Shown: positions 1 to 64,000 of the stretch, piece by piece | How the letters are laid out: each line of letters starts with the position of its first letter | Position numbering within the stretch: position 1 is the stretch's first letter | Assembly (NCBI GenBank): GCA_009924895.1 | Contig: RFQR01000006.1 | Location: forward strand, 1,800-65,799 | DNA from: a bacterium | GTDB taxonomy: Bacteria; Patescibacteriota; Minisyncoccia; Phycocordibacterales; UBA2100 | Direction of reading: 5' to 3' | DNA: 64,000 bases | Translations under genes and position numbers: made by a program | The notes under the pieces: generated by a model | The model's input: the letters and a program-made list of their open reading frames with translations, nothing else | Databases searched by the model: none | What the model was told of the DNA's origin: nothing

Positions 1-470
1 CAGAGCGTGAAGTCGATATGGTCTATATGGTCTATGGAAACTTCTGCTGTCCTGAATGCGCCGTGTCATATCTTCTTACAGAGGGTCTGGACCCTCATGT
101 GCGTTGGGAGCGCATGGCCCTTCTTCATCGTATTTACGATAGTCAAGGGATAGGCCGTATATTTCCCGCCCCTGCGCGTGAAAGCCTCATACTGTTTGGT
201 GGCCCTATGACGATTGATACATTTCGCGCCACCATGCGTGAAAGAAGAGTTCGCGTGGATATACATATGCCGCCTATGGTCAGTATTCTTGGATCTATTG
301 ATACGAAACCGATTGATTTTTTCGAGACAAATCAAAGGCAGGGAGCCCCTTCCTTGCCACAGCGGTCTGTGGAAGAAGGTCTTCGATTAAAAAGAAATAA
401 ACCACTCAAAGAGCGTGAATCAACGTTAGATTCTGTTATGAGTATAAAAATCGGTGGAGCCAGGAAATAA
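1..470 (+). CDS. C-terminal fragment of a protein running in from the left window edge (no in-frame stop upstream of 18). It contains a CPEC zinc-finger-like motif, possibly transcription-factor-like.
   Basis: The reading frame is open from nt 3, so the gene is 5'-truncated by the window. FCCPECAVSY motif. Basic C-terminal tail. Confidence 0.35.
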   Translation, partial: EREVDMVYMVYGNFCCPECAVSYLLTEGLDPHVRWERMALLHRIYDSQGIGRIFPAPARESLILFGGPMTIDTFRATMRERRVRVDIHMPPMVSILGSIDTKPIDFFETNQRQGAPSLPQRSVEEGLRLKRNKPLKERESTLDSVMSIKIGGARK

Positions 471-531
471 GCTATGGAACTTGGTTGGTCTAAAATTGAG
501 GACCCAAAGCATTGTAGTTACAATCATAGAA

Positions 532-1227
532 ATGATAGAAACTACTGTGCGTCATTTATTACATGATTTGGAAAAGACGATTCATGAACGTCTAGAAGCG
601 GTGGATTCACTTCTTCAACGGCATGCGGAGAGCTCGAGGGACCCTACCACGCTACACGCGGATCAAGCACTCTTAGCGCGTATAGAAAACTTGGAAAAGG
701 AGATACAAGACCTTCGTTCTCAAAAGCGTGTTTCACCTGATATACCCGATTTAATACCACTTCATCCTCTCAACGGAATCGAGATTGTCCCTAAAAAAGA
801 GGTTGTTGTATCCGATCCAAATCCGGAGCGAATCAGCGTAGCGGATCGTTTACTTTTGAATACGACTGCACGGAGGGCCCTTGAAGAGGAGGAAGAGGTC
901 GAGGAAGAGGTCGAGGATATGTATAACGAGCGGGATATATTCGTTGAAGAATCAGAGGAGGAGGAAGAGGAATCAGAATACGAAAAAGAGGAAACTGAAG
1001 TAGAGGAAAAACAGGAAGAACAGGAAGAGACTGTTGACGAATCGAAGGAAGCGGAGGAAGATCGGGAAGAGGAGGAAGAGTTAGAAGAGTTTGAATATAA
1101 AGGTTCCACATACTACCGTGATGCAGAGAAGAATGTGTATATGTCAGACGAAACAGGGAGTTTACATCTTATTGGAATATGGAGCGATGTGAAGGCAAAA
1201 ATCATTGTAAAGAAAGCTGTCGCGTAA
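532..1227 (+). CDS. Acidic coiled-coil protein with a long poly-Glu/Asp tract.
   Basis: ORF 454..1227. The first in-frame ATG is at 532, 33 nt after an AAAATTGA motif (492-499). Residues ~140-220 are almost entirely E/D (EEEEVEEEVED...EEEEELEE). Confidence 0.5.
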   Translation: MIETTVRHLLHDLEKTIHERLEAVDSLLQRHAESSRDPTTLHADQALLARIENLEKEIQDLRSQKRVSPDIPDLIPLHPLNGIEIVPKKEVVVSDPNPERISVADRLLLNTTARRALEEEEEVEEEVEDMYNERDIFVEESEEEEEESEYEKEETEVEEKQEEQEETVDESKEAEEDREEEEELEEFEYKGSTYYRDAEKNVYMSDETGSLHLIGIWSDVKAKIIVKKAVA

Positions 1228-1299
1228 AAAAGATGCATGTAGCGTGAATTATCAAAATTAATAGCACTGTCCAAAGGGGCAGGACGAATATATTTTATA

Positions 1300-1635
1300 A
1301 TGCAAGTAAATAAATTATTAAACGGTAGTAGAATGAACTTCTTCTGCGCACCGGTATTAGCCACATCAGCCCTTTTTACAGCTATTGTTCTCCTTGATAT
1401 ACTCCGACATGACTTTGAATATGTGCCACGACATGGATTTTTAGGGTTTTTATGTGTATTTCTGATGGCCGTTCTATGCGAATATGGTGCTACATATGTT
1501 GCATGGGCCCTTCTTTTACTCCCATTTCTTCTTTTAATTATATCGACCATTATTGAAACATCTTTTCTTGCAAAACGCGTATCAGAGCCCTATACACTGG
1601 CCAGCTATACGGAAAAAAGCTGCAGCACCTGCTGA
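1300..1635 (+). CDS. Small multi-pass membrane protein, hypothetical.
   Basis: Three hydrophobic helix-length segments. Preferred over the antisense ORF 1113..1550. Confidence 0.4.
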   Translation: MQVNKLLNGSRMNFFCAPVLATSALFTAIVLLDILRHDFEYVPRHGFLGFLCVFLMAVLCEYGATYVAWALLLLPFLLLIISTIIETSFLAKRVSEPYTLASYTEKSCSTC

Positions 1636-1678
1636 TATTCAAAAAACACCTAAGGCTTTCACACACCTTCTATATAGA

Positions 1679-2233
1679 ATGTCTTCCCTTTTTTGCCTAT
1701 TATCTATTTATAGTCGGCTAACATCTTGTATGGATAGTTTACATTTGATGTGTAAGAAACTATATAGCGGTATAAGAACCGCCTTTCAACCTACTACCTA
1801 TGTCTTTTTTGAAGATATCTATTACCCATATTTGGAGAGTCTTGTGAATACGCGGGCATCCACATCTGCCAAGCCCCTGTGGAAATATGTGGTTGATACG
1901 CATACTTTTACGTCATGGACGGCTGCGCATACGCGCCTGCCACTCTCATATCTCTCCATAGAGATTGTGCAGGAAAATAAAGTCCTATATGATCTCACGG
2001 ATTTTCTCGATACAATGCGCGTCTACGGGAATTCTGGAACACCATCTCTACATCACATTGTGCATGCATGGGTTCTTTCCTCGGGTATTTGCCTGCATCC
2101 AAAGCGCAATCTGATATTGCGCGCTATGAACACGGATGCAGAAACGGAATTGGTGCCTTTGTATTATGAGAATCCCCTTGAGGCATATGAAGATGAGTTG
2201 GACGAACCAAAGGACCAGGCAAAGTTAGACTAA
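1679..2233 (+). CDS. Hypothetical protein.
   Basis: ORF 1553..2233. The first Met not overlapping the upstream gene is at 1679. No recognisable motif. Confidence 0.35.
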   Translation: MSSLFCLLSIYSRLTSCMDSLHLMCKKLYSGIRTAFQPTTYVFFEDIYYPYLESLVNTRASTSAKPLWKYVVDTHTFTSWTAAHTRLPLSYLSIEIVQENKVLYDLTDFLDTMRVYGNSGTPSLHHIVHAWVLSSGICLHPKRNLILRAMNTDAETELVPLYYENPLEAYEDELDEPKDQAKLD

Positions 2234-2280
2234 AGGGCTTAAAATTGAGAAACTATTCCATATATAACCCCGCACATACG

Positions 2281-2811
2281 ATGTCGGCGGATTTTGATTC
2301 TCCCCTGCCTTCTGGCACGTGGACATTGTATTTCCATGCGCCAAGGGAAAAGCGTTGGACGTTAGATACATTCCAACCTATTGTTAAGGTAACTTGTATT
2401 CGAGATATCTTGACAGTGTTTAATGAACTGGGTGATAAACTGAAGCGAGGGATGTTCTTCTTTATGCGCGATCCGATTCCTCCTCTTTGGGAGAACTATC
2501 AAAATATCCGGGGAGGAAGTTATTCTTTACGCGGAGGTCCAGAAGAAGGTGTAGAATATTATAAATCATATACGTTGGGTGCAATGCTTAATTTAGTAAC
2601 AATAGTTGAAAAAGATCAAATCGTTGGAGTAAGTATAAGTCCTAAAATCATAAATGGGCCGAATGGTACGCAGCGCGTGGGATTCTATGTTATAAAAGTC
2701 TGGAACAAGGATTCCGAAACATATAATGTTCCTAGCGGAATCCATCTTCTTCACCCAAAGTTAGTTGCATCCGATGTGTTATATACACCCCATGTGGACA
2801 AGAAAATGTGA
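2281..2811 (+). CDS. eIF4E-like mRNA cap-binding protein.
   Basis: WTLYFH...LWENYQNIRGGSY...VGFYVIKVWNK follows the eIF4E pattern of conserved Trp residues and the cap-binding core (eIF4E: WALWFF...MWEDEKNKRGGRW...IAIWT). ATG at 2281 lies 33 nt after AAAATTGA (2241-2248). Confidence 0.6.
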   Translation: MSADFDSPLPSGTWTLYFHAPREKRWTLDTFQPIVKVTCIRDILTVFNELGDKLKRGMFFFMRDPIPPLWENYQNIRGGSYSLRGGPEEGVEYYKSYTLGAMLNLVTIVEKDQIVGVSISPKIINGPNGTQRVGFYVIKVWNKDSETYNVPSGIHLLHPKLVASDVLYTPHVDKKM

Positions 2812-2827
2812 GCTTTGCATCTATCAG

Positions 2828-2859
2828 TATTATCTCTTTGACTTTGACCAGAGATAATA
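2828..2859. terminator. Perfect 10-bp stem hairpin (tattatctct / agagataata, 12-nt loop) between the convergent eIF4E and fucosyltransferase genes.
   Basis: Inverted repeat read directly. A second 8-bp inverted repeat (gaatatac...gtatattc) sits at ~2909-2955. Confidence 0.4.
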
Positions 2860-3000
2860 TATAAATACAACCACTACAATGAGTATAATAAAATGTATAA
2901 CTCCCTTTAGAATATACAATACTAGAAGGATAATAAGAATCCATAAAAGTATATTCTGAAGGGTGGGACTCATTCTATTTTTATATACCTAAATAAAATA

Positions 3001-3831
3001 TCAAACATTAACCACCGTGCTATCAGCAGTAAGAACGAGGAACCGCCCCACGTTGCTTGACAATGTGCAAACAATATATGGTATTTGCTGCATCACATAC
3101 AGCTCTGTCACGAAGTCTATATAAGCATTCATACGCTGCCGTGTGGGCAGAGCATTAAAATCTCGTTGTGTATGTCCCATTCTATCTGTAGGATATCTCA
3201 GTGTGAATATATTCCAGCTCGGCTCTTTCTTTCTCTTAAACTCTTCCAAACTTTGGGAAGAGTCTGTCATGAGAAAGACATCCAGCGTATTTTTCTTTGC
3301 TTTCTTTTGAAAATCCCTTAGCGCCTCTATATATGTATCGACCGGAACTAACTTTCTTTCTAGCGCCATATCTCCTGCCCGAATATGCACACCTACATCG
3401 AATGTGGAAGGGAGGGCGGATGTATCCAGGATGCCCTCCATTTCACTACGAATACCCGGTGTCCAATTTAAGATCTCTTTCACAGAATCATCGATGCTTG
3501 CATCATTCACAAATGCCCGCAGCTGGGCAGTACGTTTTTTCAGATTTGTCGCAGTAGGAATCTGAACATCGGTGAATTGTACATCTGCCATTTTGACAAA
3601 TGTATTTTGAATCAACGGATAGCGAATAGAGACCGCATTAATACTATCATTCACATATAAGGGGGCTTTTTGACTTCGTGCATACAGAAGCGCATAGACG
3701 TAGCTGTTGAACTGACTACAGAAGCCTGCGTCCGTTGTTTCCAAAAGGAAGGAGTTTTTTTCAACCGGCTTTCCTACAGGTTTTACACCATTATATTTGA
3801 TCCAGGATGTCATACTAAAAAGAATATACAA
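3001..3831 (-). CDS. GT23-like (alpha-1,6-fucosyltransferase / NodZ-type) glycosyltransferase.
   Basis: GVHIRAGDMALE...VPVDTYIEAL matches fucosyltransferase motif I (FUT8 GVHVRRTDKVG...HPIEEYM). Confidence 0.5.
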   Translation of the reverse strand: MYILFSMTSWIKYNGVKPVGKPVEKNSFLLETTDAGFCSQFNSYVYALLYARSQKAPLYVNDSINAVSIRYPLIQNTFVKMADVQFTDVQIPTATNLKKRTAQLRAFVNDASIDDSVKEILNWTPGIRSEMEGILDTSALPSTFDVGVHIRAGDMALERKLVPVDTYIEALRDFQKKAKKNTLDVFLMTDSSQSLEEFKRKKEPSWNIFTLRYPTDRMGHTQRDFNALPTRQRMNAYIDFVTELYVMQQIPYIVCTLSSNVGRFLVLTADSTVVNV

Positions 3832-3863
3832 GTATTCAAGGCCGGAAACTCCGCATTTATTTC

Positions 3864-4352
3864 TTGTGTATATATAAAATGATTTTTGATTTTAAACTTA
3901 CATTTCCAAAATGGTTAGCACGAGTATTCGGCGCGCCGAAAACTCGTAAAAATAGGGGGGCGAATCAACGATCGGGGACGAATACACGGCCATTGATGAA
4001 TATCGTTCGTAACATGTATGGGCTTAAGACGAATAAGAATGGGCTTAAGACAAATAGGAATGCGACGAAGAGGAATGGGACGAATAGGAATGGGACGAAT
4101 GAGAATGGGACGAATGGGGGGACGAATAATGATCCAGGTATTTTGGTTAATAATGATTCAGCTAAAAGGGGAAACAATCTATATAATAAAATATATGCAC
4201 CTAAAAAGACAAGTGGACAGCGGTTTTTGAATGCCTACGAAAAGAGACAAAGAAATGCGGAACAAAGAAATGCGGAACAAAGAAATGCGGAACAAAGAGA
4301 AAGAAATGCGCGGCGTAGGGCAGACCCCAATAATATGGATCCAAAACATTAA
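3864..4352 (+). CDS. Low-complexity basic repeat protein (NGTN and RNAEQ repeats). The coding status is uncertain.
   Basis: The ORF lies between two minus-strand genes and is built from 15-21-bp tandem DNA repeats (4018-4130; 4247-4295). Confidence 0.25.
   Translation: MCIYKMIFDFKLTFPKWLARVFGAPKTRKNRGANQRSGTNTRPLMNIVRNMYGLKTNKNGLKTNRNATKRNGTNRNGTNENGTNGGTNNDPGILVNNDSAKRGNNLYNKIYAPKKTSGQRFLNAYEKRQRNAEQRNAEQRNAEQRERNARRRADPNNMDPKH
4018..4295. repeat. Two short tandem-repeat blocks (gaatNNgaatgggac-type 15-21-bp units; aacaaagaaatgcgg x3).
   Basis: Direct reading of the sequence. Confidence 0.7.
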
Positions 4353-5179
4353 ACAACCGCGGCCTGCTTATTCTTCATAGGAGCCAAAACAAGCTTCACT
4401 TCTCCCAAGTTTGCAACCGTATACCGCAGAATCAAAGGAATATCATTCTTCAAATACAACTCAATAGAGGGACAGAGGCTCGTGCACTTTGTAAAAAGAA
4501 CCAGATGCTTCAGTTGAAAAATACCCTGGACAATTTCCGAGACACTATTCCCGAATTTATGGACTTTCATATTGGAGTTATCCTTCTCCGATATGATGGT
4601 CTCCTGTTCTGCAAAATCGCCCATACATTTGAAAATAAGGTCGGATCCTGAAGATGTAATTTCCACATCGAGCTTCTCACCGAGCGCATTCATATCTCTA
4701 CAAATCTTCTGCAGGTCCACACTCGGCATATGGATAATACTTGTGAAGTTCAGATTAGGAATCTGAATATCCTCCACATCCGTGTCAAACAGCTTCAAAA
4801 AATAGTTTGTCACCGTCGACTTCTCCGAGTTCTCCATACGAATACCCAGCTTGTTCGGATTGGACGCAGGCAAATAGAGTGTCAGATTATCATTATTCCC
4901 CATCGTCTTAATAAGCTTGAAAAGATAAATCATATTCACACCAAGCACATGTTTGGCAGGGCAGAAATACGTCTCGAACCGGTCTGCATGGAGACGGAGA
5001 TATACAAGAACTGTATGAGTCTCATCTACAGCCATGACCTTAATACCCTGGGAATCAAACTCCAGATTCGCCTCTGTCAAAATCTCCTTCAAAGCCTCTA
5101 TCAATGTGCGAACAGCGCCAGCCTGCACAGTGCGAATCTCAAACAAGTTGCCATTGGCATTCACATTGGGGCGGGACAT
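4349..5179 (-). CDS. PCNA: Proliferating cell nuclear antigen (DNA polymerase sliding clamp).
   Basis: 276 aa. N-terminal FEIRTVQAGAVRTLIEALKEIL resembles PCNA [22 protein letters not shown]. The two-domain length and LAPK C-terminal motif (LAPMKN) fit. Confidence 0.8.
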   Translation of the reverse strand: MSRPNVNANGNLFEIRTVQAGAVRTLIEALKEILTEANLEFDSQGIKVMAVDETHTVLVYLRLHADRFETYFCPAKHVLGVNMIYLFKLIKTMGNNDNLTLYLPASNPNKLGIRMENSEKSTVTNYFLKLFDTDVEDIQIPNLNFTSIIHMPSVDLQKICRDMNALGEKLDVEITSSGSDLIFKCMGDFAEQETIISEKDNSNMKVHKFGNSVSEIVQGIFQLKHLVLFTKCTSLCPSIELYLKNDIPLILRYTVANLGEVKLVLAPMKNKQAAVV

Positions 5180-5247
5180 TCTATAGTTCCATTCTGAAAA
5201 GCTCTTTATGCCTATACCGCGTATAATTGCCGGTGTGTTGCGTATTC

Positions 5248-5433
5248 CTACGAACGTTTGCTGCGTTTGCTGCGGCGTCGACCCTGCTTCCGGCGGGCCA
5301 TTCGGCTCTTATTGTTTCGAACAAGTCGGACACCCTGCGCAATCGCCGCCGTTACAAAATATGGACCCGTCTGTGATACACCGACCATTACACTTGGATA
5401 AAACCCCCCTTTTAGATTCTTACGGGTCGCCAT
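5248..5433 (-). CDS. Small arginine/lysine-rich protein, possibly DNA-binding or condensing.
   Basis: 61 aa with a C-terminal RRKQGRRRSKRSKRS tail. It sits in tandem just upstream of PCNA. It competes with the featureless + strand ORF 5208..5477. Confidence 0.25.
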   Translation of the reverse strand: MATRKNLKGGFYPSVMVGVSQTGPYFVTAAIAQGVRLVRNNKSRMARRKQGRRRSKRSKRS

Positions 5434-5473
5434 ACCGTTTGCTTAAAAGGGTGTTAGATTTCTATTATACAGA

Positions 5474-6112
5474 ATGATTGATACGCTTGTGATTAGTTCC
5501 ACGGATGCATGCACCGATTTGTGTGTATTAGGACGTAAATTTAATACAGATAAGAGCCCCTATAATGTGGTTGCACACCGGCACCCCTATACTGCCGTAT
5601 ATTCCATGCTATTTGCTTCCTTGAAAAATAGGCCTATTCGCTTTGCAGAGATTGGTGTAGCTAGAGGCGGAAGTGCGCAACTCTGGGACGCATACTTTAG
5701 CCACCCTGAAACTCAGATTGAGATGTTCGACCGTGATGCCAATTTTCTGCAACATACCAATGAAATAACAAGCAAGAAAGTGCAATGCAACTTGATGGAT
5801 GTCCAAAAGGATGGGGATATTGCAAGGGCGTTACAAGAGCGTGGGAATGAGTATGATATCATTCTTGATGACAGCACACATGGTGTGGAAGATCAAGTTC
5901 GAATCGTAAAAGAGGCATTTCCCCTGTTAAAGCCTGGGGGTGTCCTTATTGTGGAAGACATCTTCCGATCGACGAATATAGAAGAATATGAAACGCGCTT
6001 AAAAGATATACTTCCACTGTGTTCTGCATCCTATTTTGTTCTTTGTGAACATATGGCCCGATGGTCCCCCGGATGGGACAATGATAAGTTACTCGTACTC
6101 GTGAAAGAATGA
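5474..6112 (+). CDS. Class I SAM-dependent methyltransferase (TylF/CmcI-like O-methyltransferase fold).
   Basis: FAEIGVARGGSAQLW (motif I) ... IILDDSTH ... LLKPGGVLIVEDI (motif IV-like). Confidence 0.5.
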   Translation: MIDTLVISSTDACTDLCVLGRKFNTDKSPYNVVAHRHPYTAVYSMLFASLKNRPIRFAEIGVARGGSAQLWDAYFSHPETQIEMFDRDANFLQHTNEITSKKVQCNLMDVQKDGDIARALQERGNEYDIILDDSTHGVEDQVRIVKEAFPLLKPGGVLIVEDIFRSTNIEEYETRLKDILPLCSASYFVLCEHMARWSPGWDNDKLLVLVKE

Positions 6113-6172
6113 GTGCCCGACTAGCGTTACATAAAATTGGAACCAGGGTAAGCCCCCACCCTTGGCATAGGA

Positions 6173-9100
6173 ATGGACGCCGCTGCATATAAGAAACACA
6201 CCCATCGGGAACACATCTTGGAACTCCCAGATACGTATGTCGGTTCTACCGATACGCACTTGGAGCGTAGATGGGTGTTTGATGGAAAGATGACATACCG
6301 CGAAATAGCCTTCAACCCAGGTTTCTACAAGCTCTTTGATGAAATCATCGTGAATGCCCGCGACGCACTTGTTCGCAGCGCAGAACCCGGTAGAACTCCT
6401 ATCAAACATATCGACGTTACTCTTACCGGCGATTCACCTGTAATTTCCGTAGAGAATGATGGCGACGGTATTCCAGTGGAGATGCATCCTACGGAAAAAG
6501 TCTGGGCACCCGAGCTCATCTTTGGGCATCTTCTCACAAGCGGAAACTACAAAAAGGAGGAAGAGAAGATTGTCGGTGGTAAAAACGGTTATGGAGCGAA
6601 ACTCACGAATATCTTTAGCAAGCGCTTCACTGTAGAGACGCGCTCGCCAAAGCATGGTCAAAAGTATTCGCAGACGTGGACAACCAATATGTCCGTCGCT
6701 GGAAAGCCGTCTGTCAAAACCGATGGGGCGGCGAAAGGCTTCGTTCGCATTACATATGAACCCGATCTGTCCCGTTTCCCTGGCCTGAACTTGGCCGACA
6801 TGGTATCCGTTCTTCATACGCGTGTTGTGGAACTTGCAGCCATGGCTGGAAAAGAGGTGAAAGTGACCTATAACGGAGTGGCTATCACATCCAATACTTT
6901 TGAAAAGTTCGTCAAGCTCTTTGTGAAAGATGACACTGTCGTGGCATATGAACGATGCGGCGAGCGCTGGGAAGTGGCGGCAGTGATGGCGCGACAACTC
7001 TTTGAAGAGGATTCTGTGCCCGATGAAAAACATGTGTCTTTCGTAAATGGTATTCATACAAAAAAGGGGGGGAAGCATGTTGAGAAAGTCGTTGGCACTG
7101 TTATTGGAGACTTCTGTGAACATGCTGCCAAAAAAAAAGTGGTAGTAAAACCGGGTCAACTCAAGGACACTGTCATCTTCTTCGTGAATGCTACGATTGT
7201 AAATCCCGCCTTTGATTCCCAGACGAAAGAAACACTTACAACTCCCGCGACCAAGTTCGGTTCCACATTCAAGTCCGAGAAAATGGTCGCACAACTTGTA
7301 AGACTTGGACTCTTAGATGAGGCCATGTCGATTCTGGACGCAAAGGCCAATAAGGATGTGAAGAAAACGGATGGGTCCAAGAAGCGCGTGCTGCGCGGAA
7401 TGCCGAAACTCGTGGACGCGCTCTGGGCCGGCACTGCAAAATCCACTGAGTGCACGCTGATTCTCACTGAAGGGGATTCAGCTGCTACGTCCGCCATCAC
7501 AGGTCTGTCGGTCGTGGGGCGTGAGAAATGGGGTGTCTTTCCTCTCAAAGGTAAGATGCTAAACGTGCGCGACGTGAGCGCCGACAAGTTCGCCAAGAAT
7601 GAGGAGTTGACCGCCATCAAGAAGATTCTGGGCCTCGAGCAGTCCAAGGTCTATAAGGACTTGAAATCACTCCGATATGGTCGCGTGATGGTGATGGCGG
7701 ACCAGGATTTGGACGGGTCTCATATCAAGGGGCTTCTCATGAATCTGTTTCATGCTGAGTGGCCCGCTCTCATGCAGTCCGGATTCATCTGCTCTTTGGC
7801 GACTCCTTTGTTGAAGGCCACACGCCGCTCCGAGACCAAGAGTTTCTATTCTGCGGCCGAGTTTGAGGCCTGGAAAGCGGGTGGGTCCACGACGGGTTGG
7901 ACTCTGAAATACTACAAAGGGTTGGGCACGAGCACGGACGATGAAGCCAAGGAGTGGTTTGAGAAGCTCCATGAAATCAAATACACATGGGATGCCGAGA
8001 CGGATGAGTCCATGTCGATGGCCTTCTCCAAGAAGAGGGCGGATGATAGAAAGAAGTGGTTGGCAAACTATGATCCCCAGAGAATGCTTGTTGTGGGATC
8101 GGCAGGACGTGTGGAGTATTCCCGCTTCATTCACGACGAACTCATTCACTTCAGCAATGCCGACAATATACGATCTCTCGCTTCTATTATGGATGGTCTG
8201 AAACCATCCCAGCGGAAAATCGTGTTTGGTTGTTTGAAACGCGGGTTGAAGGCTGAGGTGCGTGTGGCACAGCTCGCAGGCTATGTTTCAGAGCATGCCG
8301 CCTATCACCACGGGGAAGCCTCTTTGACTGCAGCCATTACTTCCATGGCCCAACAGTTCGTGGGGGCGAATAATATCAACTTGCTCGCACCTGTGGGGCA
8401 GTTCGGTTCCAGGCTTCAGGGTGGCAAAGATGCGGCCTCTGCGAGGTATATTCACACCCACCTCGAAGGGATTGTTGACACTATTCTTCGGAAAGAGGAC
8501 ACTACGATTCTGAAGCAGATTAATGACGACGGCCTACTCGTGGAGCCTGAGACCTATTTCCCCGTCGTGCCCCTATTGGTCATCAATGGCTGTATTGGGA
8601 TTGGGACTGGATTTAGCACGGATATCCCCCCTCATAATCCGGAAGAAGTGGTGGGTTTGCTGCGGGATCGCCTCGAGGGTCGTCGGCAGACGCTCGAGAA
8701 TCTTGCCATGCGTCCTTGGTGGCTCGGATTCAAAGGGGCCGTGCAACTGGTTTCCGATGGTGTATGGCAAACAAGGGGGCTCTATACACTTGATGATGAA
8801 AAACGGATTGTTACAATTACAGAACTTCCTGTAGGAACTTGGACAGCCGATTATAAGGCATTCTTAGATGAGATGTGTGTGACAGGTTCTATCACAGGGA
8901 CGAAAATGGGTTCTGAGAATGGGAAGGCGGATGCCTCCAAAACAGAGGATGGAAAACCTATTCTCAAGAACTTTGACGATTTATATACACATATAGATGT
9001 AAAGTTCGTGCTCGAGCTGGACCCTGATTACTATGATGATATACGCGCAAATCCCGCGGAGTTTGAAAAGCGATTTAAGTTGACAAGCACGTGGCGCACA

Positions 9101-9634
9101 AGCAATATGGTAGCGTTTGATACGGATTTGAAGATTGTCAAATACGGCTGTGTGGGAGATATATTGGAGGCGTATTATGGACCGCGTTTAACCGCCTATG
9201 AGCGCAGAAGAGCGGCAGAGATTGCGCGATTAGAACGGGACGCCATTGAAGCAGATGCAAAAGCTCGTTTCTTGCAGGCTGTGTTGGATGGGACTATTGA
9301 TATGAGGCGGGCGTCCGATGAGGATATTGTGGCGGCCATGATTGCTCACGAGCTACCTGCCTTGTCGAGTGAGAATGTGACAAGCATCGAGTCGTATGAA
9401 TATCTCTTACGACTCCGTATGGACCGTGTGAAGGCGTCGGCAGTAGAAGATCATAAAAAGGCTGTTGTGACGGCGAAGGCTGCGTTAGTAGAACTGGAGG
9501 GAACCACTGCGAACGCTATGTGGCTCGCAGATTTGAATGACTTTGAGAGTGCGTGGAAAAAGATGCGCGCGGAGCGGGAGACTGCGCTAGAAGGAAAGGG
9601 GAAGGCTGTGAAGCCAAAAAATATGAAAAAGTAA
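6173..9634 (+). CDS. TOP2: DNA topoisomerase II (type IIA).
   Basis: 1153 aa. EHILELPDTYVGS, GKNGYGAKL, LILTEGDSA, VMVMADQDLDGSHIKGL, PLKGKMLNV and a full C-terminal GyrA-like part. Confidence 0.95.
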   Translation: MDAAAYKKHTHREHILELPDTYVGSTDTHLERRWVFDGKMTYREIAFNPGFYKLFDEIIVNARDALVRSAEPGRTPIKHIDVTLTGDSPVISVENDGDGIPVEMHPTEKVWAPELIFGHLLTSGNYKKEEEKIVGGKNGYGAKLTNIFSKRFTVETRSPKHGQKYSQTWTTNMSVAGKPSVKTDGAAKGFVRITYEPDLSRFPGLNLADMVSVLHTRVVELAAMAGKEVKVTYNGVAITSNTFEKFVKLFVKDDTVVAYERCGERWEVAAVMARQLFEEDSVPDEKHVSFVNGIHTKKGGKHVEKVVGTVIGDFCEHAAKKKVVVKPGQLKDTVIFFVNATIVNPAFDSQTKETLTTPATKFGSTFKSEKMVAQLVRLGLLDEAMSILDAKANKDVKKTDGSKKRVLRGMPKLVDALWAGTAKSTECTLILTEGDSAATSAITGLSVVGREKWGVFPLKGKMLNVRDVSADKFAKNEELTAIKKILGLEQSKVYKDLKSLRYGRVMVMADQDLDGSHIKGLLMNLFHAEWPALMQSGFICSLATPLLKATRRSETKSFYSAAEFEAWKAGGSTTGWTLKYYKGLGTSTDDEAKEWFEKLHEIKYTWDAETDESMSMAFSKKRADDRKKWLANYDPQRMLVVGSAGRVEYSRFIHDELIHFSNADNIRSLASIMDGLKPSQRKIVFGCLKRGLKAEVRVAQLAGYVSEHAAYHHGEASLTAAITSMAQQFVGANNINLLAPVGQFGSRLQGGKDAASARYIHTHLEGIVDTILRKEDTTILKQINDDGLLVEPETYFPVVPLLVINGCIGIGTGFSTDIPPHNPEEVVGLLRDRLEGRRQTLENLAMRPWWLGFKGAVQLVSDGVWQTRGLYTLDDEKRIVTITELPVGTWTADYKAFLDEMCVTGSITGTKMGSENGKADASKTEDGKPILKNFDDLYTHIDVKFVLELDPDYYDDIRANPAEFEKRFKLTSTWRTSNMVAFDTDLKIVKYGCVGDILEAYYGPRLTAYERRRAAEIARLERDAIEADAKARFLQAVLDGTIDMRRASDEDIVAAMIAHELPALSSENVTSIESYEYLLRLRMDRVKASAVEDHKKAVVTAKAALVELEGTTANAMWLADLNDFESAWKKMRAERETALEGKGKAVKPKNMKK

Positions 9635-9659
9635 GTATGGTCTAACATGTGCACAATCT

Positions 9660-9695
9660 TATATTAAGAATACTTATGGAAGTGTTCTTAATATA
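9660..9695. terminator. 14-bp stem hairpin (one U.G pair) between the convergent topoisomerase II and ankyrin genes.
   Basis: tatattaagaatac / gtgttcttaatata with an 8-nt loop, 26 nt after the TOP2 stop. Confidence 0.4.
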
Positions 9696-9773
9696 ACCCT
9701 GTCGTGACAAGTGCTGCGAATCTACCGCCGGGTCTTTCGATGCTTCTTTTTACGATTTACGCGCTTTGTTTTT

Positions 9774-10382
9774 CTATATCCACCCCCCTGCCCTTGGTGC
9801 AAGATGTTCTCCAAAAAGGGGTCCTCTCAATTTATCTTTTTGGCCTTTTAGGGTTCCATTTTCACCAGTTAGATACCCTGCAATCCTACCTAATACATCA
9901 GGATTCAACACGCCGGATGTTTTCGTGTTTAATTTTCCTAGCTCACCAAGATTCATCCATTTATCATACGCAGCTTCTTTCTTCTGTTCCTTCAACTTCT
10001 GCTCTAATACCTTTAGTATCTGTTCCTTATTTTTGAAATTTGGAATGGCGCTTAGCTTGTCTATATCCTTTTCTTTAATCAGGGCACCCCTACTAGACAG
10101 CTCTTCAACTATATTTAGGTGGCCCTTCTCACTCGCTGCCATCAAGGAAGTGAAGCCATTATCAGTCCTTGCAGCATTTACATTGGCCCCACGATCACAC
10201 AGCTCACGGACTATTGCCAGGTGGCCATTCTGACTCGCCATTATCAGGGAAGTGAAGCCATTATTCCTTGCAGCATTTACATTGGCCCCACGATCACACA
10301 GCTCACGGACTATTGCCAGGCGGCCCATATAACTCGCCGCCATCAGGGAAGTGTAGCCAGTATCAGTCATAGCAGCATTCAC
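9774..10382 (-). CDS. Ankyrin-repeat protein (intact 3' portion).
   Basis: GxTxLMxASxxGHLxIVRELCDRGANVNA units. Confidence 0.7.
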   Translation of the reverse strand: MNAAMTDTGYTSLMAASYMGRLAIVRELCDRGANVNAARNNGFTSLIMASQNGHLAIVRELCDRGANVNAARTDNGFTSLMAASEKGHLNIVEELSSRGALIKEKDIDKLSAIPNFKNKEQILKVLEQKLKEQKKEAAYDKWMNLGELGKLNTKTSGVLNPDVLGRIAGYLTGENGTLKGQKDKLRGPLFGEHLAPRAGGWI

Positions 10383-10530
10383 TTTGGCCCCACGATCACA
10401 CAGCTCACGGACTATTGCCAGGTGGCCCCTCTGCTCGCCGCCATCAGGGAAGTGTAGCCAGTATCATTCATAGCAGCATTCACGTTGGCCCCACGATCAC
10501 ACATCTCACGGACTATCTCCAGGTGGCCGT
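10125..10530. repeat. About 4.5 near-identical 99-bp tandem repeats, each encoding one 33-aa ankyrin repeat.
   Basis: cacgatcacacagctcacggactattgccaggtggcc recurs with 99-bp period. Confidence 0.85.
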
Positions 10531-10560
10531 TCCCACACGCTTCAAATAAAACCTCGTTAA
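10383..10560 (-). pseudogene. Frameshifted upstream continuation of the ankyrin gene.
   Basis: Ankyrin-coding repeats continue 5' of 10382, but one copy has gcgagcagaggg-gcc where the other copies have gcgagNNNNatgggccgc. This 1-nt loss gives TGG CAA TAG. No ATG precedes the region. Confidence 0.5.
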
Positions 10561-10648
10561 GCCTCGTTTGCTCTGCATTAGAAAGTCAAGGCATCTTTTT
10601 ATATTATATCTATAGACATTTTACCGCAGGGTCTTTCGATGCTTCTTT

Positions 10649-11674
10649 TCAGCATGTAAAAACTTTAATCAACCGATTCATTTTCGCAGTCTTCACTTTC
10701 TTCTTCTTCTTCACTTTGAATGAACGCACCCTAGTATCTAATGTATTCAATGCTGAACGGATAGCATCTTTTGATCCTCCTACTTGCAAGCCCGCCTGTG
10801 TTCCCACATGTACAAGAATCAAAGAAAGGTCATCGCCATCATACTCCTTCGGCGTGTTTGCAGAAGCCTTTACATGAGCTGTTATAACGGCCTTCGCTGT
10901 CGCAGATAAATCATACGAGTTTGCTATAAGCGCTTTATAAATATCTGCGGCCACCAAAGGCAGCGCCTTTAACACAGTAGTGTCCGTTTCCACCATTCCA
11001 TCCGACATAATCGCCAATAGGCCATTTGCTGGGCGCTCCATTACGAGAATATCTGGGTGGGCTGTGACTTTCATTTTGGTCCAATCCGACTCAAAAGGTG
11101 GATTTTTTAAATCGGGGAATTTGATTGTGAAATCTCCAAATGCCCGAGACACCATGAGACCCTCTACGCGAGGCACGCCCATATCATCGATTTCCACCTT
11201 GCCACCGGCGCGTTGAATTCGCGCAGACTCTTCGGCAAGAGTGGGTTCATGTTTCCCCATTTCCCCACCCGGAAGAATCAATCCCGTTATAGGATTCATA
11301 AGGAAACAAGGAGAATCTCCGATATAGGCTACAATGACGTGAGTCGGAGTAATAAGGGCTACGGTTGCGGTAGATCCAGAATCTCCCGTCTTTGTAATAT
11401 TTCTTGCAAGGTCCTTGTCGTGTTCAATAAAGATTGATTTCAAGATTGTTTTTAACTTTTCAATATTTGCCAAAACGCCCGGAGATTCTTTTAAAGCCGC
11501 TTGAATCCGTTGTGGAAGAACTTCTACGGTATATCGCGCAACTCCGGAACCCGAGTGACCATCAAACACTGCGAATAAATCACACTGTTCCATGAGATTC
11601 TTGAAGCACATCCGGTCTTCGGTAGAAGGAGGGTATCTCCCCCGACCGTTGAACTGTGCTGTTCCGTATAACAT
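10649..11674 (-). CDS. PP2C-family Ser/Thr protein phosphatase.
   Basis: FAVFDGHSGSG, VAYIGDSPC, RVEGLMVSRAFGD, LAIMSDGMVE (PP2C motifs 1, 2, 8, 11). Confidence 0.8.
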   Translation of the reverse strand: MLYGTAQFNGRGRYPPSTEDRMCFKNLMEQCDLFAVFDGHSGSGVARYTVEVLPQRIQAALKESPGVLANIEKLKTILKSIFIEHDKDLARNITKTGDSGSTATVALITPTHVIVAYIGDSPCFLMNPITGLILPGGEMGKHEPTLAEESARIQRAGGKVEIDDMGVPRVEGLMVSRAFGDFTIKFPDLKNPPFESDWTKMKVTAHPDILVMERPANGLLAIMSDGMVETDTTVLKALPLVAADIYKALIANSYDLSATAKAVITAHVKASANTPKEYDGDDLSLILVHVGTQAGLQVGGSKDAIRSALNTLDTRVRSFKVKKKKKVKTAKMNRLIKVFTC

Positions 11675-11712
11675 CCTATATAGGGCAGCGAGCTACGGAG
11701 AATGTGTACAGC

Positions 11713-11878
11713 CGCAGCTAAAGGCCTACCGGTCTGATATTGCAGCTAAAGGCCTAAGCCTTTACATGAAATATAAGACCTACCGGTCTGATATTGCAGC
11801 TAAAGGCCTAAGCCTTTACATGAAATATAAGACCTATCGGTCTTATATTGCAGCTAAAGGCCTAAGCCTTTACATGAA
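11713..11878. repeat. Intergenic tandem repeat, 54-bp unit x about 3.
   Basis: cctaccggtctgatattgcagctaaaggcctaagcctttacatgaaatataaga repeated. Confidence 0.85.
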
Positions 11879-12520
11879 TGGATTCAGCGGCAATGATTTT
11901 GTCCCGGCACGACTCAAATGTTGAGGTTGCGCAAGTGGAACTGGCATGTGGCTGATATCATTGAGGTAATAGTAATAGTGATCTACGGCCGAAAGAATAT
12001 GGGGCACAGACCAATCCACCACTTTCTTATTTAAATCATCCACCTGCGCTTTTATATCATTCGGCATATTCCGGGCATATTGGTAATATATTGCGCGCAT
12101 AATGATTTTCAATTCATCCGTAGATTGATCATCAATCACATACCCCTTCGATTGACTCCGGTCAAAGACGCCCTTTCGAATAAGTTGTTGCAGGCGTTTC
12201 ACGTTCTCTACGGAAAAGAAGGATGTGCTTATGGGCGTCACTTCCCAGTTTCCCCGGAGCATATCCGTCTGGAAATCGGCTTCCACCCCCGTTTCCGGTG
12301 AAAATCCGGGAAGACCGGCATTCCGATCTGAAAAGTCAGTTGCTCCAAACGCCACGCGTCCATTTTGCCCGGCAGGGGCGTTGGTTGTCATAGGTAACAC
12401 AAAGTCCGGCGGGGGAGTTCTAGTATCTGCCATCTTCTCTATTACCGCGGGATATGAAAACCAGAAGAATCTACCGGCAAGGAGTTCTGTTAAATTCTTT
12501 TCTAACTCCGGGATATACAA
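11870..12520 (-). CDS. Hypothetical protein.
   Basis: 216-aa ORF with no motif recognised. The start may be the internal Met at ~12433. Confidence 0.4.
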   Translation of the reverse strand: MYIPELEKNLTELLAGRFFWFSYPAVIEKMADTRTPPPDFVLPMTTNAPAGQNGRVAFGATDFSDRNAGLPGFSPETGVEADFQTDMLRGNWEVTPISTSFFSVENVKRLQQLIRKGVFDRSQSKGYVIDDQSTDELKIIMRAIYYQYARNMPNDIKAQVDDLNKKVVDWSVPHILSAVDHYYYYLNDISHMPVPLAQPQHLSRAGTKSLPLNPFM

Positions 12521-12931
12521 ATGACCTCTGTGACCAGCAATACCAAGGTGAATAGCGGCGATGTTGGGTATTTTATCAATGTGGGGAGCTTGTTAGGGCA
12601 GGTATACGGCTTGACCACTGTGAATGGCGGACCCTCCCTGTCCACGGCTACCTGGTCATACTGGCTCAGCAGCCCCCAGACTGTCTCCTCTTTGAAGACG
12701 GCTGGTCAGGCTATTCTGAAGGACATGGGCAAGACCGTGGTCTCTTCTTTGCGCACTTTCCGCAAGGTGCAGCTTGTGACTACGAATCTGGTTGGTGCTA
12801 ACTCCACTCTCAGCACCTTTGGTGTGGGTGGTCGCGCGGCCTCTGTGGGCGACGACTACTACACCGGCTACATTGAGCTGGGCTTCGAGGCCAACGGCAA
12901 CCCCGCCCCTGTCGCCCACTTCGGCCGATAA
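12521..12931 (+). CDS. Hypothetical Ser/Thr/Gly-rich protein.
   Basis: 136-aa ORF, divergent from the previous gene. Confidence 0.35.
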   Translation: MTSVTSNTKVNSGDVGYFINVGSLLGQVYGLTTVNGGPSLSTATWSYWLSSPQTVSSLKTAGQAILKDMGKTVVSSLRTFRKVQLVTTNLVGANSTLSTFGVGGRAASVGDDYYTGYIELGFEANGNPAPVAHFGR

Positions 12932-13024
12932 AAGGGCCGTTGAAGGAACTGACCCCATATCATTCTACAAACCACTATTCTTAGATGCGTTACGTCGCTA
13001 AGAATATCGGTCCTATCGATAGAG

Positions 13025-13510
13025 ATGGATTATTTGTTCTGGGCATATGTGTTCTTTTCCTGCATTCTTACATCCGGTGCAACTTATTATTATTACTCCA
13101 TTAAGCAACAGATTTCTTCCGGCGTCGTCTTTATAGGCTTCATTTTCATTTCCGTATTCTTCGGTCTTCGTTGGTTTTCGACATCAGGTCTGCAACTCAA
13201 ACCTCCCACTGGTGCATGGCCACCCCTTATAAACTACTGCCCCGACTTTTTGACACTCTATACGGTAAATAATGAATCCGTATGTATTGATACAGTCGGT
13301 GTAGCAGAAACAGGAGGAATGTCCAAATGGTCGGATCCAACTCAGCAAGATGAAAAATATCTGTTTCACCTCTTTACAAACTTAACAGGCTCCAGTAGGG
13401 TCAAGGCCCTCTGTCAACAGGCGAAAGATAAAAAGGTCACGTGGGAAGGTGTCTGGGATGGTAGCGTATGCTCGGAAACAGTTCCCCCCCTCCCTCGCGC
13501 AACCCCCTAA
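13025..13510 (+). CDS. Membrane protein with two N-terminal TM segments and a Cys-containing ectodomain.
   Basis: Hydrophobic segments at aa 5-25 and 35-55. Confidence 0.4.
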   Translation: MDYLFWAYVFFSCILTSGATYYYYSIKQQISSGVVFIGFIFISVFFGLRWFSTSGLQLKPPTGAWPPLINYCPDFLTLYTVNNESVCIDTVGVAETGGMSKWSDPTQQDEKYLFHLFTNLTGSSRVKALCQQAKDKKVTWEGVWDGSVCSETVPPLPRATP

Positions 13511-13517
13511 AGGATAT

Positions 13518-14687
13518 ATGTCATCACGTATAGTGAGGATGATACAGCAAAATACTGTATGCCTTCATCCATTCATTGAGAAACAACTTCATGAATGGTT
13601 GATAACACGCAAACAACCCGCCGTTCTTCTTCTTGGCGCCCCTGGTATTGGAAAAACAACTATTGCACACAGAGTCTTTCGCGCGGCGGGTCTAAAAACC
13701 GTCGAGTTTAATGCAAGCCATACGCGTTCTGGAACTTCCTTTCGAAAGACTATAGTGCCCCTATTACGGGAAGGGGGTATTGTTCAAATGATAGAATCCG
13801 GTAAAAAGGGGGGGATTGGTGTTTTATTAGACGAGATTGATGGACTCAGTAATGGTGAACGAGGAGGGCTCAATGAGTTACACGCATATTTAAAGTCAAA
13901 AGAAGTCAAGGAAGGTCGCCCCCTTATTCTCATTAGTAACTCTCTTGATACACGCACACTGCAACAAATTGCCAAAGTATGTTTAACTTTCAAAATAGAA
14001 CCTGTTGCAAAAAATACATTGCGTGAATGGCTCGGTAAGGACCCTCCTGACTCTTATAACGGGGATCTCCGTTCTCTCCAACGACAAATACAGGGTCTCG
14101 AGCTTTCTGAACAATCCTATAATATCCCAGAGGGAGTTATGCCCGTCGCGTGGTGGACATTGTGGGGGGATTGGGATCCTCTCCTCGAGTTTGATATAGA
14201 AAATAACGAAGGAAATCTTGCAAGCCTTATCAGCCTCGAAAATATTCCTGAACGCATTGAAGCATCAAAAGGGAATACGCCCGACGCATGGAATATGTAT
14301 TTGAGCCTTTTTCACGCATATAAAGTGTCCGACCAGGGCGATTTCTGGGCCTTTTTTTATCAGTGCTGGACGATTTTACCCCTATCTCTGAAACTGAAAC
14401 TAAAAATAATAAGCCTTCGTTTGGCACAAGAGGCTATTCTCCCTGAAGGTATTCCCCCCATCACCACCGATGATTTCCGCTATACTCCTGTTTTAACAAA
14501 ACAATCCGCCATGTTTAATGCATGGAAACTCTTATGCGAAGTAGCAGAAACACACAAAATCCCAGTTCGCCTTGCACCCATGTATGCATTCGCAGAGATT
14601 CAAAATGGCTCTCTGCGACCTGATAAAATACGGCGCTATGAGTCCATCAGCCTCGAACACCTCGAAAAGAAAATAAAGGGTCTCTAG
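13518..14687 (+). CDS. Replication factor C large-subunit-like AAA+ ATPase (clamp loader).
   Basis: LLLGAPGIGKTTIAHRV (Walker A) and VLLDEIDGLSNGERGG (RFC1 LIMDEVDGM..DRGG box). The start is taken at the first Met past the upstream gene. Confidence 0.6.
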   Translation: MSSRIVRMIQQNTVCLHPFIEKQLHEWLITRKQPAVLLLGAPGIGKTTIAHRVFRAAGLKTVEFNASHTRSGTSFRKTIVPLLREGGIVQMIESGKKGGIGVLLDEIDGLSNGERGGLNELHAYLKSKEVKEGRPLILISNSLDTRTLQQIAKVCLTFKIEPVAKNTLREWLGKDPPDSYNGDLRSLQRQIQGLELSEQSYNIPEGVMPVAWWTLWGDWDPLLEFDIENNEGNLASLISLENIPERIEASKGNTPDAWNMYLSLFHAYKVSDQGDFWAFFYQCWTILPLSLKLKLKIISLRLAQEAILPEGIPPITTDDFRYTPVLTKQSAMFNAWKLLCEVAETHKIPVRLAPMYAFAEIQNGSLRPDKIRRYESISLEHLEKKIKGL

Positions 14688-14698
14688 CCTCCGCGCAC

Positions 14699-16501
14699 CT
14701 AATATACTTTAGGTTTTGTGAACGATGCCACATCTGTATCTATATCATCTTCATTATACCATTTTATTTTTTTATCATTATCCGGATCCAAGACTAACAT
14801 CTTTTTCACGGAAACATATTTTGCATCCGCTTCTAACACTTTTGCAGGAGATGTCCCCTTTTTAATAAGAACAATGAAACGTTCCAGCTCAGGACTAATA
14901 TCCTTCACTTCATACCCTGTATCCGTGCTGCTGGATGATTCATAGCATGGGTATAATACACGCGACCCTTCTTCCGTTGTGCCACCATAAAAGTATCCTG
15001 CGTGAAGACCAAACTGAATAATGTCCTCCTTTTTTCTTGCTTGTGCAACTGCCCCACCCCTATCGGCTGTTGCGGGAATAGATGTCGTATACTTTCCTTT
15101 CTCATTCCGCTTCGGCTGCTTTGGATTATACTGTAAATAATAACAATACTCTAATGCCGCCTGTTTTGTATCAAAGATCCTATAACGGATTATTTTATGT
15201 TCGCGTTTCTCTGTATTTTGTATATTTGAAGGGTCAGCAAAGGTTGGCTTAGAACGAACTGTCCTTCCATTTTCTATCTGCAGATTTCTAGAACGATATT
15301 TCTGAATAGCATCGAAGTTGCCACCGGATTCAATCCATATAAGGTATTCATTTATCAGTTCCGTATCACAGAATATATGAGGCGCATCTATTCCAGAACG
15401 TTTATCATTCCCGCAAAGACGTCCAGCTAGGCCTTGTGCTGTAACATTTGTATCTTTATTCTTGACTATAGGGTCATGCACAATCCCTACAAATGTATCA
15501 ATAAGTCGCTTTCCCGCCCTCCAGAATTCTTTAATAAGAAGAAATGTATGTTGCTTAGGCTCGATTGTCATATGATAGTCAATATCACCCACGCGTTCGG
15601 ATGCAGAATGAAGCATAGATGTCCATCCCTCCTTTGCACATATTTTCTGAAATGTATTTTCAAACGTATTATTACGCGCTTTCGCGGGGAGGCGAATAAC
15701 ATGCCATAAAGGTTTTGTAAATGTATGTTTCACGAAAGAAACCATTAAATGAATGTCTTCTTCTTTTGTAAAGTCAAAAGATGTATGAAGGCGATTATCT
15801 TGCACCATACGTTTGAATCCAACATATCTATCCGAAGGATTTAGAATAACAACCGAATGATTCTCTACCCCCCATTTTTGTGTATCACGTAAAGTGGCGC
15901 CAGGAGTAGCACTCACTTCTAAAATCTTAATATTACGTTCACGTAGAACTTTTAAATCTAATAGACCAATATCCTTCAACATTTTAGATATTTGCTGATC
16001 TTTTCCAACAGCCACATGACATTCATCCATTATAATAAGTGAGTTGCGCGCATTAATAAGATTTGTATAAAATCCATCTTCGCGACCAGGCGTATTCAGT
16101 TTTCCACGATGATATACGCGCGATTGAAATGCTTCTAACATATCCTTTTTAGTCTGCTTTTGCCAATCTGTGTCACTCATACCTGTTATGATAAAGATGT
16201 TGCGTGGATCAATAATCTTATCATCGGATGGATGCACGCAGGCTCTATATGCAACTTCTAAGAAAGTGCCAGTCTTTCCTACCTGGGGTAGAGCAATAAG
16301 ACTCACCGCAACTACATTTTTTTCAAATAGTTCACGGATTATCATTTCCGCAGCTTCAGATTGATTTGGATATACCATTTCAGCATCATGACCCCTTAAT
16401 GATTTTATGGCATGCTGCTTCGCCAAATACGCATGATGCATAAACTCTCTTTGATGAAATAGCTGATTTTCTCGTGCAGCCATTCTATTGAAACTTAGCA
16501 T
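14699..16501 (-). CDS. D6/D11-family SF2 helicase, NPH-I (vaccinia D11L)-like.
   Basis: ALPQVGKTG (motif I), IIMDECH (motif II; D11L VIIDECHNF), LEVSATPG (motif III; D11L ICLSATP). ATG at 16501 lies 14 nt after a minus-strand AAAATTGA. Confidence 0.6.
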   Translation of the reverse strand: MLSFNRMAARENQLFHQREFMHHAYLAKQHAIKSLRGHDAEMVYPNQSEAAEMIIRELFEKNVVAVSLIALPQVGKTGTFLEVAYRACVHPSDDKIIDPRNIFIITGMSDTDWQKQTKKDMLEAFQSRVYHRGKLNTPGREDGFYTNLINARNSLIIMDECHVAVGKDQQISKMLKDIGLLDLKVLRERNIKILEVSATPGATLRDTQKWGVENHSVVILNPSDRYVGFKRMVQDNRLHTSFDFTKEEDIHLMVSFVKHTFTKPLWHVIRLPAKARNNTFENTFQKICAKEGWTSMLHSASERVGDIDYHMTIEPKQHTFLLIKEFWRAGKRLIDTFVGIVHDPIVKNKDTNVTAQGLAGRLCGNDKRSGIDAPHIFCDTELINEYLIWIESGGNFDAIQKYRSRNLQIENGRTVRSKPTFADPSNIQNTEKREHKIIRYRIFDTKQAALEYCYYLQYNPKQPKRNEKGKYTTSIPATADRGGAVAQARKKEDIIQFGLHAGYFYGGTTEEGSRVLYPCYESSSSTDTGYEVKDISPELERFIVLIKKGTSPAKVLEADAKYVSVKKMLVLDPDNDKKIKWYNEDDIDTDVASFTKPKVY

Positions 16502-16515
16502 ATTTAGTTTAAACC

Positions 16516-16523
16516 TCAATTTT
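16516..16523 (-). promoter_or_regulatory. AAAATTGA motif upstream of the NPH-I-like helicase.
   Basis: Exact octamer on the minus strand (tcaatttt on +). Confidence 0.4.
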
Positions 16524-16537
16524 AAATGCGCAGGCTG

Positions 16538-18529
16538 CTAGTTAGTATTTGGCATTTCATCTGAATGTAAAAGCCGAATAAAATGCAATGGGTCCGTTCG
16601 ACCCATTCTATAGGCTCTTCCTAATATTTGCTTCTCCTCCTCGTGTGTCATTGCATGGAGAAGAACCACGTGCGTCGCTGCTGTTATATTCAACCCCGAT
16701 CCCGCATAATGCGAGTTCAGCAGAAGACAGCGCAACTCCCCCTTTTGAAACAAGCGAAGCGTTGAAGCAATCGCATCCTTATTTCCCTTCAGCTGTTTCA
16801 CTGTCACTCCCATACTCTCAATATTTGACTCTAGTTGCGTAAAAGGATTGTCATACCGACTAAATACTAAAAAACGGCCCGCTGGATTCTCTTGAAATAG
16901 GCGCATCAATGCTTCAGGCTTCTTCTCGAGCTCATTCTCTGGATTCACTGCATCGCTCGAATCTACTATCACCGTTTCCTTATTTGCTACCACTTTCGCC
17001 AACTCCTTTACTTTCATATTTGCGCGACACATGGGGCATGTAGGCTTACGTGTATAGCAGTTCAGAATACACTCGCCACAAAAAATACGGGAACAACAGG
17101 GCGTGATTGTTGCCTCTTTCGGCTCGTCAAAACATATAGGACACATCTCTTCCTTGAACCCTTGAATGCGATCCTCAATACTTTTAATCGCATTCTCCTT
17201 CTCCTTTATTTTGACCAATAAAGAATTCAATGCCGTCTCCTTTGATTGCGCGGTCGAATACTCCAACCCCGCTTTAAAATCATACGTTACTTTCAATCGT
17301 GTCAACTCCTTTTGCAAGTTTTTGGTAACAGCTTCAATCAAACTTGTCGTGTCTTCCACTTTCACTCCCAACGCATTCATCGCCCCTACAATATCCCCTC
17401 CATGAAGCAGCTGTTGTATTTCAGCTGGAACAACATCCGATACAATGCGCTGTGTAAATGGAATTCTACATAGAATATTTGTTCTATACAGCGGAGGTAA
17501 TGATATAGATTCCTGAATAAAAGCATCACTACATCGAAGAACAATATTTCCACGCAACAAATGCGCTGGATTCATAGTTTTGCGAAAAAAGTTTAAAGAC
17601 GTCATATTAAAGCGCATATAATCATACGGACGCGTTGAACGATATATTTCATCAAAATGCGGTTTTAAATACGAATAACGAGCATTCTCCCTAAAAATAT
17701 TGTGAAATAGAACTGTTTTTTGCACATAGATTGTCTCATTTGGAAACATAAGATTGGGCCAAGAAGCTGTTATAAACCATGTAAAACGTGCCTCAGGTGT
17801 TGGATGACCATTTACTAAATGAATTGTATCTGCTTCATCAATAAATACCCGCTTCCAACGCACTTCATTCGTTTCTTGCCATCTACCAAACTCTTTATAA
17901 AGAGTATTACTTATAAGCACGACATCGGCGGCCATTATATCGGCTTTAAACGTCTCCGCCTGTAGACACGTTTTTTTGTCCAAGAACGCCGCCTTCAAGT
18001 TCGTCTGCTTTTTTATATACTCCGCCCACTGCCTATACAATGTATGGGGGACAATAATAAGACATCCTGCTTCACTCAGATCTGTAAATATATTTTGCGT
18101 CGTGCTAAATACATGATTGCTACTATTTTTACCAAGCGTAATAGATTGTCGGAGGGGTTGTATAGTTGGTATACGCGCAATATGCCCAAGGACCATTAGA
18201 GACTTGCCAACTCCCACAGAATCTCCAAGAACACCATACGAAGAATAAAATGTTTCACCTGAACAATCGAAGCCTCCAAGAAGCTCTCGTTCCTTTTTTT
18301 CCATTGCATGAAGCATCGCCTGTTGATGCGACCGAAGTGCCACTTTGAATGTCCCTTCAGGAACATCACACCGCGATGCATCCGACTCCAACGATTGTAA
18401 ATACACATCGGCCATTACATTCAATATACGCACCCCTTGTGTAGACATATACGCACTCATTCTGTTACAACGTATCTGTAAAACCCTTAAACCGATATTA
18501 ACAGACTTACGCGTTCTTAAAAAACTCAC
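16538..18529 (-). CDS. SNF2-family ATPase with an embedded C3HC4 RING finger (Rad5/Rad16/HLTF-like architecture).
   Basis: LRSHQ...GVGKS...FIDEADTIH; RING CPICFDEPKEATITPCCSRIFCGECI...CPMCR between the helicase lobes; C-terminal LLLNSHYAGSGLNITAATHVVL...GRAYRMGR (motifs V-VI). Confidence 0.75.
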   Translation of the reverse strand: MSFLRTRKSVNIGLRVLQIRCNRMSAYMSTQGVRILNVMADVYLQSLESDASRCDVPEGTFKVALRSHQQAMLHAMEKKERELLGGFDCSGETFYSSYGVLGDSVGVGKSLMVLGHIARIPTIQPLRQSITLGKNSSNHVFSTTQNIFTDLSEAGCLIIVPHTLYRQWAEYIKKQTNLKAAFLDKKTCLQAETFKADIMAADVVLISNTLYKEFGRWQETNEVRWKRVFIDEADTIHLVNGHPTPEARFTWFITASWPNLMFPNETIYVQKTVLFHNIFRENARYSYLKPHFDEIYRSTRPYDYMRFNMTSLNFFRKTMNPAHLLRGNIVLRCSDAFIQESISLPPLYRTNILCRIPFTQRIVSDVVPAEIQQLLHGGDIVGAMNALGVKVEDTTSLIEAVTKNLQKELTRLKVTYDFKAGLEYSTAQSKETALNSLLVKIKEKENAIKSIEDRIQGFKEEMCPICFDEPKEATITPCCSRIFCGECILNCYTRKPTCPMCRANMKVKELAKVVANKETVIVDSSDAVNPENELEKKPEALMRLFQENPAGRFLVFSRYDNPFTQLESNIESMGVTVKQLKGNKDAIASTLRLFQKGELRCLLLNSHYAGSGLNITAATHVVLLHAMTHEEEKQILGRAYRMGRTDPLHFIRLLHSDEMPNTN

Positions 18530-19250
18530 GGATTGAAATATCTTTTATAAAATCTTTCAGTTTCATACTGGTCTTTTTAACATACGGATTCTCCCCCTCT
18601 CGCATTTTTCGTTTATCATATGTATTTTCCGAATGACTCATAACTAACATCACTTTTAGCGGATTTAATTGAATCATTGGATATTTATACTCTTCTAAAA
18701 ACGAACGCTCCTCGGCATGCGTGACTGTTTCATCATACGTATGCGCAGTTGCATAAGAACGTCGCCAAGCCATTGTCCCATTTGTAGCATGATTTTTATT
18801 ATAGGGGCCCAGTTTGTATATCGTTTCAATATCCGAATAATATAAATATACTTCGGATGTTCCTGCCAGTTCAATTGTCGGATGTTGCCGAAACGCAGTC
18901 ACTACACTTGATACTCTATCAGGCGGATAATAATCGTCATCGTCCATCGCTATAAGAATATCACCACACGATTCCCTATTGAGACGATTCCGTTTAGCCC
19001 CTATTGTTTGCTTTTCCGCGGTATATATATATTTCAAATTCGGTATAGAAAGATTTTCAAATACATCTCCCACGGGATCCGATCCATCATCTAAAATAAT
19101 CCATTCCATTCGATGCGCAGGATATTTTTGCGCTTTATACATCTTGATAAGCTGTGGAATGAACTTCCTACGATTATATGTAGGTGTAATCACCGAAATA
19201 AACGGATATGTCGCCGCTTCTTGTGGTGATTTTGCAGGTGGCTGTGCCAT
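18507..19250 (-). CDS. GT2-family glycosyltransferase (GT-A fold).
   Basis: ISVITPTYNR...ILDDGSD...AMDDDDY. Confidence 0.7.
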   Translation of the reverse strand: MAQPPAKSPQEAATYPFISVITPTYNRRKFIPQLIKMYKAQKYPAHRMEWIILDDGSDPVGDVFENLSIPNLKYIYTAEKQTIGAKRNRLNRESCGDILIAMDDDDYYPPDRVSSVVTAFRQHPTIELAGTSEVYLYYSDIETIYKLGPYNKNHATNGTMAWRRSYATAHTYDETVTHAEERSFLEEYKYPMIQLNPLKVMLVMSHSENTYDKRKMREGENPYVKKTSMKLKDFIKDISIREFFKNA

Positions 19251-19252
19251 TA

Positions 19253-20551
19253 CTACTTTACAGATGCGCCAAACGTTAAAGCTCTTTTGCCCAATATGTT
19301 AGAAACTCCATAATATAAAGATACAATACTCAATAATACAATTTCAACAATACTTATTCTATGCAACGTATCTTGGCTTTTTTTCTGTTCTGGAGTCACG
19401 GCAGTAAGATTTACAATTTTATATCCAAACAGTTGCTGTGAAAGTGTTAAATCCGCACCCCCTTTTTGGGGAGGCACTGTTAGCGCCTTCGCCGCATCCT
19501 TTTGAACAGCCGTTAGCGCATTCGCCGCATCCTTTTGAACAGCCGTTAGCGCATTCGCCGTACCCGTTAGCGCTTTTGCCGCATCCGTTTGAACACTCGT
19601 TAGCACCTTTGCCGCATCCGTTTGAATACTTGACATGCCTGCAACACCCTTTAGAAGGGTATTTGAATCCTTTTGGACACTTGTTAACATATTCACGACA
19701 TCGGATGTGGCAGCGGTTTTATCTACAACACTTTTTATAGCGGAAGGGGCTGTAGCCACTGTAGGAACAATACGTAGATCTATAGAATAGAGGGGAATGA
19801 GTCCAGAAACCCAGTGGGGTTTATAATATATTCCATAAAAGAGGGAGAGTGGGAAAAAGGCGGCCCCATATATAAAATAAAAGAGTTTAATCCCCCAGAA
19901 ATAATCTTCCGCAAATGCGTTGGACAGTATAATTCCACCAAACAGGGCTCCGAAGCTAACACTTATAATCAATAGTCCTCGCATCATAATACGCAGAATA
20001 CGGCCACGAAATCGCGCCCAGTTAAATTCTTTATTCATATCATTTTCATCTTTATCATCCAGTTCTGCAAGCCTCTCACCTAACTCTTCAATACTCGTAT
20101 TTTGAAGAAATGCGCCCTTCACATCATGTAAAAGCTTCTCATACTCTTTTTTTAGATTTGTATTCTCCACATTTTTCAAATGCTTTTCAATCCTATGCTG
20201 CAGAGATTTTAATTCAGATGTGCGCTGTTTTTGTATAGCACCCTCCTGTTCCTTTATAGTATTTGCCAATCGGTTTTCAATATCCCCCAACTTTGCAGCA
20301 GTGGCGGCAGCTCCCAAGTTTGCCGTCTGCAAGTTCGTCGTTTCATTTGCAATTTCCTCTAGTTTATCTATATACGTCCGAGGAAGTTTCGCCGCAACTC
20401 CCTTGTCCAACGCTGCATTTATACGGTCTATTGTGGATTGTGTCATATTTCGCACATTTACCATATTTGTAACTTCATCCATAACATTTTTATAGGCCGC
20501 CGGGTCTGGAACAGGTGATGTAACACCTAAGGAAGATAGCACCGTTGCCAT
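19253..20551 (-). CDS. Coiled-coil / transmembrane repeat protein, a candidate virion structural protein.
   Basis: Long heptad-like N-terminal region and two TM helices. It has 11-aa TSVQKDAAKALT repeats from a 33-bp DNA repeat (19485-19640). The start is trimmed to the first Met after the MCP stop. Confidence 0.5.
   Translation of the reverse strand: MATVLSSLGVTSPVPDPAAYKNVMDEVTNMVNVRNMTQSTIDRINAALDKGVAAKLPRTYIDKLEEIANETTNLQTANLGAAATAAKLGDIENRLANTIKEQEGAIQKQRTSELKSLQHRIEKHLKNVENTNLKKEYEKLLHDVKGAFLQNTSIEELGERLAELDDKDENDMNKEFNWARFRGRILRIMMRGLLIISVSFGALFGGIILSNAFAEDYFWGIKLFYFIYGAAFFPLSLFYGIYYKPHWVSGLIPLYSIDLRIVPTVATAPSAIKSVVDKTAATSDVVNMLTSVQKDSNTLLKGVAGMSSIQTDAAKVLTSVQTDAAKALTGTANALTAVQKDAANALTAVQKDAAKALTVPPQKGGADLTLSQQLFGYKIVNLTAVTPEQKKSQDTLHRISIVEIVLLSIVSLYYGVSNILGKRALTFGASVK
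19485..19640. repeat. 33-bp tandem repeat x about 4.5 inside the coding sequence.
   Basis: gccgttagcgcattcgccgcatccttttgaaca units. Confidence 0.8.
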
Positions 20552-20570
20552 ACTACCGTGATGTTCCAAA

Positions 20571-22124
20571 TTATAAAGCATATTTGAGCCCACCCATGCC
20601 TGATACCACTTCAAACCAGTTAATATTTTCCACGTAAATATCTATATCATATGTATATGTGGTATTTACAGGAAGGGGAAACACATCCAAGTCAACTTGG
20701 AAGTTACGAATACGACTTGCATTTATGGATCCTGAAGCTTGTGTAGGAGATTGAGCTAGTTGAAAAGAATACAGGGGGAGTCCGTCTTGTCCAATCCCCC
20801 TCGCATATCTATATGTCGAAATGCGTGTAAAATAATCGACGGGCTTTAGTTCCTGCATTTCATTCCCATCACATAATATGCGAATATTACGAATAATATC
20901 TTGCTGAGAGTTCGGAATGAAAAGACCTGACGTAGAAGATTGTTGAAGAACATTCAGAATATTTGGTGTAGGCGAAAAGGGTGCATACGGATATGTATAC
21001 CAGTTCGTAAAGTTTGCAAAATCATTGCGTGCAGCTGCATCAGACCTACGTTGAATAAATAGAATACGGCTGAGAGGATTATGTGTTTGCAAATCAATAA
21101 CTTGTCGCGTATATTGTCCTGGAAATGGATATATAGTAACTTGTGGAATCATATAGCTGAGGGGGCGCGTGGCAAAGATTTGCTGCTCCTCTTTTGGAAG
21201 ATAAATGAATGTTCCCTGCAGTATAGGGTTTATAAACCAACTGTTCAATGCCGGGACAGCGGCATTGATATCTGTGAGAAAATATCGTATTTGAGCTAAA
21301 CTAGTATTGGATACTGAATAGTTGGGTGTATTATTGCGTATTTGTTCCGATGTAGCATTCATTATAAAGTTTGGATTCACACGATATCCAGATGCATCGT
21401 TTACCGTGTATAGTTGTGAAATGGGGTTTAGTGTAAGGCGTATTTCACATTCATGAAGCTGCAGACCTATCAGAGGAAGGGCCTGCGAAGGAGCCTCCGT
21501 AAACCAGAAAGAAAGAGGAATATGAATATTACGCCCCATGATGGAAGGGCGATTTACCTGAGTTGCTGTAGTAGGATTTGTAATGACACTCGGATATCCT
21601 AGATGCATAGAACCACCGGCATATGCGCCCGATGCAGGCTCTGTAAGCTCAGGTGTATCCCCCACAAGATATTTCCATTTAAGAAAAGCATCTTGATCTA
21701 CATCAAGCAATGCACGACTTAATAAATAGGAGCCGTCAAACTCTTGAATCTTTTGACCCCCTACAAAAAATGCTGCGTTTTGAATAATGGATGCGCCTAT
21801 ATAGCGAACCCATTGAAACTCCCACTGAGATATACGGCCCGGTGGGGGTTGAGGCGTGATATATTTGCTATAAATATCGGGTATCGTAAATGTAAAAATC
21901 ATATCGGATAATAAATCACCATATCGAGGTATTTTTGCCCGGAGTTGTATCGGCTGATCGAACGAAAGTTCATTCGGCCCCTCTAAGGGAATTGTGATAC
22001 TTTCCATTGCAAAATGAGAATATCGCTTAAATGCCTTATAAAAATACGTCATTTGGGGATTGCCACTTAAAAGCACGTTTTGCGCACCATATGCAACTAA
22101 TGCTAATAATCCTCCACCGGCCAT
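20571..22124 (-). CDS. MCP: Major capsid protein (double jelly-roll, NCLDV MCP).
   Basis: From Met26, MAGGGLLALVAYGAQNVLLSGNPQMTYFYKAFKRYSHFAMESI matches PBCV-1 Vp54 / mimivirus MCP ([42 protein letters not shown]). Confidence 0.9.
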   Translation of the reverse strand: MAGGGLLALVAYGAQNVLLSGNPQMTYFYKAFKRYSHFAMESITIPLEGPNELSFDQPIQLRAKIPRYGDLLSDMIFTFTIPDIYSKYITPQPPPGRISQWEFQWVRYIGASIIQNAAFFVGGQKIQEFDGSYLLSRALLDVDQDAFLKWKYLVGDTPELTEPASGAYAGGSMHLGYPSVITNPTTATQVNRPSIMGRNIHIPLSFWFTEAPSQALPLIGLQLHECEIRLTLNPISQLYTVNDASGYRVNPNFIMNATSEQIRNNTPNYSVSNTSLAQIRYFLTDINAAVPALNSWFINPILQGTFIYLPKEEQQIFATRPLSYMIPQVTIYPFPGQYTRQVIDLQTHNPLSRILFIQRRSDAAARNDFANFTNWYTYPYAPFSPTPNILNVLQQSSTSGLFIPNSQQDIIRNIRILCDGNEMQELKPVDYFTRISTYRYARGIGQDGLPLYSFQLAQSPTQASGSINASRIRNFQVDLDVFPLPVNTTYTYDIDIYVENINWFEVVSGMGGLKYAL

Positions 22125-22208
22125 AGTCTCTTCTGAATCCTTACTGGAATAGAAGAGATTATGCTTAAGCGGTTTGGAACATTTGCGGGGTACTGGCAAA
22201 TGCCATAC

Positions 22209-23072
22209 TTATGTGCTATTTGCCCACCAATCATCACCCATATAGGGGGGCGCATCCAACTGCTTTATTTTTACAGTAGACGAAGGTCCTGCCGCCATAA
22301 TGGCTTGAATCTCATTCATAGAAAGGGCATACCGGGCATATGTAAGATTTGAAACATATCCTTTAAAAGAACCTTCTATTTGGAAATCCTCTCCATTCAA
22401 CGAGGGTATTCCTGATCCACGAAGACTATTTGAGTTAATTGTTGAAAAAAGGACAATATTCTGAAAGTTTTGATATGGCAGCGTATCCTTAAAAGATATA
22501 CGATTCGCCAGATTTCCATTGATAAAAATATCAAGGCCCCCCTTGTAACTATTTAACACTAAATGAAACCACTTTTGCACAGGAATATTCTTAACATCCG
22601 CATATGTAAATGGATTCTTATATGTATTCATGATTACGCGTAAGGTGTTTGTATCAGAATGGAAAAATACGCCCGGACCCATTAAAGGCCAAGGCATCGT
22701 ATATCCCTTATGAAAGACATGTTTGAATGTAGAAGAGCCTGAAAATGTGGCGGGATCCGCGTAAATAAATACTGAATATCCGAACTCAATCCCGGTGCGT
22801 TCATTCATAGAGAATCCAATCGGCTTTGCGTCACTATATTTGGAAGCATCTTGTTGAATTGTGATGGTTGCATCACTCGAGTTCGCAGTATAATCGACAA
22901 CGGTATAAAAACGATTTCGCGCATCAAGTGTCGTTTTGTATAACATTTCAAAAACAATGGTGATAAGTAACACCAATCCTACCATCATAAGACTACTCAC
23001 CACCTGGCCGGAAGAACTTATAGGATTGGGCGGCCCGCTTAAGAGTTTTGGTTGATCAGATATGCTCTGCAT
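22209..23072 (-). CDS. Type-II membrane protein with a C-terminal LamG/ConA-like lectin-fold domain (paralog 1 of 4).
   Basis: N-terminal TM. WFHLVLNSYKGGLDIFINGNL...FKGYVSNLTYARYALSMNEI matches the laminin-G/pentraxin signature. Confidence 0.55.
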   Translation of the reverse strand: MQSISDQPKLLSGPPNPISSSGQVVSSLMMVGLVLLITIVFEMLYKTTLDARNRFYTVVDYTANSSDATITIQQDASKYSDAKPIGFSMNERTGIEFGYSVFIYADPATFSGSSTFKHVFHKGYTMPWPLMGPGVFFHSDTNTLRVIMNTYKNPFTYADVKNIPVQKWFHLVLNSYKGGLDIFINGNLANRISFKDTLPYQNFQNIVLFSTINSNSLRGSGIPSLNGEDFQIEGSFKGYVSNLTYARYALSMNEIQAIMAAGPSSTVKIKQLDAPPYMGDDWWANST

Positions 23073-23165
23073 CTTCTAGTTAGACCTCTGAAGATTAAAA
23101 ATGGGTGTTCTACCTTGAATACTATCAGGGGTGACTGACCATATTCATTTGCAATGAGGGTTGGT

Positions 23166-24215
23166 CTAAGAGGAACCTTTAAAAAGTGAAATAAACCAGG
23201 AAAAAATGTCAGTGCTACTGAGTCCATTTGGTCCAGACAAATAGGCCCTATAAATTTCATCTGGATTCATCGCATAGTTTGCAACTGCCGTATATCCTGT
23301 ATATCCATCAAATCCGCCAAAATCAGTAATATTTGCACGAACCCCCGTAGGGTCCACTCTAAAATAAGAAGATGCCATACATGAGCGGCGAAGCTTGCCA
23401 TCTAAATATACATCTATTGTGCGACCATTGAGAACAACCGTAATCAGTGTCCAGCGCTGAAGGTCCACTTCGGGAAGATCGCATGTAGGAGGACTTGTTA
23501 AAAGGGAATCATTCATCGCTAAAGGCGTGAAGAGTGTTTTCACAACTCCAACAGAGAGATTTCCAATATTTCCAGAGGCATTGGGAGGAACAGCGGAAGC
23601 AGTTGGTGTCGCGCTGGGGCGCGGGGCGCTGGCATTCGTCATTCCAGATCCAGATCCAGATCCAGATCCAGCTCCAGACTGAAATCCGTCGGTAGCTTCA
23701 ATCAACTTATATCCCTTCCCAGATCCAAAGCCCGATTGAAACCCTTCTGCACTCGGATTCTGCGTATGCGTCCTTACCATCAATGTATTATTAAATGCAC
23801 CCAAGCCAACTAAAAGACTTGAAAAATAGTCACCCTGCAGTTCGAAAATGTGCTTTCGTGTATTTAGATTCTTATTATAACTGTTCACATATATCCATAT
23901 ATTTACAGAATACTCCCCACCCTCATAGGGAGTAGGGATTTTTGGAAGATTATCAGGCGCCGAATCAGCAGCACGTTTTTGTGTAAGAATAGGTATAAGT
24001 TTATCACTCGAAGATGTATATAAATAGCGATACATATAATATATAACAATGAACCCTATTACAAGAAAAATCATAGTTATGATTGAAAATCCACTTGAGC
24101 TTTTTACAGGCTGTGCTGTAGCCATAGATGCGGCCATAGATGCTCCTAGATTTGATGTGGAAGGCCCCGATGCAGATTTATTAAATCCTACCATAGAGGA
24201 TACTGACGTTCCCAT
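23166..24215 (-). CDS. LamG/ConA-like membrane protein (paralog 2) with a Gly/Ser low-complexity linker.
   Basis: TM helix, GSGSGSGSG tract, WTLITVVLNGRTIDVYLDGKL...GYTAVANYAMNPDEI. Confidence 0.55.
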   Translation of the reverse strand: MGTSVSSMVGFNKSASGPSTSNLGASMAASMATAQPVKSSSGFSIITMIFLVIGFIVIYYMYRYLYTSSSDKLIPILTQKRAADSAPDNLPKIPTPYEGGEYSVNIWIYVNSYNKNLNTRKHIFELQGDYFSSLLVGLGAFNNTLMVRTHTQNPSAEGFQSGFGSGKGYKLIEATDGFQSGAGSGSGSGSGMTNASAPRPSATPTASAVPPNASGNIGNLSVGVVKTLFTPLAMNDSLLTSPPTCDLPEVDLQRWTLITVVLNGRTIDVYLDGKLRRSCMASSYFRVDPTGVRANITDFGGFDGYTGYTAVANYAMNPDEIYRAYLSGPNGLSSTDIFSWFISLFKGSS

Positions 24216-24325
24216 ATTTCTCTACCGTGAAGTATCAAATTTAATATTCATGGCACTGTGGTTCACTATTTTATGCAGGGCAACTACATAAAATAGTAAA
24301 CGGCATAGATACGTCCCAAAAAGAC

Positions 24326-25378
24326 TCAGGCATAGGGTGTGGACCATTGATATAAGGGGGATGCGGCACGAATAGGAGGGGGGTCGAAGCATCCTCCTGG
24401 GCATACACTTATGCCACTCAATGTAGAACCGATGGATGTAGATTCGGCGGAAGGATTTAGTCCAACCCTATTAATCATTTCGGAGGGGGGGGCCGTCGTA
24501 GACAGCCCGAGTGTTGAACCGGAATTCAAATAAGGCCTTCCTCGTGTATCGGAGAACGTCTTATATATGATACGAATCTCGCCGCTACTTATACGATTCG
24601 TATATAGATTCGCCATAGCAATTTGCCCTATAAGTTCATCAGACCCGGAGGTAACACCTTTGTAGTTTGTATTTGATTTATTCGATATTGGCATATACAT
24701 TGTTTTTTGTGACAAGACAAGAATATCATTGTAATATATATCAAACCGCCGGCCCTCGCGACCCACGGTTACCATTGTCCACTTTTGAATAGGAATCGGG
24801 GGGACTTGCAATGTTTCAATATATTTTTGAGAGTTTGTAGAGCCAGCTGATACGGGGGGGCCTTCCGTTTGCACAATCAGTTGCGACATAGCCTTCCCTT
24901 GACGACTTGCATCCGGGGCATTTAATACTTCAAATCCTACAACGCCTGCAATATTAAATATGGATTTATATCCTGAATGATTGCAAATAGAACAGTTATT
25001 CGTTGCAGGGTCGCATGGGCAGGGAACAAACGTTCCATCTTCACAGGATGCCTGATTTGGATTTGTCCCGCATTTTGCATATGCACCTGTTCGATTCATA
25101 GGGCTCAAATATACAAAGGCAGAAAAACTTCCATCTGTATCCGTGTAAAACGTGGACGCTGTATCAGCATCAATCATTGATGTTTCAGAACCGAGCGAAA
25201 AAGGGCCTATGGCGCTTACTTGAATTTTTGGAACATAGCTAGGACTGAAATACATTACTAGAACTATAACAAATAGAATTGCGAGGAGAATATAGCCCAT
25301 ACGTATCGATGTAAACCATGCAAATATGGATATATTATGTGATGTCATGCTAGGAACAATTGCTTTACCCAAATCCAT
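24326..25378 (-). CDS. LamG/ConA-like membrane protein (paralog 3) with a Cys-rich segment.
   Basis: TM helix, WTMVTVGREGRRFDIYYNDIL...IGQIAMANLYTNRISSGEI. Confidence 0.5.
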   Translation of the reverse strand: MDLGKAIVPSMTSHNISIFAWFTSIRMGYILLAILFVIVLVMYFSPSYVPKIQVSAIGPFSLGSETSMIDADTASTFYTDTDGSFSAFVYLSPMNRTGAYAKCGTNPNQASCEDGTFVPCPCDPATNNCSICNHSGYKSIFNIAGVVGFEVLNAPDASRQGKAMSQLIVQTEGPPVSAGSTNSQKYIETLQVPPIPIQKWTMVTVGREGRRFDIYYNDILVLSQKTMYMPISNKSNTNYKGVTSGSDELIGQIAMANLYTNRISSGEIRIIYKTFSDTRGRPYLNSGSTLGLSTTAPPSEMINRVGLNPSAESTSIGSTLSGISVCPGGCFDPPPIRAASPLYQWSTPYA

Positions 25379-25382
25379 CTAC

Positions 25383-26513
25383 TTATAATGCACTCTTTGA
25401 AAAAAATGAATCACTTGCTATAGGATCCCCATTCGAAGCTATTTCGCGTACAGTTAATACTCTAGGCCAGAAAGTAAGGTTTGCTAAAAATGCGCTTGGC
25501 ATCACATTGGATGTCGGTGGATAAAACATGGATGCATCTGATACGGGCATTGGAGGATTATGTAGTGTCATTGTTTTTTCGAGTGCACCATTGATATAGA
25601 CTTCCACAAACTTTTGCGTAAAAATCACTGTGAGCCGAATAACTTCTTTCATAGGAATATTTTCAATAGGTGCCATTGTTTGTAGTTGTGCCTTGGCTGC
25701 CGTACCATCTTCGCTAGTAATAACAGTAACATTCAAATCATTTTTCATGGAATCAAGCCATAGAATAATATTTGTATCAGGAAAATATGTAAAAATATTA
25801 TTGTTAGAAACAGGGGTAGGAACAGTGCCAGAACCTGTGCCAGGACCAGTGCCAGAAGCAGGACTAGTGCCAGTGCCAGAACCAGTGCCAGTGCCAGAAC
25901 CAGAACCTGTGCCAGAACCAGGACTAGGTGTAGGACAGGCATTCGTCGTGCTGGGTTGAGATGTATCGACAGAAGTGGGTAATCCAAAGTCCTGTGATAC
26001 AGGACTCGTTGTGATTCCTACACCAGGACTTGCGGGTGTGACGACACTCGTTTTCCCCCTATATAAGAGTATACGAGGCGCTGGAGATACATAAAAGGAA
26101 CCACTCAGATACAAGTCCATTCCAATTGTATACGAATATGCAGGGATATCCTTAAAATTCGCACTTTTATCAGATGGTGCGGGTGAAGCCGTAAAATCAG
26201 TTTGAATGTCGGAGACAGTTGGTATAGGAATAAAACCACTATCACTTGGATTGAAAGAAAATACCGGTGTTATTGTAAAATGAACAAACACCAGTGCTAA
26301 AAAGAGTATGAATACAATCAATGCCATATAAAAAACGCTTTGCAATATGTTTCCATACGTAGTTGTAGTCTGCGGCGCCTGCATGACTGGCCTCTTATTC
26401 AAGACACTTTGGAGAAGAACAGAGGGTTGCGTGGATTTATTCCATGTTGGTAAATGAGATGCATACATTTCCTTGCTACCACAAGCAACGAAATTCATGC
26501 ATCTAAAATTCAT
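25383..26513 (-). CDS. LamG/ConA-like membrane protein (paralog 4) with a GSGTG repeat linker.
   Basis: TM helix, (GSGTG)n, VIRLTVIFTQKFVEVYINGAL...FLANLTFWPRVLTVREI. The exact start is uncertain. Confidence 0.5.
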   Translation of the reverse strand: MNFRCMNFVACGSKEMYASHLPTWNKSTQPSVLLQSVLNKRPVMQAPQTTTTYGNILQSVFYMALIVFILFLALVFVHFTITPVFSFNPSDSGFIPIPTVSDIQTDFTASPAPSDKSANFKDIPAYSYTIGMDLYLSGSFYVSPAPRILLYRGKTSVVTPASPGVGITTSPVSQDFGLPTSVDTSQPSTTNACPTPSPGSGTGSGSGTGTGSGTGTSPASGTGPGTGSGTVPTPVSNNNIFTYFPDTNIILWLDSMKNDLNVTVITSEDGTAAKAQLQTMAPIENIPMKEVIRLTVIFTQKFVEVYINGALEKTMTLHNPPMPVSDASMFYPPTSNVMPSAFLANLTFWPRVLTVREIASNGDPIASDSFFSKSAL

Positions 26514-26527
26514 ATTCTATCTTCACA

Positions 26528-27676
26528 TCACGCCTTCCGCGTCTTTCTTTTTTTCATATCCCCATGTTCAGGATGAAATTGAATACGATCATAATATGCC
26601 TGTGTATCTTTCATTTTGCACCCACGTAGTTTTTCGCGCAAATAACATACAAACGAAATACGAGTAAACAGTTGGTCTCCACCCAATGTGCCCGTATCTG
26701 ATGAGTTGTTGTGTATTTTTGGAAGCGCCCTATTATATTTTTTATCAGCATCTGTTTCTATCATTTCGGTATTACAGTGCCATTCGTGCACATCCATTGC
26801 AAGAAAATCTCCCGTTCGCACATTAAATCCGATTTTATATCTCGGTAGAATTGTTGCTCCACCTGTATAACGACCCCGCTCAATTACAGACAGATTTCCA
26901 TACCCCTCTTTAAAATCCCCTGCATCTACATGTAGGGCTGTGCGAAAGTTTCTATTCACCGTAATCGATGAAAACGCCGTTTTAGTAATGCGATAGCGCG
27001 ATTTCTCAGAGGCAGCGGAAAGTTGTTTTGCATGTTTGTCCGGAATCAGGCGTTTAAATACGGAATCAATCGCCTCAATATAAGGTAATCCATGTTTATA
27101 TTGCTCGAAATACTTTTGTGTATAAGAAGTCAGGCGACATGGAAGGCCCATAAAAGGTGTTTCTTCGAAATATCCTAAGACGGAACTGAACACATTATTA
27201 TTCACGCGCATTTTGGAAAGTTTCCCGTTTTGTTTATACCTCGCAGACCAACCATTCACTTCCACAGGCTTCCGCTTTTTCCAATAGTTGGAATCATGTT
27301 GAATAGGCCCTGCAGCTGCTCCGCGATTTCGCGAGGATGCCGCCGTTTGATAATATGCTTCCCACCCGATTTTTATCAAATCATTCGGCAATACGTGTTT
27401 GCGAAAACGTGCGAGTAACTTCTTTTCGCCACTGGATGGATCGATACCGTATACATCTACATCCTCGTCCAGAATCTCATTCGCATCCTTTTCTGTAAAA
27501 TAGGTGCCCTCTCGCCCCTTTATTTCATCCTCCGTAAGCTGTGGCTTCAATGTTAGTTCGCGAACTTTCAGCTTTAACTCCTTTGCGTGACCTTCAGGTA
27601 TCTGCAACCCTTCATAGATTTCTGGCTTATAATGCTTTGCTTTTCGACTTACTCCTCTTTTTGAGTGTGCCACCAT
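26528..27676 (-). CDS. Hypothetical protein, possibly a 2OG-Fe(II) dioxygenase-like fold (HxD ... H motif).
   Basis: 382-aa ORF. TALHVDAGDF then ~45 aa later VHEWH, with a later TRISF (RxS-like). The functional call is weak. Confidence 0.35.
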   Translation of the reverse strand: MVAHSKRGVSRKAKHYKPEIYEGLQIPEGHAKELKLKVRELTLKPQLTEDEIKGREGTYFTEKDANEILDEDVDVYGIDPSSGEKKLLARFRKHVLPNDLIKIGWEAYYQTAASSRNRGAAAGPIQHDSNYWKKRKPVEVNGWSARYKQNGKLSKMRVNNNVFSSVLGYFEETPFMGLPCRLTSYTQKYFEQYKHGLPYIEAIDSVFKRLIPDKHAKQLSAASEKSRYRITKTAFSSITVNRNFRTALHVDAGDFKEGYGNLSVIERGRYTGGATILPRYKIGFNVRTGDFLAMDVHEWHCNTEMIETDADKKYNRALPKIHNNSSDTGTLGGDQLFTRISFVCYLREKLRGCKMKDTQAYYDRIQFHPEHGDMKKRKTRKA

Positions 27677-27752
27677 CCTACTCCATCGTTAGAGATTTAT
27701 AACGTATGCCCACACCCTTCAGAGATCTAAGTAGTTGCCGGTAACACACTGA

Positions 27753-28577
27753 CTATTTTCTATCCAAATGATATATTAGAAACCCCTTTTGAGATTCTAT
27801 AAACTCTTTATTTAAATTATAAAAACTTCTTCTATTCCAACTAAATCCGTAGTTAATATCCAGTAACTTATTCAGTATATCTATATCATTTGTAAGTAAT
27901 GTTTCAATAGACCATTGTAACTTTGTTATAGGAGTCGTATTTATAATTTCAAACCCATGGTATAGTATTAAATAAAATTGATAAATGATATAGTCAAAAT
28001 GATCCCAGATAATCGCATCATACGTAATCATATTTAAAAAAGGGTGTATATCGGCTCGTCTATACACTGGTAAATCGCTCCACCAAAAATAAAGAGTAAA
28101 GTTTTTTGTTACATCTTCAAGGTATTTCATTTTTTCCGGAAATAATGAAGCACAATTCTTTGTTATTCGTTTCGTTAGACAGTTCCCGTTTGTATCACCC
28201 GCATAAATTGTTTTAGTATCAAATATCTGTTTTATTTTATTGTTCATATTTTCACTTGTAAAGTTAGTGGGTATAATATCTATTTCACTGTCGCAACAAA
28301 CTATATACTCATATTTCGAATCGGCTAGATGTTTGAGTCCAAAAAATTTCTTATATGTAATTATTGATTTTGTTTCAAAAGGTTCACATACAATAGGTTT
28401 TATTTCGTTTTTCATAGTAAATCTATCATACTCCGTATTATTTGAAAATACTAGACATATATCAATATGAATATCATGCTCTTTTAGTTTATTGATTAGA
28501 TTATACATATAATGATAGTTAGGCGGGTGAATAGGAATTAGAATGGCAATATTGTCAATATGCATGTACATATACAT
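27753..28577 (-). CDS. Hypothetical protein encoded in an AT-rich compositional island, possibly glycosyltransferase-like.
   Basis: 274-aa ORF with strongly AT-biased codons (N/I/K/Y-rich), unlike its neighbours. Confidence 0.45.
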   Translation of the reverse strand: MYMYMHIDNIAILIPIHPPNYHYMYNLINKLKEHDIHIDICLVFSNNTEYDRFTMKNEIKPIVCEPFETKSIITYKKFFGLKHLADSKYEYIVCCDSEIDIIPTNFTSENMNNKIKQIFDTKTIYAGDTNGNCLTKRITKNCASLFPEKMKYLEDVTKNFTLYFWWSDLPVYRRADIHPFLNMITYDAIIWDHFDYIIYQFYLILYHGFEIINTTPITKLQWSIETLLTNDIDILNKLLDINYGFSWNRRSFYNLNKEFIESQKGFLIYHLDRK

Positions 28578-28605
28578 AAGAAAAATAATATGTCAAGGAG
28601 TCGAT

Positions 28606-29073
28606 TTAGAGTTTCTCACCTTGCGTCGTCCACCATAAAAGACCCCCTGCTATCGCCACGACACCCGCCCCCAGCACCGCCCCCTTCATCATAGACCGTG
28701 AATCAATCTCTTCAAAATCAACATTTGTAATAAAAGGGCTCTTTTCCCTTGCCCCAATACGTGTATAAAAGTTGATAGATTCTATCTCGGTGATTGTGGG
28801 TTTACCCAATAATGTATTTACCTCATTATGAAGCCGAACTGTCCAGCGAAACAAATCATCGCGGCGATCCAGGTGAGGCGATATAGGCAACTTTTGTAAA
28901 TGTTGTTTATAATGCTCACGGCATATGGGACAGGGTATCAACTCTGTCATACTTTCATAAAACTCTTTTGCCGCCCGCTTTTGCGCATATGTCGGGTTGC
29001 TGGGATATGAAAGTGCAACTACATGAATCGTATGCCAAAATATAGGTCCCCAGACATTCGGAGGGAATCGCAT
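28606..29073 (-). CDS. Erv1/ALR-family FAD-linked sulfhydryl oxidase with a C-terminal TM anchor.
   Basis: WGPIFWHTIHVVALSYP...CPICREHY (CxxC) plus a hydrophobic C-terminus. Typical of the NCLDV E10R/pB119L class. Confidence 0.8.
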   Translation of the reverse strand: MRFPPNVWGPIFWHTIHVVALSYPSNPTYAQKRAAKEFYESMTELIPCPICREHYKQHLQKLPISPHLDRRDDLFRWTVRLHNEVNTLLGKPTITEIESINFYTRIGAREKSPFITNVDFEEIDSRSMMKGAVLGAGVVAIAGGLLWWTTQGEKL

Positions 29074-29154
29074 ATTTTCTGCTATATATGCGATGTATCT
29101 TTAAAGTGTGCCTAAACGCGTGGAAAGTATACCTAATAGCAGTGTTTCATACAC

Positions 29155-30063
29155 ATGAAACAATACAAAATATTTACACCCACAACCGTGACATGCACAA
29201 ACTGTTCCCAAATAGGCCATGTATCCAAAATTTGCCACCAGCCTATTACAAGTTATGGAGTTATTCTATTTCGTCTACGGGGAGGGTGGAATCAGGCGAA
29301 TGCACTTCTTCAAGGAAACACCACCGGAATCGAAGGCCTTCAACAAAATATTGAATATCTCTTAATTCAGCGTAAAGATACCATTGCGTTTATTGAAATT
29401 ATGCGAGGGAAATATCGCACAAATGACAATGAATATATAAAACAACATCTTTCGCATACAACGGCGGAAGAGCGTATCAAACTTCTTACTCAAAGTTTTG
29501 ATACATTATGGGAAAGCCTCTGGGGGCCTCCCCAAGAGGGTTCCCATAACTATAAAAATGAAAAGGAAATTGCGCGTCAAAAGTTGGAAACCATACAGCC
29601 GATTCTTGCAGATTTAATAAAAGACTGTGGAGGGCCGTGGGAAACACCCGAATGGGGATTTCCAAAAGGGCGACGCGAAAATGGGGAATCCGAATATAAC
29701 TGTGCAATGAGGGAACTTTGGGAAGAGACAAACATATACGAAAAGGAAATATATCCTATTCGCAATATGGAGCCTATACGAGAAATATTTTACGGGACCA
29801 ATAGTATTCAATATTGTCATAAATATTATATTGCATATGCGCCTGCAGGGCTTGGAGAAGAACCGATTGAACAGGCTGCATTGACGAATAAGCATATTAA
29901 ACAAGAAGTGAGTGCGATACGATGGTTACCATTTGACGAAGCGGTTGAATATATTCGCCCTGAAAATCCAGAAAAACGGGAAGTGTTGCTCCGGGTTCAT
30001 ACTCTTTTAACAAAATATTGTCCCCTTGCGGTAACAAATATAGATTTGAAAAAATCAATATAG
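29155..30063 (+). CDS. Nudix hydrolase (mRNA-decapping D9/D10-like) with an N-terminal CCHC zinc knuckle.
   Basis: Nudix box GRRENGESEYNCAMRELWEETNI; CTNCSQIGHVSKIC. Confidence 0.75.
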   Translation: MKQYKIFTPTTVTCTNCSQIGHVSKICHQPITSYGVILFRLRGGWNQANALLQGNTTGIEGLQQNIEYLLIQRKDTIAFIEIMRGKYRTNDNEYIKQHLSHTTAEERIKLLTQSFDTLWESLWGPPQEGSHNYKNEKEIARQKLETIQPILADLIKDCGGPWETPEWGFPKGRRENGESEYNCAMRELWEETNIYEKEIYPIRNMEPIREIFYGTNSIQYCHKYYIAYAPAGLGEEPIEQAALTNKHIKQEVSAIRWLPFDEAVEYIRPENPEKREVLLRVHTLLTKYCPLAVTNIDLKKSI

Positions 30064-30068
30064 GATAG

Positions 30069-33000
30069 ATGTCTGTTGAAACACACACAGAAGATATTCT
30101 TCGGAAATGGCATACTCTTCCAATAGAAGAACGAGACAAACTTTTTGAAAAAGCCGGCGATATGGGCCTGTATCCTAGGGTCATGCGGGAAACAGATGCA
30201 TGGGAAGAATATGCCGGCCTTTATCCTGATACAGATGATCCGCGATTTATAGAAAAGTTGATGCGTAAACAGGAGTTTGCCGAAAATAGGCAAGAAAGTA
30301 TTGCAGAACAGAAAAAAAAGAATGTAAATCCGTGCGATCCTGAAAAGGAGTTTGAGTTAACACCGGTGCAGCGTTTTATAGGCCGGTATTTATCTCCTCA
30401 ATGCCCATATCAATCTGCATTACTTTATCACGGAGTAGGTGTTGGTAAAACGTGTGCAGCCATTACTGTCGCTGAAAACTTTTTAGCGACGTATCCTCGT
30501 AAACAAGTAATTATTATATCGCCTAGAAATATTCAGCCCGGATTTCGGAGAACTATATTTGACGACGAAGCTCTGCAAATAGGAGAGGGGGATACTCCTA
30601 ATACGGCAAAAGGGTGTACGGGAAATGGGTATTTGAAACGCACGGGAAGCGAGTTGGAACGCGACCGCGACGTAGTTATTCGGCGTATATCTCAATCCAT
30701 ACAGACACGGTATCTGTTCATGGGGTATATCCAGTTTCATAGAATGATTGATGATCTTATAAAACGAGTCCCAAAAGGGCTTGATGAAGAAGCGGCAATT
30801 ATGCAGCGGGATCGTATCCTTCGACGTGAGTTTGGCGGGCGTTTGGTGATTATTGATGAGGCGCACAATTTGCGTGATACTCCTGGTGAATCGATGGACG
30901 ATGATACAGATAATCCTGGGGGGGATATGGAGCTGACAGAGTCTCAGGCGGGTAAGAGATTAACACCGAGTCTCATAAAAGTGCTACATGCATCGGAAGG
31001 GATGAAACTTCTCTTAATGACAGGAACTCCCATGTATAACTCGTATAAGGAAATCATTTTTTTATTAAACCTCTTACTCATGAATGATAAGAAAGTGACT
31101 CTCTCCGAAAGGGATATTTTTACTCCGTTGACAGGGGCCTTTATAAAAGGGGAGCCTGGGCGAAAAAGTGGAAAGGAGATTCTGGGCGCTGCGGCGAATG
31201 CCTATGTTAGTTTCATGCGCGGTGAGAATCCTCTCTCCTTTCCTGTGCGCCTACAACCCATGAACACTCCTATATTGGATGCCTGGCCTGAGAATAGTCC
31301 CGACGCGAAGCCTATACCTGTAGAGCAACGCGAACGTATGACGCGACTTCCCATCATTCCAGTTTCGTTTGAAGGGGGGTCTATGAATGAATATTTGAAA
31401 ATTTCCGAAGAAGCCATTGAAGCCGGTGGCCTAGGTGTAGGGAGTATTGATGAAATGGTGCAATCCGGTAACTGGCTTTTTCCAACCGAGGGGGGAGTTC
31501 AGATTCGGGACGGGGGATTCGACGGGTGTTTTGAGGATGTAGGAGGAGTATCCCAGTTTCGTTCGCGCGGAAATAGTAGTTGGCTATTGCGCGAGAATCT
31601 TGGCACGGCATCTCCTAAAGCAAAGTTCACGCTGCAGCGCACACAAACCGCCAAAGGGGTGATTTTCATTTATAGTCGGTTTATTAAATCAGGGGCGCTT
31701 ACATTAGCACTCGCGCTAGAAGCAAATGGCTATACTCCTTGGGGAGATCGGAAACCACTTCTTATGAATGGTATTCAGGATGATCAGGGGCGTCAATGCG
31801 CTCTATGCCCGAAGCGTGAAAAGAATCATGGAGGTGCGGGGCATAAATTCATTCCGGCAAAATATATTCTGATTACGGGGCGTGCAAATCTGTCTCCCAA
31901 CAATGCAAAAGCAATTCAAGCCGCGCGGGCAAAAACGAATATGGATGGGCGCGAAGTTAAAATCATCATTGGCTCGCAAGTAGCATCCGAAGGCATTGAT
32001 TTCCGATTTGTGCGCGAAATATACGTATTTGACAGTTGGTTTCACCTGAATAAAATGGAGCAAGTGCTGGGTCGTGGGATTCGTACATGTTCACATTCAC
32101 TTATGGATGAGGATGAACGGAACTGCACGATTCACTTACTCGTAAACTCATTCGGCGGAGAGCAGGATACCGAAACAGCGGATATGTATATGTATCGGAA
32201 TGCAATGTCAAAAGCCATGCAAGTGGGGCGCGTGACACGTGTATTAAAGGAATATGCCCTCGATTGTAATCTGAATCGGGATGCCATTCTTGTCACCGGA
32301 TTAGCGACACAAAGACATGTAGACGCACAGGGGACGGTTCGCGAAGAAGTAAATATTAATGATACACCCTTTACAAATGTGTGCGATTGGATTGAAACGT
32401 GCGAGTATGAATGTGCAAAACCGGTGGATGCCGATACACCCCTTGATATGAGCAGTTATGATGATTATAGTGTAAAATGGCGAGAAAGTGAATTGCGGTC
32501 GGCTATACGAAAGATGTTTCAACAACGAGAACAACCCGTATTTTCATTGGAACACATACACGATATAATGAAGAAGATGTCTATTCCTACGAGGGCCGTT
32601 TCAGGATTGCTTGCAGATATTGTAGGAAATCCATCGTTTCGAGTCCAAATGCCTGTACACAAGTCGGGTAAAATGATTGATGGATATATTGTGTATCGGA
32701 ATGGATATTACATGTTCCAGCCAGATTATTTGAATGATATACGGGTTCCTTTGGCGCTTCGGGTAGCAGATGTACCTGTAAAACGAGATATGTTTGATCC
32801 CACAACTATAAAAGTAAAACCTCTTTCGGAGGCGGCTGCAAAGGCACCTGAACCAACTACGGCAGAAACCCCGTTGGTAGTCGCCCCTATCCAAGAGGGC
32901 ACTCTTCCTAGTTTTTGGCGAAACATTAAAGAATGGGCTATTGCCATTTCCGAGTCCAAAGCCCCCTTGGAAGATATTCCCGAATCCTTGCAAAAAGCGA

Positions 33001-33920
33001 TTTCAGAACGGTATGCAGGGGATGCAGAGTTCCGCGAAAATGATCAACTCATCATGATTAACTGGCTATATGAATACATTCATAAGTCTACGGAGTTTAC
33101 AGAAGAAAATCGCCGTAATTATTTGATAGCTTTATCGGAATCTCTTTTGGGAATGGTCTGGGATGAAAGTCTTCGACCCAATGAACAACTCCAACTCCTT
33201 TCAACGGACGACGCTATTGCAAATGCAATAGCAAAATCCGGTGGCCAAGTTCTTGTAAAGGGGGGGACTACGAGTTATCGTGTTATAGATATTTCTACAG
33301 GTGGTATGAAATACTATTGCGGAAAAGTGCCCTGTTCAGAGGCCGTGAGCCGAATCTTTGATACGAATGAGGCAGACCCCTTTCATACTCTAAAGGCAGA
33401 TTCGAGCACTACTGCGCCAATCTATGGGTTTATAGTTCCAAAAGGGAAGGAGGGTCGGCTTGTATTTAAAACAAATGAACGGCCTGTCCCCCCTGGAACA
33501 AAACCTGAAAAGGGGGGTGAATGCTCCATAGTAAGCACCATATCATTTCATATTCGCATGCTAAAAGATATTGCAAAGTTGATGGAAGCGGATGGATATC
33601 CTACATTTATCTTGAAAGATGAATATTTGGATGAAAAGGCTATCAAACGACGCCAAGAAAATGAGGCCAAGGAGGCCGCAAAAGCAGCCGGCAAAAAGTT
33701 TGAAAAGGAAATGATACTACCCCCTGTCCGAGCGACACAATATGCAAAAAAGGGGAAACATTTGTTCAAAACGCGCACATTTGAAAATGCCGTTCGAGCC
33801 TGTGCCTTGAAAAATATCATTTTACGTATGATTGATTTCTTACAAGTAAAAACGGGGGGAAGGCGATACTTTTATCGCCCAGTTGCTGCTTTGAAATCGG
33901 ACCATAAAGGGAGTAAGTAA
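30069..33920 (+). CDS. D6/D11-family SNF2-like helicase, VETF small-subunit (vaccinia D6R)-like, with a long C-terminal extension.
   Basis: YHGVGVGKTCAAI, VIIDEAHNLRD, LLMTGTPMYNS, VIFIYSRFIKSGALTLALALEANGY, GSQVASEGIDFRFVREIYVFDSWFHLNKMEQVLGRGIR. These parallel the vaccinia D6R motifs. Confidence 0.8.
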   Translation: MSVETHTEDILRKWHTLPIEERDKLFEKAGDMGLYPRVMRETDAWEEYAGLYPDTDDPRFIEKLMRKQEFAENRQESIAEQKKKNVNPCDPEKEFELTPVQRFIGRYLSPQCPYQSALLYHGVGVGKTCAAITVAENFLATYPRKQVIIISPRNIQPGFRRTIFDDEALQIGEGDTPNTAKGCTGNGYLKRTGSELERDRDVVIRRISQSIQTRYLFMGYIQFHRMIDDLIKRVPKGLDEEAAIMQRDRILRREFGGRLVIIDEAHNLRDTPGESMDDDTDNPGGDMELTESQAGKRLTPSLIKVLHASEGMKLLLMTGTPMYNSYKEIIFLLNLLLMNDKKVTLSERDIFTPLTGAFIKGEPGRKSGKEILGAAANAYVSFMRGENPLSFPVRLQPMNTPILDAWPENSPDAKPIPVEQRERMTRLPIIPVSFEGGSMNEYLKISEEAIEAGGLGVGSIDEMVQSGNWLFPTEGGVQIRDGGFDGCFEDVGGVSQFRSRGNSSWLLRENLGTASPKAKFTLQRTQTAKGVIFIYSRFIKSGALTLALALEANGYTPWGDRKPLLMNGIQDDQGRQCALCPKREKNHGGAGHKFIPAKYILITGRANLSPNNAKAIQAARAKTNMDGREVKIIIGSQVASEGIDFRFVREIYVFDSWFHLNKMEQVLGRGIRTCSHSLMDEDERNCTIHLLVNSFGGEQDTETADMYMYRNAMSKAMQVGRVTRVLKEYALDCNLNRDAILVTGLATQRHVDAQGTVREEVNINDTPFTNVCDWIETCEYECAKPVDADTPLDMSSYDDYSVKWRESELRSAIRKMFQQREQPVFSLEHIHDIMKKMSIPTRAVSGLLADIVGNPSFRVQMPVHKSGKMIDGYIVYRNGYYMFQPDYLNDIRVPLALRVADVPVKRDMFDPTTIKVKPLSEAAAKAPEPTTAETPLVVAPIQEGTLPSFWRNIKEWAIAISESKAPLEDIPESLQKAISERYAGDAEFRENDQLIMINWLYEYIHKSTEFTEENRRNYLIALSESLLGMVWDESLRPNEQLQLLSTDDAIANAIAKSGGQVLVKGGTTSYRVIDISTGGMKYYCGKVPCSEAVSRIFDTNEADPFHTLKADSSTTAPIYGFIVPKGKEGRLVFKTNERPVPPGTKPEKGGECSIVSTISFHIRMLKDIAKLMEADGYPTFILKDEYLDEKAIKRRQENEAKEAAKAAGKKFEKEMILPPVRATQYAKKGKHLFKTRTFENAVRACALKNIILRMIDFLQVKTGGRRYFYRPVAALKSDHKGSK

Positions 33921-33932
33921 GTGCGCAAGGGT

Positions 33933-33940
33933 AAAATTGA
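33933..33940 (+). promoter_or_regulatory. AAAATTGA motif 31 nt upstream of the Rpb7-like ATG.
   Basis: Exact octamer. The spacing equals that upstream of eIF4E and of the poly-E protein. Confidence 0.4.
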
Positions 33941-33970
33941 GTATATTCTAAGTTGATAGGAGTGTATAGG

Positions 33971-34606
33971 ATGGAATACAATGCAGTGTTTGAAGAACAG
34001 ATTGCCTTAACGCCCAAAGATATGCGGATGAAGATTGATTCGATTGAAACAGTTCTTCAAAATAAACTGCAGGCAAAACTGGAGGGGCGTTGTTCACGGG
34101 ATGGTTTTGTTCAACCCGGCACAATAAAAGTTCTTTCGAGGTCCATGGGACATTTGGAAAAGGGGCTCTTCACGGGAAGTATACTCTTTCACATTCAAGC
34201 GGAAGGAAGTGTCTTAAATCCCCCCGACGGAACCGTTTTAGAAGGTGAAGTTATACGAAAAAATAAAATGGGGATTTACGTCTCATATAAAGATGCTATT
34301 CGTGTGATTATTCCTCGCGATCTACATATCGGTGATGAAGCGTTTGAGGCCGTCGAGATTGGTCAAACGGTGGAAGTAGAAATCAAAAAGTCCCGCTTTC
34401 AGGTGAATGACCCATATATTCTGAGCGTGGGTATGTTCCGGTCTGTCATCGGAGCTGCCCCCGCTCCCGCAAAGAATGTGGTCAAACCGATACCTGTGAA
34501 GACGGTTCCTAGCCCCGAGGATACAGAGGAAGACTCGGATGAAAATGAGTTGGCAGATGCATTTGCCGCGGAAGAGGATGATACAGCAGAGAAAGAAGTA
34601 GAATAG
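33971..34606 (+). CDS. RNA polymerase subunit Rpb7/E'-like (RNP + S1-like) with an acidic tail.
   Basis: N-terminal pattern L.P......I...L...L...LEGRCS.DGFV plus a central beta-rich S1-like region. The call comes from overall pattern only. Confidence 0.45.
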   Translation: MEYNAVFEEQIALTPKDMRMKIDSIETVLQNKLQAKLEGRCSRDGFVQPGTIKVLSRSMGHLEKGLFTGSILFHIQAEGSVLNPPDGTVLEGEVIRKNKMGIYVSYKDAIRVIIPRDLHIGDEAFEAVEIGQTVEVEIKKSRFQVNDPYILSVGMFRSVIGAAPAPAKNVVKPIPVKTVPSPEDTEEDSDENELADAFAAEEDDTAEKEVE

Positions 34607-34607
34607 A

Positions 34608-34907
34608 ATGAGTGCTGCCGCCGCTGCATTATCAAATGCAGAATATGATGAACGTAGAAAAGCATTAGAGTATATTCGAACACTATCTAAATCAGAACTG
34701 GAGGAAATTTATAAAATCCTGAAAAATGCAAAAGCCGAGTTTAGCGAAAATAGCAATGGAGTTTTTTTTGATCTTTGTAAACTTCCGGCGGACGTCTTTG
34801 CTGAACTTCAAAAGTTTATTGAGTTCTGCAATAAGATGCGCGACGACTTTGCTTTACGAGAGGAAGAGGAACGAAAGGCGCAAGAAGCCCTTGATAGGGA
34901 CAGCTGA
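34608..34907 (+). CDS. Small hypothetical protein.
   Basis: 99-aa ORF directly abutting the previous stop. Confidence 0.3.
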   Translation: MSAAAAALSNAEYDERRKALEYIRTLSKSELEEIYKILKNAKAEFSENSNGVFFDLCKLPADVFAELQKFIEFCNKMRDDFALREEEERKAQEALDRDS

Positions 34908-34941
34908 CCCTACTAAAGCTCTCCCGCTATTCCATATAGGA

Positions 34942-35706
34942 ATGGAAGTGTTACGCAGAATTCAAACATGGGCTACACAGAATCCCCATCGGACGCTCAA
35001 AGTGTTTCCGATAGAGATTTCCGTGGTATCGGATACACAGGAAGGGCATGAGGCGCCTGCGACCCTCCCTGGAGGCTGGTCACCTACACCTCTCGAGCCA
35101 CCTGGACCCGTGAGTCTATATCTGTGGAAGACGAATCCCGAATTCCGGGCGGCCACACCGCCTGTTCGTAGAACCATTCTGCGTGATATGATTTTAAAGA
35201 TTACGGAGAGGGCGGATGCGGAGCTTCGTGGTATTAAATGGCAGCGCAAAAAGATTTTAGAGCAGGTTGCGGCACAGCAGACGTCTGCTGTCTCGCCACC
35301 TATGGATACACATGAGCTCGATATTGGAATGTGTGCCTTGTTTGGATATCAAAAAGTGTCTGTGGATGAGGCGAATAAGAAGGTGCGATTTTTTCCCGCG
35401 GATCCACGGACGTGGTCTACGGAACTTCCCGTCTGGGGAGGCACGGCTGGGTCTCGTGCCGTTCTTCATGCCAGGGGAGAGTCTTCTGTAGGTGTTGGAA
35501 TTGCCGCATGGGTTGGTGACAGGGAACGCGAAGGATGGAAGATTGATTGGCCCGAGGCGGAAGGGACCCTGGAAGAGATTAAAAGTAAAATGGCCCAGCG
35601 CGGGACGGGTTTAGGGCCACGATTAGATAAACCGAAAAAGGCAGATTGGGCGGCCGCGTTAGGACGTGCGGAGGCTATTGCGGCGTTGGGAAAAGTATAT
35701 ATCTAA
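34942..35706 (+). CDS. Hypothetical protein in a locally GC-richer stretch.
   Basis: ORF 34726..35706 trimmed to the Met at 34942. Confidence 0.4.
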   Translation: MEVLRRIQTWATQNPHRTLKVFPIEISVVSDTQEGHEAPATLPGGWSPTPLEPPGPVSLYLWKTNPEFRAATPPVRRTILRDMILKITERADAELRGIKWQRKKILEQVAAQQTSAVSPPMDTHELDIGMCALFGYQKVSVDEANKKVRFFPADPRTWSTELPVWGGTAGSRAVLHARGESSVGVGIAAWVGDREREGWKIDWPEAEGTLEEIKSKMAQRGTGLGPRLDKPKKADWAAALGRAEAIAALGKVYI

Positions 35707-35713
35707 AATAGAG

Positions 35714-36097
35714 ATGCCTATATCACCTAATCAATTACAAAAAGGCCATACATATACTTTAGTTGGAATAAGGGGAAAGAAAGTAACGAATGTAGAAAAA
35801 GACTGTACATATAAGGGTCTTTCACCTGAAACTACAACATTTCGTAGGTTTACAGATAATAGTGGTAAAACGTTTGCATATGAAGAATACCATTATGATA
35901 AGCGACAGGAGATTGACTATGGTTATAAATTTTATATGAACAATGATACAGATATTCCAACGGTGGGTGAGACGATAAGGGCAAGTAGTGTGCCCAAACC
36001 TCGAACTCATTCACGCTCTCGATCAAAGACACGACGCAGTAAGTCAAAGACTGGTGGAGGAACGTTGCGATTGAAAAAAGAAAAGAGAACCCACTAA
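35714..36097 (+). CDS. Small protein with a basic SR-rich tail ending SKTGGGTLRLKKEKRTH.
   Basis: Shares its last ~15 codons and its 3' flank with the ankyrin gene at 36318..37070. Confidence 0.4.
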   Translation: MPISPNQLQKGHTYTLVGIRGKKVTNVEKDCTYKGLSPETTTFRRFTDNSGKTFAYEEYHYDKRQEIDYGYKFYMNNDTDIPTVGETIRASSVPKPRTHSRSRSKTRRSKSKTGGGTLRLKKEKRTH

Positions 36098-36180
36098 TTT
36101 AATACGCGAACATCATTCCGCCCCGCCCACCATACACACGAAATATGTTATACGTTTCTGCCCACACATAAACTAGGTAT
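36000..36180. repeat. Copy 1 of a dispersed ~125-180-bp module (coding tail plus 3' flank).
   Basis: ggaggaacgttgcgattgaaaaaag...taatttaatacgcgaacatcattccgccccgcccaccatacacacgaaatatgttatacgtttctgcccacaca. Confidence 0.8.
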
Positions 36181-36317
36181 CTCGGCACATTATATGTGGT
36201 GGTATATCCAGCCAAGGAAGATTTTTTTGTTTTTTTTAAGGTCGGTAATGCTATTCGATTTTACCATTACCGGCAGCCCTAATCTGCGGATTTTTAATAA
36301 AGCGGTACATATAGAAA

Positions 36318-37070
36318 ATGCCTGGTTCTAATAACTCCTCGAAGAACCTGGATGAACAACTTTTAAAAGCAATTGCAAGTGATGAATATGGTAAGGAGAA
36401 CAATAATGAGATTCAAGAGCTTATAGATGAGGGGGCCGACGTGAATGCTGAGGATAAGGATGGCTTCACCGCTCTGATGATAGCGACTCACGAGGGCAAA
36501 TTGGAGGTCTTCTATAAGCTGTATAGACTAGGTGCCAAAGTGGATGCTAAGAGTAAGGATGGCATCACCGCTTTGATGGTAGCGAGTGCGACGGGCAATG
36601 AGGTTATCGTGAAGTATCTGTGTGACAATGAGCGTGATCCCGATGTGAATGCTAAGAGTAAGGATGGCTACACTGCTCTGATGTTTGCCTGTGAGAGTGA
36701 GAAGGGCGACCTAGAAATAGTCCGTGAGCTGTTAAAAGCGGGAGCAGACCCAAGATTAAAAAATAAGAAAGGAATAAGCGCATATTTCTTAGCAAAAAAA
36801 CCAGCCATTATAGAACTATTATCAGAAAGAATACATGAATTATTCAATAAATTTCCAAATAATAATGGGAATGAGAAGAATAATGGGAATAATAATGGGA
36901 ATGAGAATCTATTAGAAAAGGTGTACCCCCCACAAATTGTGACTAGGTCACCCGAACTAGCTAATAAACGTAAAAGCTTTCTAGCCAGATTATTCGGTAA
37001 GAAAAGTGGAGGAACGTTGCGATTGAAAAAAGGAAAGAGAACATTGAAAACAAGAAAGAGAACCCGCTAA
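36318..37070 (+). CDS. Ankyrin-repeat protein with an Asn-rich tract and the shared GGTLRLKKGKRT tail.
   Basis: DGFTALMIATHEGKLEV..., DGITALMVASATGNEV..., DGYTALMFACESEKG... Confidence 0.7.
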   Translation: MPGSNNSSKNLDEQLLKAIASDEYGKENNNEIQELIDEGADVNAEDKDGFTALMIATHEGKLEVFYKLYRLGAKVDAKSKDGITALMVASATGNEVIVKYLCDNERDPDVNAKSKDGYTALMFACESEKGDLEIVRELLKAGADPRLKNKKGISAYFLAKKPAIIELLSERIHELFNKFPNNNGNEKNNGNNNGNENLLEKVYPPQIVTRSPELANKRKSFLARLFGKKSGGTLRLKKGKRTLKTRKRTR

Positions 37071-37262
37071 TTTAATACACGAACATCATTCCGCCCCGCC
37101 CACCATACACACGAAATATGTTATACGTTTCTGCCCACACAAAAACTTGGAATACAACTTGCACAAAGGGCAGGTGGTGCGCGTAGAACTCGAACTCATT
37201 CACGCTCTCAATCAAAGACTCGCAAGCCTCGCTCTCATTCAAGAACTCGCCGTTCCAAAAAT
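37000..37262. repeat. Copy 2 of the same module, with a 21-bp insertion and the SR-tail segment transposed downstream.
   Basis: Near-identical sequence at 37000-37148. The cgaactcattcacgctctc...segment reappears at 37187-37260 in no ORF. Confidence 0.8.
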
Positions 37263-37461
37263 AGTATCTAACCAATATTCTCCAAAGTTATAGTTTGGAT
37301 ATCTGTGATGTAATATATATAGAACCAGATATAATACGTTACAATCGATGTCAGTCTTAAGGTAAGAATACTCCTCGAGTGTTCTTACCTTTAGCACTTG
37401 CTAGTAAAATTGGCTAGGACACCCAAAGCTAAAACGATACAAGGTATTAGAACTCGGTCCT

Positions 37462-40400
37462 ATGGAACTCTTTTCAGCGGAGGCCGAAAATATTAAGAAA
37501 AAAGTGGAAGAATGGATTACACATCCCGAATATGAGCTGGAGGCAACATTTGGCGCAACAGGAGAGGTGGATTCCACCACCTTTCTGGCGGTGGCTCAGC
37601 GGCTTCGTGCCAAAGGGTATGCGTCCCTTCCCCAAGAAGATCGCCTTACAGTTATCACCCCGGAACACGTGCGCTTCACTATAACAAGTCTTGGAGTTAT
37701 TCAGGCCTATTGTAAGGATGATACGATGACCGGTAAGCCTTATACTGTCATGATTAAAGACCGTGCCACCGCCGACGCGCAGATTGATTTGGAAGATTAT
37801 GATACGCGCATTAAAGTTCGTCGAGAGCGTGATATGGCGCAAACAGATGCATCCGTGAAAAAGCTATTAGAAACATGGGCTCAACAACGCAAGGCGTTTC
37901 GTATGATTCGGCGCTGGTCGTTTCATTCCGATGGTATTCGTATTGACATGTCTATTGTGAGGGCGACTGCGAAGCTGCGGAGTGGGGAGTTCCGATGGCA
38001 GCGCGCCTTTCGCGATCAGGATGTCATGATGAACGCCCCCAACTATGAGATTGAAGTCGAGTTGGAGCATCTTCCGGGTGATACGGCGGATATTGCGATG
38101 AAGCGGCTCATTCGCGGTATTGGCGAAGTGCTTCGCGGAATTCAAAAGAATACCGTTCTCATTCGCAAAGAAACGCGGAAGAAAGTTCTTGCAGCCTACC
38201 GCGAGTTGACTGGTTCCGATCTCTTCCGTGGCCCCGCCTTGCGCACACTTCGAAAGGAGAACTTTGTCAAAGAGCGAACTGCTAAGACGCCGAATATACG
38301 CGATGGCTATAATGTGACGGACAAGGCGGATGGACTTCGTTGCATGGGTTTCGTAGACGCAAAAGGAGACTTGTATCTCATTGACATGGGAATGAATGTG
38401 TATAGAACAGGTCTTCGCAATCTTGCACTGCGCCTGTCTCTTGTAGATGGTGAATGGGTAACGCAGACAAAGGATGACCCGCCCAAACCTATGCAGCAGT
38501 TTCTAGTCTTTGATATTCTATATATGACGGATAAACGGAATGTGAGTCAGTTTCCATTTGAAGCTGGCGCAACGCTTCTAGTAGAGGGAGAACCGCCTCC
38601 TATTGCACCTCCTCCAGAAGACAGCCGACATTACCAGCTCAAATCCTGGATTACCACATGGAATAAGGACGAGGGGCCGAAAGTTATGACTCCTGGGTTG
38701 ACGCCTACAACAAAACTCCAGGTTGCCGCAAAAGAATACTTCTTTGCAAAGGCGGGGAATGATAGTATCTTTCGTATGGCGGCGCGAGTATTGGCGGCCG
38801 CAAGACCCTATTATACAGACGGTCTCATCTTTACTCCCAATGCGCTACCTCTTCCTGAACGCCCTGCCGCCACCTTTTGGGAACAGTTCAAATGGAAGCC
38901 GGCCGAAGATAATACAATTGACTTTCTGGTGGTGACAGAGAAACAAACAGGTTCTAAAACACAGGATAAGGTGATTGCAGGAATCAAACCAGGTCCGTCT
39001 GCTGAAACAGTGAACTATAAGACACTTCGTTTATACGTGGGTTCTAATACGGAAAATGCGCGTGATATTATTCTGAATCGGCGTGATATGCCCAAACGCG
39101 ACCGCACGCCGTATGGGGCAAAAGGAAAGAAAGAATATAAGCCTGTTATATTTACACCCAAAGAGTTTCCAGATCCTATGGCGGCCATATGTCGTCTTCC
39201 TATTCAAACCGACCCTGATACGGGAGAGCAATATATTATGACAGAAGACACGGAAGAACCTATACAAGATAAAACGATTGTGGAAATGGCATATGACCCG
39301 GCGCAACCTCCTGGATGGCGCTGGAAGCCCCTACGAGTGCGTATGGATAAAACGGAGCGTCTACAGCGGGGGACGCTGAGTCGAACTCTCAATTCAGAGG
39401 GAGTGGCAGAGGATGCGTGGAATAGTATTCACGACCCAGTCACGGCATCCATGATTAAAACGGGTGCGGATCAGCCAACGGACGAGGAGATGGCGGCTAT
39501 TCGTCGTGATTCGTCGGGTTCTGCGCGTAAATACTTTGACCGCGAAGAGCCTGTTATCGACGAGGCCTTGGTAGAGGGTATGAAGAAGTTTCATGGGCGT
39601 TATATTCGCGGAGAGATTCTCTATAGGGCGGGGCTGTCCGGTGGAAAAACGCTGATGGATGTAGCGTGCGGAGTTGCAGGGGATCTTCATAACTGGATGC
39701 GCGCAGGAGTTGATTTCGTTCTGGGGATTGATTATGCTGCGAAAAATATAATGGACTCGCACGACAGTGCCTATACACGCTATATGAATCTGGCGATTGA
39801 AAGGGGGGGATTGGATTCCATTCCACCCATGGTGTTTGCGATTGCAGATTCCACAAAACCATTGGTGGATGGAACTGCGGGAAATAATGAACAAGAGAAA
39901 GATATTCTGCGTTCCGTCTTTGGAAAAGTGAAGCCAGCCGGCTCTGTTCCAGCGTATGTAGAGGAAGTGGGTGCGTCAAAACTGAAGATGGGGGCAGATT
40001 GTATTACATGTATGTTTGCCATCCACTATTTCTTTGAAACGCCTGATAAACTAAATGGGTTCTTGGAAAATCTGTCGCAGACGTTAAAAGTGGGCGGATA
40101 TTTCATTGGATGCTGTTTTGATGGGCAAAAAGTGTTTGATATATTACGCGAAGTTCCAAAGGGGAAGTCTAAAACAGGGATGGAGGGAGATACCGTTTTA
40201 TGGGAGATTACAAAACAATATGATGCAGAAGATATCCCAGAGGGTTCTGAAGCTATTGGTCTAGGTGTAGATGTGAATTTCATTTCGATTGGTATGCCAC
40301 ATCGCGAATATCTTGTGCCCTTTCGCCTGTTAGAAGATAAGATGCGACTGATCGGTTGCGATCTTCTTACAACTGACGAATTGAAGAAACTCGGATTGGT

Positions 40401-41394
40401 GAACTCGACAGCGACGTTTGATGTGTCATGGGATATGGCAAAAAAGAATGGCACTACGTATAAAATGAATACGGCAGTGAAAGAGTTTTCCTTCTTAAAT
40501 CGGTGGTTCATCTTCAAGCGAAAGCGCCAGGAGACGGTGGTAATAACGGAAGTAGCACAAAAGGAGGTGACTCCTATACAATCAAATCTAGGAAGAATGG
40601 GTGCGGCGAGGGCCAGGGCAAGTGCCGTGGCAAAGGCGGCAAATACAATACAGGGGCAGGCGCCAGAAAAGTCACAGGGGCAGACGCCAGAAACAAATGA
40701 TATGCCCGCTTCAAGGACGGTTGGTGTCGCCCCAGGCCCTGCCACACCCCCCGCAAAGAGCTATACGATAGGCGAAGTCTTCCAGTTCTATTCCGATGCT
40801 CCTACTGCAAAAGATATTCTTGGAATAGAGGATAAAGGTGCCGCTCGCTGGCTATCGCCTTCTGCTCCCTTTCCTATCAAAGATGGCGACGTGCAATATC
40901 CATCCATGGAACATTATATGGGGGGTATGCGCGTAAAACTTGCCACAAATAAGCCTGAACTTGCAGAGAGTATGTTTAGTCGAGAAGGAACTATACATCA
41001 ACGCTTTCTGAATGATCGCCTTGGTATGACAAACGGTGGAACAAAACAGCTGACCGAAGAACAGGACCATGATATAATGAATGCAGAACTCGCCGCCGTG
41101 AAAGCGGCAATGGGGGTTCTCTCCCTGAAACGACACCGCGCTACAGTGGATGAAGCTACGTGGGCCACTGTAAAAGACAAAGTGATAGAGGATGCATTAA
41201 AACAACGGTGGACATTGGACAAGCGCTTTCGCAAAATCGTTGAGACTGCGCGTAACCAAGGAAAGTATCTCTTATATTATAGCCCTGGGGCTACGACAAA
41301 CTTGGGTGGAAGACGTGATAAAGACACGGGCCACATCGATGGGGAAAATAGGATTGGAAAGGCGATTATGAAACTTGCGGGGTATCCTGAATAA
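37462..41394 (+). CDS. Trifunctional mRNA capping enzyme (TTM RNA triphosphatase, guanylyltransferase, cap N7-methyltransferase) with an additional C-terminal NADAR/YbiA-like domain.
   Basis: EYELEATFG (triphosphatase), KADGLR (KxDG GTase lysine), VLDVACGVAGDLHNW (SAM motif I). C-terminal FQFYSDAP...WLSPSAPF...YPSMEHYMGGMRVKLA matches the DUF1768/NADAR signature. Confidence 0.9.
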   Translation: MELFSAEAENIKKKVEEWITHPEYELEATFGATGEVDSTTFLAVAQRLRAKGYASLPQEDRLTVITPEHVRFTITSLGVIQAYCKDDTMTGKPYTVMIKDRATADAQIDLEDYDTRIKVRRERDMAQTDASVKKLLETWAQQRKAFRMIRRWSFHSDGIRIDMSIVRATAKLRSGEFRWQRAFRDQDVMMNAPNYEIEVELEHLPGDTADIAMKRLIRGIGEVLRGIQKNTVLIRKETRKKVLAAYRELTGSDLFRGPALRTLRKENFVKERTAKTPNIRDGYNVTDKADGLRCMGFVDAKGDLYLIDMGMNVYRTGLRNLALRLSLVDGEWVTQTKDDPPKPMQQFLVFDILYMTDKRNVSQFPFEAGATLLVEGEPPPIAPPPEDSRHYQLKSWITTWNKDEGPKVMTPGLTPTTKLQVAAKEYFFAKAGNDSIFRMAARVLAAARPYYTDGLIFTPNALPLPERPAATFWEQFKWKPAEDNTIDFLVVTEKQTGSKTQDKVIAGIKPGPSAETVNYKTLRLYVGSNTENARDIILNRRDMPKRDRTPYGAKGKKEYKPVIFTPKEFPDPMAAICRLPIQTDPDTGEQYIMTEDTEEPIQDKTIVEMAYDPAQPPGWRWKPLRVRMDKTERLQRGTLSRTLNSEGVAEDAWNSIHDPVTASMIKTGADQPTDEEMAAIRRDSSGSARKYFDREEPVIDEALVEGMKKFHGRYIRGEILYRAGLSGGKTLMDVACGVAGDLHNWMRAGVDFVLGIDYAAKNIMDSHDSAYTRYMNLAIERGGLDSIPPMVFAIADSTKPLVDGTAGNNEQEKDILRSVFGKVKPAGSVPAYVEEVGASKLKMGADCITCMFAIHYFFETPDKLNGFLENLSQTLKVGGYFIGCCFDGQKVFDILREVPKGKSKTGMEGDTVLWEITKQYDAEDIPEGSEAIGLGVDVNFISIGMPHREYLVPFRLLEDKMRLIGCDLLTTDELKKLGLVNSTATFDVSWDMAKKNGTTYKMNTAVKEFSFLNRWFIFKRKRQETVVITEVAQKEVTPIQSNLGRMGAARARASAVAKAANTIQGQAPEKSQGQTPETNDMPASRTVGVAPGPATPPAKSYTIGEVFQFYSDAPTAKDILGIEDKGAARWLSPSAPFPIKDGDVQYPSMEHYMGGMRVKLATNKPELAESMFSREGTIHQRFLNDRLGMTNGGTKQLTEEQDHDIMNAELAAVKAAMGVLSLKRHRATVDEATWATVKDKVIEDALKQRWTLDKRFRKIVETARNQGKYLLYYSPGATTNLGGRRDKDTGHIDGENRIGKAIMKLAGYPE

Positions 41395-41710
41395 GGTCCA
41401 TCTTCAAAAGTCCAATAGGAATATGAAGAGCTGGCTCCTCTTCATCTCGTAGAACAGGCACCCATCCAATCAGGGCAAATCCCTTCTCGCTAATCTCTTT
41501 GTCAAATGTAGTATTTTCGTATGGATATGCATCACCATATGCTACGGGAATAAAATCATCTAGTTCTCCTATAAAATCCATAATACTTTTTTTAGCTTCC
41601 TCATACGATATATAGACTTTTTTACTCGCCTCAGGAATCTCAGGTATTGCATAGATGAACTCATCCGATGAAGAATCTTTAATAGCAATCATATACACAT
41701 GGCTTGTCAT
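41366..41710 (-). CDS. Small acidic hypothetical protein.
   Basis: 114-aa ORF whose 3' end overlaps the capping-enzyme stop by 29 nt. Confidence 0.3.
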   Translation of the reverse strand: MTSHVYMIAIKDSSSDEFIYAIPEIPEASKKVYISYEEAKKSIMDFIGELDDFIPVAYGDAYPYENTTFDKEISEKGFALIGWVPVLRDEEEPALHIPIGLLKMDLIQDTPQVS

Positions 41711-41782
41711 TTCTAATATACCATATATTCAGCTATAAAAAATTAAACGCACCTAAACTATACGTAAGGTATTAGAAAAAGA

Positions 41783-42619
41783 ATGCCACATCCTTGGCAA
41801 GAGTTGTCTATTGTGAATAAACATCCGCGCGATGATTTTATCCAGTTTGATGAACCTACGCATGTATATACAGTCAATGGGAGTTCCAAAGGAGTGATTT
41901 CGTGCACGAAGTTTCTTCATGAGTTCTTTCCTCACTTTGATGCAAAGGCGGTGATTGCAAAAATGATGGCTTCGCCAAAATGGCCTCAAAATAAATATTA
42001 TGGAAAGACGGCAGAACAAATTCAAAAAGAGTGGAATGACAATGGTGCTGCTGCAAGTGGAGCCGGCACAGCCATGCATTTGGCCATTGAACAGTTTCTT
42101 CACGGACATCCTGAGTTGATTGAACCGGGTGTTCTTCAAACTCCTGAGTGGCAGTATTTCACGAATTTCTGGAAAGATGCAAAAGAGGATTTAGTCCCCT
42201 ATAGAAGTGAGTGGGAAGTATGGAGCGAGGAATATAAACTTGCGGGTTCGATTGACATGGTGTTTTATCGTAAATCAGACGACTCCTATGTGATATATGA
42301 CTGGAAACGCTCCAAAGAAATAAAGAAAGAGAATAGTTTTGGAAATGGGTTTGGCCCCGTGAGTCATTTACCGGATTGCAACTATTGGCATTATACGTTG
42401 CAACTGAATGTGTATCGCTGGTTTTTAGAGACCTACTATGGTCTGAAAATCAGTGATATGTATATTATGATCTTTCACCCGGACAATGACGACTATAAGC
42501 GCTATAAACTAAATCGACTAGAGGAAGAAGTTCTGGAGATGCTGGCTGCCCGCTTAAGGGCTGTGCGGGAAGGGCGAGGGGTTGTAACATATGACAGGCG
42601 CGGGTCTAAGGCTTTCTAA
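41783..42619 (+). CDS. PD-(D/E)xK nuclease of the RecB/Cas4/lambda-exo (YqaJ-like) family.
   Basis: GTAMHLAIEQF, GSIDMVF...VIYDWKRSK (D...DxK), QLNVYRWFLE (QxxxY). Confidence 0.55.
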   Translation: MPHPWQELSIVNKHPRDDFIQFDEPTHVYTVNGSSKGVISCTKFLHEFFPHFDAKAVIAKMMASPKWPQNKYYGKTAEQIQKEWNDNGAAASGAGTAMHLAIEQFLHGHPELIEPGVLQTPEWQYFTNFWKDAKEDLVPYRSEWEVWSEEYKLAGSIDMVFYRKSDDSYVIYDWKRSKEIKKENSFGNGFGPVSHLPDCNYWHYTLQLNVYRWFLETYYGLKISDMYIMIFHPDNDDYKRYKLNRLEEEVLEMLAARLRAVREGRGVVTYDRRGSKAF

Positions 42620-45600
42620 ACCGCAGAAGAGAATCGGCTTTTTCATATATTTGTTTCAATCCTCGTGGCATATCGTCTCGAGTCAAAAACTGAGGTAGTT
42701 CGGGTGATAATAAAAGAAGGGCCGGTCCTTCTTCTGTGATTATAAATACGGGAACGCCAGGCGCGCTTGGTCGAATCGGTTTAAATGCCCTGTATTTTGG
42801 CGGATCTGAACGTATATCGATTTGTATGACGGGCATCGATATTTCATGTAGTATTCTGGCCAGGGTTTTATCATCCAGTTCTTTTGTATCAGGCCCTATT
42901 CCAAGCCCAGCAGATGTCATACCTATGGGCGCCAATAAAGTATCAAATGTCCCTCTTTTTAACCGAAGAGCTCCTGTTTTGGGATCCGGCTCCCCTCCCT
43001 GTAGAAAGTTCTCAAGCGTTGGAGGAAGTTTTGTAGACTCGTCTTGGGGGGCGAGAGGCGTGGCCGTCGCTATACGGGACATTTCTTCATAGAACTTCGG
43101 CACCTCCTCTTTTGTCGTTGCCCAATCCAGTCGTAACAGTTCATACCATGCAGCAGACTTCTCTGGATAAATGCGCTGATTCCCTTCAATCGTAACGGGC
43201 TTATCCAGGGTCGCTAATCGGCTCACATCTTGTTCCAACAGTTGCCGCCGTTTTTCCGCATAGCGCAATAGTTCTTCTATCAAACGAGCTAAAAGAATCT
43301 CTGGCGCTGATACGGCCTTTTCCTGCCCCCCCACGTGTGTTTCTTTTGGCACATGTAGAAGACATTTTCCCTTCTCTTCACGCCAAGCACATCGACCCCC
43401 GCACGCCTCTTTATTCTTGAAGTGACAGTCTACACGTAATAGGGATGTTTCATGTGACCGCTTTTTATCCTCCTCTGTAAAATCGGTTGTAATCCAGCTC
43501 TGAACTGTTTTCCATAAATGTATGGATAATGCCTTTCTCTTTTCATGCATGGGTAGTTTATGAGAGAAAATAATGCTTTTCAGCAGTTCTCTAAAGTCGC
43601 CACCATCCTCTTTGGCCGCTAACCAGTTTGAAAATCGTATACGCAGATGCTCAAATACTTCCTGAAATTCTATTTCATCCATTCGAGCCTTTTCACCAGG
43701 AACTTCTATAGATTCCTCTTTAAAGGATATGTCGTGATTTATTTTCCATTCCATCATTCCTACCGTAACAGACTCTAGTTTATTCTCTGTCATCAGCTTC
43801 TCCACAACATCCGGCTTCGTGGGTCCTACAGGAACGTACAGCCCATTTCGCAGTTGAATCGCCTCAATCTCTCCACTTTGCTGCCCTTTGACAATTCTTC
43901 GCGGGACATAGCCCTTATAAAGAGCAAAGTGTGGTTCTATGAACATTTTGTAAAACTGGAGGACTTGTTGTAGGGATGCGGGTTTAAACGCCGGATCATC
44001 CCAGTCTAGGAATAGATTCCCTTTTATAAAAAGCCTACCGTCGTCTACCACAGGTAATGCAATATATCCCTCCTGTGTTTTAAACTTATATACAAGTGCT
44101 CCTAAATGATTATATGCATCTCGTATGATTCCGACCATGGAAACACTGAGCTCTTTTATGAAAATGCTGTTTGAAATACTTGCAGGAATCATTGCCATTG
44201 GATGTATTTTACTTTGGGATGTATATGCCGCACGACCATTTGAGCTGCATTGATTCATATATTCTTGCAGGCGTTGTGTAACAATATCGGGCCAGACAGA
44301 TGCGTCAGTCATTTGAAATATAAGCGTAAAAATATCCATACCTCGTTGTTCGACGGAACGATTATCTACATAAAAGATTGGTTCCCAAATTCCTGACCAA
44401 TGATGCATGAGAAACGCCACATTATTTTGCGCCATAAGTTCTGCATTATACCCATAGGGTGGGCAGCGAACAGAGACTTTTCCAGATTTCAATATATCTA
44501 GCACAATAAATGTTGTTCCTACACCAAACGCTTTTCGTGTAATCAGATTTGATTGTGAAAGTGCTAATGCAAAATGTCTGAATTCCTTTTTCGTTTTATC
44601 GGATTTCAGCCATTCCTCAAAAGAATAATAACTCATATACGCACGCACAATGGCCTCCCTATTGGATTCATCCACATCTACTTGAAGTTCATCAGATGCC
44701 CATTTCATGATAGCTGAATCTTTGGGTCGTCGCAGGGTCGAGTTTGCAGGATCATAGAACTCCAACACCATATTTCCGTAGTTAAGACCTAAAAATATGC
44801 GCGGGGTTATTTTACTAAGTAGAAATGATTTCATTTGGTCTGCATTATTCAACATATAATAGGGCGCAACTGCGGCTAAAAAACTGTCATTCTGGAATCT
44901 GGCACGATTTTCTACTCCAATCCGTAAAAATCCTGTCCCACCCTCCTTTATTTTTTGAGGATTAAATGTGCGACTCACGAGTTGCGTAGAATCCTGGTTA
45001 AAATATGTATCAAATATGGGTGGAAGTAATCCTACTTGGGCTTCTCCTCTCGCCTTTCCCACAAGTAAACTAACATCGAGGGGCATTTTTTCCGCACCTA
45101 CAATGTATTTTTTTGTCACGCCTGCGAGTGTTACATAATAATCCAAAATAGGTATACCTGCATCATCTCTGGATGTCGCGATTTGTTCCTCCTCCTCGTC
45201 ACTATCCTCGAGGGTAACACTTTTTGTTTTTGTTTTGGGTTTCTCTCCCCATTCCCTATATCTATCAAACGCGGGATCCGTAAACTGAATAGGAGATTCT
45301 TCCATAAAACAACATGGGAGATAGAATCCTTCTGGATGCGTTTTGGCTTTTAAAAATTTTATATAGAGATGTCGTCGACCTGTATTCGGTTTCATCTCTC
45401 TTTCTAAGATCGTTTCACCCGCTTTAGGGTAACGGCGTGATTGAATCACTTTTCCTTTACAAAAAGGACATTCTCCAGGTCGTTTGGGAGCCCCCTTTGG
45501 TCGACGCATAACAGATGATTCCAGATCCGATTCTCGAATCATAATTTCATCTTTTGTGCAGAAATAGCGGCAACAGATATAATAGTTTTGATTTTGTGCT

Positions 45601-48254
45601 GTTGTTCCGTATCGAAGGACTGTATAATAATCATTTTCTATCACGCCCTCTGGCTTTGATTCTTCTCCAGGCTCTATAGGAAATATTTGAAAATATACGG
45701 GATCATTCGCGTATTCTTCTTGCATTCGCTGGAACTGGGCTTCTGAAAGAACCGCTGGTTGACGACCATGCGTTGGTTGGCATTGACTCACATAGCGCTT
45801 TAAAGAGGGATGTGATTTCGTATAATCAAATAGGCGACGGTCGGCCTCATGCAACTTATTTAGGAAAAAGTTTGCAATACCCGTTTCAGGTGTAGAGGAT
45901 TCATCCTCTGATTCAACGGGAGCCGTCACTTTTACTGGTTGTATATGCGCCCCTTGTAAATCTTCTTTAGGAGTGGCAGTAGCTTTTGCAATTTCTCGTT
46001 TCAGTTCCTCTACAGGGGCGGCTAGAGGATCTGCGCGAACAGGGGCAGGAGTATTGTCCTGTATAAGTTCCTCTGAATAGGGTGTTCCTTGTTGGGTAGC
46101 CACTTGTTGAGCAGCCTTCGCTTCCTCTTCTGTCATTTGGTCGTCCTGTTCATATGCAAAAAAATCAAGATAATCGGGTAACTCTTCAGGGACATTTTCA
46201 TCTGCATTTGCGGGTGCATCTGCTGGGACTTCTGGTGCATTTGCGGGTGCATTTGCTGGGACTTCTGGTGTTTCTGCTGGGACTTCTGGGACTTCTGGTG
46301 TTTCTGGTGCATCTGGTGCATCTGGTGCATCTGCAACACTTTCCTCATCCTCTGATTCTACTCCCTCCGCGCGTTGCAGCTCTTTCACAACACTTGCTCC
46401 CACCTTCAGTTCCTCTGCATCAATACCAATCATCAATGACATAGCTGTAATAATCCGCTGTAGATTTTCAAGGGAGTTTACATTATACAAATGGAATGTG
46501 TAAAAGGGGTGTTGGGCAAAAATGGCAATATCAATCCCAGAGTTATTTTCATGCATATATTCGCTAGATGCTGGATTCACAATAGCGACTGCACCCTGTG
46601 CCTGAAACTTTTTCGCCACTTGTTTCCGTGCTTCTGCCATATCAATTTGGAATTCATCTGCAACAAGATCTACCAAGTTCGTCGCAATCCCTTCCCCACG
46701 AAGAACTTTACGATGAATCACCTGTGTTATAAATGTTTGTATCCGATCCTCTGTGGCGAAGTTACTAACAACTTTAAAACGTAACATAAGAATCGGCTTT
46801 TCTCCAGGGAGGGGCGCAATTTCCTGAAAGAAAGATGTAAAAATGGGAAGGCGATCTCGTAACATTTTTGTAGTAATAGGAGGATTCTCCTTTTTCAAAC
46901 GAATACCTAATACAAATGTCGCCTTCTTAATATCAGGAATCGTATCAATATGCGATATTCCTTTTAGACTTTCTACAATCGTTTCGCCGAGAGATGGTAG
47001 ATCGGTGCGTGGGTCCAGCTTTTTAAACCCCCTAGGAGGCTCTATAATATAATCTGCCGTGCCCTCATCAAATAAACGCAATGTCCCATAAATAGGAGCT
47101 ACATTCGTAAGTCCATTCCGTATCAATATTTTGGCAAATACATAATCTTTCTCAGGCGTAGGGTTTCGTTCTTGTGACCATGCAATCAATAGTTTCGGAT
47201 CCTGAATATCAGGTATTTTCCCATCTGCCATATATATTTTAGTAATCCCAGCTCCCTCCACAGGTAGAAGGCGCATAAATGGACGGCGCTCATTCACTGC
47301 CGCCTCATAAAAGGGCGTCTCTATTCCTGCAATATTCTTCTTTTTTGCCCACGTAAGTTGTAAATATTTAACACCTGCAAGTGTTAGTTCAATACTCAAG
47401 GGAGTATCTTCATCTAATATAGACTGTAAGCGCATCAACAGTTGTTGTCGGCGTGAAAAAAGAATCGCCAGTCGTTCCGCCCGCGCCTTTTGTTCCGCAG
47501 TAGGCTCTTCCGTTCCCACTGGAAGATACGGAAAAAACGGATATAAGCGACCATTCCAATCTTTTTCACTGGGTGGTTTTGGCCCTGGAATCTGTTTCAA
47601 TAAACTCCTATATAAATATAGATGAAACTCAGGTATCACTTTTCCTCCACAATACGCACCCTTTAAAAAAGCGTCTTCAATCGTCACCCGCTCCCTGTTC
47701 ACAATACTTATAAGTCGTCGCTCTCCATTTGATTCAACAAATCTAGGGTCCGTTTTGGCACCTGTCACAAGTTCAAAAGGTAGGGCATTATAAAAGAGTT
47801 CTTTCGTGCTTAGAATACTGGGTTGATTCCATGTATAATCCACACTCACAGTCCCTTTGTTTTTATAGGGATTGCCTCCTGGTGTAGGTCCATGTGCACA
47901 CAAATAAGTAAACTCGGGTATTGCATTCGGATCTTTTTCCAAATGTATATACAGCGCCGTCTTAATATCCTGTAGAGTCATGAAGGGGAACATGTTTTTC
48001 AACACGATTTCTTTGGGCTCTACCGTGGGCTCTGTATGAAGCATAACAGTGAGCTCGCCGGACGGCATAGAGTCTCTAAAGCTTCCAAGTGTAGATGGAT
48101 ATAATACTTTTCTGATGAAATCAGGAATATCTTGTAGACCTGTGGCCATCTCTAACGTCACATACCAAAGTTTATTCCGTAGAATACGGAATGAACCGTG
48201 ATGTGTCAATACACTATCCTTTTGAAAAATCAGTACCATCTTTTGTGGCATCAT
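42606..48254 (-). CDS. 1882-aa protein, a candidate early transcription factor large subunit (vaccinia A7L / VETF-L-like), with an internal acidic Pro-rich repeat.
   Basis: KTHPEGFYLPCCFMEESPIQ resembles the A7L KYCIPCCFLHDQS motif. Long uninterrupted ORF. (PDA/PEV/PAN) repeats at ~46180-46340. Confidence 0.45.
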   Translation of the reverse strand: MMPQKMVLIFQKDSVLTHHGSFRILRNKLWYVTLEMATGLQDIPDFIRKVLYPSTLGSFRDSMPSGELTVMLHTEPTVEPKEIVLKNMFPFMTLQDIKTALYIHLEKDPNAIPEFTYLCAHGPTPGGNPYKNKGTVSVDYTWNQPSILSTKELFYNALPFELVTGAKTDPRFVESNGERRLISIVNRERVTIEDAFLKGAYCGGKVIPEFHLYLYRSLLKQIPGPKPPSEKDWNGRLYPFFPYLPVGTEEPTAEQKARAERLAILFSRRQQLLMRLQSILDEDTPLSIELTLAGVKYLQLTWAKKKNIAGIETPFYEAAVNERRPFMRLLPVEGAGITKIYMADGKIPDIQDPKLLIAWSQERNPTPEKDYVFAKILIRNGLTNVAPIYGTLRLFDEGTADYIIEPPRGFKKLDPRTDLPSLGETIVESLKGISHIDTIPDIKKATFVLGIRLKKENPPITTKMLRDRLPIFTSFFQEIAPLPGEKPILMLRFKVVSNFATEDRIQTFITQVIHRKVLRGEGIATNLVDLVADEFQIDMAEARKQVAKKFQAQGAVAIVNPASSEYMHENNSGIDIAIFAQHPFYTFHLYNVNSLENLQRIITAMSLMIGIDAEELKVGASVVKELQRAEGVESEDEESVADAPDAPDAPETPEVPEVPAETPEVPANAPANAPEVPADAPANADENVPEELPDYLDFFAYEQDDQMTEEEAKAAQQVATQQGTPYSEELIQDNTPAPVRADPLAAPVEELKREIAKATATPKEDLQGAHIQPVKVTAPVESEDESSTPETGIANFFLNKLHEADRRLFDYTKSHPSLKRYVSQCQPTHGRQPAVLSEAQFQRMQEEYANDPVYFQIFPIEPGEESKPEGVIENDYYTVLRYGTTAQNQNYYICCRYFCTKDEIMIRESDLESSVMRRPKGAPKRPGECPFCKGKVIQSRRYPKAGETILEREMKPNTGRRHLYIKFLKAKTHPEGFYLPCCFMEESPIQFTDPAFDRYREWGEKPKTKTKSVTLEDSDEEEEQIATSRDDAGIPILDYYVTLAGVTKKYIVGAEKMPLDVSLLVGKARGEAQVGLLPPIFDTYFNQDSTQLVSRTFNPQKIKEGGTGFLRIGVENRARFQNDSFLAAVAPYYMLNNADQMKSFLLSKITPRIFLGLNYGNMVLEFYDPANSTLRRPKDSAIMKWASDELQVDVDESNREAIVRAYMSYYSFEEWLKSDKTKKEFRHFALALSQSNLITRKAFGVGTTFIVLDILKSGKVSVRCPPYGYNAELMAQNNVAFLMHHWSGIWEPIFYVDNRSVEQRGMDIFTLIFQMTDASVWPDIVTQRLQEYMNQCSSNGRAAYTSQSKIHPMAMIPASISNSIFIKELSVSMVGIIRDAYNHLGALVYKFKTQEGYIALPVVDDGRLFIKGNLFLDWDDPAFKPASLQQVLQFYKMFIEPHFALYKGYVPRRIVKGQQSGEIEAIQLRNGLYVPVGPTKPDVVEKLMTENKLESVTVGMMEWKINHDISFKEESIEVPGEKARMDEIEFQEVFEHLRIRFSNWLAAKEDGGDFRELLKSIIFSHKLPMHEKRKALSIHLWKTVQSWITTDFTEEDKKRSHETSLLRVDCHFKNKEACGGRCAWREEKGKCLLHVPKETHVGGQEKAVSAPEILLARLIEELLRYAEKRRQLLEQDVSRLATLDKPVTIEGNQRIYPEKSAAWYELLRLDWATTKEEVPKFYEEMSRIATATPLAPQDESTKLPPTLENFLQGGEPDPKTGALRLKRGTFDTLLAPIGMTSAGLGIGPDTKELDDKTLARILHEISMPVIQIDIRSDPPKYRAFKPIRPSAPGVPVFIITEEGPALLLLSPELPQFLTRDDMPRGLKQIYEKADSLLRFRKP

Positions 48255-48825
48255 ATGTAGGTTGATCCGTGATTTTCATACCACAATAGGATACGGGGTG
48301 GGCGCGAAAATCACGATGTTTGTAAATGCCAATATGCTCCGCTTCTTGTAAAAGCCATGCAAAGTTATTCCAAAAATCTGGACCATGCCCCACTGTTTTC
48401 GTAATCATGTGGCCCATTTCATGTATCGCTACGAACGTTACAATATCCTCGTTCACGAGCGATTCATTCGACCCTTCACGCTCTCGAAGACAGAAATAGA
48501 CAGATTCGCCTTTGTTTACACTGTAACTTGTAAACTCGGCCTCAGGAGTCGCTTCATATATCCTGGACGCCTGTGCTTCAAAGTTATTCACCAACTGCTT
48601 TACTTGAGGCTTGTCGGGGAAAGAACTTTCCACGTGTAACTTCAACTTGTTCATTTTGATACGAACTTTTGCCATCATATCTGCAGCTTCTTGCTTATCA
48701 AGCATATCACGCACAGAATATATCTGTCCGTCGATGTTACTTTTTACTTTTACAATTGGATATTTAGATGCGCCGAGACCTACATAGCTAAGAGCATATG
48801 TAAGAGAACCGGCTAAATCTCCCAT
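48214..48825 (-). CDS. SprT-like zinc metallopeptidase.
   Basis: FVAIHEMGHMITKTVGHGPDFW matches the HExxH...GHGxxF SprT/Spartan signature. Confidence 0.55.
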   Translation of the reverse strand: MGDLAGSLTYALSYVGLGASKYPIVKVKSNIDGQIYSVRDMLDKQEAADMMAKVRIKMNKLKLHVESSFPDKPQVKQLVNNFEAQASRIYEATPEAEFTSYSVNKGESVYFCLREREGSNESLVNEDIVTFVAIHEMGHMITKTVGHGPDFWNNFAWLLQEAEHIGIYKHRDFRAHPVSYCGMKITDQPTYDATKDGTDFSKG

Positions 48826-49136
48826 CTATTGTGGGGAGAAGAATTGTTAGACGAACGTCGTACGTTTATAAGTATTATATGTGGTATTTATTTGATGTTA
48901 GGGAGTGATAGTTATACGTTGGGAAGACCATGTTTAACAGTTTGTCCATAATGCCTTGGCTTCGTGGCATGCGTAGTAGTAGACACGACACTGTGTCTGT
49001 CTGCCTGTGTTGAGTTGAGCTGAGTCTGAGCCTTGACTTGTGGCTCGTGGCTCGGAGGTAAATTAAGCGTTTGGGCTTATGTTTTTCGACCTAGCTTATT
49101 TTCGTCTACCGACCACCATGTCTCTTTAACTCGGAC

Positions 49137-50381
49137 TCAATCGACTTTCTCTTTCATTTTCGACGCTGAGTAACGCGTAGAACTTCTTGGGTTCACGGGA
49201 GACCTTCCTAGGTTTGGTAATCTAAATTCCTTAAACCTCCTCGTAGAACCGACTGAGGTTTGTGGTAAAGAATGTAAAGAAAGTAAAGAAAGGGGGTTAT
49301 GTAATGTAAGAGGGGGAGTTAGGTTACGCGTAGAACTTTGGGTCACGGGAGACCTTCCTACGGTTGGTGATCTAAAATCCTTAAACCTCCTCGTAAAATC
49401 GGCTGAGGTTTCTGGGAAAGAATGAGAAAGGGATCTCTGTAGTGTAGGAGAGCGAGATAGTTTACGCGTAGAACTTCTTGGGTTCACGGGAGACCCTACT
49501 AAGGTTGGTGGCGCTGAATTAAAGGGGTTATTTAATCCCTGAAGCCGTTCGGCATTAGCCCTATAAGAGCTATTTTCCCCTATACGGTAACCCCGCCGCC
49601 GCATAATATCCCTCAACGCCTCCTCCCTTGCATCAAGTATTTGCTGTTTCTGATTGTTACGCGTAAGCCTTTCTGCATTACGTCTTATTTTATACTGTTC
49701 TAGTGCAGTTCGAATCTTCCCTATAATGCCTTTTTTAGGTTTTATAATACCTTCTATTATCTTTGAAAGCGTATTAACAAGTTTTTTTTCCTGGTTTGTG
49801 TAGGGAGTGGAAAATGTCATAGAATCGTTCCAGGAGCCATTTGGATTACCTTGTGCGTAATATGCCGCTTTCAGCTTTTCCGTCCTATCATCAAAAAATT
49901 TTTTTAAAAGGCTTCTTGCAGTCGCGGCCTCGTTATTACGCAGTTGTTCTTGACTTGCTTTGTGTGCTTGAAGGGCGTCTAAGCCCGCCTTATGACGAGC
50001 GGAATGGGATCCCACCGTTTTTTTCGCCTCTTTTTCTGCTTCTTTTAGTGCCTCGCGCATTGCGCGCGCCGCTTTTGCATTAAATCTACTAACTTTACTG
50101 AATGGGTTATAACCCTCTCGTAAGGCAGTGAGTCTAGATTTAATACCATTATACCACTTCCTAGTCTTAAGTGCGTTTCGGCTAGGTTTATTAAACTGAA
50201 TCGCCTTTGCTCGTCGTGATCCAGTCTTGGAGGTCTTTGTCTTTGTCTTTGTCTTTGTCTTTGGACTTGCTCTGGCAGCTGCCCTATATGTTTCTCCTGT
50301 ACTACCCATATTTCCTGTAATCTTTCGACCTAATCCTAAGACTTTTGTGAAACCATTCTTGAGAGTTTTAAAAAATCCCAT
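49137..50381 (-). CDS. Highly basic low-complexity protein (KT repeats, S/T/P/R-rich C-terminal repeats), a candidate DNA-binding or core protein.
   Basis: KTKTKTKTKT tract. The C-terminal domain is built of about 3 tandem copies of TRRFK(D/E)FR.P..GRSPV...SSTR. Confidence 0.45.
   Translation of the reverse strand: MGFFKTLKNGFTKVLGLGRKITGNMGSTGETYRAAARASPKTKTKTKTKTSKTGSRRAKAIQFNKPSRNALKTRKWYNGIKSRLTALREGYNPFSKVSRFNAKAARAMREALKEAEKEAKKTVGSHSARHKAGLDALQAHKASQEQLRNNEAATARSLLKKFFDDRTEKLKAAYYAQGNPNGSWNDSMTFSTPYTNQEKKLVNTLSKIIEGIIKPKKGIIGKIRTALEQYKIRRNAERLTRNNQKQQILDAREEALRDIMRRRGYRIGENSSYRANAERLQGLNNPFNSAPPTLVGSPVNPRSSTRKLSRSPTLQRSLSHSFPETSADFTRRFKDFRSPTVGRSPVTQSSTRNLTPPLTLHNPLSLLSLHSLPQTSVGSTRRFKEFRLPNLGRSPVNPRSSTRYSASKMKEKVD
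49160..49525. repeat. About 140-bp tandem repeat x about 2.6 within the 3' coding part of the basic protein gene.
   Basis: tacgcgtagaacttcttgggttcacgggagacc... recurs at ~49170, 49326 and 49463. Confidence 0.8.
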
Positions 50382-50505
50382 GTATCTATTTATATATCAC
50401 AGTATTTTTCTAGTATCCATTGCCACAGATAAGCACCCTCAAGGAGGATTCTTATTTGGAGTATACATGTTAGCATATCAAGATATCTTCGGCATATTCC
50501 TAGAT

Positions 50506-51054
50506 TTACGCAATCTCTAGAGAACGACGATTCACATCAGGTTCAATCGTAGGAACGTTAAAGACAGTCACAGGCACTTGAGGATTGGGAGGCTCGGACC
50601 GGAGTTGGTAGTTGGCGTTCCGGAGACTTTGACCCACCGTATTCACACCAATCAGAGCCCCAGCGGAAAGGAAGTTCTTCCCCTTCAATGACCCAGTTCC
50701 CATAGGATTCTGCTGGGCCCAGACGGAGTTCGCGTCCTTTGGTAGCAGCTCGGAAGGGGTCAACTGGTCGCGAGGATAACAACCTGCGGGCTGCTCTGCG
50801 CTCCCAAAGTTCGCAGGACCCGACGAAGGAGTAGGAACCACTTCAGGTGCAGTCTTTACGATTTGTTCGCGCACAGAGCCTGCAACGGCCCTGGATCCAG
50901 GAGATGCAGATGTATTGGATGCAGCAGAAAGAGTTGCTTGAAATCCATCACGCTGTGCAAACATCCCAGGGTTTGCATATGCCAACGTCAATACGACGCC
51001 CGCTAAAATAACTAGTGCCCCCAATGCATTCATACTTCCAGAGGTACCTACCAT
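50506..51054 (-). CDS. Signal-anchored secreted or membrane protein, hypothetical.
   Basis: N-terminal hydrophobic segment ALGALVILAGVVLTLAYA. Confidence 0.4.
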   Translation of the reverse strand: MVGTSGSMNALGALVILAGVVLTLAYANPGMFAQRDGFQATLSAASNTSASPGSRAVAGSVREQIVKTAPEVVPTPSSGPANFGSAEQPAGCYPRDQLTPSELLPKDANSVWAQQNPMGTGSLKGKNFLSAGALIGVNTVGQSLRNANYQLRSEPPNPQVPVTVFNVPTIEPDVNRRSLEIA

Positions 51055-51078
51055 ACTTGTTTCTGTATTAGCACGAGC

Positions 51079-51756
51079 CTATATTTTTGTCGTTTCCATT
51101 TCTCCATCCGAAGTTAGTTCGGATTCTGACCCATCCATTTCAAAATTTCCATATCGTTTCCAATAACGGTCTGCAAGTTCTTCTGCGCGAAGGCGGGACA
51201 AAGATGCCCTGAGCCGGGCCTGACGAATATGTTTACGAGCCCGCTCTCGTTTGGCTCTTTCCTCTGAAGAACTTGCCCCATATGGAATACTATCTTCTAG
51301 GACTTCTGTAATAGGGTGTTCCGGAAGTTCTATTTTTAAATCATTTGAATCACCCAGTTCATCCAAAAATCCGGGAGGAATTCGAAATGAAACTTGTTCC
51401 ACTTCCACTAACGTGAAATATACTTCATAGCGGGTAGGGTAAAAGAGAATGCGAGCCGGAATCCAGGTAGCTCGGAAGGTTTCTTCCGTGCCGAGATATG
51501 GCGGTATATCTACTTCCTCCGTAATCCATTGATATACGACTCTTTTATAGAACATGGCTAGATCCAATGACTTGGAAAAATACTTAGATGCCTGTTGTAA
51601 AAACTCTTTGAAAAATTGTTCCGTCGTATCTCCTTGCATGACGATAAGTTTTGTCGGGTCTTTCGTAGTTACTTCAATCCTCGGGGCACATTTAAATGTG
51701 AATGTATAGCACTTTTTTGCAGAATCGAACTGGGGTGGAAGCACTTCGAAGCTCAT
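51079..51756 (-). CDS. Hypothetical protein with a basic/acidic C-terminus.
   Basis: 225-aa ORF. Confidence 0.45.
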   Translation of the reverse strand: MSFEVLPPQFDSAKKCYTFTFKCAPRIEVTTKDPTKLIVMQGDTTEQFFKEFLQQASKYFSKSLDLAMFYKRVVYQWITEEVDIPPYLGTEETFRATWIPARILFYPTRYEVYFTLVEVEQVSFRIPPGFLDELGDSNDLKIELPEHPITEVLEDSIPYGASSSEERAKRERARKHIRQARLRASLSRLRAEELADRYWKRYGNFEMDGSESELTSDGEMETTKI

Positions 51757-51801
51757 GTGCGTAGACCTTTGTAATAAGTTTTAATATTTATATCGTAGAA
51801 A

Positions 51802-52050
51802 ATGACGAAGCCCGGGACAAATACAAACACAATTTTTAAGAAAGTGTTTGATTATATAAAACAGGATGAAATACGTCATAAAATACAAGAAGAACTCGTG
51901 GACCCTCTCATAGAACATATCATGAAGCGTGTATTTCCATATATCATACTTACATGTGTATTTTTCATATTGCTTCTTATAGTTGTTCTCTTAACGCTCG
52001 GCATCATTGTGTTTCAAATGCGTAGAAGTAGTTTACCCGGAGTAGAATGA
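51802..52050 (+). CDS. Small single-pass membrane protein.
   Basis: 82 aa with a C-terminal TM helix ILTCVFFILLLIVVLLTLGIIVF. Confidence 0.4.
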   Translation: MTKPGTNTNTIFKKVFDYIKQDEIRHKIQEELVDPLIEHIMKRVFPYIILTCVFFILLLIVVLLTLGIIVFQMRRSSLPGVE

Positions 52051-52466
52051 ATCCACCTCCAAACGCTATAACACCTACTGGAAATCCTGTAGAGCATATT
52101 GGAAATTTGATTCGTCATTGGGTGTTTTATGATACAAAAATATCAGATCTCAACAAACAGATTGGTAGCGCAAGAAGCACGCGCAATACATATGAAACAG
52201 AGATACTTCAGAAACTTCGTGAAAACAATATCATACATCCGGTTATTCAAACGGCAGGGGGGCGCTTGATTGTATCCGATGATAAACATACAGCGCCATT
52301 GACATTCACCAATCTCGAATCACTCTTACATAAATATTATGCAAAAAAACCGGGGGCATACGATGAAACAAGTGATATTTTGAAATTTATAAAAGCAAAT
52401 CGCGAGACAACTATTACACCGTGTTTAAAACGGCAAGGTGTTCCTCGCACACGTAATACAACATAA
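52047..52466 (+). CDS. Hypothetical protein.
   Basis: 139-aa ORF whose start overlaps the previous stop. Confidence 0.4.
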   Translation: MNPPPNAITPTGNPVEHIGNLIRHWVFYDTKISDLNKQIGSARSTRNTYETEILQKLRENNIIHPVIQTAGGRLIVSDDKHTAPLTFTNLESLLHKYYAKKPGAYDETSDILKFIKANRETTITPCLKRQGVPRTRNTT

Positions 52467-52482
52467 AGCATCTTTACAATAT

Positions 52483-53010
52483 ATGACTAGGGATATGGCA
52501 TTTTGGGAAGATATTGAATGGAAAGCATGGTTACGAGAGTATGTCACTTGGAAGAATGAGCAGATTCCACGACATGCAGCTATTCGTCATTTTTGTAATG
52601 AACTTTGTATATTTCTTCATTTCCATGGCTATTTCTTACGTGTCAATCGCAATACACTGAAATCACATATAGCGACTGGATTATATAACAGTCGAACATC
52701 GTGTAATATAACACACTGGATATTCGGAGAACAAGATGCGGACTATCAGCATAAAGTATATTTTGCACACGTGATTGATTCTACGGAATGGAACAAATTC
52801 TGGAACACATCCGCAAAATGGTGCGATCTAGATGCGAATGTTCTATATGGTCTTGAACGTCAATATTGTATTGAACATTATGTTTGGACACAGCTAGATT
52901 TAGGTATATCAAAACATACACGAACGGTGAATGAATTATTAGGCTTAGATGATGATATAATATCAGAAAATGAAAATCATGACACGATATTCCAAGATAT
53001 GAATGATTAA
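52483..53010 (+). CDS. Hypothetical His/Trp-rich protein.
   Basis: ORF 52438..53010 trimmed to the Met at 52483. Confidence 0.4.
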   Translation: MTRDMAFWEDIEWKAWLREYVTWKNEQIPRHAAIRHFCNELCIFLHFHGYFLRVNRNTLKSHIATGLYNSRTSCNITHWIFGEQDADYQHKVYFAHVIDSTEWNKFWNTSAKWCDLDANVLYGLERQYCIEHYVWTQLDLGISKHTRTVNELLGLDDDIISENENHDTIFQDMND

Positions 53011-54233
53011 CTGCTAGACCACTTTGAATTATTAAAGGGTCGCATAAATAAAGAATCCACTTCTTTTTCAAATTCGTGCACTTTAGTATCGAATTTCAAG
53101 GCGTCGGGTGTTTTAGGTATTTTGCCATTTTTCATTAACATTTCTTCATCATGGGCGGATTGAGATGGTTTCTTGCCATAGCAATTCACTCCATATAACA
53201 TATCGGGATTATCAAAATATCCTCCATTGAGTCCAACCGTCCCACATGCGCCGTGATCATCCGCCGGGCCGTTTTGAATTTTATCATATGTTTCTTGTTG
53301 AGTTGGATATACGGCCATTTGCCCCTTCACCCAACCATAGTTGCACCAATCCGCGCCTTTACTCCAAGCATTTTTGACTTGTTCATATGTGGCTAGTTCT
53401 GCTCCAAGAGATTTACATAAAGGCTCCGCATCATAATAGGTGAACTTGTTGTGAGAGACATTATATACTTCATTACTACCTGTCGGAAGTACTTTCTCTA
53501 CAATATTATTCATCTGTATTTCCTGCTTGGGAGTTATGGTTTGAGGAGGTATAGGTGCTTGTGTTATAGGGGGTGTCGTATCAACAACAGGTAAAGGTGG
53601 TTTAGATATACCAAGGGACATTTTAATAGATCTCGAAAGATATTCATATCCGTGTGATATTTGTTTATTAAAAATGGCAAAGACCACTAAAAATACTGTA
53701 AAAAATGCAATAAAAATCCAGAGGGGGGATATCCAAGAACTGGAGATTTTTCCACTATTGTTTGCAGCCATATTGAACATATTCGATCCACTCGCAGATC
53801 CACTCGCAGATCCACTTGCAGATCCACTTGCAGATCCACTCGCATTTTTAGAGTTTGAGTTTCCAAAAATATTAAACATGCTGTTATTTGCAGCATTATT
53901 TTTCGTATTCGCCCCACTTTCTTTTTTTGTGTTTACCATGTTTGTATTTGTTCGAGGCGGGGATGCATTTCCAAACGGTAATAAACTATTAAAAGATGAA
54001 GTCTTATTTGCAGCAGGTATTACAGAACTTATTGCAGAACTCGCTGCATTTACTGCAGTGGTTGCCGCGGAACTCGCTGCATTTACTGCAGTGGTTGCCG
54101 CAGAACTGGCTGCACTTGCAAGTGCATTTACTGCCCCTGTAGTTACTCCAAATGCGCTTGTTAAAGCTCCCGCAACGGGATTTTGTCCTATAGGATTCGA
54201 AGCAGTCGCGTTCATCTCTACCGTGTTGTGCAT
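53007..54233 (-). CDS. Membrane protein with a C-terminal Link (hyaluronan-binding, Xlink) module.
   Basis: A/S-rich N-terminus, (SGSA)n, TM (aa 168-188), Pro-rich stalk, then KFTYYDAEPLCKSLGAELATYEQVKNAWSKGADWCNYGWVKGQMAVYPTQ...GACG...CYG, which fits the Link module (TSG-6/CD44 type, 4 Cys). Confidence 0.5.
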   Translation of the reverse strand: MHNTVEMNATASNPIGQNPVAGALTSAFGVTTGAVNALASAASSAATTAVNAASSAATTAVNAASSAISSVIPAANKTSSFNSLLPFGNASPPRTNTNMVNTKKESGANTKNNAANNSMFNIFGNSNSKNASGSASGSASGSASGSASGSNMFNMAANNSGKISSSWISPLWIFIAFFTVFLVVFAIFNKQISHGYEYLSRSIKMSLGISKPPLPVVDTTPPITQAPIPPQTITPKQEIQMNNIVEKVLPTGSNEVYNVSHNKFTYYDAEPLCKSLGAELATYEQVKNAWSKGADWCNYGWVKGQMAVYPTQQETYDKIQNGPADDHGACGTVGLNGGYFDNPDMLYGVNCYGKKPSQSAHDEEMLMKNGKIPKTPDALKFDTKVHEFEKEVDSLFMRPFNNSKWSSS

Positions 54234-54236
54234 AAT

Positions 54237-55241
54237 TTAAGAGTGAAGAATATCGGGTAGTTGTGATTTCATATGTTCCAAAAATGCAGCGACACTTACA
54301 TCCCAGTGAATACCATCCGGGGCGAGATTTGGATATGCCATACCAAATCCCCATGCATCAGGAACATTTTTCAACTTTCCAGTCTTTCCATCATATTCCA
54401 ACGAAGACACGCTTTTTCCATCCATCATTAAAGAAATACTGCGAGGTTGAAATCCCATTGCATATATAGTCCATGTAGCATTTTGAGAACTACGAATCAC
54501 GTTTGATATGTCATGTGTTTGAACGAGTTTTACAGGTATTCTACCACTTACAATATCATCCGCTATGATTGCTGCTTCTGCTTTTATACCATCATAGTCT
54601 CCATTACGATCCCAATAAAATGGTTCTGCACTATTATAATACGCCACTATATCTGCACCCAAACTAGACAGATTCCGTATAACAAGGGTGCCGCTATGCA
54701 TTGTTCCAAAGACGAGGACACGGTCTGTCGGCTTTACATAATGTTGAAGGCGCGTGGCATCCAGGGCAATCTCAAGCGGAATAGAAGGGATTCCGAGATC
54801 TAATGTTTTCGGGTCACTTCCAGGCGCAAGAATAAGACGTTTGGATGTTATATGGGTTGTTTTTCCTAAAGACTGTATATCGAGTGTCCATGTATGTGAT
54901 TCCGAGTCATAGTTCGCTTGTAGAAGAGTTCCTTGGATGTGTTGTATTTTTTTGAAAAGAGGTAGGGCGAGCTTTCGAAGAAGATGCCCTATTTCGACGA
55001 GTTTTGTAGTATTTTCGTGCGGAGGCTCCAGTGCAAGGGAGGGACATGCCGTTTGTAACGCGCGAATTGTTTTGGACCAAGGCGTATTTGATTCAACTGC
55101 CGTCCAACGTCGGGATATATCGCCCCCGTCGAAATGGGGATCAATAATCGTTATATTGGATATGTCTATACCAGATTCATGGAGGAGGAGTAACATGCTA
55201 AGACCTGTTACTCCTGCGCCTACAATGCATACACTTGTCAT
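54237..55241 (-). CDS. FAD/NAD(P)-binding oxidoreductase (two Rossmann dinucleotide-binding motifs).
   Basis: MTSVCIVGAGVTGLS (GxGxxG) and RVLVFGTMHSGTLV. Confidence 0.55.
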   Translation of the reverse strand: MTSVCIVGAGVTGLSMLLLLHESGIDISNITIIDPHFDGGDISRRWTAVESNTPWSKTIRALQTACPSLALEPPHENTTKLVEIGHLLRKLALPLFKKIQHIQGTLLQANYDSESHTWTLDIQSLGKTTHITSKRLILAPGSDPKTLDLGIPSIPLEIALDATRLQHYVKPTDRVLVFGTMHSGTLVIRNLSSLGADIVAYYNSAEPFYWDRNGDYDGIKAEAAIIADDIVSGRIPVKLVQTHDISNVIRSSQNATWTIYAMGFQPRSISLMMDGKSVSSLEYDGKTGKLKNVPDAWGFGMAYPNLAPDGIHWDVSVAAFLEHMKSQLPDILHS

Positions 55242-55267
55242 TCTACTATACCGTGAAGTATCAAAAT

Positions 55268-55358
55268 TAATAACACTACCGTTTAATAGCACTGCCGTTT
55301 AATAGCACTGCCATTTAATATTTTATTTACTTATACTGCAAGTAAATAAAATATTAAA
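55268..55358. promoter_or_regulatory. 16-bp x 3 tandem repeat followed by a ~17-bp-stem AT-rich palindrome, between the 3' end of 55409..55924 and the 5' end of the oxidoreductase gene.
   Basis: aatagcactgccgttt units; taatattttatttact / agtaaataaaatatta inverted repeat. Confidence 0.5.
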
Positions 55359-55408
55359 CAGTATTGAGGCAATTCCCAACGTTCAGCACATCACACCTGT
55401 TGGCATGT

Positions 55409-55924
55409 TTATGCGGAATCCTCGGGTCCGGTTTTATTCCCGCCACGTCCTGCAATGTATTGGCGCTGCTGAGGAGTGGTGCATACACACCCGCCTCCAC
55501 AACTAAAACTGGCTCCACAGCACTCGGGCTTGCACTGATTATTTTTAAACATGAATAAGTTATCTGCGTCGGGTTTAAACTCAGCCCCCATCAAAGGTTC
55601 ATTAGGTGCCGTATATCTCCAACTAGAACTGTTATTGCCGGTAGATAGTTTTATACCATCAAAGGCCCCAACAGGGCTATACTTCTCCTTTGCCCCGCCC
55701 GCGTTTTCCAAAAAATAGGAACTGAACCCTTCGTAGTTCTCGCCCTCGTTCTCGTTCTCGTTGTAGTTGTAGTTCTCGTTCTCGTTCTCGTTCTCGTTGT
55801 AGTAGTTCTCGTTCTCGTTGTTATTGGGCACAAACCCCTCCATGCCTCGAGGATAATAATATACCATCATCACATTTGCAATCAAAATAAGAAGTAATCC
55901 AGAAATTAACACAGCAGTCCTCAT
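55409..55924 (-). CDS. Signal-anchored protein with a (NEN)n repeat and a Cys-rich C-terminal knot.
   Basis: Hydrophobic N-terminus, NENENYNYNENENE, CKPECCGASFSCGGGCVC. Confidence 0.45.
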   Translation of the reverse strand: MRTAVLISGLLLILIANVMMVYYYPRGMEGFVPNNNENENYYNENENENENYNYNENENEGENYEGFSSYFLENAGGAKEKYSPVGAFDGIKLSTGNNSSSWRYTAPNEPLMGAEFKPDADNLFMFKNNQCKPECCGASFSCGGGCVCTTPQQRQYIAGRGGNKTGPEDSA

Positions 55925-55952
55925 TACCGATTCTTCTCAGGGGTGATTTTTT

Positions 55953-56459
55953 CTACGAGACTCCTTTAATACCAAAAGTATTACGAACCCAATCTCGATC
56001 TTCTTGAAACACTTTGGACGCCTTTGGAACAACCGTATGTGTAAGTTTTGCTACCGCATCCAACTTTCGAAAGACTCCAAGCGATGAATATTCATCGATC
56101 GCCTTCTTAAGAGCTGCGCGCCGAGTAGACTTTGCAATACGAAACGAATATCCGTATTTAGCCAACTCACCCTTTCGGAGAGGCCCAAATAGTTTTGCAC
56201 TTTTGCGAGTTTTCGCCTCTCCCGTATTTTTAACGCAACGTGATTCCACATACATATTCTTATTTGTTGGATGCACACGATATTCTTTTCCCATAGAGCG
56301 TTTTACTGTAAATCCCCTTTGCCGAACAGCCGTAGAATAATGCCGTGTATAGCCCTTTCGAAAAATTTGACCCGGAGGGCATTCATTCGAAAGACTTCGA
56401 ATACTTGGAATCCCCTTCAGAATCTGCCGGGCGTGTTTACGAAGTGTCTTGGCTCCCAT
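55953..56459 (-). CDS. Basic hypothetical protein.
   Basis: 168 aa, K/R-rich. Confidence 0.4.
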   Translation of the reverse strand: MGAKTLRKHARQILKGIPSIRSLSNECPPGQIFRKGYTRHYSTAVRQRGFTVKRSMGKEYRVHPTNKNMYVESRCVKNTGEAKTRKSAKLFGPLRKGELAKYGYSFRIAKSTRRAALKKAIDEYSSLGVFRKLDAVAKLTHTVVPKASKVFQEDRDWVRNTFGIKGVS

Positions 56460-56898
56460 CTACTTTTCTATTAGGAATAATAACACTATTCACAGGGGTA
56501 TGATTGGATATATGTGCATTAATCAAAGATGGATTTAAGGTATAAGGATATATTCGTAAATCCTGCTCCGCATAATACATTAAATCATCCTTTAATGATG
56601 GATCCGCGCGTAGTGCTGGAAATATGCCGTATTTTTCAAATGCAAAATATAGTAGCTTTATATCTTCATTGACATTCGTAGGTATCTCTCCATTCGCTTG
56701 AATAACATTTAGTAAACTAATATATATGTTATCCAGTGTATGAATGACATGTGTCATAACATTTTCTACATTTTGCCTATCATCATCTTTAACATATGTA
56801 TGATTAATATCTACATATGATTTCTTAATATCCGCTATAAGACTTCGAAACTGTGCCACGACTGGATTTGGCGGAGTCTCTGCAACAGGATTCTCCAT
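56437..56898 (-). CDS. Hypothetical protein.
   Basis: 153-aa ORF. Confidence 0.4.
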   Translation of the reverse strand: MENPVAETPPNPVVAQFRSLIADIKKSYVDINHTYVKDDDRQNVENVMTHVIHTLDNIYISLLNVIQANGEIPTNVNEDIKLLYFAFEKYGIFPALRADPSLKDDLMYYAEQDLRIYPYTLNPSLINAHISNHTPVNSVIIPNRKVDGSQDTS

Positions 56899-57128
56899 GT
56901 TTCTATCACCCCATTACGTAAAAAATAAAAGAATAAAATACGGGCTTCTATAAATGCCCATATCCGGCAACCAAGGACCCCGCGATACAGGACCCTCGAT
57001 AGAAGAATCGATTCGTGATGCGGAAACTCGCACACTTGATTTTCCCGCCACCGAACGAGCAAACTATGTGCGTGCAATGGCACATCGTATCCAAGAACTT
57101 CAAGCATCAAACCGGACACTAGAAGATA

Positions 57129-58499
57129 TCAAGTCCCTTCTACCCGAGTTTGTGCGCGAATATCCTCATTTATTTGAAACACTGACGGCGCCTGACTACG
57201 ATCCTTCGACTCTTCAGGTAATGTTGACAATGCTGGAACGGATGGGCAATGGGAGTCTGAATCATCATCAAGCAACGGTAATTGTGGGGAAGCGTTTAGC
57301 ACAGAAGTATATACGACCGGATGGATCTTCATAGGCTGTAGCATAGTAGATGGAATATGAAATCGTTGACACCACGCAAGACTTGTCTGGAAATCAATAT
57401 GCATTTGATGCGCATACCACGCGGTAGGGTCGTTCGCATAGCATTCAGCAAGTGTAATAGCCCTTACTTGTTCTTTACGAGTGTAATCAACATGTTCCAG
57501 AATATATGTATACTCCTTTTCATCTAACCATACATTTTGAAGCGGGTATAGCCCCGCTGTATGTTTTTCTTGAAACTCTAACAACACTTTCAACACGTTG
57601 TTCGTCAATCCTACAAAATCATGGCCTAAAAAATAGCGTTCCGAGTTACATGGGCGAGACAAACTTGGCTTATATAATGTCCATTTCTTAAAACATCTCC
57701 CCAATATCGCTATAAGAGCCATGGTAGATTCGGAAAATATATCAAAGAACTTAAGCACAAAAGACCCCCCTATATGAAGACAACGTATACCAATCGTTGC
57801 CGAGCAAACTAATAGATTATATACGCGCTGTTCTTGAACATCATAATCAATACTAAAATCGAACCCACCATCGGCCGTATATAAATGCACTCCAGGCGCA
57901 GTGGCTTCTATAAACGAGTTTTGATTCAGTATCTCATACACATTTCCTGTTCCATCCGCACCATAGTGAAGTCTTACTTCACGATGTTGATGTAGAAAAT
58001 GAGAAGCACGACGCCACCCTGGGACATGCGGATCTGTCGGCTTTAATGTCATAGCCGTCGCATTCTGTAATATTTTCTTATTGCGCAATACAGTGTCTGT
58101 AATGGCCTGGATAAACCCACCCGGTCCTTCTGCTACATGGGCCGTACGAATCTTAGGAGCCTGCTTGGGAAGAGATTCATAAAAACGAAGAACGTCTAAC
58201 ATTTCTATCATTTTGAAATATGAGCGACTGAGAGGTTTTAGAACCGCAATAGAGGGATGAAAATGCCCCGTTTCATGTGTATATACCATTTCATAGGGGT
58301 TTACCATTTTTTTCACAAGTTCCCATCGATGTTTTGATTCTAAAAAAGAAATCCGCTGTTTGGCGGTTTGAATGTCTGCCGGTTGCGCATCTTTCCATGG
58401 ACCATATGAGATTTGCTCAGGAATAGGACATAGAATACGATCCTGCCACTGTGGAGATAACCAAGGTGGCTTTATCGGGTGTGCGTGACTCATACTCAT
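57129..58499 (-). CDS. RrmJ/FtsJ-like methyltransferase, a candidate mRNA cap 2'-O-methyltransferase (CMTR1-like).
   Basis: AHVAEGPGGFIQAI (SAM motif), LYTADGGFD, a downstream K and E consistent with the K-D-K-E tetrad. Confidence 0.5.
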   Translation of the reverse strand: MSMSHAHPIKPPWLSPQWQDRILCPIPEQISYGPWKDAQPADIQTAKQRISFLESKHRWELVKKMVNPYEMVYTHETGHFHPSIAVLKPLSRSYFKMIEMLDVLRFYESLPKQAPKIRTAHVAEGPGGFIQAITDTVLRNKKILQNATAMTLKPTDPHVPGWRRASHFLHQHREVRLHYGADGTGNVYEILNQNSFIEATAPGVHLYTADGGFDFSIDYDVQEQRVYNLLVCSATIGIRCLHIGGSFVLKFFDIFSESTMALIAILGRCFKKWTLYKPSLSRPCNSERYFLGHDFVGLTNNVLKVLLEFQEKHTAGLYPLQNVWLDEKEYTYILEHVDYTRKEQVRAITLAECYANDPTAWYAHQMHIDFQTSLAWCQRFHIPSTMLQPMKIHPVVYTSVLNASPQLPLLDDDSDSHCPSVPALSTLPEESKDRSQAPSVFQINEDIRAQTRVEGT

Positions 58500-58523
58500 A
58501 GAATGTAATAAAGCCTTATACCC

Positions 58524-61500
58524 TTACTCTTCTGCATCTACAATCGTAATCTCCATATCAGGTTCATCCATCAGAACGGCTCTTTGTGGCATAGCAATAT
58601 TCATGCGCAGACGAGCGGTCGAGCACATGTCATCCGTGTCTTCATGTAACTCTTGATTAATCTGTTCCTGCGTAGGTCCCTCATCCTCGTCCTCAAATCC
58701 TTCCAATGGTGTCATACCCTCCTGGAGACGCATATACGCCGACTCATCGAATAGCACCTCAAAGAATCCTGTGCCTCCACGAATCGGTTGCCCCATCATA
58801 ATATTCGCTGAAATACCTGTCACTGGATCAATTTCTCCAAAGAGGGCGGCGCGTAACAGAATCTTTTCCGTTTCCTCAAAGGATGCTTTCGCTAAAGGCC
58901 CAATATCCATTTTGTTAATACCATATCGGTCGACCGACATAAGGCGTCCTGCACGCGTCATTACATCACACAGGAGTCCCAGATGCCTAGAGTTTACACC
59001 CGCCTCTTCAAAGAGAGTCGTAATCTCCTGAATAAGTGTAGACCTCGTCGCCTCAATACCCAGATGTTCGTATACGTCGTGCACATGACTACTTGTAAGC
59101 TTCAACCCATCCACATAGGGGTGATTCATAACCGCAAGAAAGTTGGTGCCATCCGTATCTAACACATATTGCGTTACCTGCTTATAGACGCGCTCTTCTG
59201 TATTATATTCCAGCGTGTCCTTGTCCTGGCGAAAGTTAACAGCCTTGATTCCAGGAACGCCGCGAATCACAATCCCTGTTAGCAATCTATTTTGTAGCTT
59301 CTTGAGGGCCAGTAAATCGTCCATACCCGAGTTCATCTCAGGAGGAATGCGCACACGCATAATCAGGCGCTGCGAGTTATAATCACTATAGACCAAGTTA
59401 ATCGCTGTCCCGAACTTCTGTCGGAGCACAAAGGCTATATCATCCATACTAATATTTTTCATGAACATGCGCTCCCTATCAAGCTCTAAGCGGAGCATGA
59501 GCCGGCTCCAAATGGCCTTTTGTTCCTCCCCCGCCTCTCCAAACTTGGGCACAGGTGCCGCATCAGGTTCCATTTCCGCCTCAAACGCTTTATAGAACTT
59601 AATGAGGTCACGATCCTCCTCAAGCACCGACGTGGAATCGTCCGGGTCATAATAGATTGCCGCTTTGACTGTAATATCTTTTAGAAGCGTAAGCTCCAAA
59701 TCTTGCGCGACTTTTCTAGCCTTCTCTTTGGAATCACGAATCTCAGGCTTCAAGCTTATGGTGAGAGAAATCGCCTTGGGATTCTGCGTAACCTTGAGCA
59801 ACTCCTTCAACCGTGGCACACCTCGTGTGACATTCGACTTGGCAGCTACACCAGCTAAATGAAACGTATTGAGCGTCATCTGTGTCGATGGCTCGCCAAT
59901 ACTCTGTGCCGCGATGATACCCACCTGCTCCCCAGGCTGCGCCCACCCCTGCCAGTTCTTCACAACAATCATCTCACAGACTGTATCAAATGCCTTGCGT
60001 GTGAGGCGCTCCTTCAGAACCACCTTGTGAGGGGCCAAATAGAAGCGAAGAAGGGCCGCCCAGAGTTTATGATACGACTGTGTCCTCTGAATCAGCTTTT
60101 CAATACCCTGTAGAACATAGAGGGGTGTCAAATCCGTCGCCGCCTTTTTATCCAGGCGAAAACTCGTTATGACATTTATTAAGACGCGGTCAATATTCAC
60201 AGATGCAAACAGCCCTACATCCTGTCTCGACCGTTGCACTCCCTCCACGAGCATCTTGCGATCGTCTAAAACCTGCTCCGCAAAAGCTTTCAGAACCGCG
60301 GCATCCTCCCCACGAAGAGTGCCCTCTGCCAAGACACTTGTCATATCCGCGACAGTCATTCCATACTCCCGTAGAATCTCTTCGTCACTTAGTTTCCCAA
60401 GACCCAGGCTCGCAGACTCAATCTTGGTCGCATTGATTCCATCCTCCCCATATTTGAATTGTGCAATATTCATACGACTGTCTCGGACGGAACCATCGTA
60501 TTGGACGGTTAAATCTTCCATGGCCTTGACGAGCTGTCGCTGGATATAGCCTGTGTCGGCGGTATCATAGACTTGAAGGCCATTCGCCAAACCAAATGTG
60601 AATGTTCCAGGCACTGTCAAATCATATAACTTAGGATACTTTTCTAGACCAACAGGTGTAATCTCCACAATTTCATCTAGAACTACATCCTTCTGGAATG
60701 GGAAGTTACGATGCTCAGAAGAAGCCTTTAGAGCCAGTAGTTTTGTATTCTTCGCATCATCCATGAGACGTATCTTATCTGCGAATCGTTTCGCCCATTG
60801 AGCCCTGATCGATAGGCGGTAGCTTGGTTGAATAACCTCCGTGCCAAGATTATTGCTTGTAAGTTGGGACTCAAACACCTTTGCAAAGATACCAAGACGA
60901 CTCAATAGCATATTGATGCCCTCAATCAAATCCTTGGAAGCAGAACCGACTTCCACCGAGTTATCCGACACAGAACCATCTCCAGAGAAATAGCCATCAA
61001 GAAGTGCCACTATGAAATGTTCAGGCGCTGCAAAGGACTCCGCAGGAACACGCTTATTGGATGCTCCATGCCCAACCAAGAGGTCTAGGAACTTGGCTAA
61101 GACAGTGGAATAGCCACGCACGGTAGTAGTCACACCCCCTATTGCGTTGAGCTTTACATATTCGGTAGTCTTTACACGCTGACTCTCAAACCAGTCATGA
61201 ACGAACTGACAGATTGCCGAATTGTTGTTCGTAATAGCTATATATCCACTCGTCACATCCACATTACCCTCCGCAAGGAACAGGCCCAGGAAACGGCCAT
61301 TCTCTTCACTCATGGTGAACTCATCGGGAATGCGCGCGTGGTCACGGTTGGTAGTAAAGGGATAGACATATCCACGAAGTATATTATCCGTCTTAGAACG
61401 TGTGAGTGTTCGCACAAAGCGCCCTTTATTCTCGTAAGGAAGCGTGAAGGCCTTGCCATTGTTTTCATCCCACCAGCCGCCAGGAATGTGCTCGCGATCC

Positions 61501-64000
61501 AGCATTGCCTCCGCCACGGCCTCTTGAGCTACCAGGAAATCAGTTCCATAGAGATAGACATCCTTTGATAGATACTTGGCAAGAGAAATGGACTGACAAA
61601 CGACTGGAGGTGCTACTAGTTGCATGGTGACTGGCATACAATGCCCAGGACGCACCTCAAGTGTATCCATCTTCTCAAATGTCTTTGTTTCGCTGCGCCA
61701 AATCAAGAGGGACTTGGATTCAGGGACAATCACGGAACGACCACCCAATGTCTTCACTTCATAGAGCTGTTTCCCAGGGTCATGGCGAGTGACTGCCGCT
61801 ACAGAACCCCATGATACAGATCCCTCTGCTGTCACTGTAGGAATGAACGTATTCGATGATAGTTGTAGCATTTCAAGTTCGTTATCCTCAGGGAAATGCT
61901 CAATATCGCCCATCTTTGCACCCCTCATATGCGCATCAATCCAGTCCCCAATTGCTACACACTTTGTCAGACCCTCTTCCATCACCACAATCTTCGTATC
62001 ACCTGTCACAGACTTTACAGCTGTATCAATCAGACCCTCACGACCTGACATGGCATGAAAGAAGAACTCCTGTGGCGTCAGACCCTGTATAAAGCTGCTC
62101 TCCACAAAGCCCCTCGCCTCAGCACCATCATCATACTTCTTGAAATGTGGCAAAGTCCTATCGGAGAACCCATACGGAATACGCTTTCCTTCAGGCGCCT
62201 GTTGTCCCACACAAGCCATCATCTGCGAAATATTAATGGTGCTACCCTTGGAACCCGCTCGCACCATTGCCACTAGACGGTTCTCGTCCGAAAGCGCTCC
62301 CAAGCCAATCTTGCCCGACTCCTCCGTCGCCTTATTCAGCTCTGTAAACACTTTATCTTCAAACTCCTGTTGATTTGTCTTTCCCGTATTGTTATCAAAG
62401 AGATCTAAATGAATCTGGAGGAGAATATTCTCAATCGCCGCCTTACGCTTCTTCACCACTTCCTCCATCTGTTTCCGAGTATCTTCATCGGCAATCAAAT
62501 CCGAAATACCCACGGAGAACCCATTATACACCAGAAACTGCTCCACCGTATTTTGCATACTGTCAATAAAGTTCACAGTGTCTTTGGGGCCATGGTCGCG
62601 ATATGTCACGTGCACAACACCCTTTGAAGGCTTTGAGAATATATCCTTATCAAAGATTCCCTGCTCCACCACACCTTCCCGAATTTTCACATAGTTTTCC
62701 TGGCTCTTATTATCCTTATAGAGACCATTCCCCATTTCCAGATTAATAGGCGGCATCAACTGCGTAAGAACTTGTTGACCCGTCCAACGAGACGACTTTC
62801 CCTCTACAACTTTCCCCCCCTTTGGCACCACACCTTCAAAACGCTTATTCCACATCATCATGTTCATAAACTCTCGACGATTGAAATCCACTTGTGGACG
62901 TGTCATTCGATAGGAACCCACCAACGAGTCTTGCACAATACCAATCAACGGCTTTGCGTGACGAGGTGTCACAATCTGATGAGGAACCGCCGCAATCTCT
63001 GCCAGCTCCGTAGAAGCCTCGTAGGACTGGGGGATATGCGCATTCATCTCATCGCCGTCAAAATCCGCATTATAGGGTGCTGTTACGGACACATTCAGGC
63101 GGAAAGTATTATACGGCAATACCTTGACCCGGTGGCCCATCATAGACATCCTGTGGAGAGTAGGTTGCCGGTTGAAGAGGATGATATCTCCGTCGTCCAA
63201 ATGCCTATTCACCACATCACCCAGCTTCAGCACAATCTCTCTCGTATTCACATGCTTCAATGAAATCATGCGGCCATCGGGGCGCACGATAGTCTTTGCG
63301 CCAGGGTGTTTATCCGCCCCATTTTGGATTAGTTTATACATCTGCTCTCGATTATAGGGCGTTACCTTCTCAGGCACCGTCAGATTCAGGGCAATCTTCA
63401 GCGGAACGCCAATCTCCGCAATAGACAAGTTCGGATCCGGCGTAATCACAGAACGCGCTGAAAACTCCACACGCTTCCCCTGAATATTGTAGCGAATACG
63501 CCCCTCCTTTGAACCCAGGCGCTGCTGCACAGACTTCAAGGGGCGTCCTGAACGCTGGGCAGAAGGAGCCACGCCAGGAATCTGATTGTCCACAAGAGTC
63601 GCAATATGATATTGTAGAACCGTGTGCTCATCTTCAATCAAGTTCTTCGCGGCATTATTATTAATCTTATCATTCAGACGCTGGTTCGTCGAGATGATTT
63701 CAAAGAGCTTGTGTGTCAAATCATCTTCCGAGCGCTGATTGTTGTCTTGGATGACAGAGGGACGCACTTGAGGAGGAGGAATAGGAAGCACGGAACAAAT
63801 CATCCAATCCGGGCGACACCAATATCGATTGAGGCCCATGAAATCCACATCCTCATCCGTCATACGACGAAAGAGGCGGAGCACATACTCCACCTCGAGA
63901 ACCTGACTCACCATTTCGGGTTTCTCCTGACCGGGATTTGTCAAACTGCTTGTCCATTCGGCAGTGATACGTGCAATCCCATCACGTGTATAACGGTCCG
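58524..64000 (-). CDS. RPB1: DNA-directed RNA polymerase largest subunit (RPB1), N-terminally truncated by the window edge, interrupted by an intein.
   Basis: RPDWMI...VLPIPPPQVRPS, NADFDGDEMN (catalytic), GREGLIDTAVK | intein | TADTGYIQRQLVKAMEDLTVQYDGSVRDS. The minus-strand frame is still open at nt 64000. Confidence 0.95.
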   Translation of the reverse strand, partial: DRYTRDGIARITAEWTSSLTNPGQEKPEMVSQVLEVEYVLRLFRRMTDEDVDFMGLNRYWCRPDWMICSVLPIPPPQVRPSVIQDNNQRSEDDLTHKLFEIISTNQRLNDKINNNAAKNLIEDEHTVLQYHIATLVDNQIPGVAPSAQRSGRPLKSVQQRLGSKEGRIRYNIQGKRVEFSARSVITPDPNLSIAEIGVPLKIALNLTVPEKVTPYNREQMYKLIQNGADKHPGAKTIVRPDGRMISLKHVNTREIVLKLGDVVNRHLDDGDIILFNRQPTLHRMSMMGHRVKVLPYNTFRLNVSVTAPYNADFDGDEMNAHIPQSYEASTELAEIAAVPHQIVTPRHAKPLIGIVQDSLVGSYRMTRPQVDFNRREFMNMMMWNKRFEGVVPKGGKVVEGKSSRWTGQQVLTQLMPPINLEMGNGLYKDNKSQENYVKIREGVVEQGIFDKDIFSKPSKGVVHVTYRDHGPKDTVNFIDSMQNTVEQFLVYNGFSVGISDLIADEDTRKQMEEVVKKRKAAIENILLQIHLDLFDNNTGKTNQQEFEDKVFTELNKATEESGKIGLGALSDENRLVAMVRAGSKGSTINISQMMACVGQQAPEGKRIPYGFSDRTLPHFKKYDDGAEARGFVESSFIQGLTPQEFFFHAMSGREGLIDTAVKSVTGDTKIVVMEEGLTKCVAIGDWIDAHMRGAKMGDIEHFPEDNELEMLQLSSNTFIPTVTAEGSVSWGSVAAVTRHDPGKQLYEVKTLGGRSVIVPESKSLLIWRSETKTFEKMDTLEVRPGHCMPVTMQLVAPPVVCQSISLAKYLSKDVYLYGTDFLVAQEAVAEAMLDREHIPGGWWDENNGKAFTLPYENKGRFVRTLTRSKTDNILRGYVYPFTTNRDHARIPDEFTMSEENGRFLGLFLAEGNVDVTSGYIAITNNNSAICQFVHDWFESQRVKTTEYVKLNAIGGVTTTVRGYSTVLAKFLDLLVGHGASNKRVPAESFAAPEHFIVALLDGYFSGDGSVSDNSVEVGSASKDLIEGINMLLSRLGIFAKVFESQLTSNNLGTEVIQPSYRLSIRAQWAKRFADKIRLMDDAKNTKLLALKASSEHRNFPFQKDVVLDEIVEITPVGLEKYPKLYDLTVPGTFTFGLANGLQVYDTADTGYIQRQLVKAMEDLTVQYDGSVRDSRMNIAQFKYGEDGINATKIESASLGLGKLSDEEILREYGMTVADMTSVLAEGTLRGEDAAVLKAFAEQVLDDRKMLVEGVQRSRQDVGLFASVNIDRVLINVITSFRLDKKAATDLTPLYVLQGIEKLIQRTQSYHKLWAALLRFYLAPHKVVLKERLTRKAFDTVCEMIVVKNWQGWAQPGEQVGIIAAQSIGEPSTQMTLNTFHLAGVAAKSNVTRGVPRLKELLKVTQNPKAISLTISLKPEIRDSKEKARKVAQDLELTLLKDITVKAAIYYDPDDSTSVLEEDRDLIKFYKAFEAEMEPDAAPVPKFGEAGEEQKAIWSRLMLRLELDRERMFMKNISMDDIAFVLRQKFGTAINLVYSDYNSQRLIMRVRIPPEMNSGMDDLLALKKLQNRLLTGIVIRGVPGIKAVNFRQDKDTLEYNTEERVYKQVTQYVLDTDGTNFLAVMNHPYVDGLKLTSSHVHDVYEHLGIEATRSTLIQEITTLFEEAGVNSRHLGLLCDVMTRAGRLMSVDRYGINKMDIGPLAKASFEETEKILLRAALFGEIDPVTGISANIMMGQPIRGGTGFFEVLFDESAYMRLQEGMTPLEGFEDEDEGPTQEQINQELHEDTDDMCSTARLRMNIAMPQRAVLMDEPDMEITIVDAEE
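60564..62012 (-). mobile_element. 483-aa intein with a LAGLIDADG homing-endonuclease domain inserted in RPB1.
   Basis: The N-terminal block SVTGDTKIVVMEEGLTKCVAIGDWI aligns with the VMA1 intein CFAKGTNVLMADGSIECIENI. LAGLIDADG motifs LGLFLAEGN and IVALLDGYFSGDGS. The C-terminal block FGLANGLQVYD|T aligns with VMA1 FLLANQVVVHN|C. Confidence 0.75.

What the first reader, a model, noticed from the sequence alone, without database searches (positions are those of the whole stretch)
22209..26513. Tandem array of four membrane-anchored LamG/ConA-like paralogs immediately downstream of the major capsid protein gene.
Four consecutive same-strand genes (287-376 aa) share one architecture: an N-terminal signal-anchor TM, a variable low-complexity linker (GSGSG / GSGTG / Cys-rich), and a C-terminal laminin-G-like jelly-roll (W..h.hh.nG...dhYhnG.l ... 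F.G.h..h.hy.ral...EI). They follow the MCP and a coiled-coil TM protein co-directionally, which suggests a structural or attachment module. Possible roles are capsid-surface or inner-membrane lectin-like proteins diversifying by duplication. The linkers differ completely between copies while the lectin domain is retained.
Basis: partly seen in the sequence, partly recalled or inferred. Interest (0 to 1): 0.55.

Follow-up and report, generated by a model that had tools for sequence, protein, structure and literature searches.

The report
Membrane-anchored LamG gene array beside capsid gene
Four neighbouring genes of an uncultured freshwater giant virus encode old, related membrane-anchored lectin-fold proteins that are probably virion membrane components; this is a real, conserved module of a protein family already annotated in cultured relatives, whose function is untested.

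Summary
Four consecutive minus-strand genes (287, 349, 350 and 376 aa) each encode one N-terminal transmembrane helix followed directly by a concanavalin-A-like/LamG beta-sandwich. Evidence: weak Pfam PF13385 hits, AlphaFold2 models of two copies, Foldseek, and significant full-length profile-profile alignments for all six pairs.

Three details are wrong.
- The array is transcriptionally upstream of the capsid gene, not downstream.
- The low-complexity or Cys-rich stretches are insertions in three different loops inside the sandwich, not linkers between helix and domain.
- The copies are not recent diversifying duplicates. They are four ancient orthologous groups, kept in the same order next to the capsid gene wherever the flanks are covered in 94 related IMG/VR loci.

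The virus belongs to Imitervirales family IM_01 (Mesomimiviridae). More distant relatives keep 3-gene arrays linked to Erv1, Nudix and D5, but rarely to the capsid gene. A cultured IM_01-type relative, PkV RF02, has three consecutive 'Concanavalin A-like' proteins in purified virions. Orthology to these could not be tested.

My best reading is virion inner-membrane proteins that couple the membrane to the capsid. An entry or recognition role is a close rival. It is a new member of a known, uncharacterised kind, of moderate interest.

The parts
25383..26513 (-). LG4: first gene of the array, 376 aa, N-terminal TM helix plus LamG-like sandwich; the most divergent paralogue
   Evidence: ORF. Pfam PF13385 E 0.013; 12/28 orthologues hit PF13385. 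hhalign against LG1: prob 97.5%, E 4.8e-12, 233 columns.
26277..26339 (-). LG4 transmembrane segment (residues about 59-79)
   Evidence: Kyte-Doolittle peak 2.93. Present in all 50 orthologues, minimum 2.07.
25806..26042 (-). LG4 GS/GT/P-rich insertion (residues about 158-236) in a loop of the sandwich; lineage-specific
   Evidence: Alignment occupancy 0.04-0.08 among 50 orthologues. Maps after LG1 residue 126 in hhalign. Hexanucleotide tandem repeat at 25806-25921.
24326..25378 (-). LG3: 350 aa, TM helix plus LamG-like sandwich with a conserved Cys-rich loop and a C-terminal CxxxC
   Evidence: ORF. Pfam E 4.2e-4; 15/29 orthologues hit PF13385, best 1.8e-8. hhalign against LG2: prob 99.1%, E 5.9e-19.
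25238..25300 (-). LG3 transmembrane segment (residues about 27-47)
   Evidence: Kyte-Doolittle peak 2.56.
24974..25081 (-). LG3 Cys-rich loop insertion (residues about 100-135; Cys 103, 112, 120, 122, 129, 132)
   Evidence: Six Cys conserved in 75-84% of 57 orthologues; Cys326 and Cys330 in 93-96%. Maps between LG1 residues 116 and 117.
23166..24215 (-). LG2: 349 aa, TM helix plus LamG-like sandwich split by a disordered GS-rich insertion, with a C-terminal amphipathic helix
   Evidence: ORF. Pfam E 8.1e-6. AF2 pLDDT 71.3: helix 41-70, strands 73-149 and 256-312, low confidence about 150-243. Foldseek PDB E 3.5e-7 to neurotoxin Hc chains. 479 homologues.
24027..24089 (-). LG2 transmembrane segment (residues about 43-63)
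   Evidence: Kyte-Doolittle peak 2.47; AF2 helix 41-70.
23487..23753 (-). LG2 variable GS-rich insertion (residues about 155-243) inside the sandwich
   Evidence: AF2 pLDDT below 50 over most of 156-214. Occupancy 0.27-0.73 among 70 orthologues. Hexanucleotide repeat at 23643-23678.
22209..23072 (-). LG1: last gene of the array, 287 aa, TM helix plus compact LamG-like sandwich with no insertion and an invariant C-terminal PPY..DWW tail; the most conserved paralogue
   Evidence: ORF. Pfam E 3.7e-6, score equal to the gathering cut-off. AF2 pLDDT 84.9, pTM 0.76: helix 20-52, strands 55-246. Foldseek PDB and BFVD matches. 450 homologues. Invariant columns.
22941..23003 (-). LG1 transmembrane segment (residues about 24-44)
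   Evidence: Kyte-Doolittle peak 2.40; AF2 helix 20-52 with pLDDT 83-95.
20571..22199 (-). Major capsid protein gene immediately 3' of LG1 (probable ATG at 22124, 84 nt after the LG1 stop)
   Evidence: Pfam Capsid_N 1.2e-23 and Capsid_NCLDV 8.4e-17. Best PDB relative is PBCV-1 Vp54, 8e-28. Orthologue alignments start at residues 9-26 of the listed ORF.
28606..29073 (-). Erv1/ALR sulfhydryl oxidase gene, a conserved upstream neighbour of the array in close and distant relatives
   Evidence: Named from sequence reading and from called-gene Pfam Evr1_Alr in related loci. Synteny: Erv1 lies upstream of the array in 42/48 distant loci.

Best explanation
What they are. The four genes encode ancient, non-redundant paralogues of one family of single-pass membrane proteins. 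Each has a short N-terminal tail, one transmembrane helix, and about 10 residues later a concanavalin-A-like/LamG beta-sandwich followed by a short conserved aromatic tail.

What they most likely do. They are probably expressed with the major capsid protein as part of the virion-building module of a freshwater Mesomimiviridae (Imitervirales IM_01) virus, and are built into the virion's internal lipid membrane. The sandwiches would then lie flat on the membrane face. I propose that they act as protein- or glycan-binding adaptors that couple the membrane to the underside of the capsid lattice during assembly, possibly as a hetero-complex of the four paralogues. This would make them functional analogues of the membrane-integrated minor capsid proteins of other giant viruses (SGIV VP88 and VP38, ASFV p17).

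Shown here: gene structure, TM segment, fold, paralogy, deep conservation of order and number, virus family.

Inferred: virion location (from PkV RF02 proteomics and gene linkage), orientation towards the capsid, and the coupling function.
For: - Fold and architecture: Pfam PF13385 hits for all four. AF2 models of LG1 (pLDDT 84.9) and LG2 (71.3) show a TM helix directly followed by a beta-sandwich. Foldseek matches chains of clostridial neurotoxin receptor-binding (Hc) fragments (by my reading, their N-terminal lectin-like sub-domain), PAPP-A, NEL, collagen IX NC4 and pentraxins at E 5e-8 to 1e-6.
- Paralogy over the full length.
- Each paralogue is kept as one orthologue, in fixed order next to the MCP, wherever the flanks are covered in 94 loci, down to about 40% MCP identity. 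This argues for distinct, non-redundant roles.
- Slow evolution: LG1 identity is about 0.85 of MCP identity, similar to Nudix, D5 and SNF2. LG1 has 60 invariant columns in 67 sequences, including the C-terminal PPY..DWW tail. This fits fixed protein-protein interfaces better than a host-receptor arms race.
- There is no stalk between helix and sandwich, which fits a membrane-proximal layer.
- Family placement: GVMAGs that carry the block are IM_01, the family that holds CeV, PgV and OLPV.
- Proteomics in a relative: PkV RF02, whose ORFs have PgV as best hit, has three consecutive 'Concanavalin A-like lectin/glucanases' proteins, ORF267/268/269, in purified virions at 1.3-1.5%, 0.9-1.0% and 0.04-0.09% abundance, against MCP at 15-36% (PMC11953307). 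That is a level typical of minor structural proteins.
- Membrane-integrated minor capsid proteins exist in other giant viruses (PMC10090177; melbournevirus preprint 10.1101/2025.06.16.659922).
Against: - No direct evidence places these proteins in a virion.
- Sequence searches of the PDB found nothing. No solved giant-virus minor capsid protein appeared in the top 50 Foldseek hits. No LamG-type capsid-membrane tether is known.
- In more distant relatives the array is linked to Erv1, Nudix and D5 and only rarely to the MCP (5 of 41 loci). MCP adjacency is therefore specific to this clade and is weak functional evidence.
- The flanking-charge bias differs between paralogues. The C-side is more positive in LG1 and LG3, the N-side in LG4, and LG2 is ambiguous. 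The side of the membrane faced by the sandwiches is unresolved and may differ.
- The fold is classically a ligand- or glycan-binding module, which fits an entry role equally well.
Confidence: 0.4

Rival explanations
1. Entry or recognition lectins. The proteins sit in the virion's internal membrane. When the capsid opens, the LamG domains bind host glycans or proteins on the host membrane, so that the viral membrane can dock and fuse.
For: - LamG/ConA-like domains are typical ligand-binding modules. The best structural matches are chains of receptor-binding regions of clostridial neurotoxins and pentraxins.
- Laminin_G_3 modules occur in the attachment fibres of polinton-like viruses (PMC12220804).
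- The authors of the PkV RF02 study class the ConA-like virion proteins under 'virus entry/recognition'.
- Lineage-variable loop insertions in LG2 and LG4 would suit exposed, adaptable surfaces.
Against: - The PkV RF02 classification rests on domain annotation only.
- LG1 to LG3 are strongly conserved across viruses that presumably infect different hosts. Receptor-binding proteins usually diverge fast.
- Four fixed single-copy paralogues, with no lineage-specific expansion except LG2 x3 in L091, L092 and L094, is not the pattern of host-range genes.
- There is no stalk to reach outward.
- No sugar- or calcium-binding site could be tested.
Confidence: 0.3
2. Non-virion role in the infected cell. 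The proteins are ER or virus-factory membrane proteins that recruit, shape or mark host membranes, or bind glycoproteins during replication, and are not packaged in meaningful amounts.
For: - The N-terminal signal-anchor suggests ER targeting.
- The array is more widely linked to Erv1, Nudix and D5 than to the MCP.
- In SGIV and ASFV, ER-targeted viral membrane proteins recruit membrane precursors.
Against: - ConA-like proteins of PkV RF02, a cultured virus of the PgV/CeV group, are found in purified virions with 47-72% sequence coverage for ORF267 and ORF268.
- In SGIV the ER-recruiting protein is itself a virion component, so this rival merges with the best explanation.
Confidence: 0.15
3. 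Enzymes of the ConA-like glucanase type (GH16-like) that degrade the host cell wall or glycans.
For: Pfam names the superfamily 'Concanavalin A-like lectin/glucanases'.
Against: - The Pfam hits are to Laminin_G_3, not to a glycoside hydrolase family.
- None of 246 orthologues carries a GH16-type E-x-D-x-(x)-E motif.
- The listed top 50 structural matches are almost all non-catalytic binding domains.
Confidence: 0.03

Closest known systems
'Concanavalin A-like lectin/glucanases' proteins of cultured Mesomimiviridae: PkV RF02 ORF267-269, HeV RF02 ORF324-326, and their Phaeocystis globosa virus homologues (PMC11953307)
   Same: - Related viruses: their best hits are Phaeocystis globosa virus, which is IM_01.
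- Same domain annotation.
- Tandem co-directional array of similar-sized genes: 474-292-329 aa and 528-271-347 aa. The 3-gene arrays in 47 of 57 distant loci have a similar long-short-medium pattern, with median lengths 449, 240 and 292 aa.
- The authors describe most proteins of their 'virus entry' category, which includes these, as membrane-associated.
- Found in purified virions.
   Different: - Three annotated genes, not four, and not adjacent to the MCP (PkV RF02 MCP is ORF313).
- Direct sequence orthology to LG1-4 was not tested here.
- Their function is also untested; 'virus entry' is an annotation-based label.
Pfam PF13385 Laminin_G_3 (ConA-like lectin/glucanase clan); structurally, the matched parts of clostridial neurotoxin receptor-binding fragments, TSPN/LamG domains (collagen IX NC4, NEL, PAPP-A) and pentraxins
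   Same: Two-sheet beta-sandwich jelly roll. Sequence motifs such as W..v.v..dg..l.lYvnG and a terminal ...EI helix. Foldseek probability 1.0, E 5e-8 to 1e-6.
   Different: - Only 8-15% sequence identity.
- Fused directly to an N-terminal transmembrane helix.
- Large disordered or Cys-rich insertions in three different loops.
- Ligand unknown.
Membrane-integrated minor capsid proteins of other giant viruses: SGIV anchor protein VP88 and zip protein VP38, ASFV p17, and melbournevirus capsid-membrane tethers
   Same: Proposed function only: a transmembrane segment in the internal membrane plus an ectodomain under the capsomers, ER origin, and a role in docking capsomers on the membrane (PMC10090177; 10.1101/2025.06.16.659922).
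   Different: No sequence similarity and no fold similarity was detected. VP88 has a helical membrane-proximal domain and a crown domain rather than a LamG sandwich. This is an analogy, not homology.
Laminin G domain proteins packaged in Aureococcus anophagefferens virus particles (AaV_024, 276, 314, 386; PMC7507832)
   Same: LamG-domain paralogues of an Imitervirales virus, found in the virion proteome.
   Different: They are dispersed in the terminal genome regions, include a 231 kDa protein, and are described as unique to AaV and acquired from bacteria. No relation to LG1-4 was tested.
Laminin_G_3 repeats in fibre proteins of polinton-like viruses and phage receptor-binding proteins
   Same: The same Pfam domain is used by viruses for host attachment (PMC12220804; many phage hits in BFVD).
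   Different: Those are long soluble modular fibres with up to seven LamG repeats and a C-terminal Peptidase_S74 chaperone, and they have no membrane anchor.

Membership tests
Pfam PF13385 Laminin_G_3 / ConA-like lectin-glucanase superfamily | Sequence match to the family model at or above the curated gathering score (27.6 bits) | tested here: inconclusive
   LG1 scores 27.6, equal to the cut-off. LG2 26.5, LG3 20.9 and LG4 16.1 fall below it. Most LG1 and LG2 homologues carry a precomputed PF13385 hit. 15/29 LG3 and 12/28 LG4 orthologues hit it at E<=0.01.
Pfam PF13385 Laminin_G_3 / ConA-like lectin-glucanase superfamily | Two-sheet antiparallel beta-sandwich (jelly-roll) fold | tested here: met
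   AF2 models of LG1 (pLDDT 84.9) and LG2 (71.3) are beta-sandwiches. Foldseek probability is 1.0 to LamG/TSPN/pentraxin structures and neurotoxin receptor-binding fragments. For LG3 and LG4 this is inferred from full-length HMM-HMM alignments to LG1 and LG2; they were not modelled.
Pfam PF13385 Laminin_G_3 / ConA-like lectin-glucanase superfamily | Carbohydrate-, calcium- or protein-ligand-binding site on the sandwich | not testable with these tools
   No coordinates or ligand-site comparison were available. Needs glycan arrays or solved structures.
Mesomimiviridae virion 'Concanavalin A-like' proteins (PkV RF02 ORF267-269 type) | Tandem co-directional array of three or more ConA-like genes in an IM_01 virus | tested here: met
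   Four-gene array in the window. IM_01 placement through GVMAGs that carry the same block. Isolate arrays in the supplement of PMC11953307.
Mesomimiviridae virion 'Concanavalin A-like' proteins (PkV RF02 ORF267-269 type) | Direct sequence orthology to the isolate proteins | not tested
The three homologue searches and the representative search returned only unnamed metagenomic proteins.
Mesomimiviridae virion 'Concanavalin A-like' proteins (PkV RF02 ORF267-269 type) | Presence in purified virions | not testable with these tools
   The virus is uncultured. Only the PkV RF02 proteome is available.
Membrane-anchored minor capsid proteins of giant viruses (SGIV VP88/VP38, ASFV p17) | Sequence or fold homology to a solved member | tested here: not met
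   Profile searches of PDB sequences found nothing relevant. No giant-virus capsid chain appeared among the top 50 Foldseek hits for LG1 or LG2.
Membrane-anchored minor capsid proteins of giant viruses (SGIV VP88/VP38, ASFV p17) | Transmembrane segment in the internal membrane with the ectodomain under the capsomers | not testable with these tools
   A TM helix is predicted. Location in the virion needs cryo-EM or cross-linking MS.
GH16-type ConA-like glucanases | Catalytic E-x-D-x-(x)-E motif and a match to a glycoside hydrolase model | tested here: not met
   0 of 246 orthologues carry the motif. No GH family appears in the Pfam scans.
Viral fibre or tail LamG modules (polinton-like viruses, phages) | Soluble modular fibre with repeated LamG units, often with a Peptidase_S74 chaperone and no membrane anchor | tested here: not met
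   Each protein has a single LamG domain with an N-terminal TM helix and no other Pfam domain.

The most novel reading that the evidence does not exclude
LG1-4 are the so-far unidentified membrane-anchoring minor capsid proteins of Mesomimiviridae. They would form a heteromeric layer of LamG sandwiches, one of each ancient paralogue, that docks the MCP lattice onto the internal membrane. Their conserved aromatic C-terminal tails would plug into capsomer bases or the membrane interface. This would be the first lectin-fold capsid-membrane tether, and a conserved feature of a large part of the Imitervirales.
Probability: 0.3. Interest if true: 0.6.

Novelty: new member of a known kind. Interest (0 to 1): 0.35.

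Why it matters
Mesomimiviridae are among the most abundant giant viruses of algae and other protists in lakes and oceans, yet no near-atomic virion structure of them came up in the searches made here, so which proteins join their capsid to the internal membrane appears to be unknown.

This family is very large: 1276 clusters at 50% identity. It sits in a deeply conserved gene block and has likely counterparts at about 1% abundance in PkV RF02 virions. That makes it an obvious candidate when assigning densities in future cryo-EM maps, and a candidate for entry studies.

For annotation, the practical points are:
- The four genes are distinct orthologous groups.
- The low-complexity stretches are loop insertions.
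- The source contig is filed in NCBI as 'bacterium' but is a giant virus.

Tried and rejected
1. Naming through databases. Three homologue searches, one exhaustive representative search and three cluster look-ups returned hundreds of relatives. The only informative name was one UniRef 'LamG-like jellyroll fold domain-containing protein, viral metagenome'. Orthology to cultured isolates therefore stayed untested.
2. PDB sequence searches with LG1 and LG2 profiles gave no meaningful hits.
3. Shared late-promoter motif. k-mer counts upstream of LG1-4 and the MCP across orthologous loci gave no clean common motif. Short TAGA-like words near -10 of LG1 and LG2 were not convincing, partly because start codons are uncertain.
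4. Erv1-substrate idea (disulfide-bonded virion membrane proteins next to the thiol oxidase gene). Family members are Cys-poor overall, 0.74 against 1.47 Cys per 100 aa. Only LG3 (8 conserved Cys) and LG2 (2) are candidates. I keep this as a minor possibility, not a mechanism.
5. Topology from the positive-inside rule. The result is inconsistent between paralogues, so no orientation is claimed.
6. Glucanase reading: rejected.
7. Structured RNA in the region: none at Rfam gathering thresholds.
8. AaV LamG virion proteins: considered as relatives, but they are described as AaV-specific bacterial acquisitions at the genome termini. They are not used as evidence.

Full report
**What is in the window**

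The region is part of the conserved core of a giant virus (Nucleocytoviricota). On the minus strand, in order of transcription, lie:
- Erv1 (28606-29073)
- a window-specific 274-aa ORF (27753-28577)
- a TET/JBP dioxygenase (26528-27676)
- LG4 (25383-26513, 376 aa)
- LG3 (24326-25378, 350 aa)
- LG2 (23166-24215, 349 aa)
- LG1 (22209-23072, 287 aa)
- the major capsid protein (20571-22199; probable ATG at 22124)
- a repeat-containing protein with TM segments (19253-20614)
- a GT2 glycosyltransferase
- an SNF2/RING helicase

. Elsewhere the window encodes topoisomerase II, a capping enzyme, a D5-like primase-helicase and an intein-containing RPB1. However, the array is 5' of the MCP gene in the direction of transcription, not downstream of it.

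**Is the shared architecture real?**

Yes.
- Each protein has one strong hydrophobic segment near the N-terminus (Kyte-Doolittle 2.4-2.9), and it is conserved in the orthologues.
- All four hit Pfam Laminin_G_3, weakly: E 3.7e-6, 8.1e-6, 4.2e-4 and 0.013. Only LG1 reaches the gathering score.
- Among orthologues, 15/29 LG3 and 12/28 LG4 sequences hit the same family, and no other family recurs.
- Pairwise BLASTP between the window copies is marginal or negative.
- HMM-HMM alignment of orthologue sets (50-70 sequences each) is significant for all six pairs: probability 96.5-99.1%, E 6e-10 to 6e-19, 221-304 aligned columns running from the TM helix to the end of the sandwich.
- No other ORF in the window matches these HMMs at E<=1.

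AlphaFold2 supports the same picture.
- LG1 (67-sequence alignment): pLDDT 84.9, pTM 0.76, helix 20-52, then beta-strands 55-246 and a short helix.
- LG2: pLDDT 71.3, helix 41-70, strands 73-149 and 256-312, and a low-confidence stretch in between.
- Foldseek matches both models to chains of clostridial neurotoxin receptor-binding (Hc) fragments (by my reading, their N-terminal lectin-like sub-domain), and the LG1 model also to PAPP-A, NEL, collagen IX NC4 and pentraxins (E 5e-8 to 1e-6, probability 1.0).

**Correction of the 'linker' idea**

The sandwich begins about 10 residues after the membrane helix, so there is no stalk. The variable stretches are loop insertions inside the domain, at three different sites.
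- LG2 has a disordered GS-rich insertion after a conserved 'NP' (residues about 155-243).
- LG3 has a Cys-rich insertion at the position between LG1 residues 116 and 117.
- LG4 has a GS/GT/P-rich insertion after the position of LG1 residue 126.
- LG1 has none.

The insertions behave differently in evolution.
- The six LG3 cysteines are conserved in 75-84% of orthologues, and a C-terminal CxxxC in 93-96%.
- The LG2 insertion varies in length.
- The LG4 insertion exists in 8% or fewer of orthologues.

At DNA level the LG2 and LG4 inserts are hexanucleotide tandem repeats. Each paralogue also ends in a conserved aromatic tail. LG1 has an invariant PPY..DWW. LG2 has an amphipathic helix with an invariant Trp. 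LG3 ends in PLYxW.

**Related genomes**

Two scans of IMG/VR gave 94 loci with an LG1 orthologue. Every locus keeps as much of the order LG4-LG3-LG2-LG1-MCP as its flanks cover, with no exception, inside the block D5 / Nudix / Erv1 / (TET-JBP) / array / MCP / TM protein / GT2 / SNF2-RING. This holds down to about 40% MCP identity. In the two most distant loci the MCP is inverted but still adjacent, and three loci have LG2 in triplicate.

The four genes are therefore ancient orthologous groups, not recent diversifying copies. Conservation falls in the order LG1 > LG2, LG3 > LG4. LG1 tracks the MCP at about 0.85 of its identity, like Nudix, D5 and SNF2.

GVMAGs that carry the block are classified as Imitervirales IM_01, genera g314 and g317, from fresh water. 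IM_01 is the family of CeV, PgV and OLPV. The window itself is an NCBI metagenomic contig labelled 'bacterium'.

An exhaustive profile search finds 1276 clusters (at 50% identity) of LG1 relatives, 626 of them below E 1e-10. In 74 distinct, more distant loci (D5 identity about 27-38%):
- the genes again form co-directional tandem arrays, three genes in 47 of 57 loci;
- Erv1 lies upstream in 42 of 48 loci;
- an MCP gene follows within the available flank in only 5 of 41 loci, about 2 kb away (single contexts).

Direct MCP adjacency is thus specific to this clade. The array itself, and its link to Erv1, Nudix and D5, is much older.

**What is known**

The nearest predicted viral structures are Imitervirales proteins (ChoanoV1, PoV-01B, TetV-1 and Megaviridae environmental samples). 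Some are already annotated as ConA-like or LamG proteins.

The study of the haptophyte viruses HeV RF02 and PkV RF02 lists tandem 'Concanavalin A-like lectin/glucanases' genes with PgV homologues: PkV ORF269-268-267 (474, 292 and 329 aa) and HeV ORF324-326 (528, 271 and 347 aa). It also finds the three PkV proteins in purified virions, at 1.3-1.5%, 0.9-1.0% and 0.04-0.09% abundance, against 15-36% for the MCP. The authors file them under 'virus entry/recognition' from the domain annotation alone. The PkV MCP is ORF313, not adjacent (PMC11953307).

I could not obtain those sequences, so orthology to LG1-4 is inferred from related viruses, domain, array form and sizes.

**Mechanism**

The strict retention of one copy of each paralogue, slow evolution, many invariant residues, conserved tails, absence of a stalk and structural-level abundance in a relative all point one way. 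They fit best with fixed components of the virion's internal membrane that contact other structural proteins.

I therefore favour a capsid-membrane coupling role (confidence 0.4). This would be analogous, not homologous, to SGIV VP88 and VP38, ASFV p17 and the melbournevirus tethers.

An entry or recognition role for membrane-bound lectins exposed on capsid opening is a close rival (0.3). The fold is a classic ligand binder, and some loops vary between lineages. A non-packaged role at ER or factory membranes (0.15) and an enzymatic role (0.03; no GH16 motif in 246 orthologues) are less likely.

Orientation in the membrane is unresolved, because flank-charge bias differs between paralogues. An Erv1-substrate idea is weak except for LG3.

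**Verdict**

This is a real, well-conserved four-gene module, correctly spotted but misdescribed in three respects. It is a new member of a protein family already annotated, and seen in virions, in cultured relatives, whose function remains untested. The interest is moderate. The module is a good candidate for the unidentified membrane-associated structural or entry proteins of an ecologically important group of giant viruses.

Noticed in passing
window 27753-28577 (-): A 274-aa AT-rich ORF with no Pfam hit lies between TET/JBP and Erv1 only in this window. In the closest relative (L001) the two genes are 15 nt apart, and no counterpart was found in any of the 94 related loci.
   Followed up: partly
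window 19253-20614 (-): The gene after the MCP encodes a protein with three TM-like segments and 11-aa tandem repeats (33-nt repeat at 19479-19630). Its position is conserved, but its sequence is only 24-64% identical and its length varies.
   Followed up: partly
window 58524-63944 (-): The RNA polymerase RPB1 gene is interrupted by an intein with a LAGLIDADG homing-endonuclease domain.
   Followed up: no
window 23166-24215 (-); protein P0135: The window matches an NCBI metagenomic record labelled 'bacterium' (locus tag EBR66_03275, contig 71,237 bp), so a giant-virus contig is misfiled. The deposited LG2 model starts at Met48, inside the transmembrane helix.
   Followed up: partly
L091, L092, L094 (about 4.7-8.0 kb in each locus): In one distant sub-clade the LG2-type gene is present in three tandem copies, giving a six-gene array. 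This is the only copy-number change seen in the 94 loci.
   Followed up: no
L100-L179: In more distant Imitervirales contigs the block D5 / Nudix / Erv1 followed by a three-gene TM-LamG array (long, about 240 aa, about 290 aa) is widely conserved. Erv1 lies upstream in 42/48 loci, while an MCP gene follows in only 5/41.
   Followed up: yes
window 53007-54233 (-): A protein with an extracellular link (Xlink, hyaluronan-binding type) domain. PkV RF02 also packages an Xlink-domain protein (ORF195) in its virions.
   Followed up: no
window 42606-48254 (-): A 1882-aa ORF with no Pfam match at all.
   Followed up: no
window 26528-27676 (-); loci L012, L013, L033, L055, L058-L060, L069: The TET/JBP dioxygenase gene between Erv1 and the array is present in most relatives but missing from several sub-clades, so it is a variable insert in an otherwise fixed block.
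   Followed up: no
window 23643-23678 and 25806-25921: The GS and GS/GT runs of LG2 and LG4 are hexanucleotide tandem repeats at DNA level (6 and about 15 copies). This suggests slippage-driven length change in surface loops.
   Followed up: partly

What the first reader, a model, noticed from the sequence alone, without database searches (positions are those of the whole stretch)
36000..37262. Two adjacent genes share a duplicated, rearranged 3' module (coding tail GGTLRLKK.KRT plus ~90 bp of 3' flank).
The small SR-tailed protein (35714..36097) and the ankyrin protein (36318..37070) both end with ...GGTLRLKK(E/G)KRT. The nearly identical sequence taatttaatacgcgaacatcattccgccccgcccaccatacacacgaaatatgttatacgtttctgcccacaca follows each. 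In copy 2 the SR-tail-coding segment of copy 1 (PRTHSRSRSK...) reappears downstream and out of frame. This indicates a recent segmental duplication plus rearrangement. A shared C-terminal peptide and 3' UTR could be a common localisation or packaging signal, or a transcript 3'-end processing element.
Basis: seen in the sequence. Interest (0 to 1): 0.55.

Follow-up and report, generated by a model that had tools for sequence, protein, structure and literature searches.

The report
Ankyrin gene insertion carrying capsid-gene scrap
The repeated "tail plus flank" is the normal end of a giant-virus ankyrin gene together with a scrap of the neighbouring capsid gene (read backwards), left twice when an ankyrin gene cassette was copied into the end of a small gene; it is a recombination scar, not a signal.

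Summary
The repeat is real. Two copies lie in the 64-kb window, with none expected by chance, and two further assemblies reproduce them. It is not a shared 3' UTR or terminator.

What the pieces are:
- **Coding tail.** GGTLRLKK.KRT... is the conserved native C-terminus of a family of ankyrin proteins in this giant-virus (NCLDV) lineage.
- **"3' flank".** This is the reverse complement of the last 22-38 codons plus stop of a major-capsid-protein paralogue. In related contigs (L003, L004, L007) that full-length gene lies tail-to-tail, 1 nt from the ankyrin stop.

What happened:
- L002, whose flanks are 95-100% identical to the window, has neither an ankyrin gene nor the module here.
- Its small gene runs uninterrupted into an SR tail, a hairpin and the capping-enzyme gene.
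- The window therefore carries a ~1.1-kb insertion inside the small gene's SR-tail coding region. Its order is ankyrin-3'-end + capsid scrap, filler/hairpin, promoter + complete short ankyrin gene, ankyrin-3'-end + capsid scrap.
- A 57-nt duplicated piece of the small gene (84% identical) flanks the insertion.
- The small protein's new tail is a chimeric capture. Its original 3' end (37166-37270) is orphaned.

The flank does not fold, whereas real intergenic hairpins lie elsewhere. This is an ordinary "genomic accordion"-type rearrangement, so interest is low.

The parts
35714..36097 (+). Small gene, now chimeric. It has a conserved N-domain, a shortened SR stretch and a captured ankyrin-type tail (GGGTLRLKKEKRTH*).
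   Evidence: The ORF is. It is identical to the NCBI protein EBR66_03340, and its orthologue P0002 (53% identity) ends in a pure SR tail. The alignment to L002 breaks at about 36053.
35977..36033 (+). A: left copy of the duplicated target segment of the small gene (linker plus start of the SR tail).
   Evidence: It is 84% identical to 37166-37222. The corresponding segment is single-copy in L002.
36054..37165 (+). The inserted DNA as a whole, about 1.1 kb. It is absent from the close relative L002.
   Evidence: The MAFFT and blastn comparisons of the window with L002 show flanks 95-100% identical and a gap at 36054-37201.
36055..36097 (+). B (copy 1): a 3'-end fragment of an ankyrin-family gene. 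It has one 21-nt basic repeat unit and is fused in frame to the small gene.
   Evidence: It is 97% identical to L003 5261-5296 and L001 291-326.
36098..36217 (-). C (copy 1): a fragment of a major-capsid-protein paralogue, comprising the stop plus the last 38 codons (LAGYTTTYNVPRYLVYVWAETYNIFRVYGGRGGMMFAY*). It has no start codon.
   Evidence: The minus-strand translation is. It is 97.3% identical to L007 2093-2240. The full-length homologue hits Pfam Capsid_N and Capsid_NCLDV, and its C-terminus aligns to the C-terminus of PBCV-1 MCPv1.
36218..36281 (+). T-rich filler (36218-36240) and a hairpin (36241-36274). This is the likely 3'-end signal for the chimeric small gene.
   Evidence: No match was found elsewhere. 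The hairpin folds at -14.5 kcal/mol, z -3.4.
36282..36317 (+). Upstream (promoter/leader) region of the ankyrin gene, carried in with the cassette.
   Evidence: Window 36282-36334 is 100% identical to L003 1015-1067, which lies upstream of and runs into ankyrin gene 1.
36318..37070 (+). Short ankyrin-repeat gene (250 aa) with its native basic tail.
   Evidence: It hits the Pfam Ank families. Orthologues P0005 (84%) and P0006 (76%), and more distant family members, all carry the tail.
37007..37070 (+). B' (copy 2): the native ankyrin 3' end with two 21-nt repeat units (GGTLRLKKGKRTLKTRKRTR*).
   Evidence: It is 98% identical to L003 3165-3221 and continuous with L007.
37071..37165 (-). C' (copy 2): a shorter capsid-paralogue fragment. 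It has the stop plus 22 clean codons (VWAETYNIFRVYGGRGGMMFVY*), and the distal ~25 nt are decayed.
37166..37270 (+). A' plus the orphaned original 3' end of the small gene. In the SR frame it reads ...RTRTHSRSQSKTRKPRSHSRTRRSKNSI*.
   Evidence: It aligns to the 3' end of the L002 small gene (...RKPRSHSRNGRSK*) and is continuous with downstream DNA that is 99-100% identical.
37356..37394 (+). A strong hairpin conserved in L002. This is the original 3'-end signal of the small gene, now downstream of the ankyrin gene.
   Evidence: The arms are 18 nt. It folds at -24.9 kcal/mol, z -5.6, and is present in L002.

Best explanation
The duplicated module is a gene-end junction copied from another locus of the same virus lineage.

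**Native locus.** There, an ankyrin-repeat gene ends with a conserved basic tail (GGTLRLKK[G/E]KRTLKTRKR..*). It meets a major-capsid-protein paralogue tail-to-tail, with the two stop codons 1 nt apart.

**The insertion.** A segment about 1.15 units long landed inside the SR-tail coding part of a small, fast-evolving gene. The segment reads:
- ankyrin 3' end + 120 nt of capsid 3' end;
- filler and a hairpin;
- ankyrin promoter + complete short ankyrin gene;
- ankyrin 3' end + about 95 nt of capsid 3' end.

About 57-79 nt of the target was duplicated around it.

**Consequences.**
- The small ORF now runs in frame into the left partial ankyrin tail, so it has a chimeric C-terminus.
- Its old SR end is stranded downstream of the ankyrin gene.
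- Two promoter-less capsid-gene scraps lie antisense in the two 3' flanks.

**Shown versus inferred.** The identity of each piece, the empty site in a relative and the donor-type locus are shown. The mechanism is inferred: either replication-associated template switching or non-homologous insertion of a piece of a tandem (accordion) or concatemeric ankyrin array, probably using short microhomologies. It is also inferred that the flank has no function of its own and that the hairpins at 36241-36274 and 37356-37394 are the real transcript-end signals.
For: 1. **Repeat verified.** It is present twice and reproduced in other assemblies.
2. **The flank is a capsid-gene tail.** On the minus strand it equals the 3' end of a 516-aa ORF in L001, L003 and L004. 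That ORF hits Capsid_N (1e-20) and Capsid_NCLDV (3e-8), and its C-terminus aligns with the PBCV-1 MCPv1 C-terminus. Nucleotide identity is 96-97%.
3. **The tail is native to ankyrins.**
   - Two large ankyrins in L003 end with it.
   - So do orthologues P0005 and P0006 of the short ankyrin.
   - Seven more distant homologues keep LKK.KRTLKT.KR as invariant or near-invariant columns.
4. **Native context.** In L007 the short ankyrin orthologue lies immediately tail-to-tail with the capsid paralogue. L007 1323-2203 matches window 36283-37153 at 90.8%.
5. **Empty site.** L002 is 95-100% identical on both sides and lacks 36054-37201. Its small gene ends ...RKPRSHSRNGRSK*, which matches the orphan at 37166-37270.
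6. **No structure or RNA family in the flank.** It folds at z +1.4 and +1.5 and has no Rfam hit. Strong hairpins occur in other intergenic spacers.
7. **Precedent.** Ankyrin gene expansions in a giant virus disrupt coding sequences and carry fragments of essential viral genes (Bodo saltans virus, PMC5871332).
Against: - **The copies are not identical.** A and A' are only 84% identical, and the two B-C copies differ by a 21-nt indel and several substitutions, although L002 and the window differ by only about 1% in the flanks.
  - So either the event predates the split and L002 carries a different or reverted allele, or the small-gene region has been exchanged between diverged strains.
  - The small gene has dS 0.21, against 0-0.11 in its neighbours.
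- **Terminal redundancy unexplained.** The B-C repeat at both ends of the insert has no demonstrated source. No donor with a tandem [ankyrin + capsid scrap] array was found.
- **Whole genome not available.** It is unknown whether the native ankyrin/capsid locus still exists in this genome, that is, whether this was a duplication or a relocation.
- **No expression data.** A cis-role for the retained capsid-antisense stretch in forming the ankyrin mRNA 3' end is not excluded.
Confidence: 0.82

Rival explanations
1. The shared module is a functional cis or peptide signal. The flank would be a common transcript 3'-end processing or termination element (or packaging signal), and the basic peptide a common localisation signal deliberately shared by both proteins.
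For: - The 58-nt core is identical in both copies.
- The basic tail is strongly conserved in the ankyrin family, so the peptide itself probably has a function there. It looks like a nuclear localisation signal (NLS); this is inference only.
- In the native locus the ankyrin mRNA must end inside the antisense capsid sequence, because the two stop codons are 1 nt apart.
Against: - The flank is protein-coding capsid sequence on the other strand, which explains its conservation in the native locus.
- It has no significant structure (z +1.4 and +1.5) and no Rfam hit.
- It is not found after any other gene in 64 kb.
- Copy 2 is already decaying at its distal end.
- Hairpins typical of giant-virus 3'-end signals lie further downstream.
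- The small-gene orthologue in L002 lacks the peptide.
Confidence: 0.08
2. The ~1.1-kb insert is a mobile genetic element, either a non-autonomous transposon or a cargo-carrying element, that integrated with a target-site duplication.
For: - There is an empty site in a near-identical relative.
- Direct repeats of target DNA (A and A') flank the insert.
- The insert has direct terminal repeats, B-C and B'-C'.
Against: - There are no terminal inverted repeats and no transposase or integrase ORF.
- A target duplication of 57-79 nt is far longer than transposases make; this rests on general knowledge.
- The terminal repeats are recognisable pieces of two ordinary genes with a fixed native locus.
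- No other copies were found in the window or in the IMG/VR, JGI or GTDB pattern scans, other than the native junction.
Confidence: 0.06
3. The polarity is reversed, or there were several steps. The cassette would be old and L002 would have lost it by recombination between A and A'. Alternatively, the two B-C copies arose in situ by a later local tandem duplication and deletion rather than arriving together.
For: - A and A' (84%) and B-C and B'-C' differ more than the window and L002 backbones do.
- The 57-nt direct repeats are substrates for deletion.
- The native ankyrin locus itself varies by recombination between ankyrin tails (L003, L012 and L007).
Against: - This does not change what the pieces are.
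- The intact small-gene tail in L002 matches the orphan end, so a contiguous small gene is ancestral in any case.
- No intermediate arrangement was found.
Confidence: 0.15
4. The arrangement is a metagenome misassembly that threads two loci together through a repeat.
For: - The source is a metagenome bin labelled 'bacterium'.
- The Logan unitig breaks exactly at the 58-nt exact repeat.
Against: - The junctions are novel sequences with no shared k-mers between the parent loci: SR -> B, C -> T-rich filler, C' -> A'.
- The two copies are diverged, not collapsed.
- An independently produced ENA scaffold is 100% identical across all junctions.
- The Logan unitig spans the interior.
Confidence: 0.02

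Closest known systems
Ankyrin-repeat gene expansion by recombination ('genomic accordion') in giant viruses, e.g. Bodo saltans virus (PMC5871332) and the accordion model (PMC4468942)
   Same: - An ankyrin gene is copied to a new place by non-homologous or illegitimate recombination.
- The copy disrupts a neighbouring coding sequence.
- It drags along a fragment of an essential viral gene.
- Ankyrin repeat number and gene number vary between close relatives (L003, L007, L012).
   Different: - Here it is a single interstitial insertion in a core-gene region (between RNA-polymerase subunit and transcription-related genes and the capping enzyme), not a terminal tandem array.
- The essential-gene fragment (capsid) is antisense and outside the ankyrin ORF, not fused to its 5' coding region.
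- The recipient gene gains the ankyrin tail in frame.
Hairpin-type mRNA 3'-end signal of Mimiviridae and Pithovirus ('hairpin rule'; PMC4402537, citing Byrne et al. 2009)
   Same: The window has strong palindromic hairpins in its longer intergenic spacers. Two of them lie downstream of the two genes in question, at 36241-36274 and 37356-37394.
   Different: The shared flank itself is not such a hairpin (z > +1). Whether this virus actually uses the hairpin rule has not been tested.
NCLDV major capsid protein paralogues (double jelly-roll; Pfam PF16903 and PF04451; PBCV-1 MCP variants, PDB 8h2i)
   Same: The flank encodes, on the minus strand, the conserved C-terminal strand motif (...YNIFRVYGGRGGMMFAY*). 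This aligns to ...FNILRIAAGMGGLAFA of PBCV-1 MCPv1.
   Different: In the window only 38 and 22 codons remain, with no start codon. They are pseudogene scraps, not capsid genes.
Chimeric genes created by segmental duplication or template switching (FoSTeS/MMBIR-type complex rearrangements); named from general knowledge
   Same: - There is a templated insertion from another locus.
- Target sequence is duplicated at the return point.
- The result is an in-frame fusion creating a new C-terminus.
   Different: The mechanism is not demonstrated here. The microhomologies at the junctions are short and ambiguous.

Membership tests
Segmental (duplicative) insertion / accordion-type rearrangement | Two or more copies of a DNA segment, more similar than chance allows | tested here: met
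   There is a 58-nt exact core and 93% identity over 111 nt, and none of 100 shuffles gave a match.
Segmental (duplicative) insertion / accordion-type rearrangement | An empty site in a close relative | tested here: met
   L002 has flanks 95-100% identical and lacks 36054-37201.
Segmental (duplicative) insertion / accordion-type rearrangement | An identifiable donor-type locus | tested here: met
   L007, L003, L001 and L004 all show an ankyrin gene tail-to-tail with a full-length capsid paralogue. Whether the donor persists in this same genome could not be tested.
Transposable element (TIR transposon or MITE) | Terminal inverted repeats and/or a transposase, with a short target-site duplication | tested here: not met
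   There are no inverted repeats at the insert ends and no transposase-like ORF. The flanking duplication is 57-79 nt.
Hairpin 3'-end / terminator element | A stable palindromic hairpin in the element, more stable than shuffled sequence | tested here: not met
   The shared flank folds at z +1.40 (copy 1) and +1.49 (copy 2). For contrast, 37340-37410 folds at z -5.6 and 36236-36280 at z -3.4.
Known structured RNA family (Rfam) | A covariance-model match | tested here: not met
   There were no matches at E <= 1 in 35500-37600.
NCLDV major capsid protein gene | Homology to Capsid_N and Capsid_NCLDV, with a complete ORF | tested here: not met
   Homology of the fragment to the 3' end of a bona fide capsid paralogue is met. 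The window copies, however, are fragments of 38 and 22 codons without a start codon. They are capsid-derived, not capsid genes.
Ankyrin-repeat family with a conserved basic C-terminal tail | Ankyrin repeats plus the LKK.KRTLKT.KR tail conserved among homologues | tested here: met
   The window ankyrin meets this (Pfam; ten-sequence alignment). The small protein has the tail but no ankyrin repeats, so it is not a member, only a chimera.
Nuclear-localisation-type or other targeting peptide | Demonstrated targeting activity of the basic tail | not testable with these tools
   Only the basic composition and conservation are seen.

The most novel reading that the evidence does not exclude
The ankyrin tail plus its antisense-capsid flank could act as a portable 3' cassette. 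Recombination would graft a conserved basic targeting peptide (for nuclear or virion localisation), together with the sequence needed to end the mRNA, onto unrelated genes. That would be exon-shuffling-like modular evolution in a giant virus.

Under this reading the small SR protein's new tail is adaptive rather than a scar.

A weaker variant follows from the reading frame. The ankyrin ORF and the orphan SR tail share a frame and are separated by one TAA, so read-through would make an ankyrin-SR fusion protein.
Probability: 0.08. Interest if true: 0.5.

Novelty: new member of a known kind. Interest (0 to 1): 0.22.

Why it matters
- **Worked example.** It shows, at base-pair resolution, how giant-virus genomes remodel genes. 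An ankyrin cassette moves, brings a piece of its convergent neighbour, breaks a recipient gene and gives that gene a new in-frame C-terminus.
- **Annotation caution.** Conserved "3' UTR" repeats next to genes can be antisense fragments of coding sequence. Identical C-terminal peptides on unrelated proteins can be fusion scars.
- **Limits.** It opens no new mechanism or long-standing question.

Tried and rejected
- **Hairpin or terminator in the shared flank.** Folded on both strands; no structure beyond shuffles.
- **Known RNA family.** None found.
- **Dispersed repeat family.**
  - Only two copies lie in the window.
  - Pattern scans of IMG/VR, JGI metagenomes and GTDB genomes returned only the native ankyrin/capsid junction (L001, L003) or nothing.
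- **Relatives of the small protein in IMG/VR.** None found.
- **Tail-only protein search.**
  - A 57-aa query returned only one partial ankyrin. The word-indexed search is not suited to short basic tails.
- **Poly-T run as a general terminator.** T7+ runs are not enriched in intergenic DNA.
- **Retrotransposition.** No poly(A) is present at the appropriate end of either copied transcript unit. The T-rich tract lies at the 5'-truncated side of the capsid scrap. This was judged from the sequence.
- **Donor is the window's own main capsid gene (20571-22199).** There is no nucleotide similarity.
- **Donor with a tandem [ankyrin + capsid scrap] array.** Not found.
- **Simple tandem-duplication scenarios.** None reproduces the order A-B-C-ankyrin-B'-C'-A' in fewer steps than a single complex insertion.

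Full report
**Context.** The window is from a nucleocytoplasmic large DNA virus.
- It encodes a tripartite mRNA capping enzyme (37462-41394), a D6/D11-like helicase (30069-33920), an Rpb7-like S1 protein and a BET-domain protein.
- It also encodes topoisomerase II, a major capsid protein (20571-22199, minus strand) and an intein-containing Rpb1.
- NCBI holds the small protein of the finding as 'hypothetical protein EBR66_03340 [bacterium]' on a 71-kb contig.

**Observation.** The repeats exist as described. I call the pieces A, B and C.
- A is the SR-coding segment: 35977-36033, repeated at 37166-37222 with 84% identity.
- B is the coding tail: 36055-36097, repeated at 37007-37070.
- C is the flank: 36098-36217, repeated at 37071-37165.
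  - The two C copies share an exact 58-mer.
  - That 58-mer occurs only twice in the window, and in none of 100 shuffles.
- The order is A-B-C in copy 1 and B'-C'-A' in copy 2.
- B' has two 21-nt units (KKGKRTL KTRKRTR) and B has one.
- The downstream SR segment is in the same frame as the ankyrin ORF, behind its stop codon. It is not out of frame.
- The region is identical in an independent ENA scaffold, and a Logan unitig spans its interior.

**What the flank is.**
- A 30-mer from C hit one IMG/VR contig, L001. There C is the reverse complement of the 3' end of a 516-aa ORF.
- That ORF matches Pfam Capsid_N (1.3e-20) and Capsid_NCLDV (3.4e-8).
- The same locus occurs in L003 (JGI) and L004 (NCBI GCA_009918235.1).
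- The C-terminus of this capsid paralogue (...YLVHVWAETYNIFRVYGGRGGMMFAY*) aligns with the C-terminus of PBCV-1 MCPv1.
- On the minus strand, window copy 1 reads LAGYTTTYNVPRYLVYVWAETYNIFRVYGGRGGMMFAY* and copy 2 reads VWAETYNIFRVYGGRGGMMFVY*.
- Neither copy has a start codon, and the distal end of copy 2 is decayed.
- So the 'shared 3' flank' is a capsid-gene scrap read backwards.

**What the tail is.**
- In L003 two large ankyrin genes (725 and 639 aa) both end in ...NPLSFGGTLRLKK(G/E)KRTLKTRKR..*. The second lies tail-to-tail with the capsid paralogue, with the stop codons 1 nt apart.
- The window's 250-aa ankyrin has orthologues P0005 (84%) and P0006 (76%) with the same tail.
- More distant homologues (43-65%) end in GGGKLKK(G/R)KRTLKK(G/R)KRTLKTKKRR.
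- The columns LKK.KRTLKT.KR are invariant or nearly so in a ten-sequence alignment.
- In L007 the short ankyrin orthologue lies directly tail-to-tail with the capsid paralogue.
  - L007 1323-2203 matches window 36283-37153 at 90.8%.
  - L007 2093-2240 matches window 36070-36217 at 97.3%.
- Window 36282-36334 (upstream region plus first codons) is 100% identical to the start of L003 ankyrin 1.
- The native locus itself varies among relatives. L003 has two large genes, L012 has a short and a large gene, and L007 has a short gene only. This is consistent with recombination among ankyrin repeats and tails.

**What happened in the window.** The only homologue of the small protein, P0002 (53% identity), lies on L002.
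- L002 is 95-100% identical to the window on both sides (34461-35700 and 37262-39351).
- It has no ankyrin gene and no module.
- Its small gene ends ...RKPRSHSRNGRSK* and is followed by the conserved hairpin and the capping-enzyme gene.
- The window's 37166-37270 reads, in the SR frame...RTRTHSRSQSKTRKPRSHSRTRRSKNSI*. That is the orphaned original end of the small gene.
- Hence about 1.1 kb (36054-37165) is inserted into the SR-tail coding region, flanked by a duplicated target segment (A and A').
- The insert is B-C, T-rich filler plus hairpin, ankyrin promoter, ankyrin gene, B'-C'. That is roughly 1.15 units of an [ankyrin + capsid-scrap] unit.
- The small ORF enters B in its native frame, giving the chimeric tail GGGTLRLKKEKRTH*.

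**Function of the flank.**
- Neither copy of C folds better than shuffles (z +1.40 and +1.49), and neither does the antisense strand. There is no Rfam match.
- Strong hairpins occur at 37356-37394 (z -5.6, conserved in L002) and 36241-36274 (z -3.4).
- Further strong hairpins lie in other long intergenic spacers: 11801-11872, 24261-24301 and 55314-55358 (z -6 to -9).
- These resemble the hairpin 3'-end signals described for Mimiviridae and Pithovirus (PMC4402537).
- I infer that the hairpins, not C, mark the transcript ends. This has not been tested.

**Mechanism (inferred).**
- There are no terminal inverted repeats and no transposase, and no retrotransposition signature.
- The long target duplication and the composite, terminally redundant insert fit one of two routes:
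  - replication-associated template switching; or
  - non-homologous insertion of a piece of a tandem or concatemeric ankyrin array.
- Bodo saltans virus provides a precedent. Its ankyrin expansions disrupt coding sequences and carry fragments of essential genes (PMC5871332).

**Open points.**
- A and A' are only 84% identical, and the small gene is far more diverged from L002 than its neighbours. It has dN = dS = 0.21, against dN <= 0.01 and dS 0-0.11 in the neighbours.
- So the locus is either an old allele exchanged between strains or a hypervariable spot.
- No donor tandem array was found.
- It is unknown whether the native locus persists in this genome.

**Verdict.** The 'duplication plus rearrangement' reading is right. 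The 'shared signal or UTR' reading is not supported. This is an ordinary recombination scar in a giant-virus genome and a new instance of a known kind of event, so interest is low.

Noticed in passing
window 35714-36097 compared with L002 1275-1682: The small gene is hypervariable. Its dN and dS are both 0.21 in the N-domain (omega about 1) and it has a 14-codon indel. The adjacent genes, in otherwise 95-100% identical backbones, have dN 0-0.01 and dS 0-0.11.
   Followed up: partly
window 11801-11872, 24261-24301, 55314-55358, 37356-37394, 36241-36274: Strong palindromic hairpins lie in the longer intergenic spacers (z -3.4 to -9.2). They resemble the 'hairpin rule' mRNA 3'-end signals of Mimiviridae. 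T7+ runs are not enriched in intergenic DNA.
   Followed up: partly
window 36318-37270: The ankyrin ORF and the orphaned SR tail are in the same frame. They are separated by the single stop TAA at 37068-37070, with 66 further sense codons up to the TAA at 37268-37270. This is probably chance, because the antisense of coding sequence tends to stay open, but read-through would give an ankyrin-SR fusion.
   Followed up: partly
L003 1051-5324; L007 1353-2120; L012 33-1348: The ankyrin locus next to the capsid paralogue differs between close relatives. L003 has genes of 725 aa and 639 aa, L012 has a 245-aa gene plus a large one, and L007 has a single 255-aa gene. The L007 and window tail looks like a hybrid of the tails of ankyrins 1 and 2, suggesting crossover within the conserved tail.
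   Followed up: partly
L003 4660-5200: Ankyrin gene 2 carries about five tandem 114-nt (38-aa) repeats (NPLSALVNPLVKKSNGEDLPPFIPNGNNTKKRNHTKVL) before the basic tail.
   Followed up: no
window 58524-63944 (-): The RNA polymerase Rpb1 gene is interrupted by an intein with a LAGLIDADG homing-endonuclease domain.
   Followed up: no
window 37462-41394 (+): The 1310-aa capping enzyme has a weak C-terminal match to the NADAR domain, below the Pfam cut-off.
   Followed up: no
whole window: The public record labels the source bin 'bacterium' (EBR66_03340). The gene content is clearly that of a nucleocytoplasmic large DNA virus.
   Followed up: partly
window 9774-10382 (-): A second ankyrin-repeat ORF is 74-80% identical at nucleotide level to the L003 ankyrins but lacks the basic tail. 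The ORF map around it (9704-10877) looks fragmented, so it may be a decaying ankyrin gene.
   Followed up: no
window 36218-36240: A T-rich filler (AAGATTTTTTTGTTTTTTTTAAGG) sits at the junction between the capsid scrap and the hairpin. It contains the only intergenic T7+ runs in the window and has no match anywhere searched.
   Followed up: partly
window 26528-27676 (-) and 53007-54233 (-): A Tet/JBP-family dioxygenase hit appears in the precomputed annotation of the identical ENA scaffold. A protein with an extracellular Link (Xlink) domain is also present. Both are unusual viral cargo.
   Followed up: no

Follow-up and report, generated by a model that had tools for sequence, protein, structure and literature searches.

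The 64-kb window, by which we mean the whole stretch of DNA analyzed here, encodes an mRNA capping enzyme whose last ~210 residues form, by sequence profiles and modelled fold, a divergent domain of the NADAR superfamily, with a resemblance far above chance. This NADAR-fold tail is tied permanently to the triphosphatase-guanylyltransferase-methyltransferase body by a probably disordered linker of variable length, and a large and old group of uncultivated giant viruses has this fusion without exception among the members examined. We found no description of such a fusion in the literature searched, in agreement with the initial annotation of this DNA, which had supposed it to be uncharacterized, and NAD/ADP-ribose chemistry has apparently not been tied to mRNA capping in this way before. 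From its residues and by analogy with characterized NADARs, our favored but tentative reading is that the tail places an ADP-ribose-type pocket beside the capping sites and would most probably hydrolyze N2-ADP-ribosylated guanine.

The gene is an uninterrupted open reading frame (ORF) of 1310 aa on the forward strand (37462..41394), without N in its sequence, and its upstream part has the domain content of a capping enzyme, with the triphosphatase assigned from motifs and position. The putative RNA 5'-triphosphatase module (~residues 1-240; 37462..38181, forward strand) is of the triphosphate-tunnel type, with glutamate motifs ELE (E25, E27) and EVELE (E196, E198, E200) that are invariant across 10 diverse relatives, and it occupies the same position as in single-chain NCLDV capping enzymes (PMC10578482). 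The assignment rests on these motifs and on position because the module has no Pfam or PDB sequence match; the sequence of the mimivirus triphosphatase crystal structure was likewise unreached in PDB by phmmer with the window N-terminus or by a 10-sequence profile. The mRNA guanylyltransferase module, consisting of nucleotidyltransferase and OB parts (~residues 265-665; 38254..39456, forward strand), is recognized by Pfam mRNA_cap_enzyme PF01331 (residues 282-367, E 2.5e-11) and mRNA_cap_C PF03919 (residues 593-662, E 2.2e-4), contains the KxDG active-site motif as KADG (Lys288), and weakly matches capping guanylyltransferases in PDB. It is followed by a cap guanine-N7 methyltransferase module (~residues 690-1022; 39529..40527, forward strand), identified by Pfam mRNA_G-N7_MeTrfase PF03291 (residues 731-959, E 8.4e-17), by matches to PDB cap N7-methyltransferases (E 4.7e-12), and by the SAM motif MDVACGVAGD. 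Counting the putative triphosphatase, this order of capping domains in a single polypeptide and these catalytic motifs are also those of the NCLDV enzymes R382 of Mimivirus (1170 aa) and FCE of Faustovirus (873 aa) and of vaccinia D1/D12, and a NADAR domain has not been described in them (PMC10578482); R382 has ~300 extra residues, which might include a related tail.

Between body and tail lies a low-complexity, probably disordered linker (residues 1023-1098; 40528..40755, forward strand), which is A/T/P/Q-rich (A+P+Q+G+S+T = 62%) and has an AlphaFold2 pLDDT of 48-61 in its modelled portion. Its length ranges from 29 to 138 residues among relatives (median 79), and its sequences cannot be aligned between them. 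Three assemblies are interrupted exactly within the linker, where their scaffolds carry 100 N and duplicated flanks, and a low-complexity segment of this kind is where mis-assembly or read-through could have joined two neighboring genes. Such an artefact can practically be dismissed, however, given that the window ORF is itself continuous and free of N, that the fusion recurs in ~285 full-length proteins of independent origin, by assembly and by source, and that IMG/VR loci offer no counter-example. The seemingly split cases in fact favor fusion. Three candidates for split or standalone tails (P0041, P0045, and P0186) were short matches on long contigs and were rejected as scaffold artefacts: within the linker each has the 100 N with its duplicated flanks, and a capping-enzyme ORF lies directly upstream of the tail. 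P0262 was rejected as a separate tail gene, as its frame stays open up to the contig edge.

The tail is present in all full-length relatives of three sets (119/119, 117/117, and 49/49; ~285 in all), with body identity down to 33%, so that the survey of related viruses suggested by the initial annotation did recover the same tail but did not leave the fusion peculiar to the window. At 76 of 79 IMG/VR giant-virus loci, a single reading frame covers body and tail, and at the remaining three the contig stops within the gene. Among the relatives and IMG/VR loci examined, the tail never occurred as a standalone protein. The divergence of body and tail is correlated (r = 0.55), and the tail is under purifying selection. 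IMG labels entire capping enzymes as ‘YbiA (DUF1768 family)’, and the fusion has thus already been flagged by automated pipelines.

The divergent NADAR-fold domain spans residues 1101-1310 (40762..41391, forward strand). The motifs from which it was first recognized are all found in the translation, namely FQFYS (1107-1111), WLSPSAPF (1130-1137), and YPSMEHYMGGMRVK (1146-1159), and its boundaries, given previously as 40762-41394 (residues 1101-1310 plus the stop codon), are accurate, because conservation among relatives begins at Tyr1101. The initial annotation also called for a NADAR profile search. Searched with the tail alone, Pfam PF08719 matches with E 2.6e-6 over model positions 63-158 of 163, but at 28.2 bits the match misses the curated gathering score of 35.1 bits. 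The same profile individually matches 36 of 39 diverse tails (E <= 0.01; best E 6.5e-9), and a precomputed PF08719 match is present in ~6-11% of relatives. Further support comes from NCBIfam TIGR02464 (E 3.6e-6), from PHROG 1017 (E 2.4e-9), and from profile-profile comparison of the tails with canonical NADARs by hhalign (96.3% probability, E 1.2e-9), while hmmsearch reaches YbiA marginally (E 0.004-0.007). AlphaFold2 modelled the 210-residue tail confidently, and all credible named BFVD structure matches to it are annotated viral NADARs; Foldseek gave a weak match (E 0.09) to a segment of a nido-like polyprotein. As originally proposed, the tail is thus a NADAR domain, according to profile, profile-profile, and fold evidence, and a low-complexity linker joins it to the C-terminus of a capping enzyme with three domains.

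Residues were mapped onto canonical NADARs through HMMER and hhalign registers. The two are offset by one residue over the last strand and give Lys55 different partners. Conservation was assessed in 157 close tails, 114 representatives of the wider family, and 418 unique tails, and the ADP-ribose contacts of the Phytophthora NADAR were taken from PMC11543638. By HMMER and hhalign, the helix motif E1150-H-Y-M-G-G-M-R1157 (40909..40932, forward strand) corresponds to the NADAR ‘E-H-Y-x-x-x-x-K’, so that E1150 and R1157 are the equivalents of Glu43/Lys50 in Phytophthora NADAR, Glu48/Lys55 in YbiA, and Glu88/Lys95 in E. coli C7 NADAR. R1157 lies seven residues after Glu1150 in the same predicted helix; as an alternative, hhalign pairs YbiA Lys55 with Arg1181, which is basic in 128 of the 157 close tails. 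E. coli C7 NADAR retains activity in vitro when it carries K95R (PMC11543638). The close tails have E108/D34/N15 at position 1150 and R112/K27 at 1157, and all 157 have His at 1151. In the 114 wider-family representatives, 1150 and 1157 vary more, and 1151 is Ala in 31. The pyrophosphate contacts of the Trp89/Arg93 type are also retained in the alignment to YbiA, with Trp1234 as the Trp89 equivalent (157/157 close tails) and Lys1238 as the Arg93 equivalent (K146/R10).

The last core strand and following loop, Y1269-L-L-Y1272-Y-S-P-G-A1277-T-T1279-N1280 (41266..41301, forward strand; hhalign register), are less orthodox. In this register, Glu125 pairs with Tyr1272, Asp130 with Ala1277, and Trp133 with Thr1279; HMMER pairs Glu125 with Leu1271, and neither register has an acid in the last strand. 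Position 1272 is Y132/F24/H1 in the close tails and Y83/F26/N3/H1/V1 in the wider representatives, with Glu or Asp in none of these 271 tails, and in the close tails the equivalents of Asp130 (1277) and Trp133 (1279) are A92/S43/T13 and S110/T36, respectively. Position 1280, the candidate site of a substitute acid, is Asn in the sub-clade of the window and Glu or Asp in 92 of the 114 wider-family representatives. Overall, 394 of the 418 tails (94%) have a carboxylate at 1150 and/or 1280, and 24 have one at neither. In the same set, positions 1151 and 1280 covary (His with Asn, Ala with Glu or Asp), which could merely reflect two clades. Further downstream, G1294-E-N1296-R-I-G1299 (41341..41358, forward strand; HMMER, hhalign) represents the G-x-N-x-[LI]-G common to NADARs (GKNRLG in YbiA, GKNLLG in Phytophthora NADAR), with G1294 invariant, N1296 in 417, and G1299 in 415 of the 418 unique tails.

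The tail also differs from canonical NADARs in its proportions. The interval between Arg1157 and Trp1234 is 76 residues versus 33-38 for Lys-to-Trp89 in canonical NADARs, there are extra helices relative to YbiA and Phytophthora NADAR, and in place of the adenine/phosphate-binding loop of the latter (Lys75 to Asp86) there is a far longer segment that cannot be mapped. It is known that the third catalytic residue varies between NADAR subfamilies, being Glu, Asp, or His (PMC11125620, PMC11543638), and that in E. coli C7 NADAR either D171A or D171N, at the equivalent last-strand acid, abolishes efficient hydrolysis (PMC11543638). The catalytic residues looked for in the initial annotation are thus retained in part, with Glu1150 in place and Arg1157 at the position of the essential Lys, and missing in part, with Tyr1272 for the last-strand Glu and Ala1277/Thr1279 for Asp130/Trp133. 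Judging from the alignments, the active-site configuration falls outside the three described NADAR subfamilies.

These subfamilies provide the closest points of comparison. E. coli YbiA (PDB 2B3W) and Phytophthora nicotianae NADAR with ADP-ribose (PDB 8BAU) share just 19% identity with the tail. The YbiA family is defined by the last-strand Glu125, at which the tail has Tyr1272 (Asp in BC4488, His in phage gp30.3), and its N-glycosidase activity needs an Asp130-x-x-Trp133 pair, which the tail replaces with Ala1277/Thr1279; moreover, the tail is always C-terminal in a protein of ~1300 aa and never standalone. In DarT1-associated BC4488 antitoxins (E. coli C7; Geobacter lovleyi, PDB 8BAT), the catalytic Asp precedes the Glu position by two residues, in contrast to the last strand of the tail, Y-L-L-Y-Y-S, which has no Asp, nor, in the window, a His of the gp30.3 type. 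These antitoxins also have a conserved DNA-/DarT-contact Lys (K115) and are linked to DarT1, whereas the ~30 window ORFs scanned with Pfam include no partner ART, and the tail does not have the N-terminal fold extension of DarT1-associated and gp30.3-type NADARs.

With respect to function, we propose that the tethered tail would be positioned beside the capping active sites and that its pocket would recognize an ADP-ribose-type ligand, that is, a base-N-linked ribose with a nucleoside diphosphate. The most probable target would be N2-ADP-ribosylated guanine, whether it sits near the 5' end of nascent viral mRNA or belongs to the guanine nucleotides that feed capping, and the tail would hydrolyze the N-glycosidic ribosyl-guanine bond, as characterized NADARs do on RNA. 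As an outcome, cap synthesis and cap recognition would be shielded from host ADP-ribosyltransferases. All NADARs assayed reverse ADP-ribosylation of the guanosine base on RNA (PMC11833690). In favor of a pocket, the contact equivalents Glu1150, Arg1157, Trp1234, and Lys1238 and the G-x-N-x-x-G motif are retained, most tails keep a carboxylate at 1150 and/or 1280, and positions 1151 and 1280 covary; against catalysis stand Tyr/Phe at 1272, Ala/Ser at 1277, Ser/Thr at 1279, and Asn1280 in the sub-clade of the window. The long segment before Trp1234, the marginal Pfam and PDB scores, and the missing ADP-ribosyltransferase or macrodomain gene among the ~30 window ORFs scanned also weigh against the proposal. 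Because the third catalytic residue is non-canonical, the chemistry, efficiency, or substrate may differ from those of YbiA- or DarT1-type NADARs, and in the sub-clade of the window (Asn1280, Tyr1272) the tail may be a weak enzyme or a mere binder.

It is quite possible, if somewhat doubtful to us, that the hydrolase chemistry has been lost altogether and that the tail is a pseudo-enzyme or structural domain, binding a nucleotide or cap-like ligand or serving in protein docking or stabilization, for example through contact with the viral RNA polymerase or by stimulating the methyltransferase in cis. Three of the Phytophthora ADP-ribose contacts differ in the tail (Tyr for Glu125, Ala for Asp130, Thr for Trp133), a minority of tails carry Asn, Thr, Leu, or Lys instead of Glu1150, the 24 tails mentioned above have a carboxylate at neither 1150 nor 1280, and His1151 is Ala throughout one sub-family. 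Seven positions are conserved at >=97% (D1141, Y1146, R1249, D1253, G1294, N1296, and G1299), and these may be structural rather than catalytic, because most of them sit in motifs that align with those of YbiA and Phytophthora NADAR. In addition, the relative L002 encodes a separate canonical NADAR of the YbiA type, ~50% identical to E. coli YbiA, which carries LVEANPTDAYWG at the Asp130-x-x-Trp133 pair, unlike the tail, and from which it follows that the tail need not supply hydrolase activity; as this relative encodes both, the tail is probably not redundant with a canonical NADAR. On the other hand, a long, variable, and disordered tether points to action in trans more than to a rigid structural role. 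Several ligand-contact equivalents are strongly kept, with Glu1150 present in most tails alongside Trp1234, Lys1238, and a basic 1157, at least one pocket carboxylate is found in 94% of tails, and the third catalytic residue is already known to relocate among NADAR subfamilies (PMC11543638).

A NADAR-fold protein in a capped-RNA 5'-end pathway has a parallel in C. elegans SNA-3, which has three NADAR domains, is essential for SL1 trans-splicing, and binds the CBC-ARS2 cap-binding complex (PMC9303266). Some of its NADAR domains do not have the canonical critical residues, yet are required; that such domains act in a capped-RNA complex, with one of the three devoid of critical residues, is consistent with a non-catalytic tail (PMC9303266). 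SNA-3, however, is a nematode-specific nuclear protein without a capping-enzyme fusion. Some nido-, hepe-like, and picorna-like RNA viruses offer a second parallel, as the NADARs within their replicase polyproteins are likewise covalently joined to RNA-synthesis and capping machinery; these have been proposed to counter host ADP-ribosylation and largely exclude Macro domains (PMC9503650). Their virus realms and architectures differ from those of the giant-virus capping-enzyme tail, and the same survey of viruses reports DNA-virus NADARs as typically standalone, with a capping-enzyme fusion unmentioned (PMC9503650).

Another reading takes the tail as a YbiA-like damage-control N-glycosidase that destroys aberrant guanine ribonucleotides and so spares the guanylyltransferase, with ring-opened (formamidopyrimidine-type) GTP or m7G species, which resemble the riboflavin intermediates of YbiA, as substrates. 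The top NCBIfam match of the tail is indeed the riboflavin-intermediate N-glycosidase TIGR02464 (E 3.6e-6), the proven substrates of YbiA are GTP-derived ribosylamino-pyrimidines (PMC9303266, PMC9503650), and the fusion partner consumes GTP and produces m7G. We nevertheless consider this improbable: the match scores 27 bits versus a cut-off of 73.7 bits, Asp130/Trp133, which are critical in YbiA as deduced from SNA-3 mutants (PMC9303266), are missing from the tail, and a true YbiA orthologue is already present in the relative L002.

The initial annotation had also raised the removal of an NAD-derived cap, and the tail, physically joined to an RNA 5'-end enzyme, might take NAD-derived caps or phosphate-linked ADP-ribosyl groups off 5' ends before m7GpppN is formed. 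NAD caps and 5'-phosphate ADP-ribose do occur on RNA (PMC12945103), and molecules processed from NAD caps have been speculated upon (PMC9503650). This is highly improbable in our view, as the NADAR assayed on such substrates, that of E. coli C7, did not process ADP-ribose linked to 5'- or 3'-phosphates of RNA and DNA, a reaction carried out instead by macrodomain/ARH proteins (PMC11833690). Cleavage between nicotinamide and ribose in an NAD cap would leave ADP-ribose-capped RNA and no triphosphate end, and the window encodes a separate Nudix protein (29155-30063), the more usual fold for decapping and deNADding. A further reading we regard as unlikely: the tail would be a functionally new class of NADAR, its pocket having changed from ADP-ribose (adenosine-5'-PP-5'-ribose) binding to the recognition or processing of 5'-5' dinucleotide RNA ends (GpppN/m7GpppN, NAD caps, or cap guanine that has been ADP-ribosylated). 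Hydrolysis of ADP-ribosylated guanine remains the reading that we tentatively prefer.

Pfam scanning of the ~30 window ORFs identified no ADP-ribosyltransferase or macrodomain, and queries with the tail HMM, YbiA, or the canonical NADAR of L002 identified no second NADAR in the window. PADLOC defence models gave nothing significant, with no match below E 0.016. The lineage is probably that of an uncultivated, Imitervirales-like NCLDV. The major capsid protein best matches chlorovirus-type capsid proteins, which is not discriminating for lineage, the early-promoter octamer of mimivirus, AAAATTGA, shows no enrichment (5 observed vs 6.8 expected), and the cluster names are metagenomic throughout. 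NCBI lists the protein of this contig under ‘bacterium’.

Removal of ADP-ribose from guanine in DNA and RNA by NADAR enzymes is a recent discovery, and we know of no established role for NADARs outside bacterial toxin-antitoxin systems. Here, a distinct NADAR clade is joined to the enzyme that adds and methylates the cap guanosine. The tail has been kept in all of the hundreds of giant-virus lineages examined, down to about one-third identity, and therefore matters for viral mRNA 5'-end biology. For annotation, it is worth noting that Pfam overlooks the tail in ~90% of members and that assembly breaks in the linker lead to spurious ‘standalone NADAR’ gene calls. If the tail recognizes 5'-5' dinucleotide ends, the viral capping enzyme would have a built-in RNA 5'-end quality control or counter-defence, protist hosts would be expected to attack viral caps or guanine nucleotides by ADP-ribosylation, and the presence of NADAR domains of SNA-3 in capped-RNA trans-splicing would be explained. 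As a mere binder, the tail would add a new kind of accessory domain to capping enzymes. Should it instead be catalytic, protists could plausibly use the ADP-ribosylation of RNA or of guanine nucleotides against viruses, and giant viruses would counter it.

The capping enzyme is encoded by a single uninterrupted ORF (37462-41394, + strand; 1310 aa), in which Pfam recognizes a capping guanylyltransferase (residues 282-367, E 2.5e-11), the OB domain of the guanylyltransferase (residues 593-662), a cap guanine-N7 methyltransferase (residues 731-959, E 8.4e-17), and, at the C-terminus, a NADAR domain. In the translation, the KxDG lysine is Lys288 (in KADG), the SAM motif reads MDVACGVAGD, and a putative RNA triphosphatase of the tunnel type is indicated by its two glutamate-rich strands, ELE (25-27) and EVELE (196-200), both invariant among relatives. 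An A/T/P/Q-rich linker (residues 1023-1098; 62% A+P+Q+G+S+T) leads to the tail. The initial annotation had placed a NADAR domain at 40762-41394, which corresponds to residues 1101-1310 plus the stop codon and coincides with the onset of conservation; the motifs it had read there, FQFYS, WLSPSAPF, and YPSMEHYMGGMRVK, are all in the translation.

As a single sequence, the tail matches the Pfam NADAR profile with an E-value of 2.6e-6, but its 28.2 bits lie below the 35.1-bit gathering score, so that the proposed profile match was upheld by significance and not by the gathering threshold. The match covers only the C-terminal two-thirds of the model. NCBIfam TIGR02464 (E 3.6e-6) and PHROG 1017 (E 2.4e-9) also match, and YbiA is the sole PDB match to the tail-family profile (E 0.004-0.007). 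At the level of sequence, the evidence is significant, yet marginal. When 39 diverse tails were searched individually, 36 matched Pfam NADAR, and hhalign aligned the tail family with a small set of canonical NADARs (YbiA, the Phytophthora NADAR, and one viral YbiA-type NADAR) over 144 columns (96.3% probability, E 1.2e-9). The AlphaFold2 model built from the 39 tails is confident (pLDDT 91.4, pTM 0.86). In a viral structure library, all credible named matches were annotated NADARs of giant viruses or phages, with best identities of merely 20-23%, and no capping enzyme was among them. Because the single-tail Pfam matches, hhalign, the AlphaFold2 model, and the viral structure matches agree, the NADAR fold is secure, and the tail forms a divergent clade of its own.

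The exact protein has a public record, NBV77172.1 ("hypothetical protein EBR66_03355 [bacterium]"), and its named relatives all come from metagenomes. The same tail is carried by the capping enzymes of related viruses: among the best 120 of 2212 full-length matches, it lies at the extreme C-terminus in 119, the sole tail-less one being an 819-aa fragment. An exhaustive HMMER search with a tail-only profile over 1.84 billion cluster representatives gave 452 clusters (126 with E <= 1e-30), and the domain reached the protein C-terminus in all among the matches listed. This search yielded 142 new representatives, including 49 of at least 1150 aa, whose bodies and tails are 33-51% and 26-50% identical to those of the window, respectively. 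When the bias towards tails was removed by querying with the body alone of the most divergent fused enzyme, the best 120 matches were all 1195-1386 aa long, and the tail was found in 117/117 new ones (E <= about 1e-30) behind linkers of 29-138 residues. In DNA searches, the tail proved to be encoded on 194 IMG/VR viral contigs, many being curated giant-virus MAGs. In 76 of the 79 loci that were retrieved, its frame stays open for 900 codons or more upstream, and in the other 3 it runs into a contig end. An assembly artefact as the source of the fusion is excluded. Tail copies that looked standalone or split all turned out to be scaffold-gap or contig-edge artefacts. Three independent lake-metagenome scaffolds with relatives of the fused enzyme contain a 100-N run with duplicated flanks inside the low-complexity linker between methyltransferase and tail (L001, ~5900-6000; L002, ~5800-5900; L003, 4853-4952), which leads to spurious standalone "NADAR" gene calls of 218-321 aa. 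Divergence of body and tail is correlated (r = 0.55). With a mean identity of 37%, against 44% for the body, the tail is the somewhat faster-evolving part. This pattern fits a single ancient fusion passed on vertically.

That the window is a giant-virus (NCLDV) contig is evident from its other genes, among them topoisomerase II, an intein-bearing Rpb1, the NCLDV major capsid protein, minor capsid protein P11, an FtsJ methyltransferase, a Nudix protein, and SNF2 helicases. The public record of the capping enzyme is labeled "bacterium", and close relatives appear as fragments in Terrimicrobiaceae and Actinobacteria MAGs; all of these contigs are giant-virus DNA wrongly binned as bacterial. The gene for Rpb1, the largest RNA polymerase subunit (58524-63944, - strand), is split by an intein that carries a homing endonuclease of the LAGLIDADG type (Pfam LAGLIDADG_3, residues 977-1057; Intein_splicing spanning 686-1121). 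Adjoining the major capsid protein gene are three tandem paralogous ORFs with concanavalin-A-like (Laminin_G_3) domains (22209-25378 and 20571-22199, - strand). A Tet/JBP-type 2-oxoglutarate dioxygenase (26528-27676, - strand, E 4e-18) is also present, as is an ORF with an S1 domain (33953-34606) a short way upstream of the capping-enzyme region. The Nudix hydrolase (29155-30063, + strand, E 7e-14), encoded apart from the capping enzyme, is a candidate decapping or deNADding enzyme of mRNA. Directly 5' of the capping enzyme, an ORF of 143 aa (35666-36097) and an ankyrin-repeat protein (36318-37070) share a C-terminal basic motif, GGTLRLKK.KRT (36056-36085 and 37008-37037, + strand), with no further copy in any of the six reading frames of the window; it may represent a targeting or packaging signal common to the two. 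Downstream, gene content is conserved: a PD-(D/E)XK nuclease (41783-42619, + strand) is found in 71/79 related loci, and the C-terminus of a giant 1882-aa ORF on the opposite strand (42606-48254, - strand), for which Pfam gives no match, was detected in 52/79.

In the Phytophthora NADAR, ADP-ribose is contacted by E43, K50, K75, G78, R79, V81, Y84, D86, W89, R93, E125, D130, and W133 (PMC11543638), and a first-helix Glu and Lys and a last-strand acid are important for catalysis (PMC11543638, PMC11125620). We checked this residue numbering against the PDB sequences and drew the residue equivalences from profile alignments (HMMER, hhalign). In 157 close tails, Glu43 (YbiA Glu48) corresponds to Glu1150 (E108/D34/N15), Lys50 (YbiA Lys55) to Arg1157 (R112/K27), and Arg93 to Lys1238 (K146/R10), while His1151 next to the catalytic-helix Glu, Trp1234 (Trp89), and the G-x-N-x-L-G motif (G1294-E-N1296-R-I-G1299) are invariant. 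By hhalign, the Lys55 equivalent is Arg1181, not Arg1157; both sites are basic. The C-terminal half of the site differs, with Glu125, Asp130, and Trp133 aligned by hhalign to Tyr1272, Ala1277, and Thr1279; HMMER moves the last strand by one residue (Glu125 to Leu1271). At 1272, Glu and Asp are absent from all 157 close tails and from 114 representatives of the wider family. Hence, of the catalytic NADAR positions, the first-helix Glu is kept, whereas the last-strand acid is replaced. In place of the Phytophthora adenine/phosphate-binding loop, the tail has a longer helical insert with near-invariant residues of its own (G1176, H1179, Q1180, and E1209).

Position 1280 (41299-41301), directly before an invariant G-G, is Glu/Asp in 92/114 representatives and Asn in the sub-clade of the window, while His1151 (40912-40914) is replaced by Ala in 31/114. 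The two sites covary and set apart two tail sub-families: His occurs with Asn (the type of the window; E-H-N 121, D-H-N 43, N-H-N 17) and Ala with an acid (E-A-E 87, E-A-D 34), with 57 mixed E-H-E/D forms. This coupling may reflect functional covariation or mere clade structure. Among 418 unique tails, carboxylates are present at both 1150 and 1280 in 191, solely at 1150 (the state of the window) in 186, solely at 1280 in 17, and at neither in 24. From these family-wide states, the pocket is therefore conserved and seems to be co-evolving; it is non-canonical and not strictly in need of a carboxylate.

L002 encodes a second, canonical YbiA-type NADAR (506-1648, especially about 1170-1648, + strand; ~50% identity to E. 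coli YbiA, E 1e-43), which lies roughly 1 kb upstream of the capping-enzyme gene and has complete motifs (FSNFF, WPTVEHYFQAQK, LVEANPTDAYWG, GKNRMG) and the whole LVE...D..WG set. Its apparent N-terminal fusion may be a scaffold artefact because the junction spans an N run. The tail is thus not simply the sole NADAR of that virus. Searches of the window, of L001 and L003, and of the sequence up to 4 kb from the tail in 79 IMG/VR loci revealed no canonical NADAR. This co-occurrence in L002, the loss of Glu125/Asp130/Trp133, Asn at 1280 in the sub-clade of the window, and the 6% of tails without a pocket carboxylate all speak for a pseudo-enzyme acting as a ligand-binding or scaffolding module, the main alternative, which we regard as a serious possibility though not the probable one.

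By fold and core motifs, the tail belongs to the NADAR superfamily. The three described subfamilies are defined by the last-strand residue (Glu, YbiA-type; Asp, DarT1-associated; His, phage) (PMC11543638, PMC11125620), and the tail falls outside them because it has none of these residues there. Links between NADAR and viral RNA-synthesis machinery also occur in RNA-virus polyproteins, a loose precedent. According to a 2022 survey that covered 21,191 viral proteomes, DNA-virus NADARs are typically standalone, and a fusion to a capping enzyme goes unmentioned there (PMC9503650). In line with the view that the fusion was uncharacterized, our full-text literature search gave no description of it. 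Automated annotation had already flagged the domain: IMG names whole capping enzymes "YbiA (DUF1768 family)" or "predicted NAD-dependent protein-ADP-ribosyltransferase YbiA", and a precomputed PF08719 match exists for a minority of relatives. What is new is therefore the recognition of a clade-wide fixed architecture and a non-canonical active site.

Overall, the tail has a NADAR fold on a lasting flexible tether to the capping enzyme, and its polar pocket, in which roughly half of the canonical contacts to ADP-ribose are retained, is under purifying selection. In both DNA and RNA, characterized NADARs release ADP-ribose from guanine N2 by cutting the N-glycosidic bond, and the one NADAR tested on ADP-ribose at RNA phosphate ends was inactive (PMC11833690), which makes removal of NAD or ADP-ribosyl caps, as initially suggested, very improbable. 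YbiA substrates include GTP-derived ribosylamino-pyrimidines (PMC9303266, PMC9503650), and a YbiA-like nucleotide-sanitizing role is unlikely, if slightly less so. Guanine is central to both known NADAR chemistries, and the enzyme to which the tail is fused works with GTP, GMP, and the cap guanine. We tentatively propose, with not quite even confidence, that the tethered tail patrols the space surrounding the capping sites, where it would recognize, and probably remove, ADP-ribose-type ribosyl adducts on guanine of nascent mRNA 5' regions or of guanine nucleotides. Such removal would serve these viruses as quality control or counter-defence.
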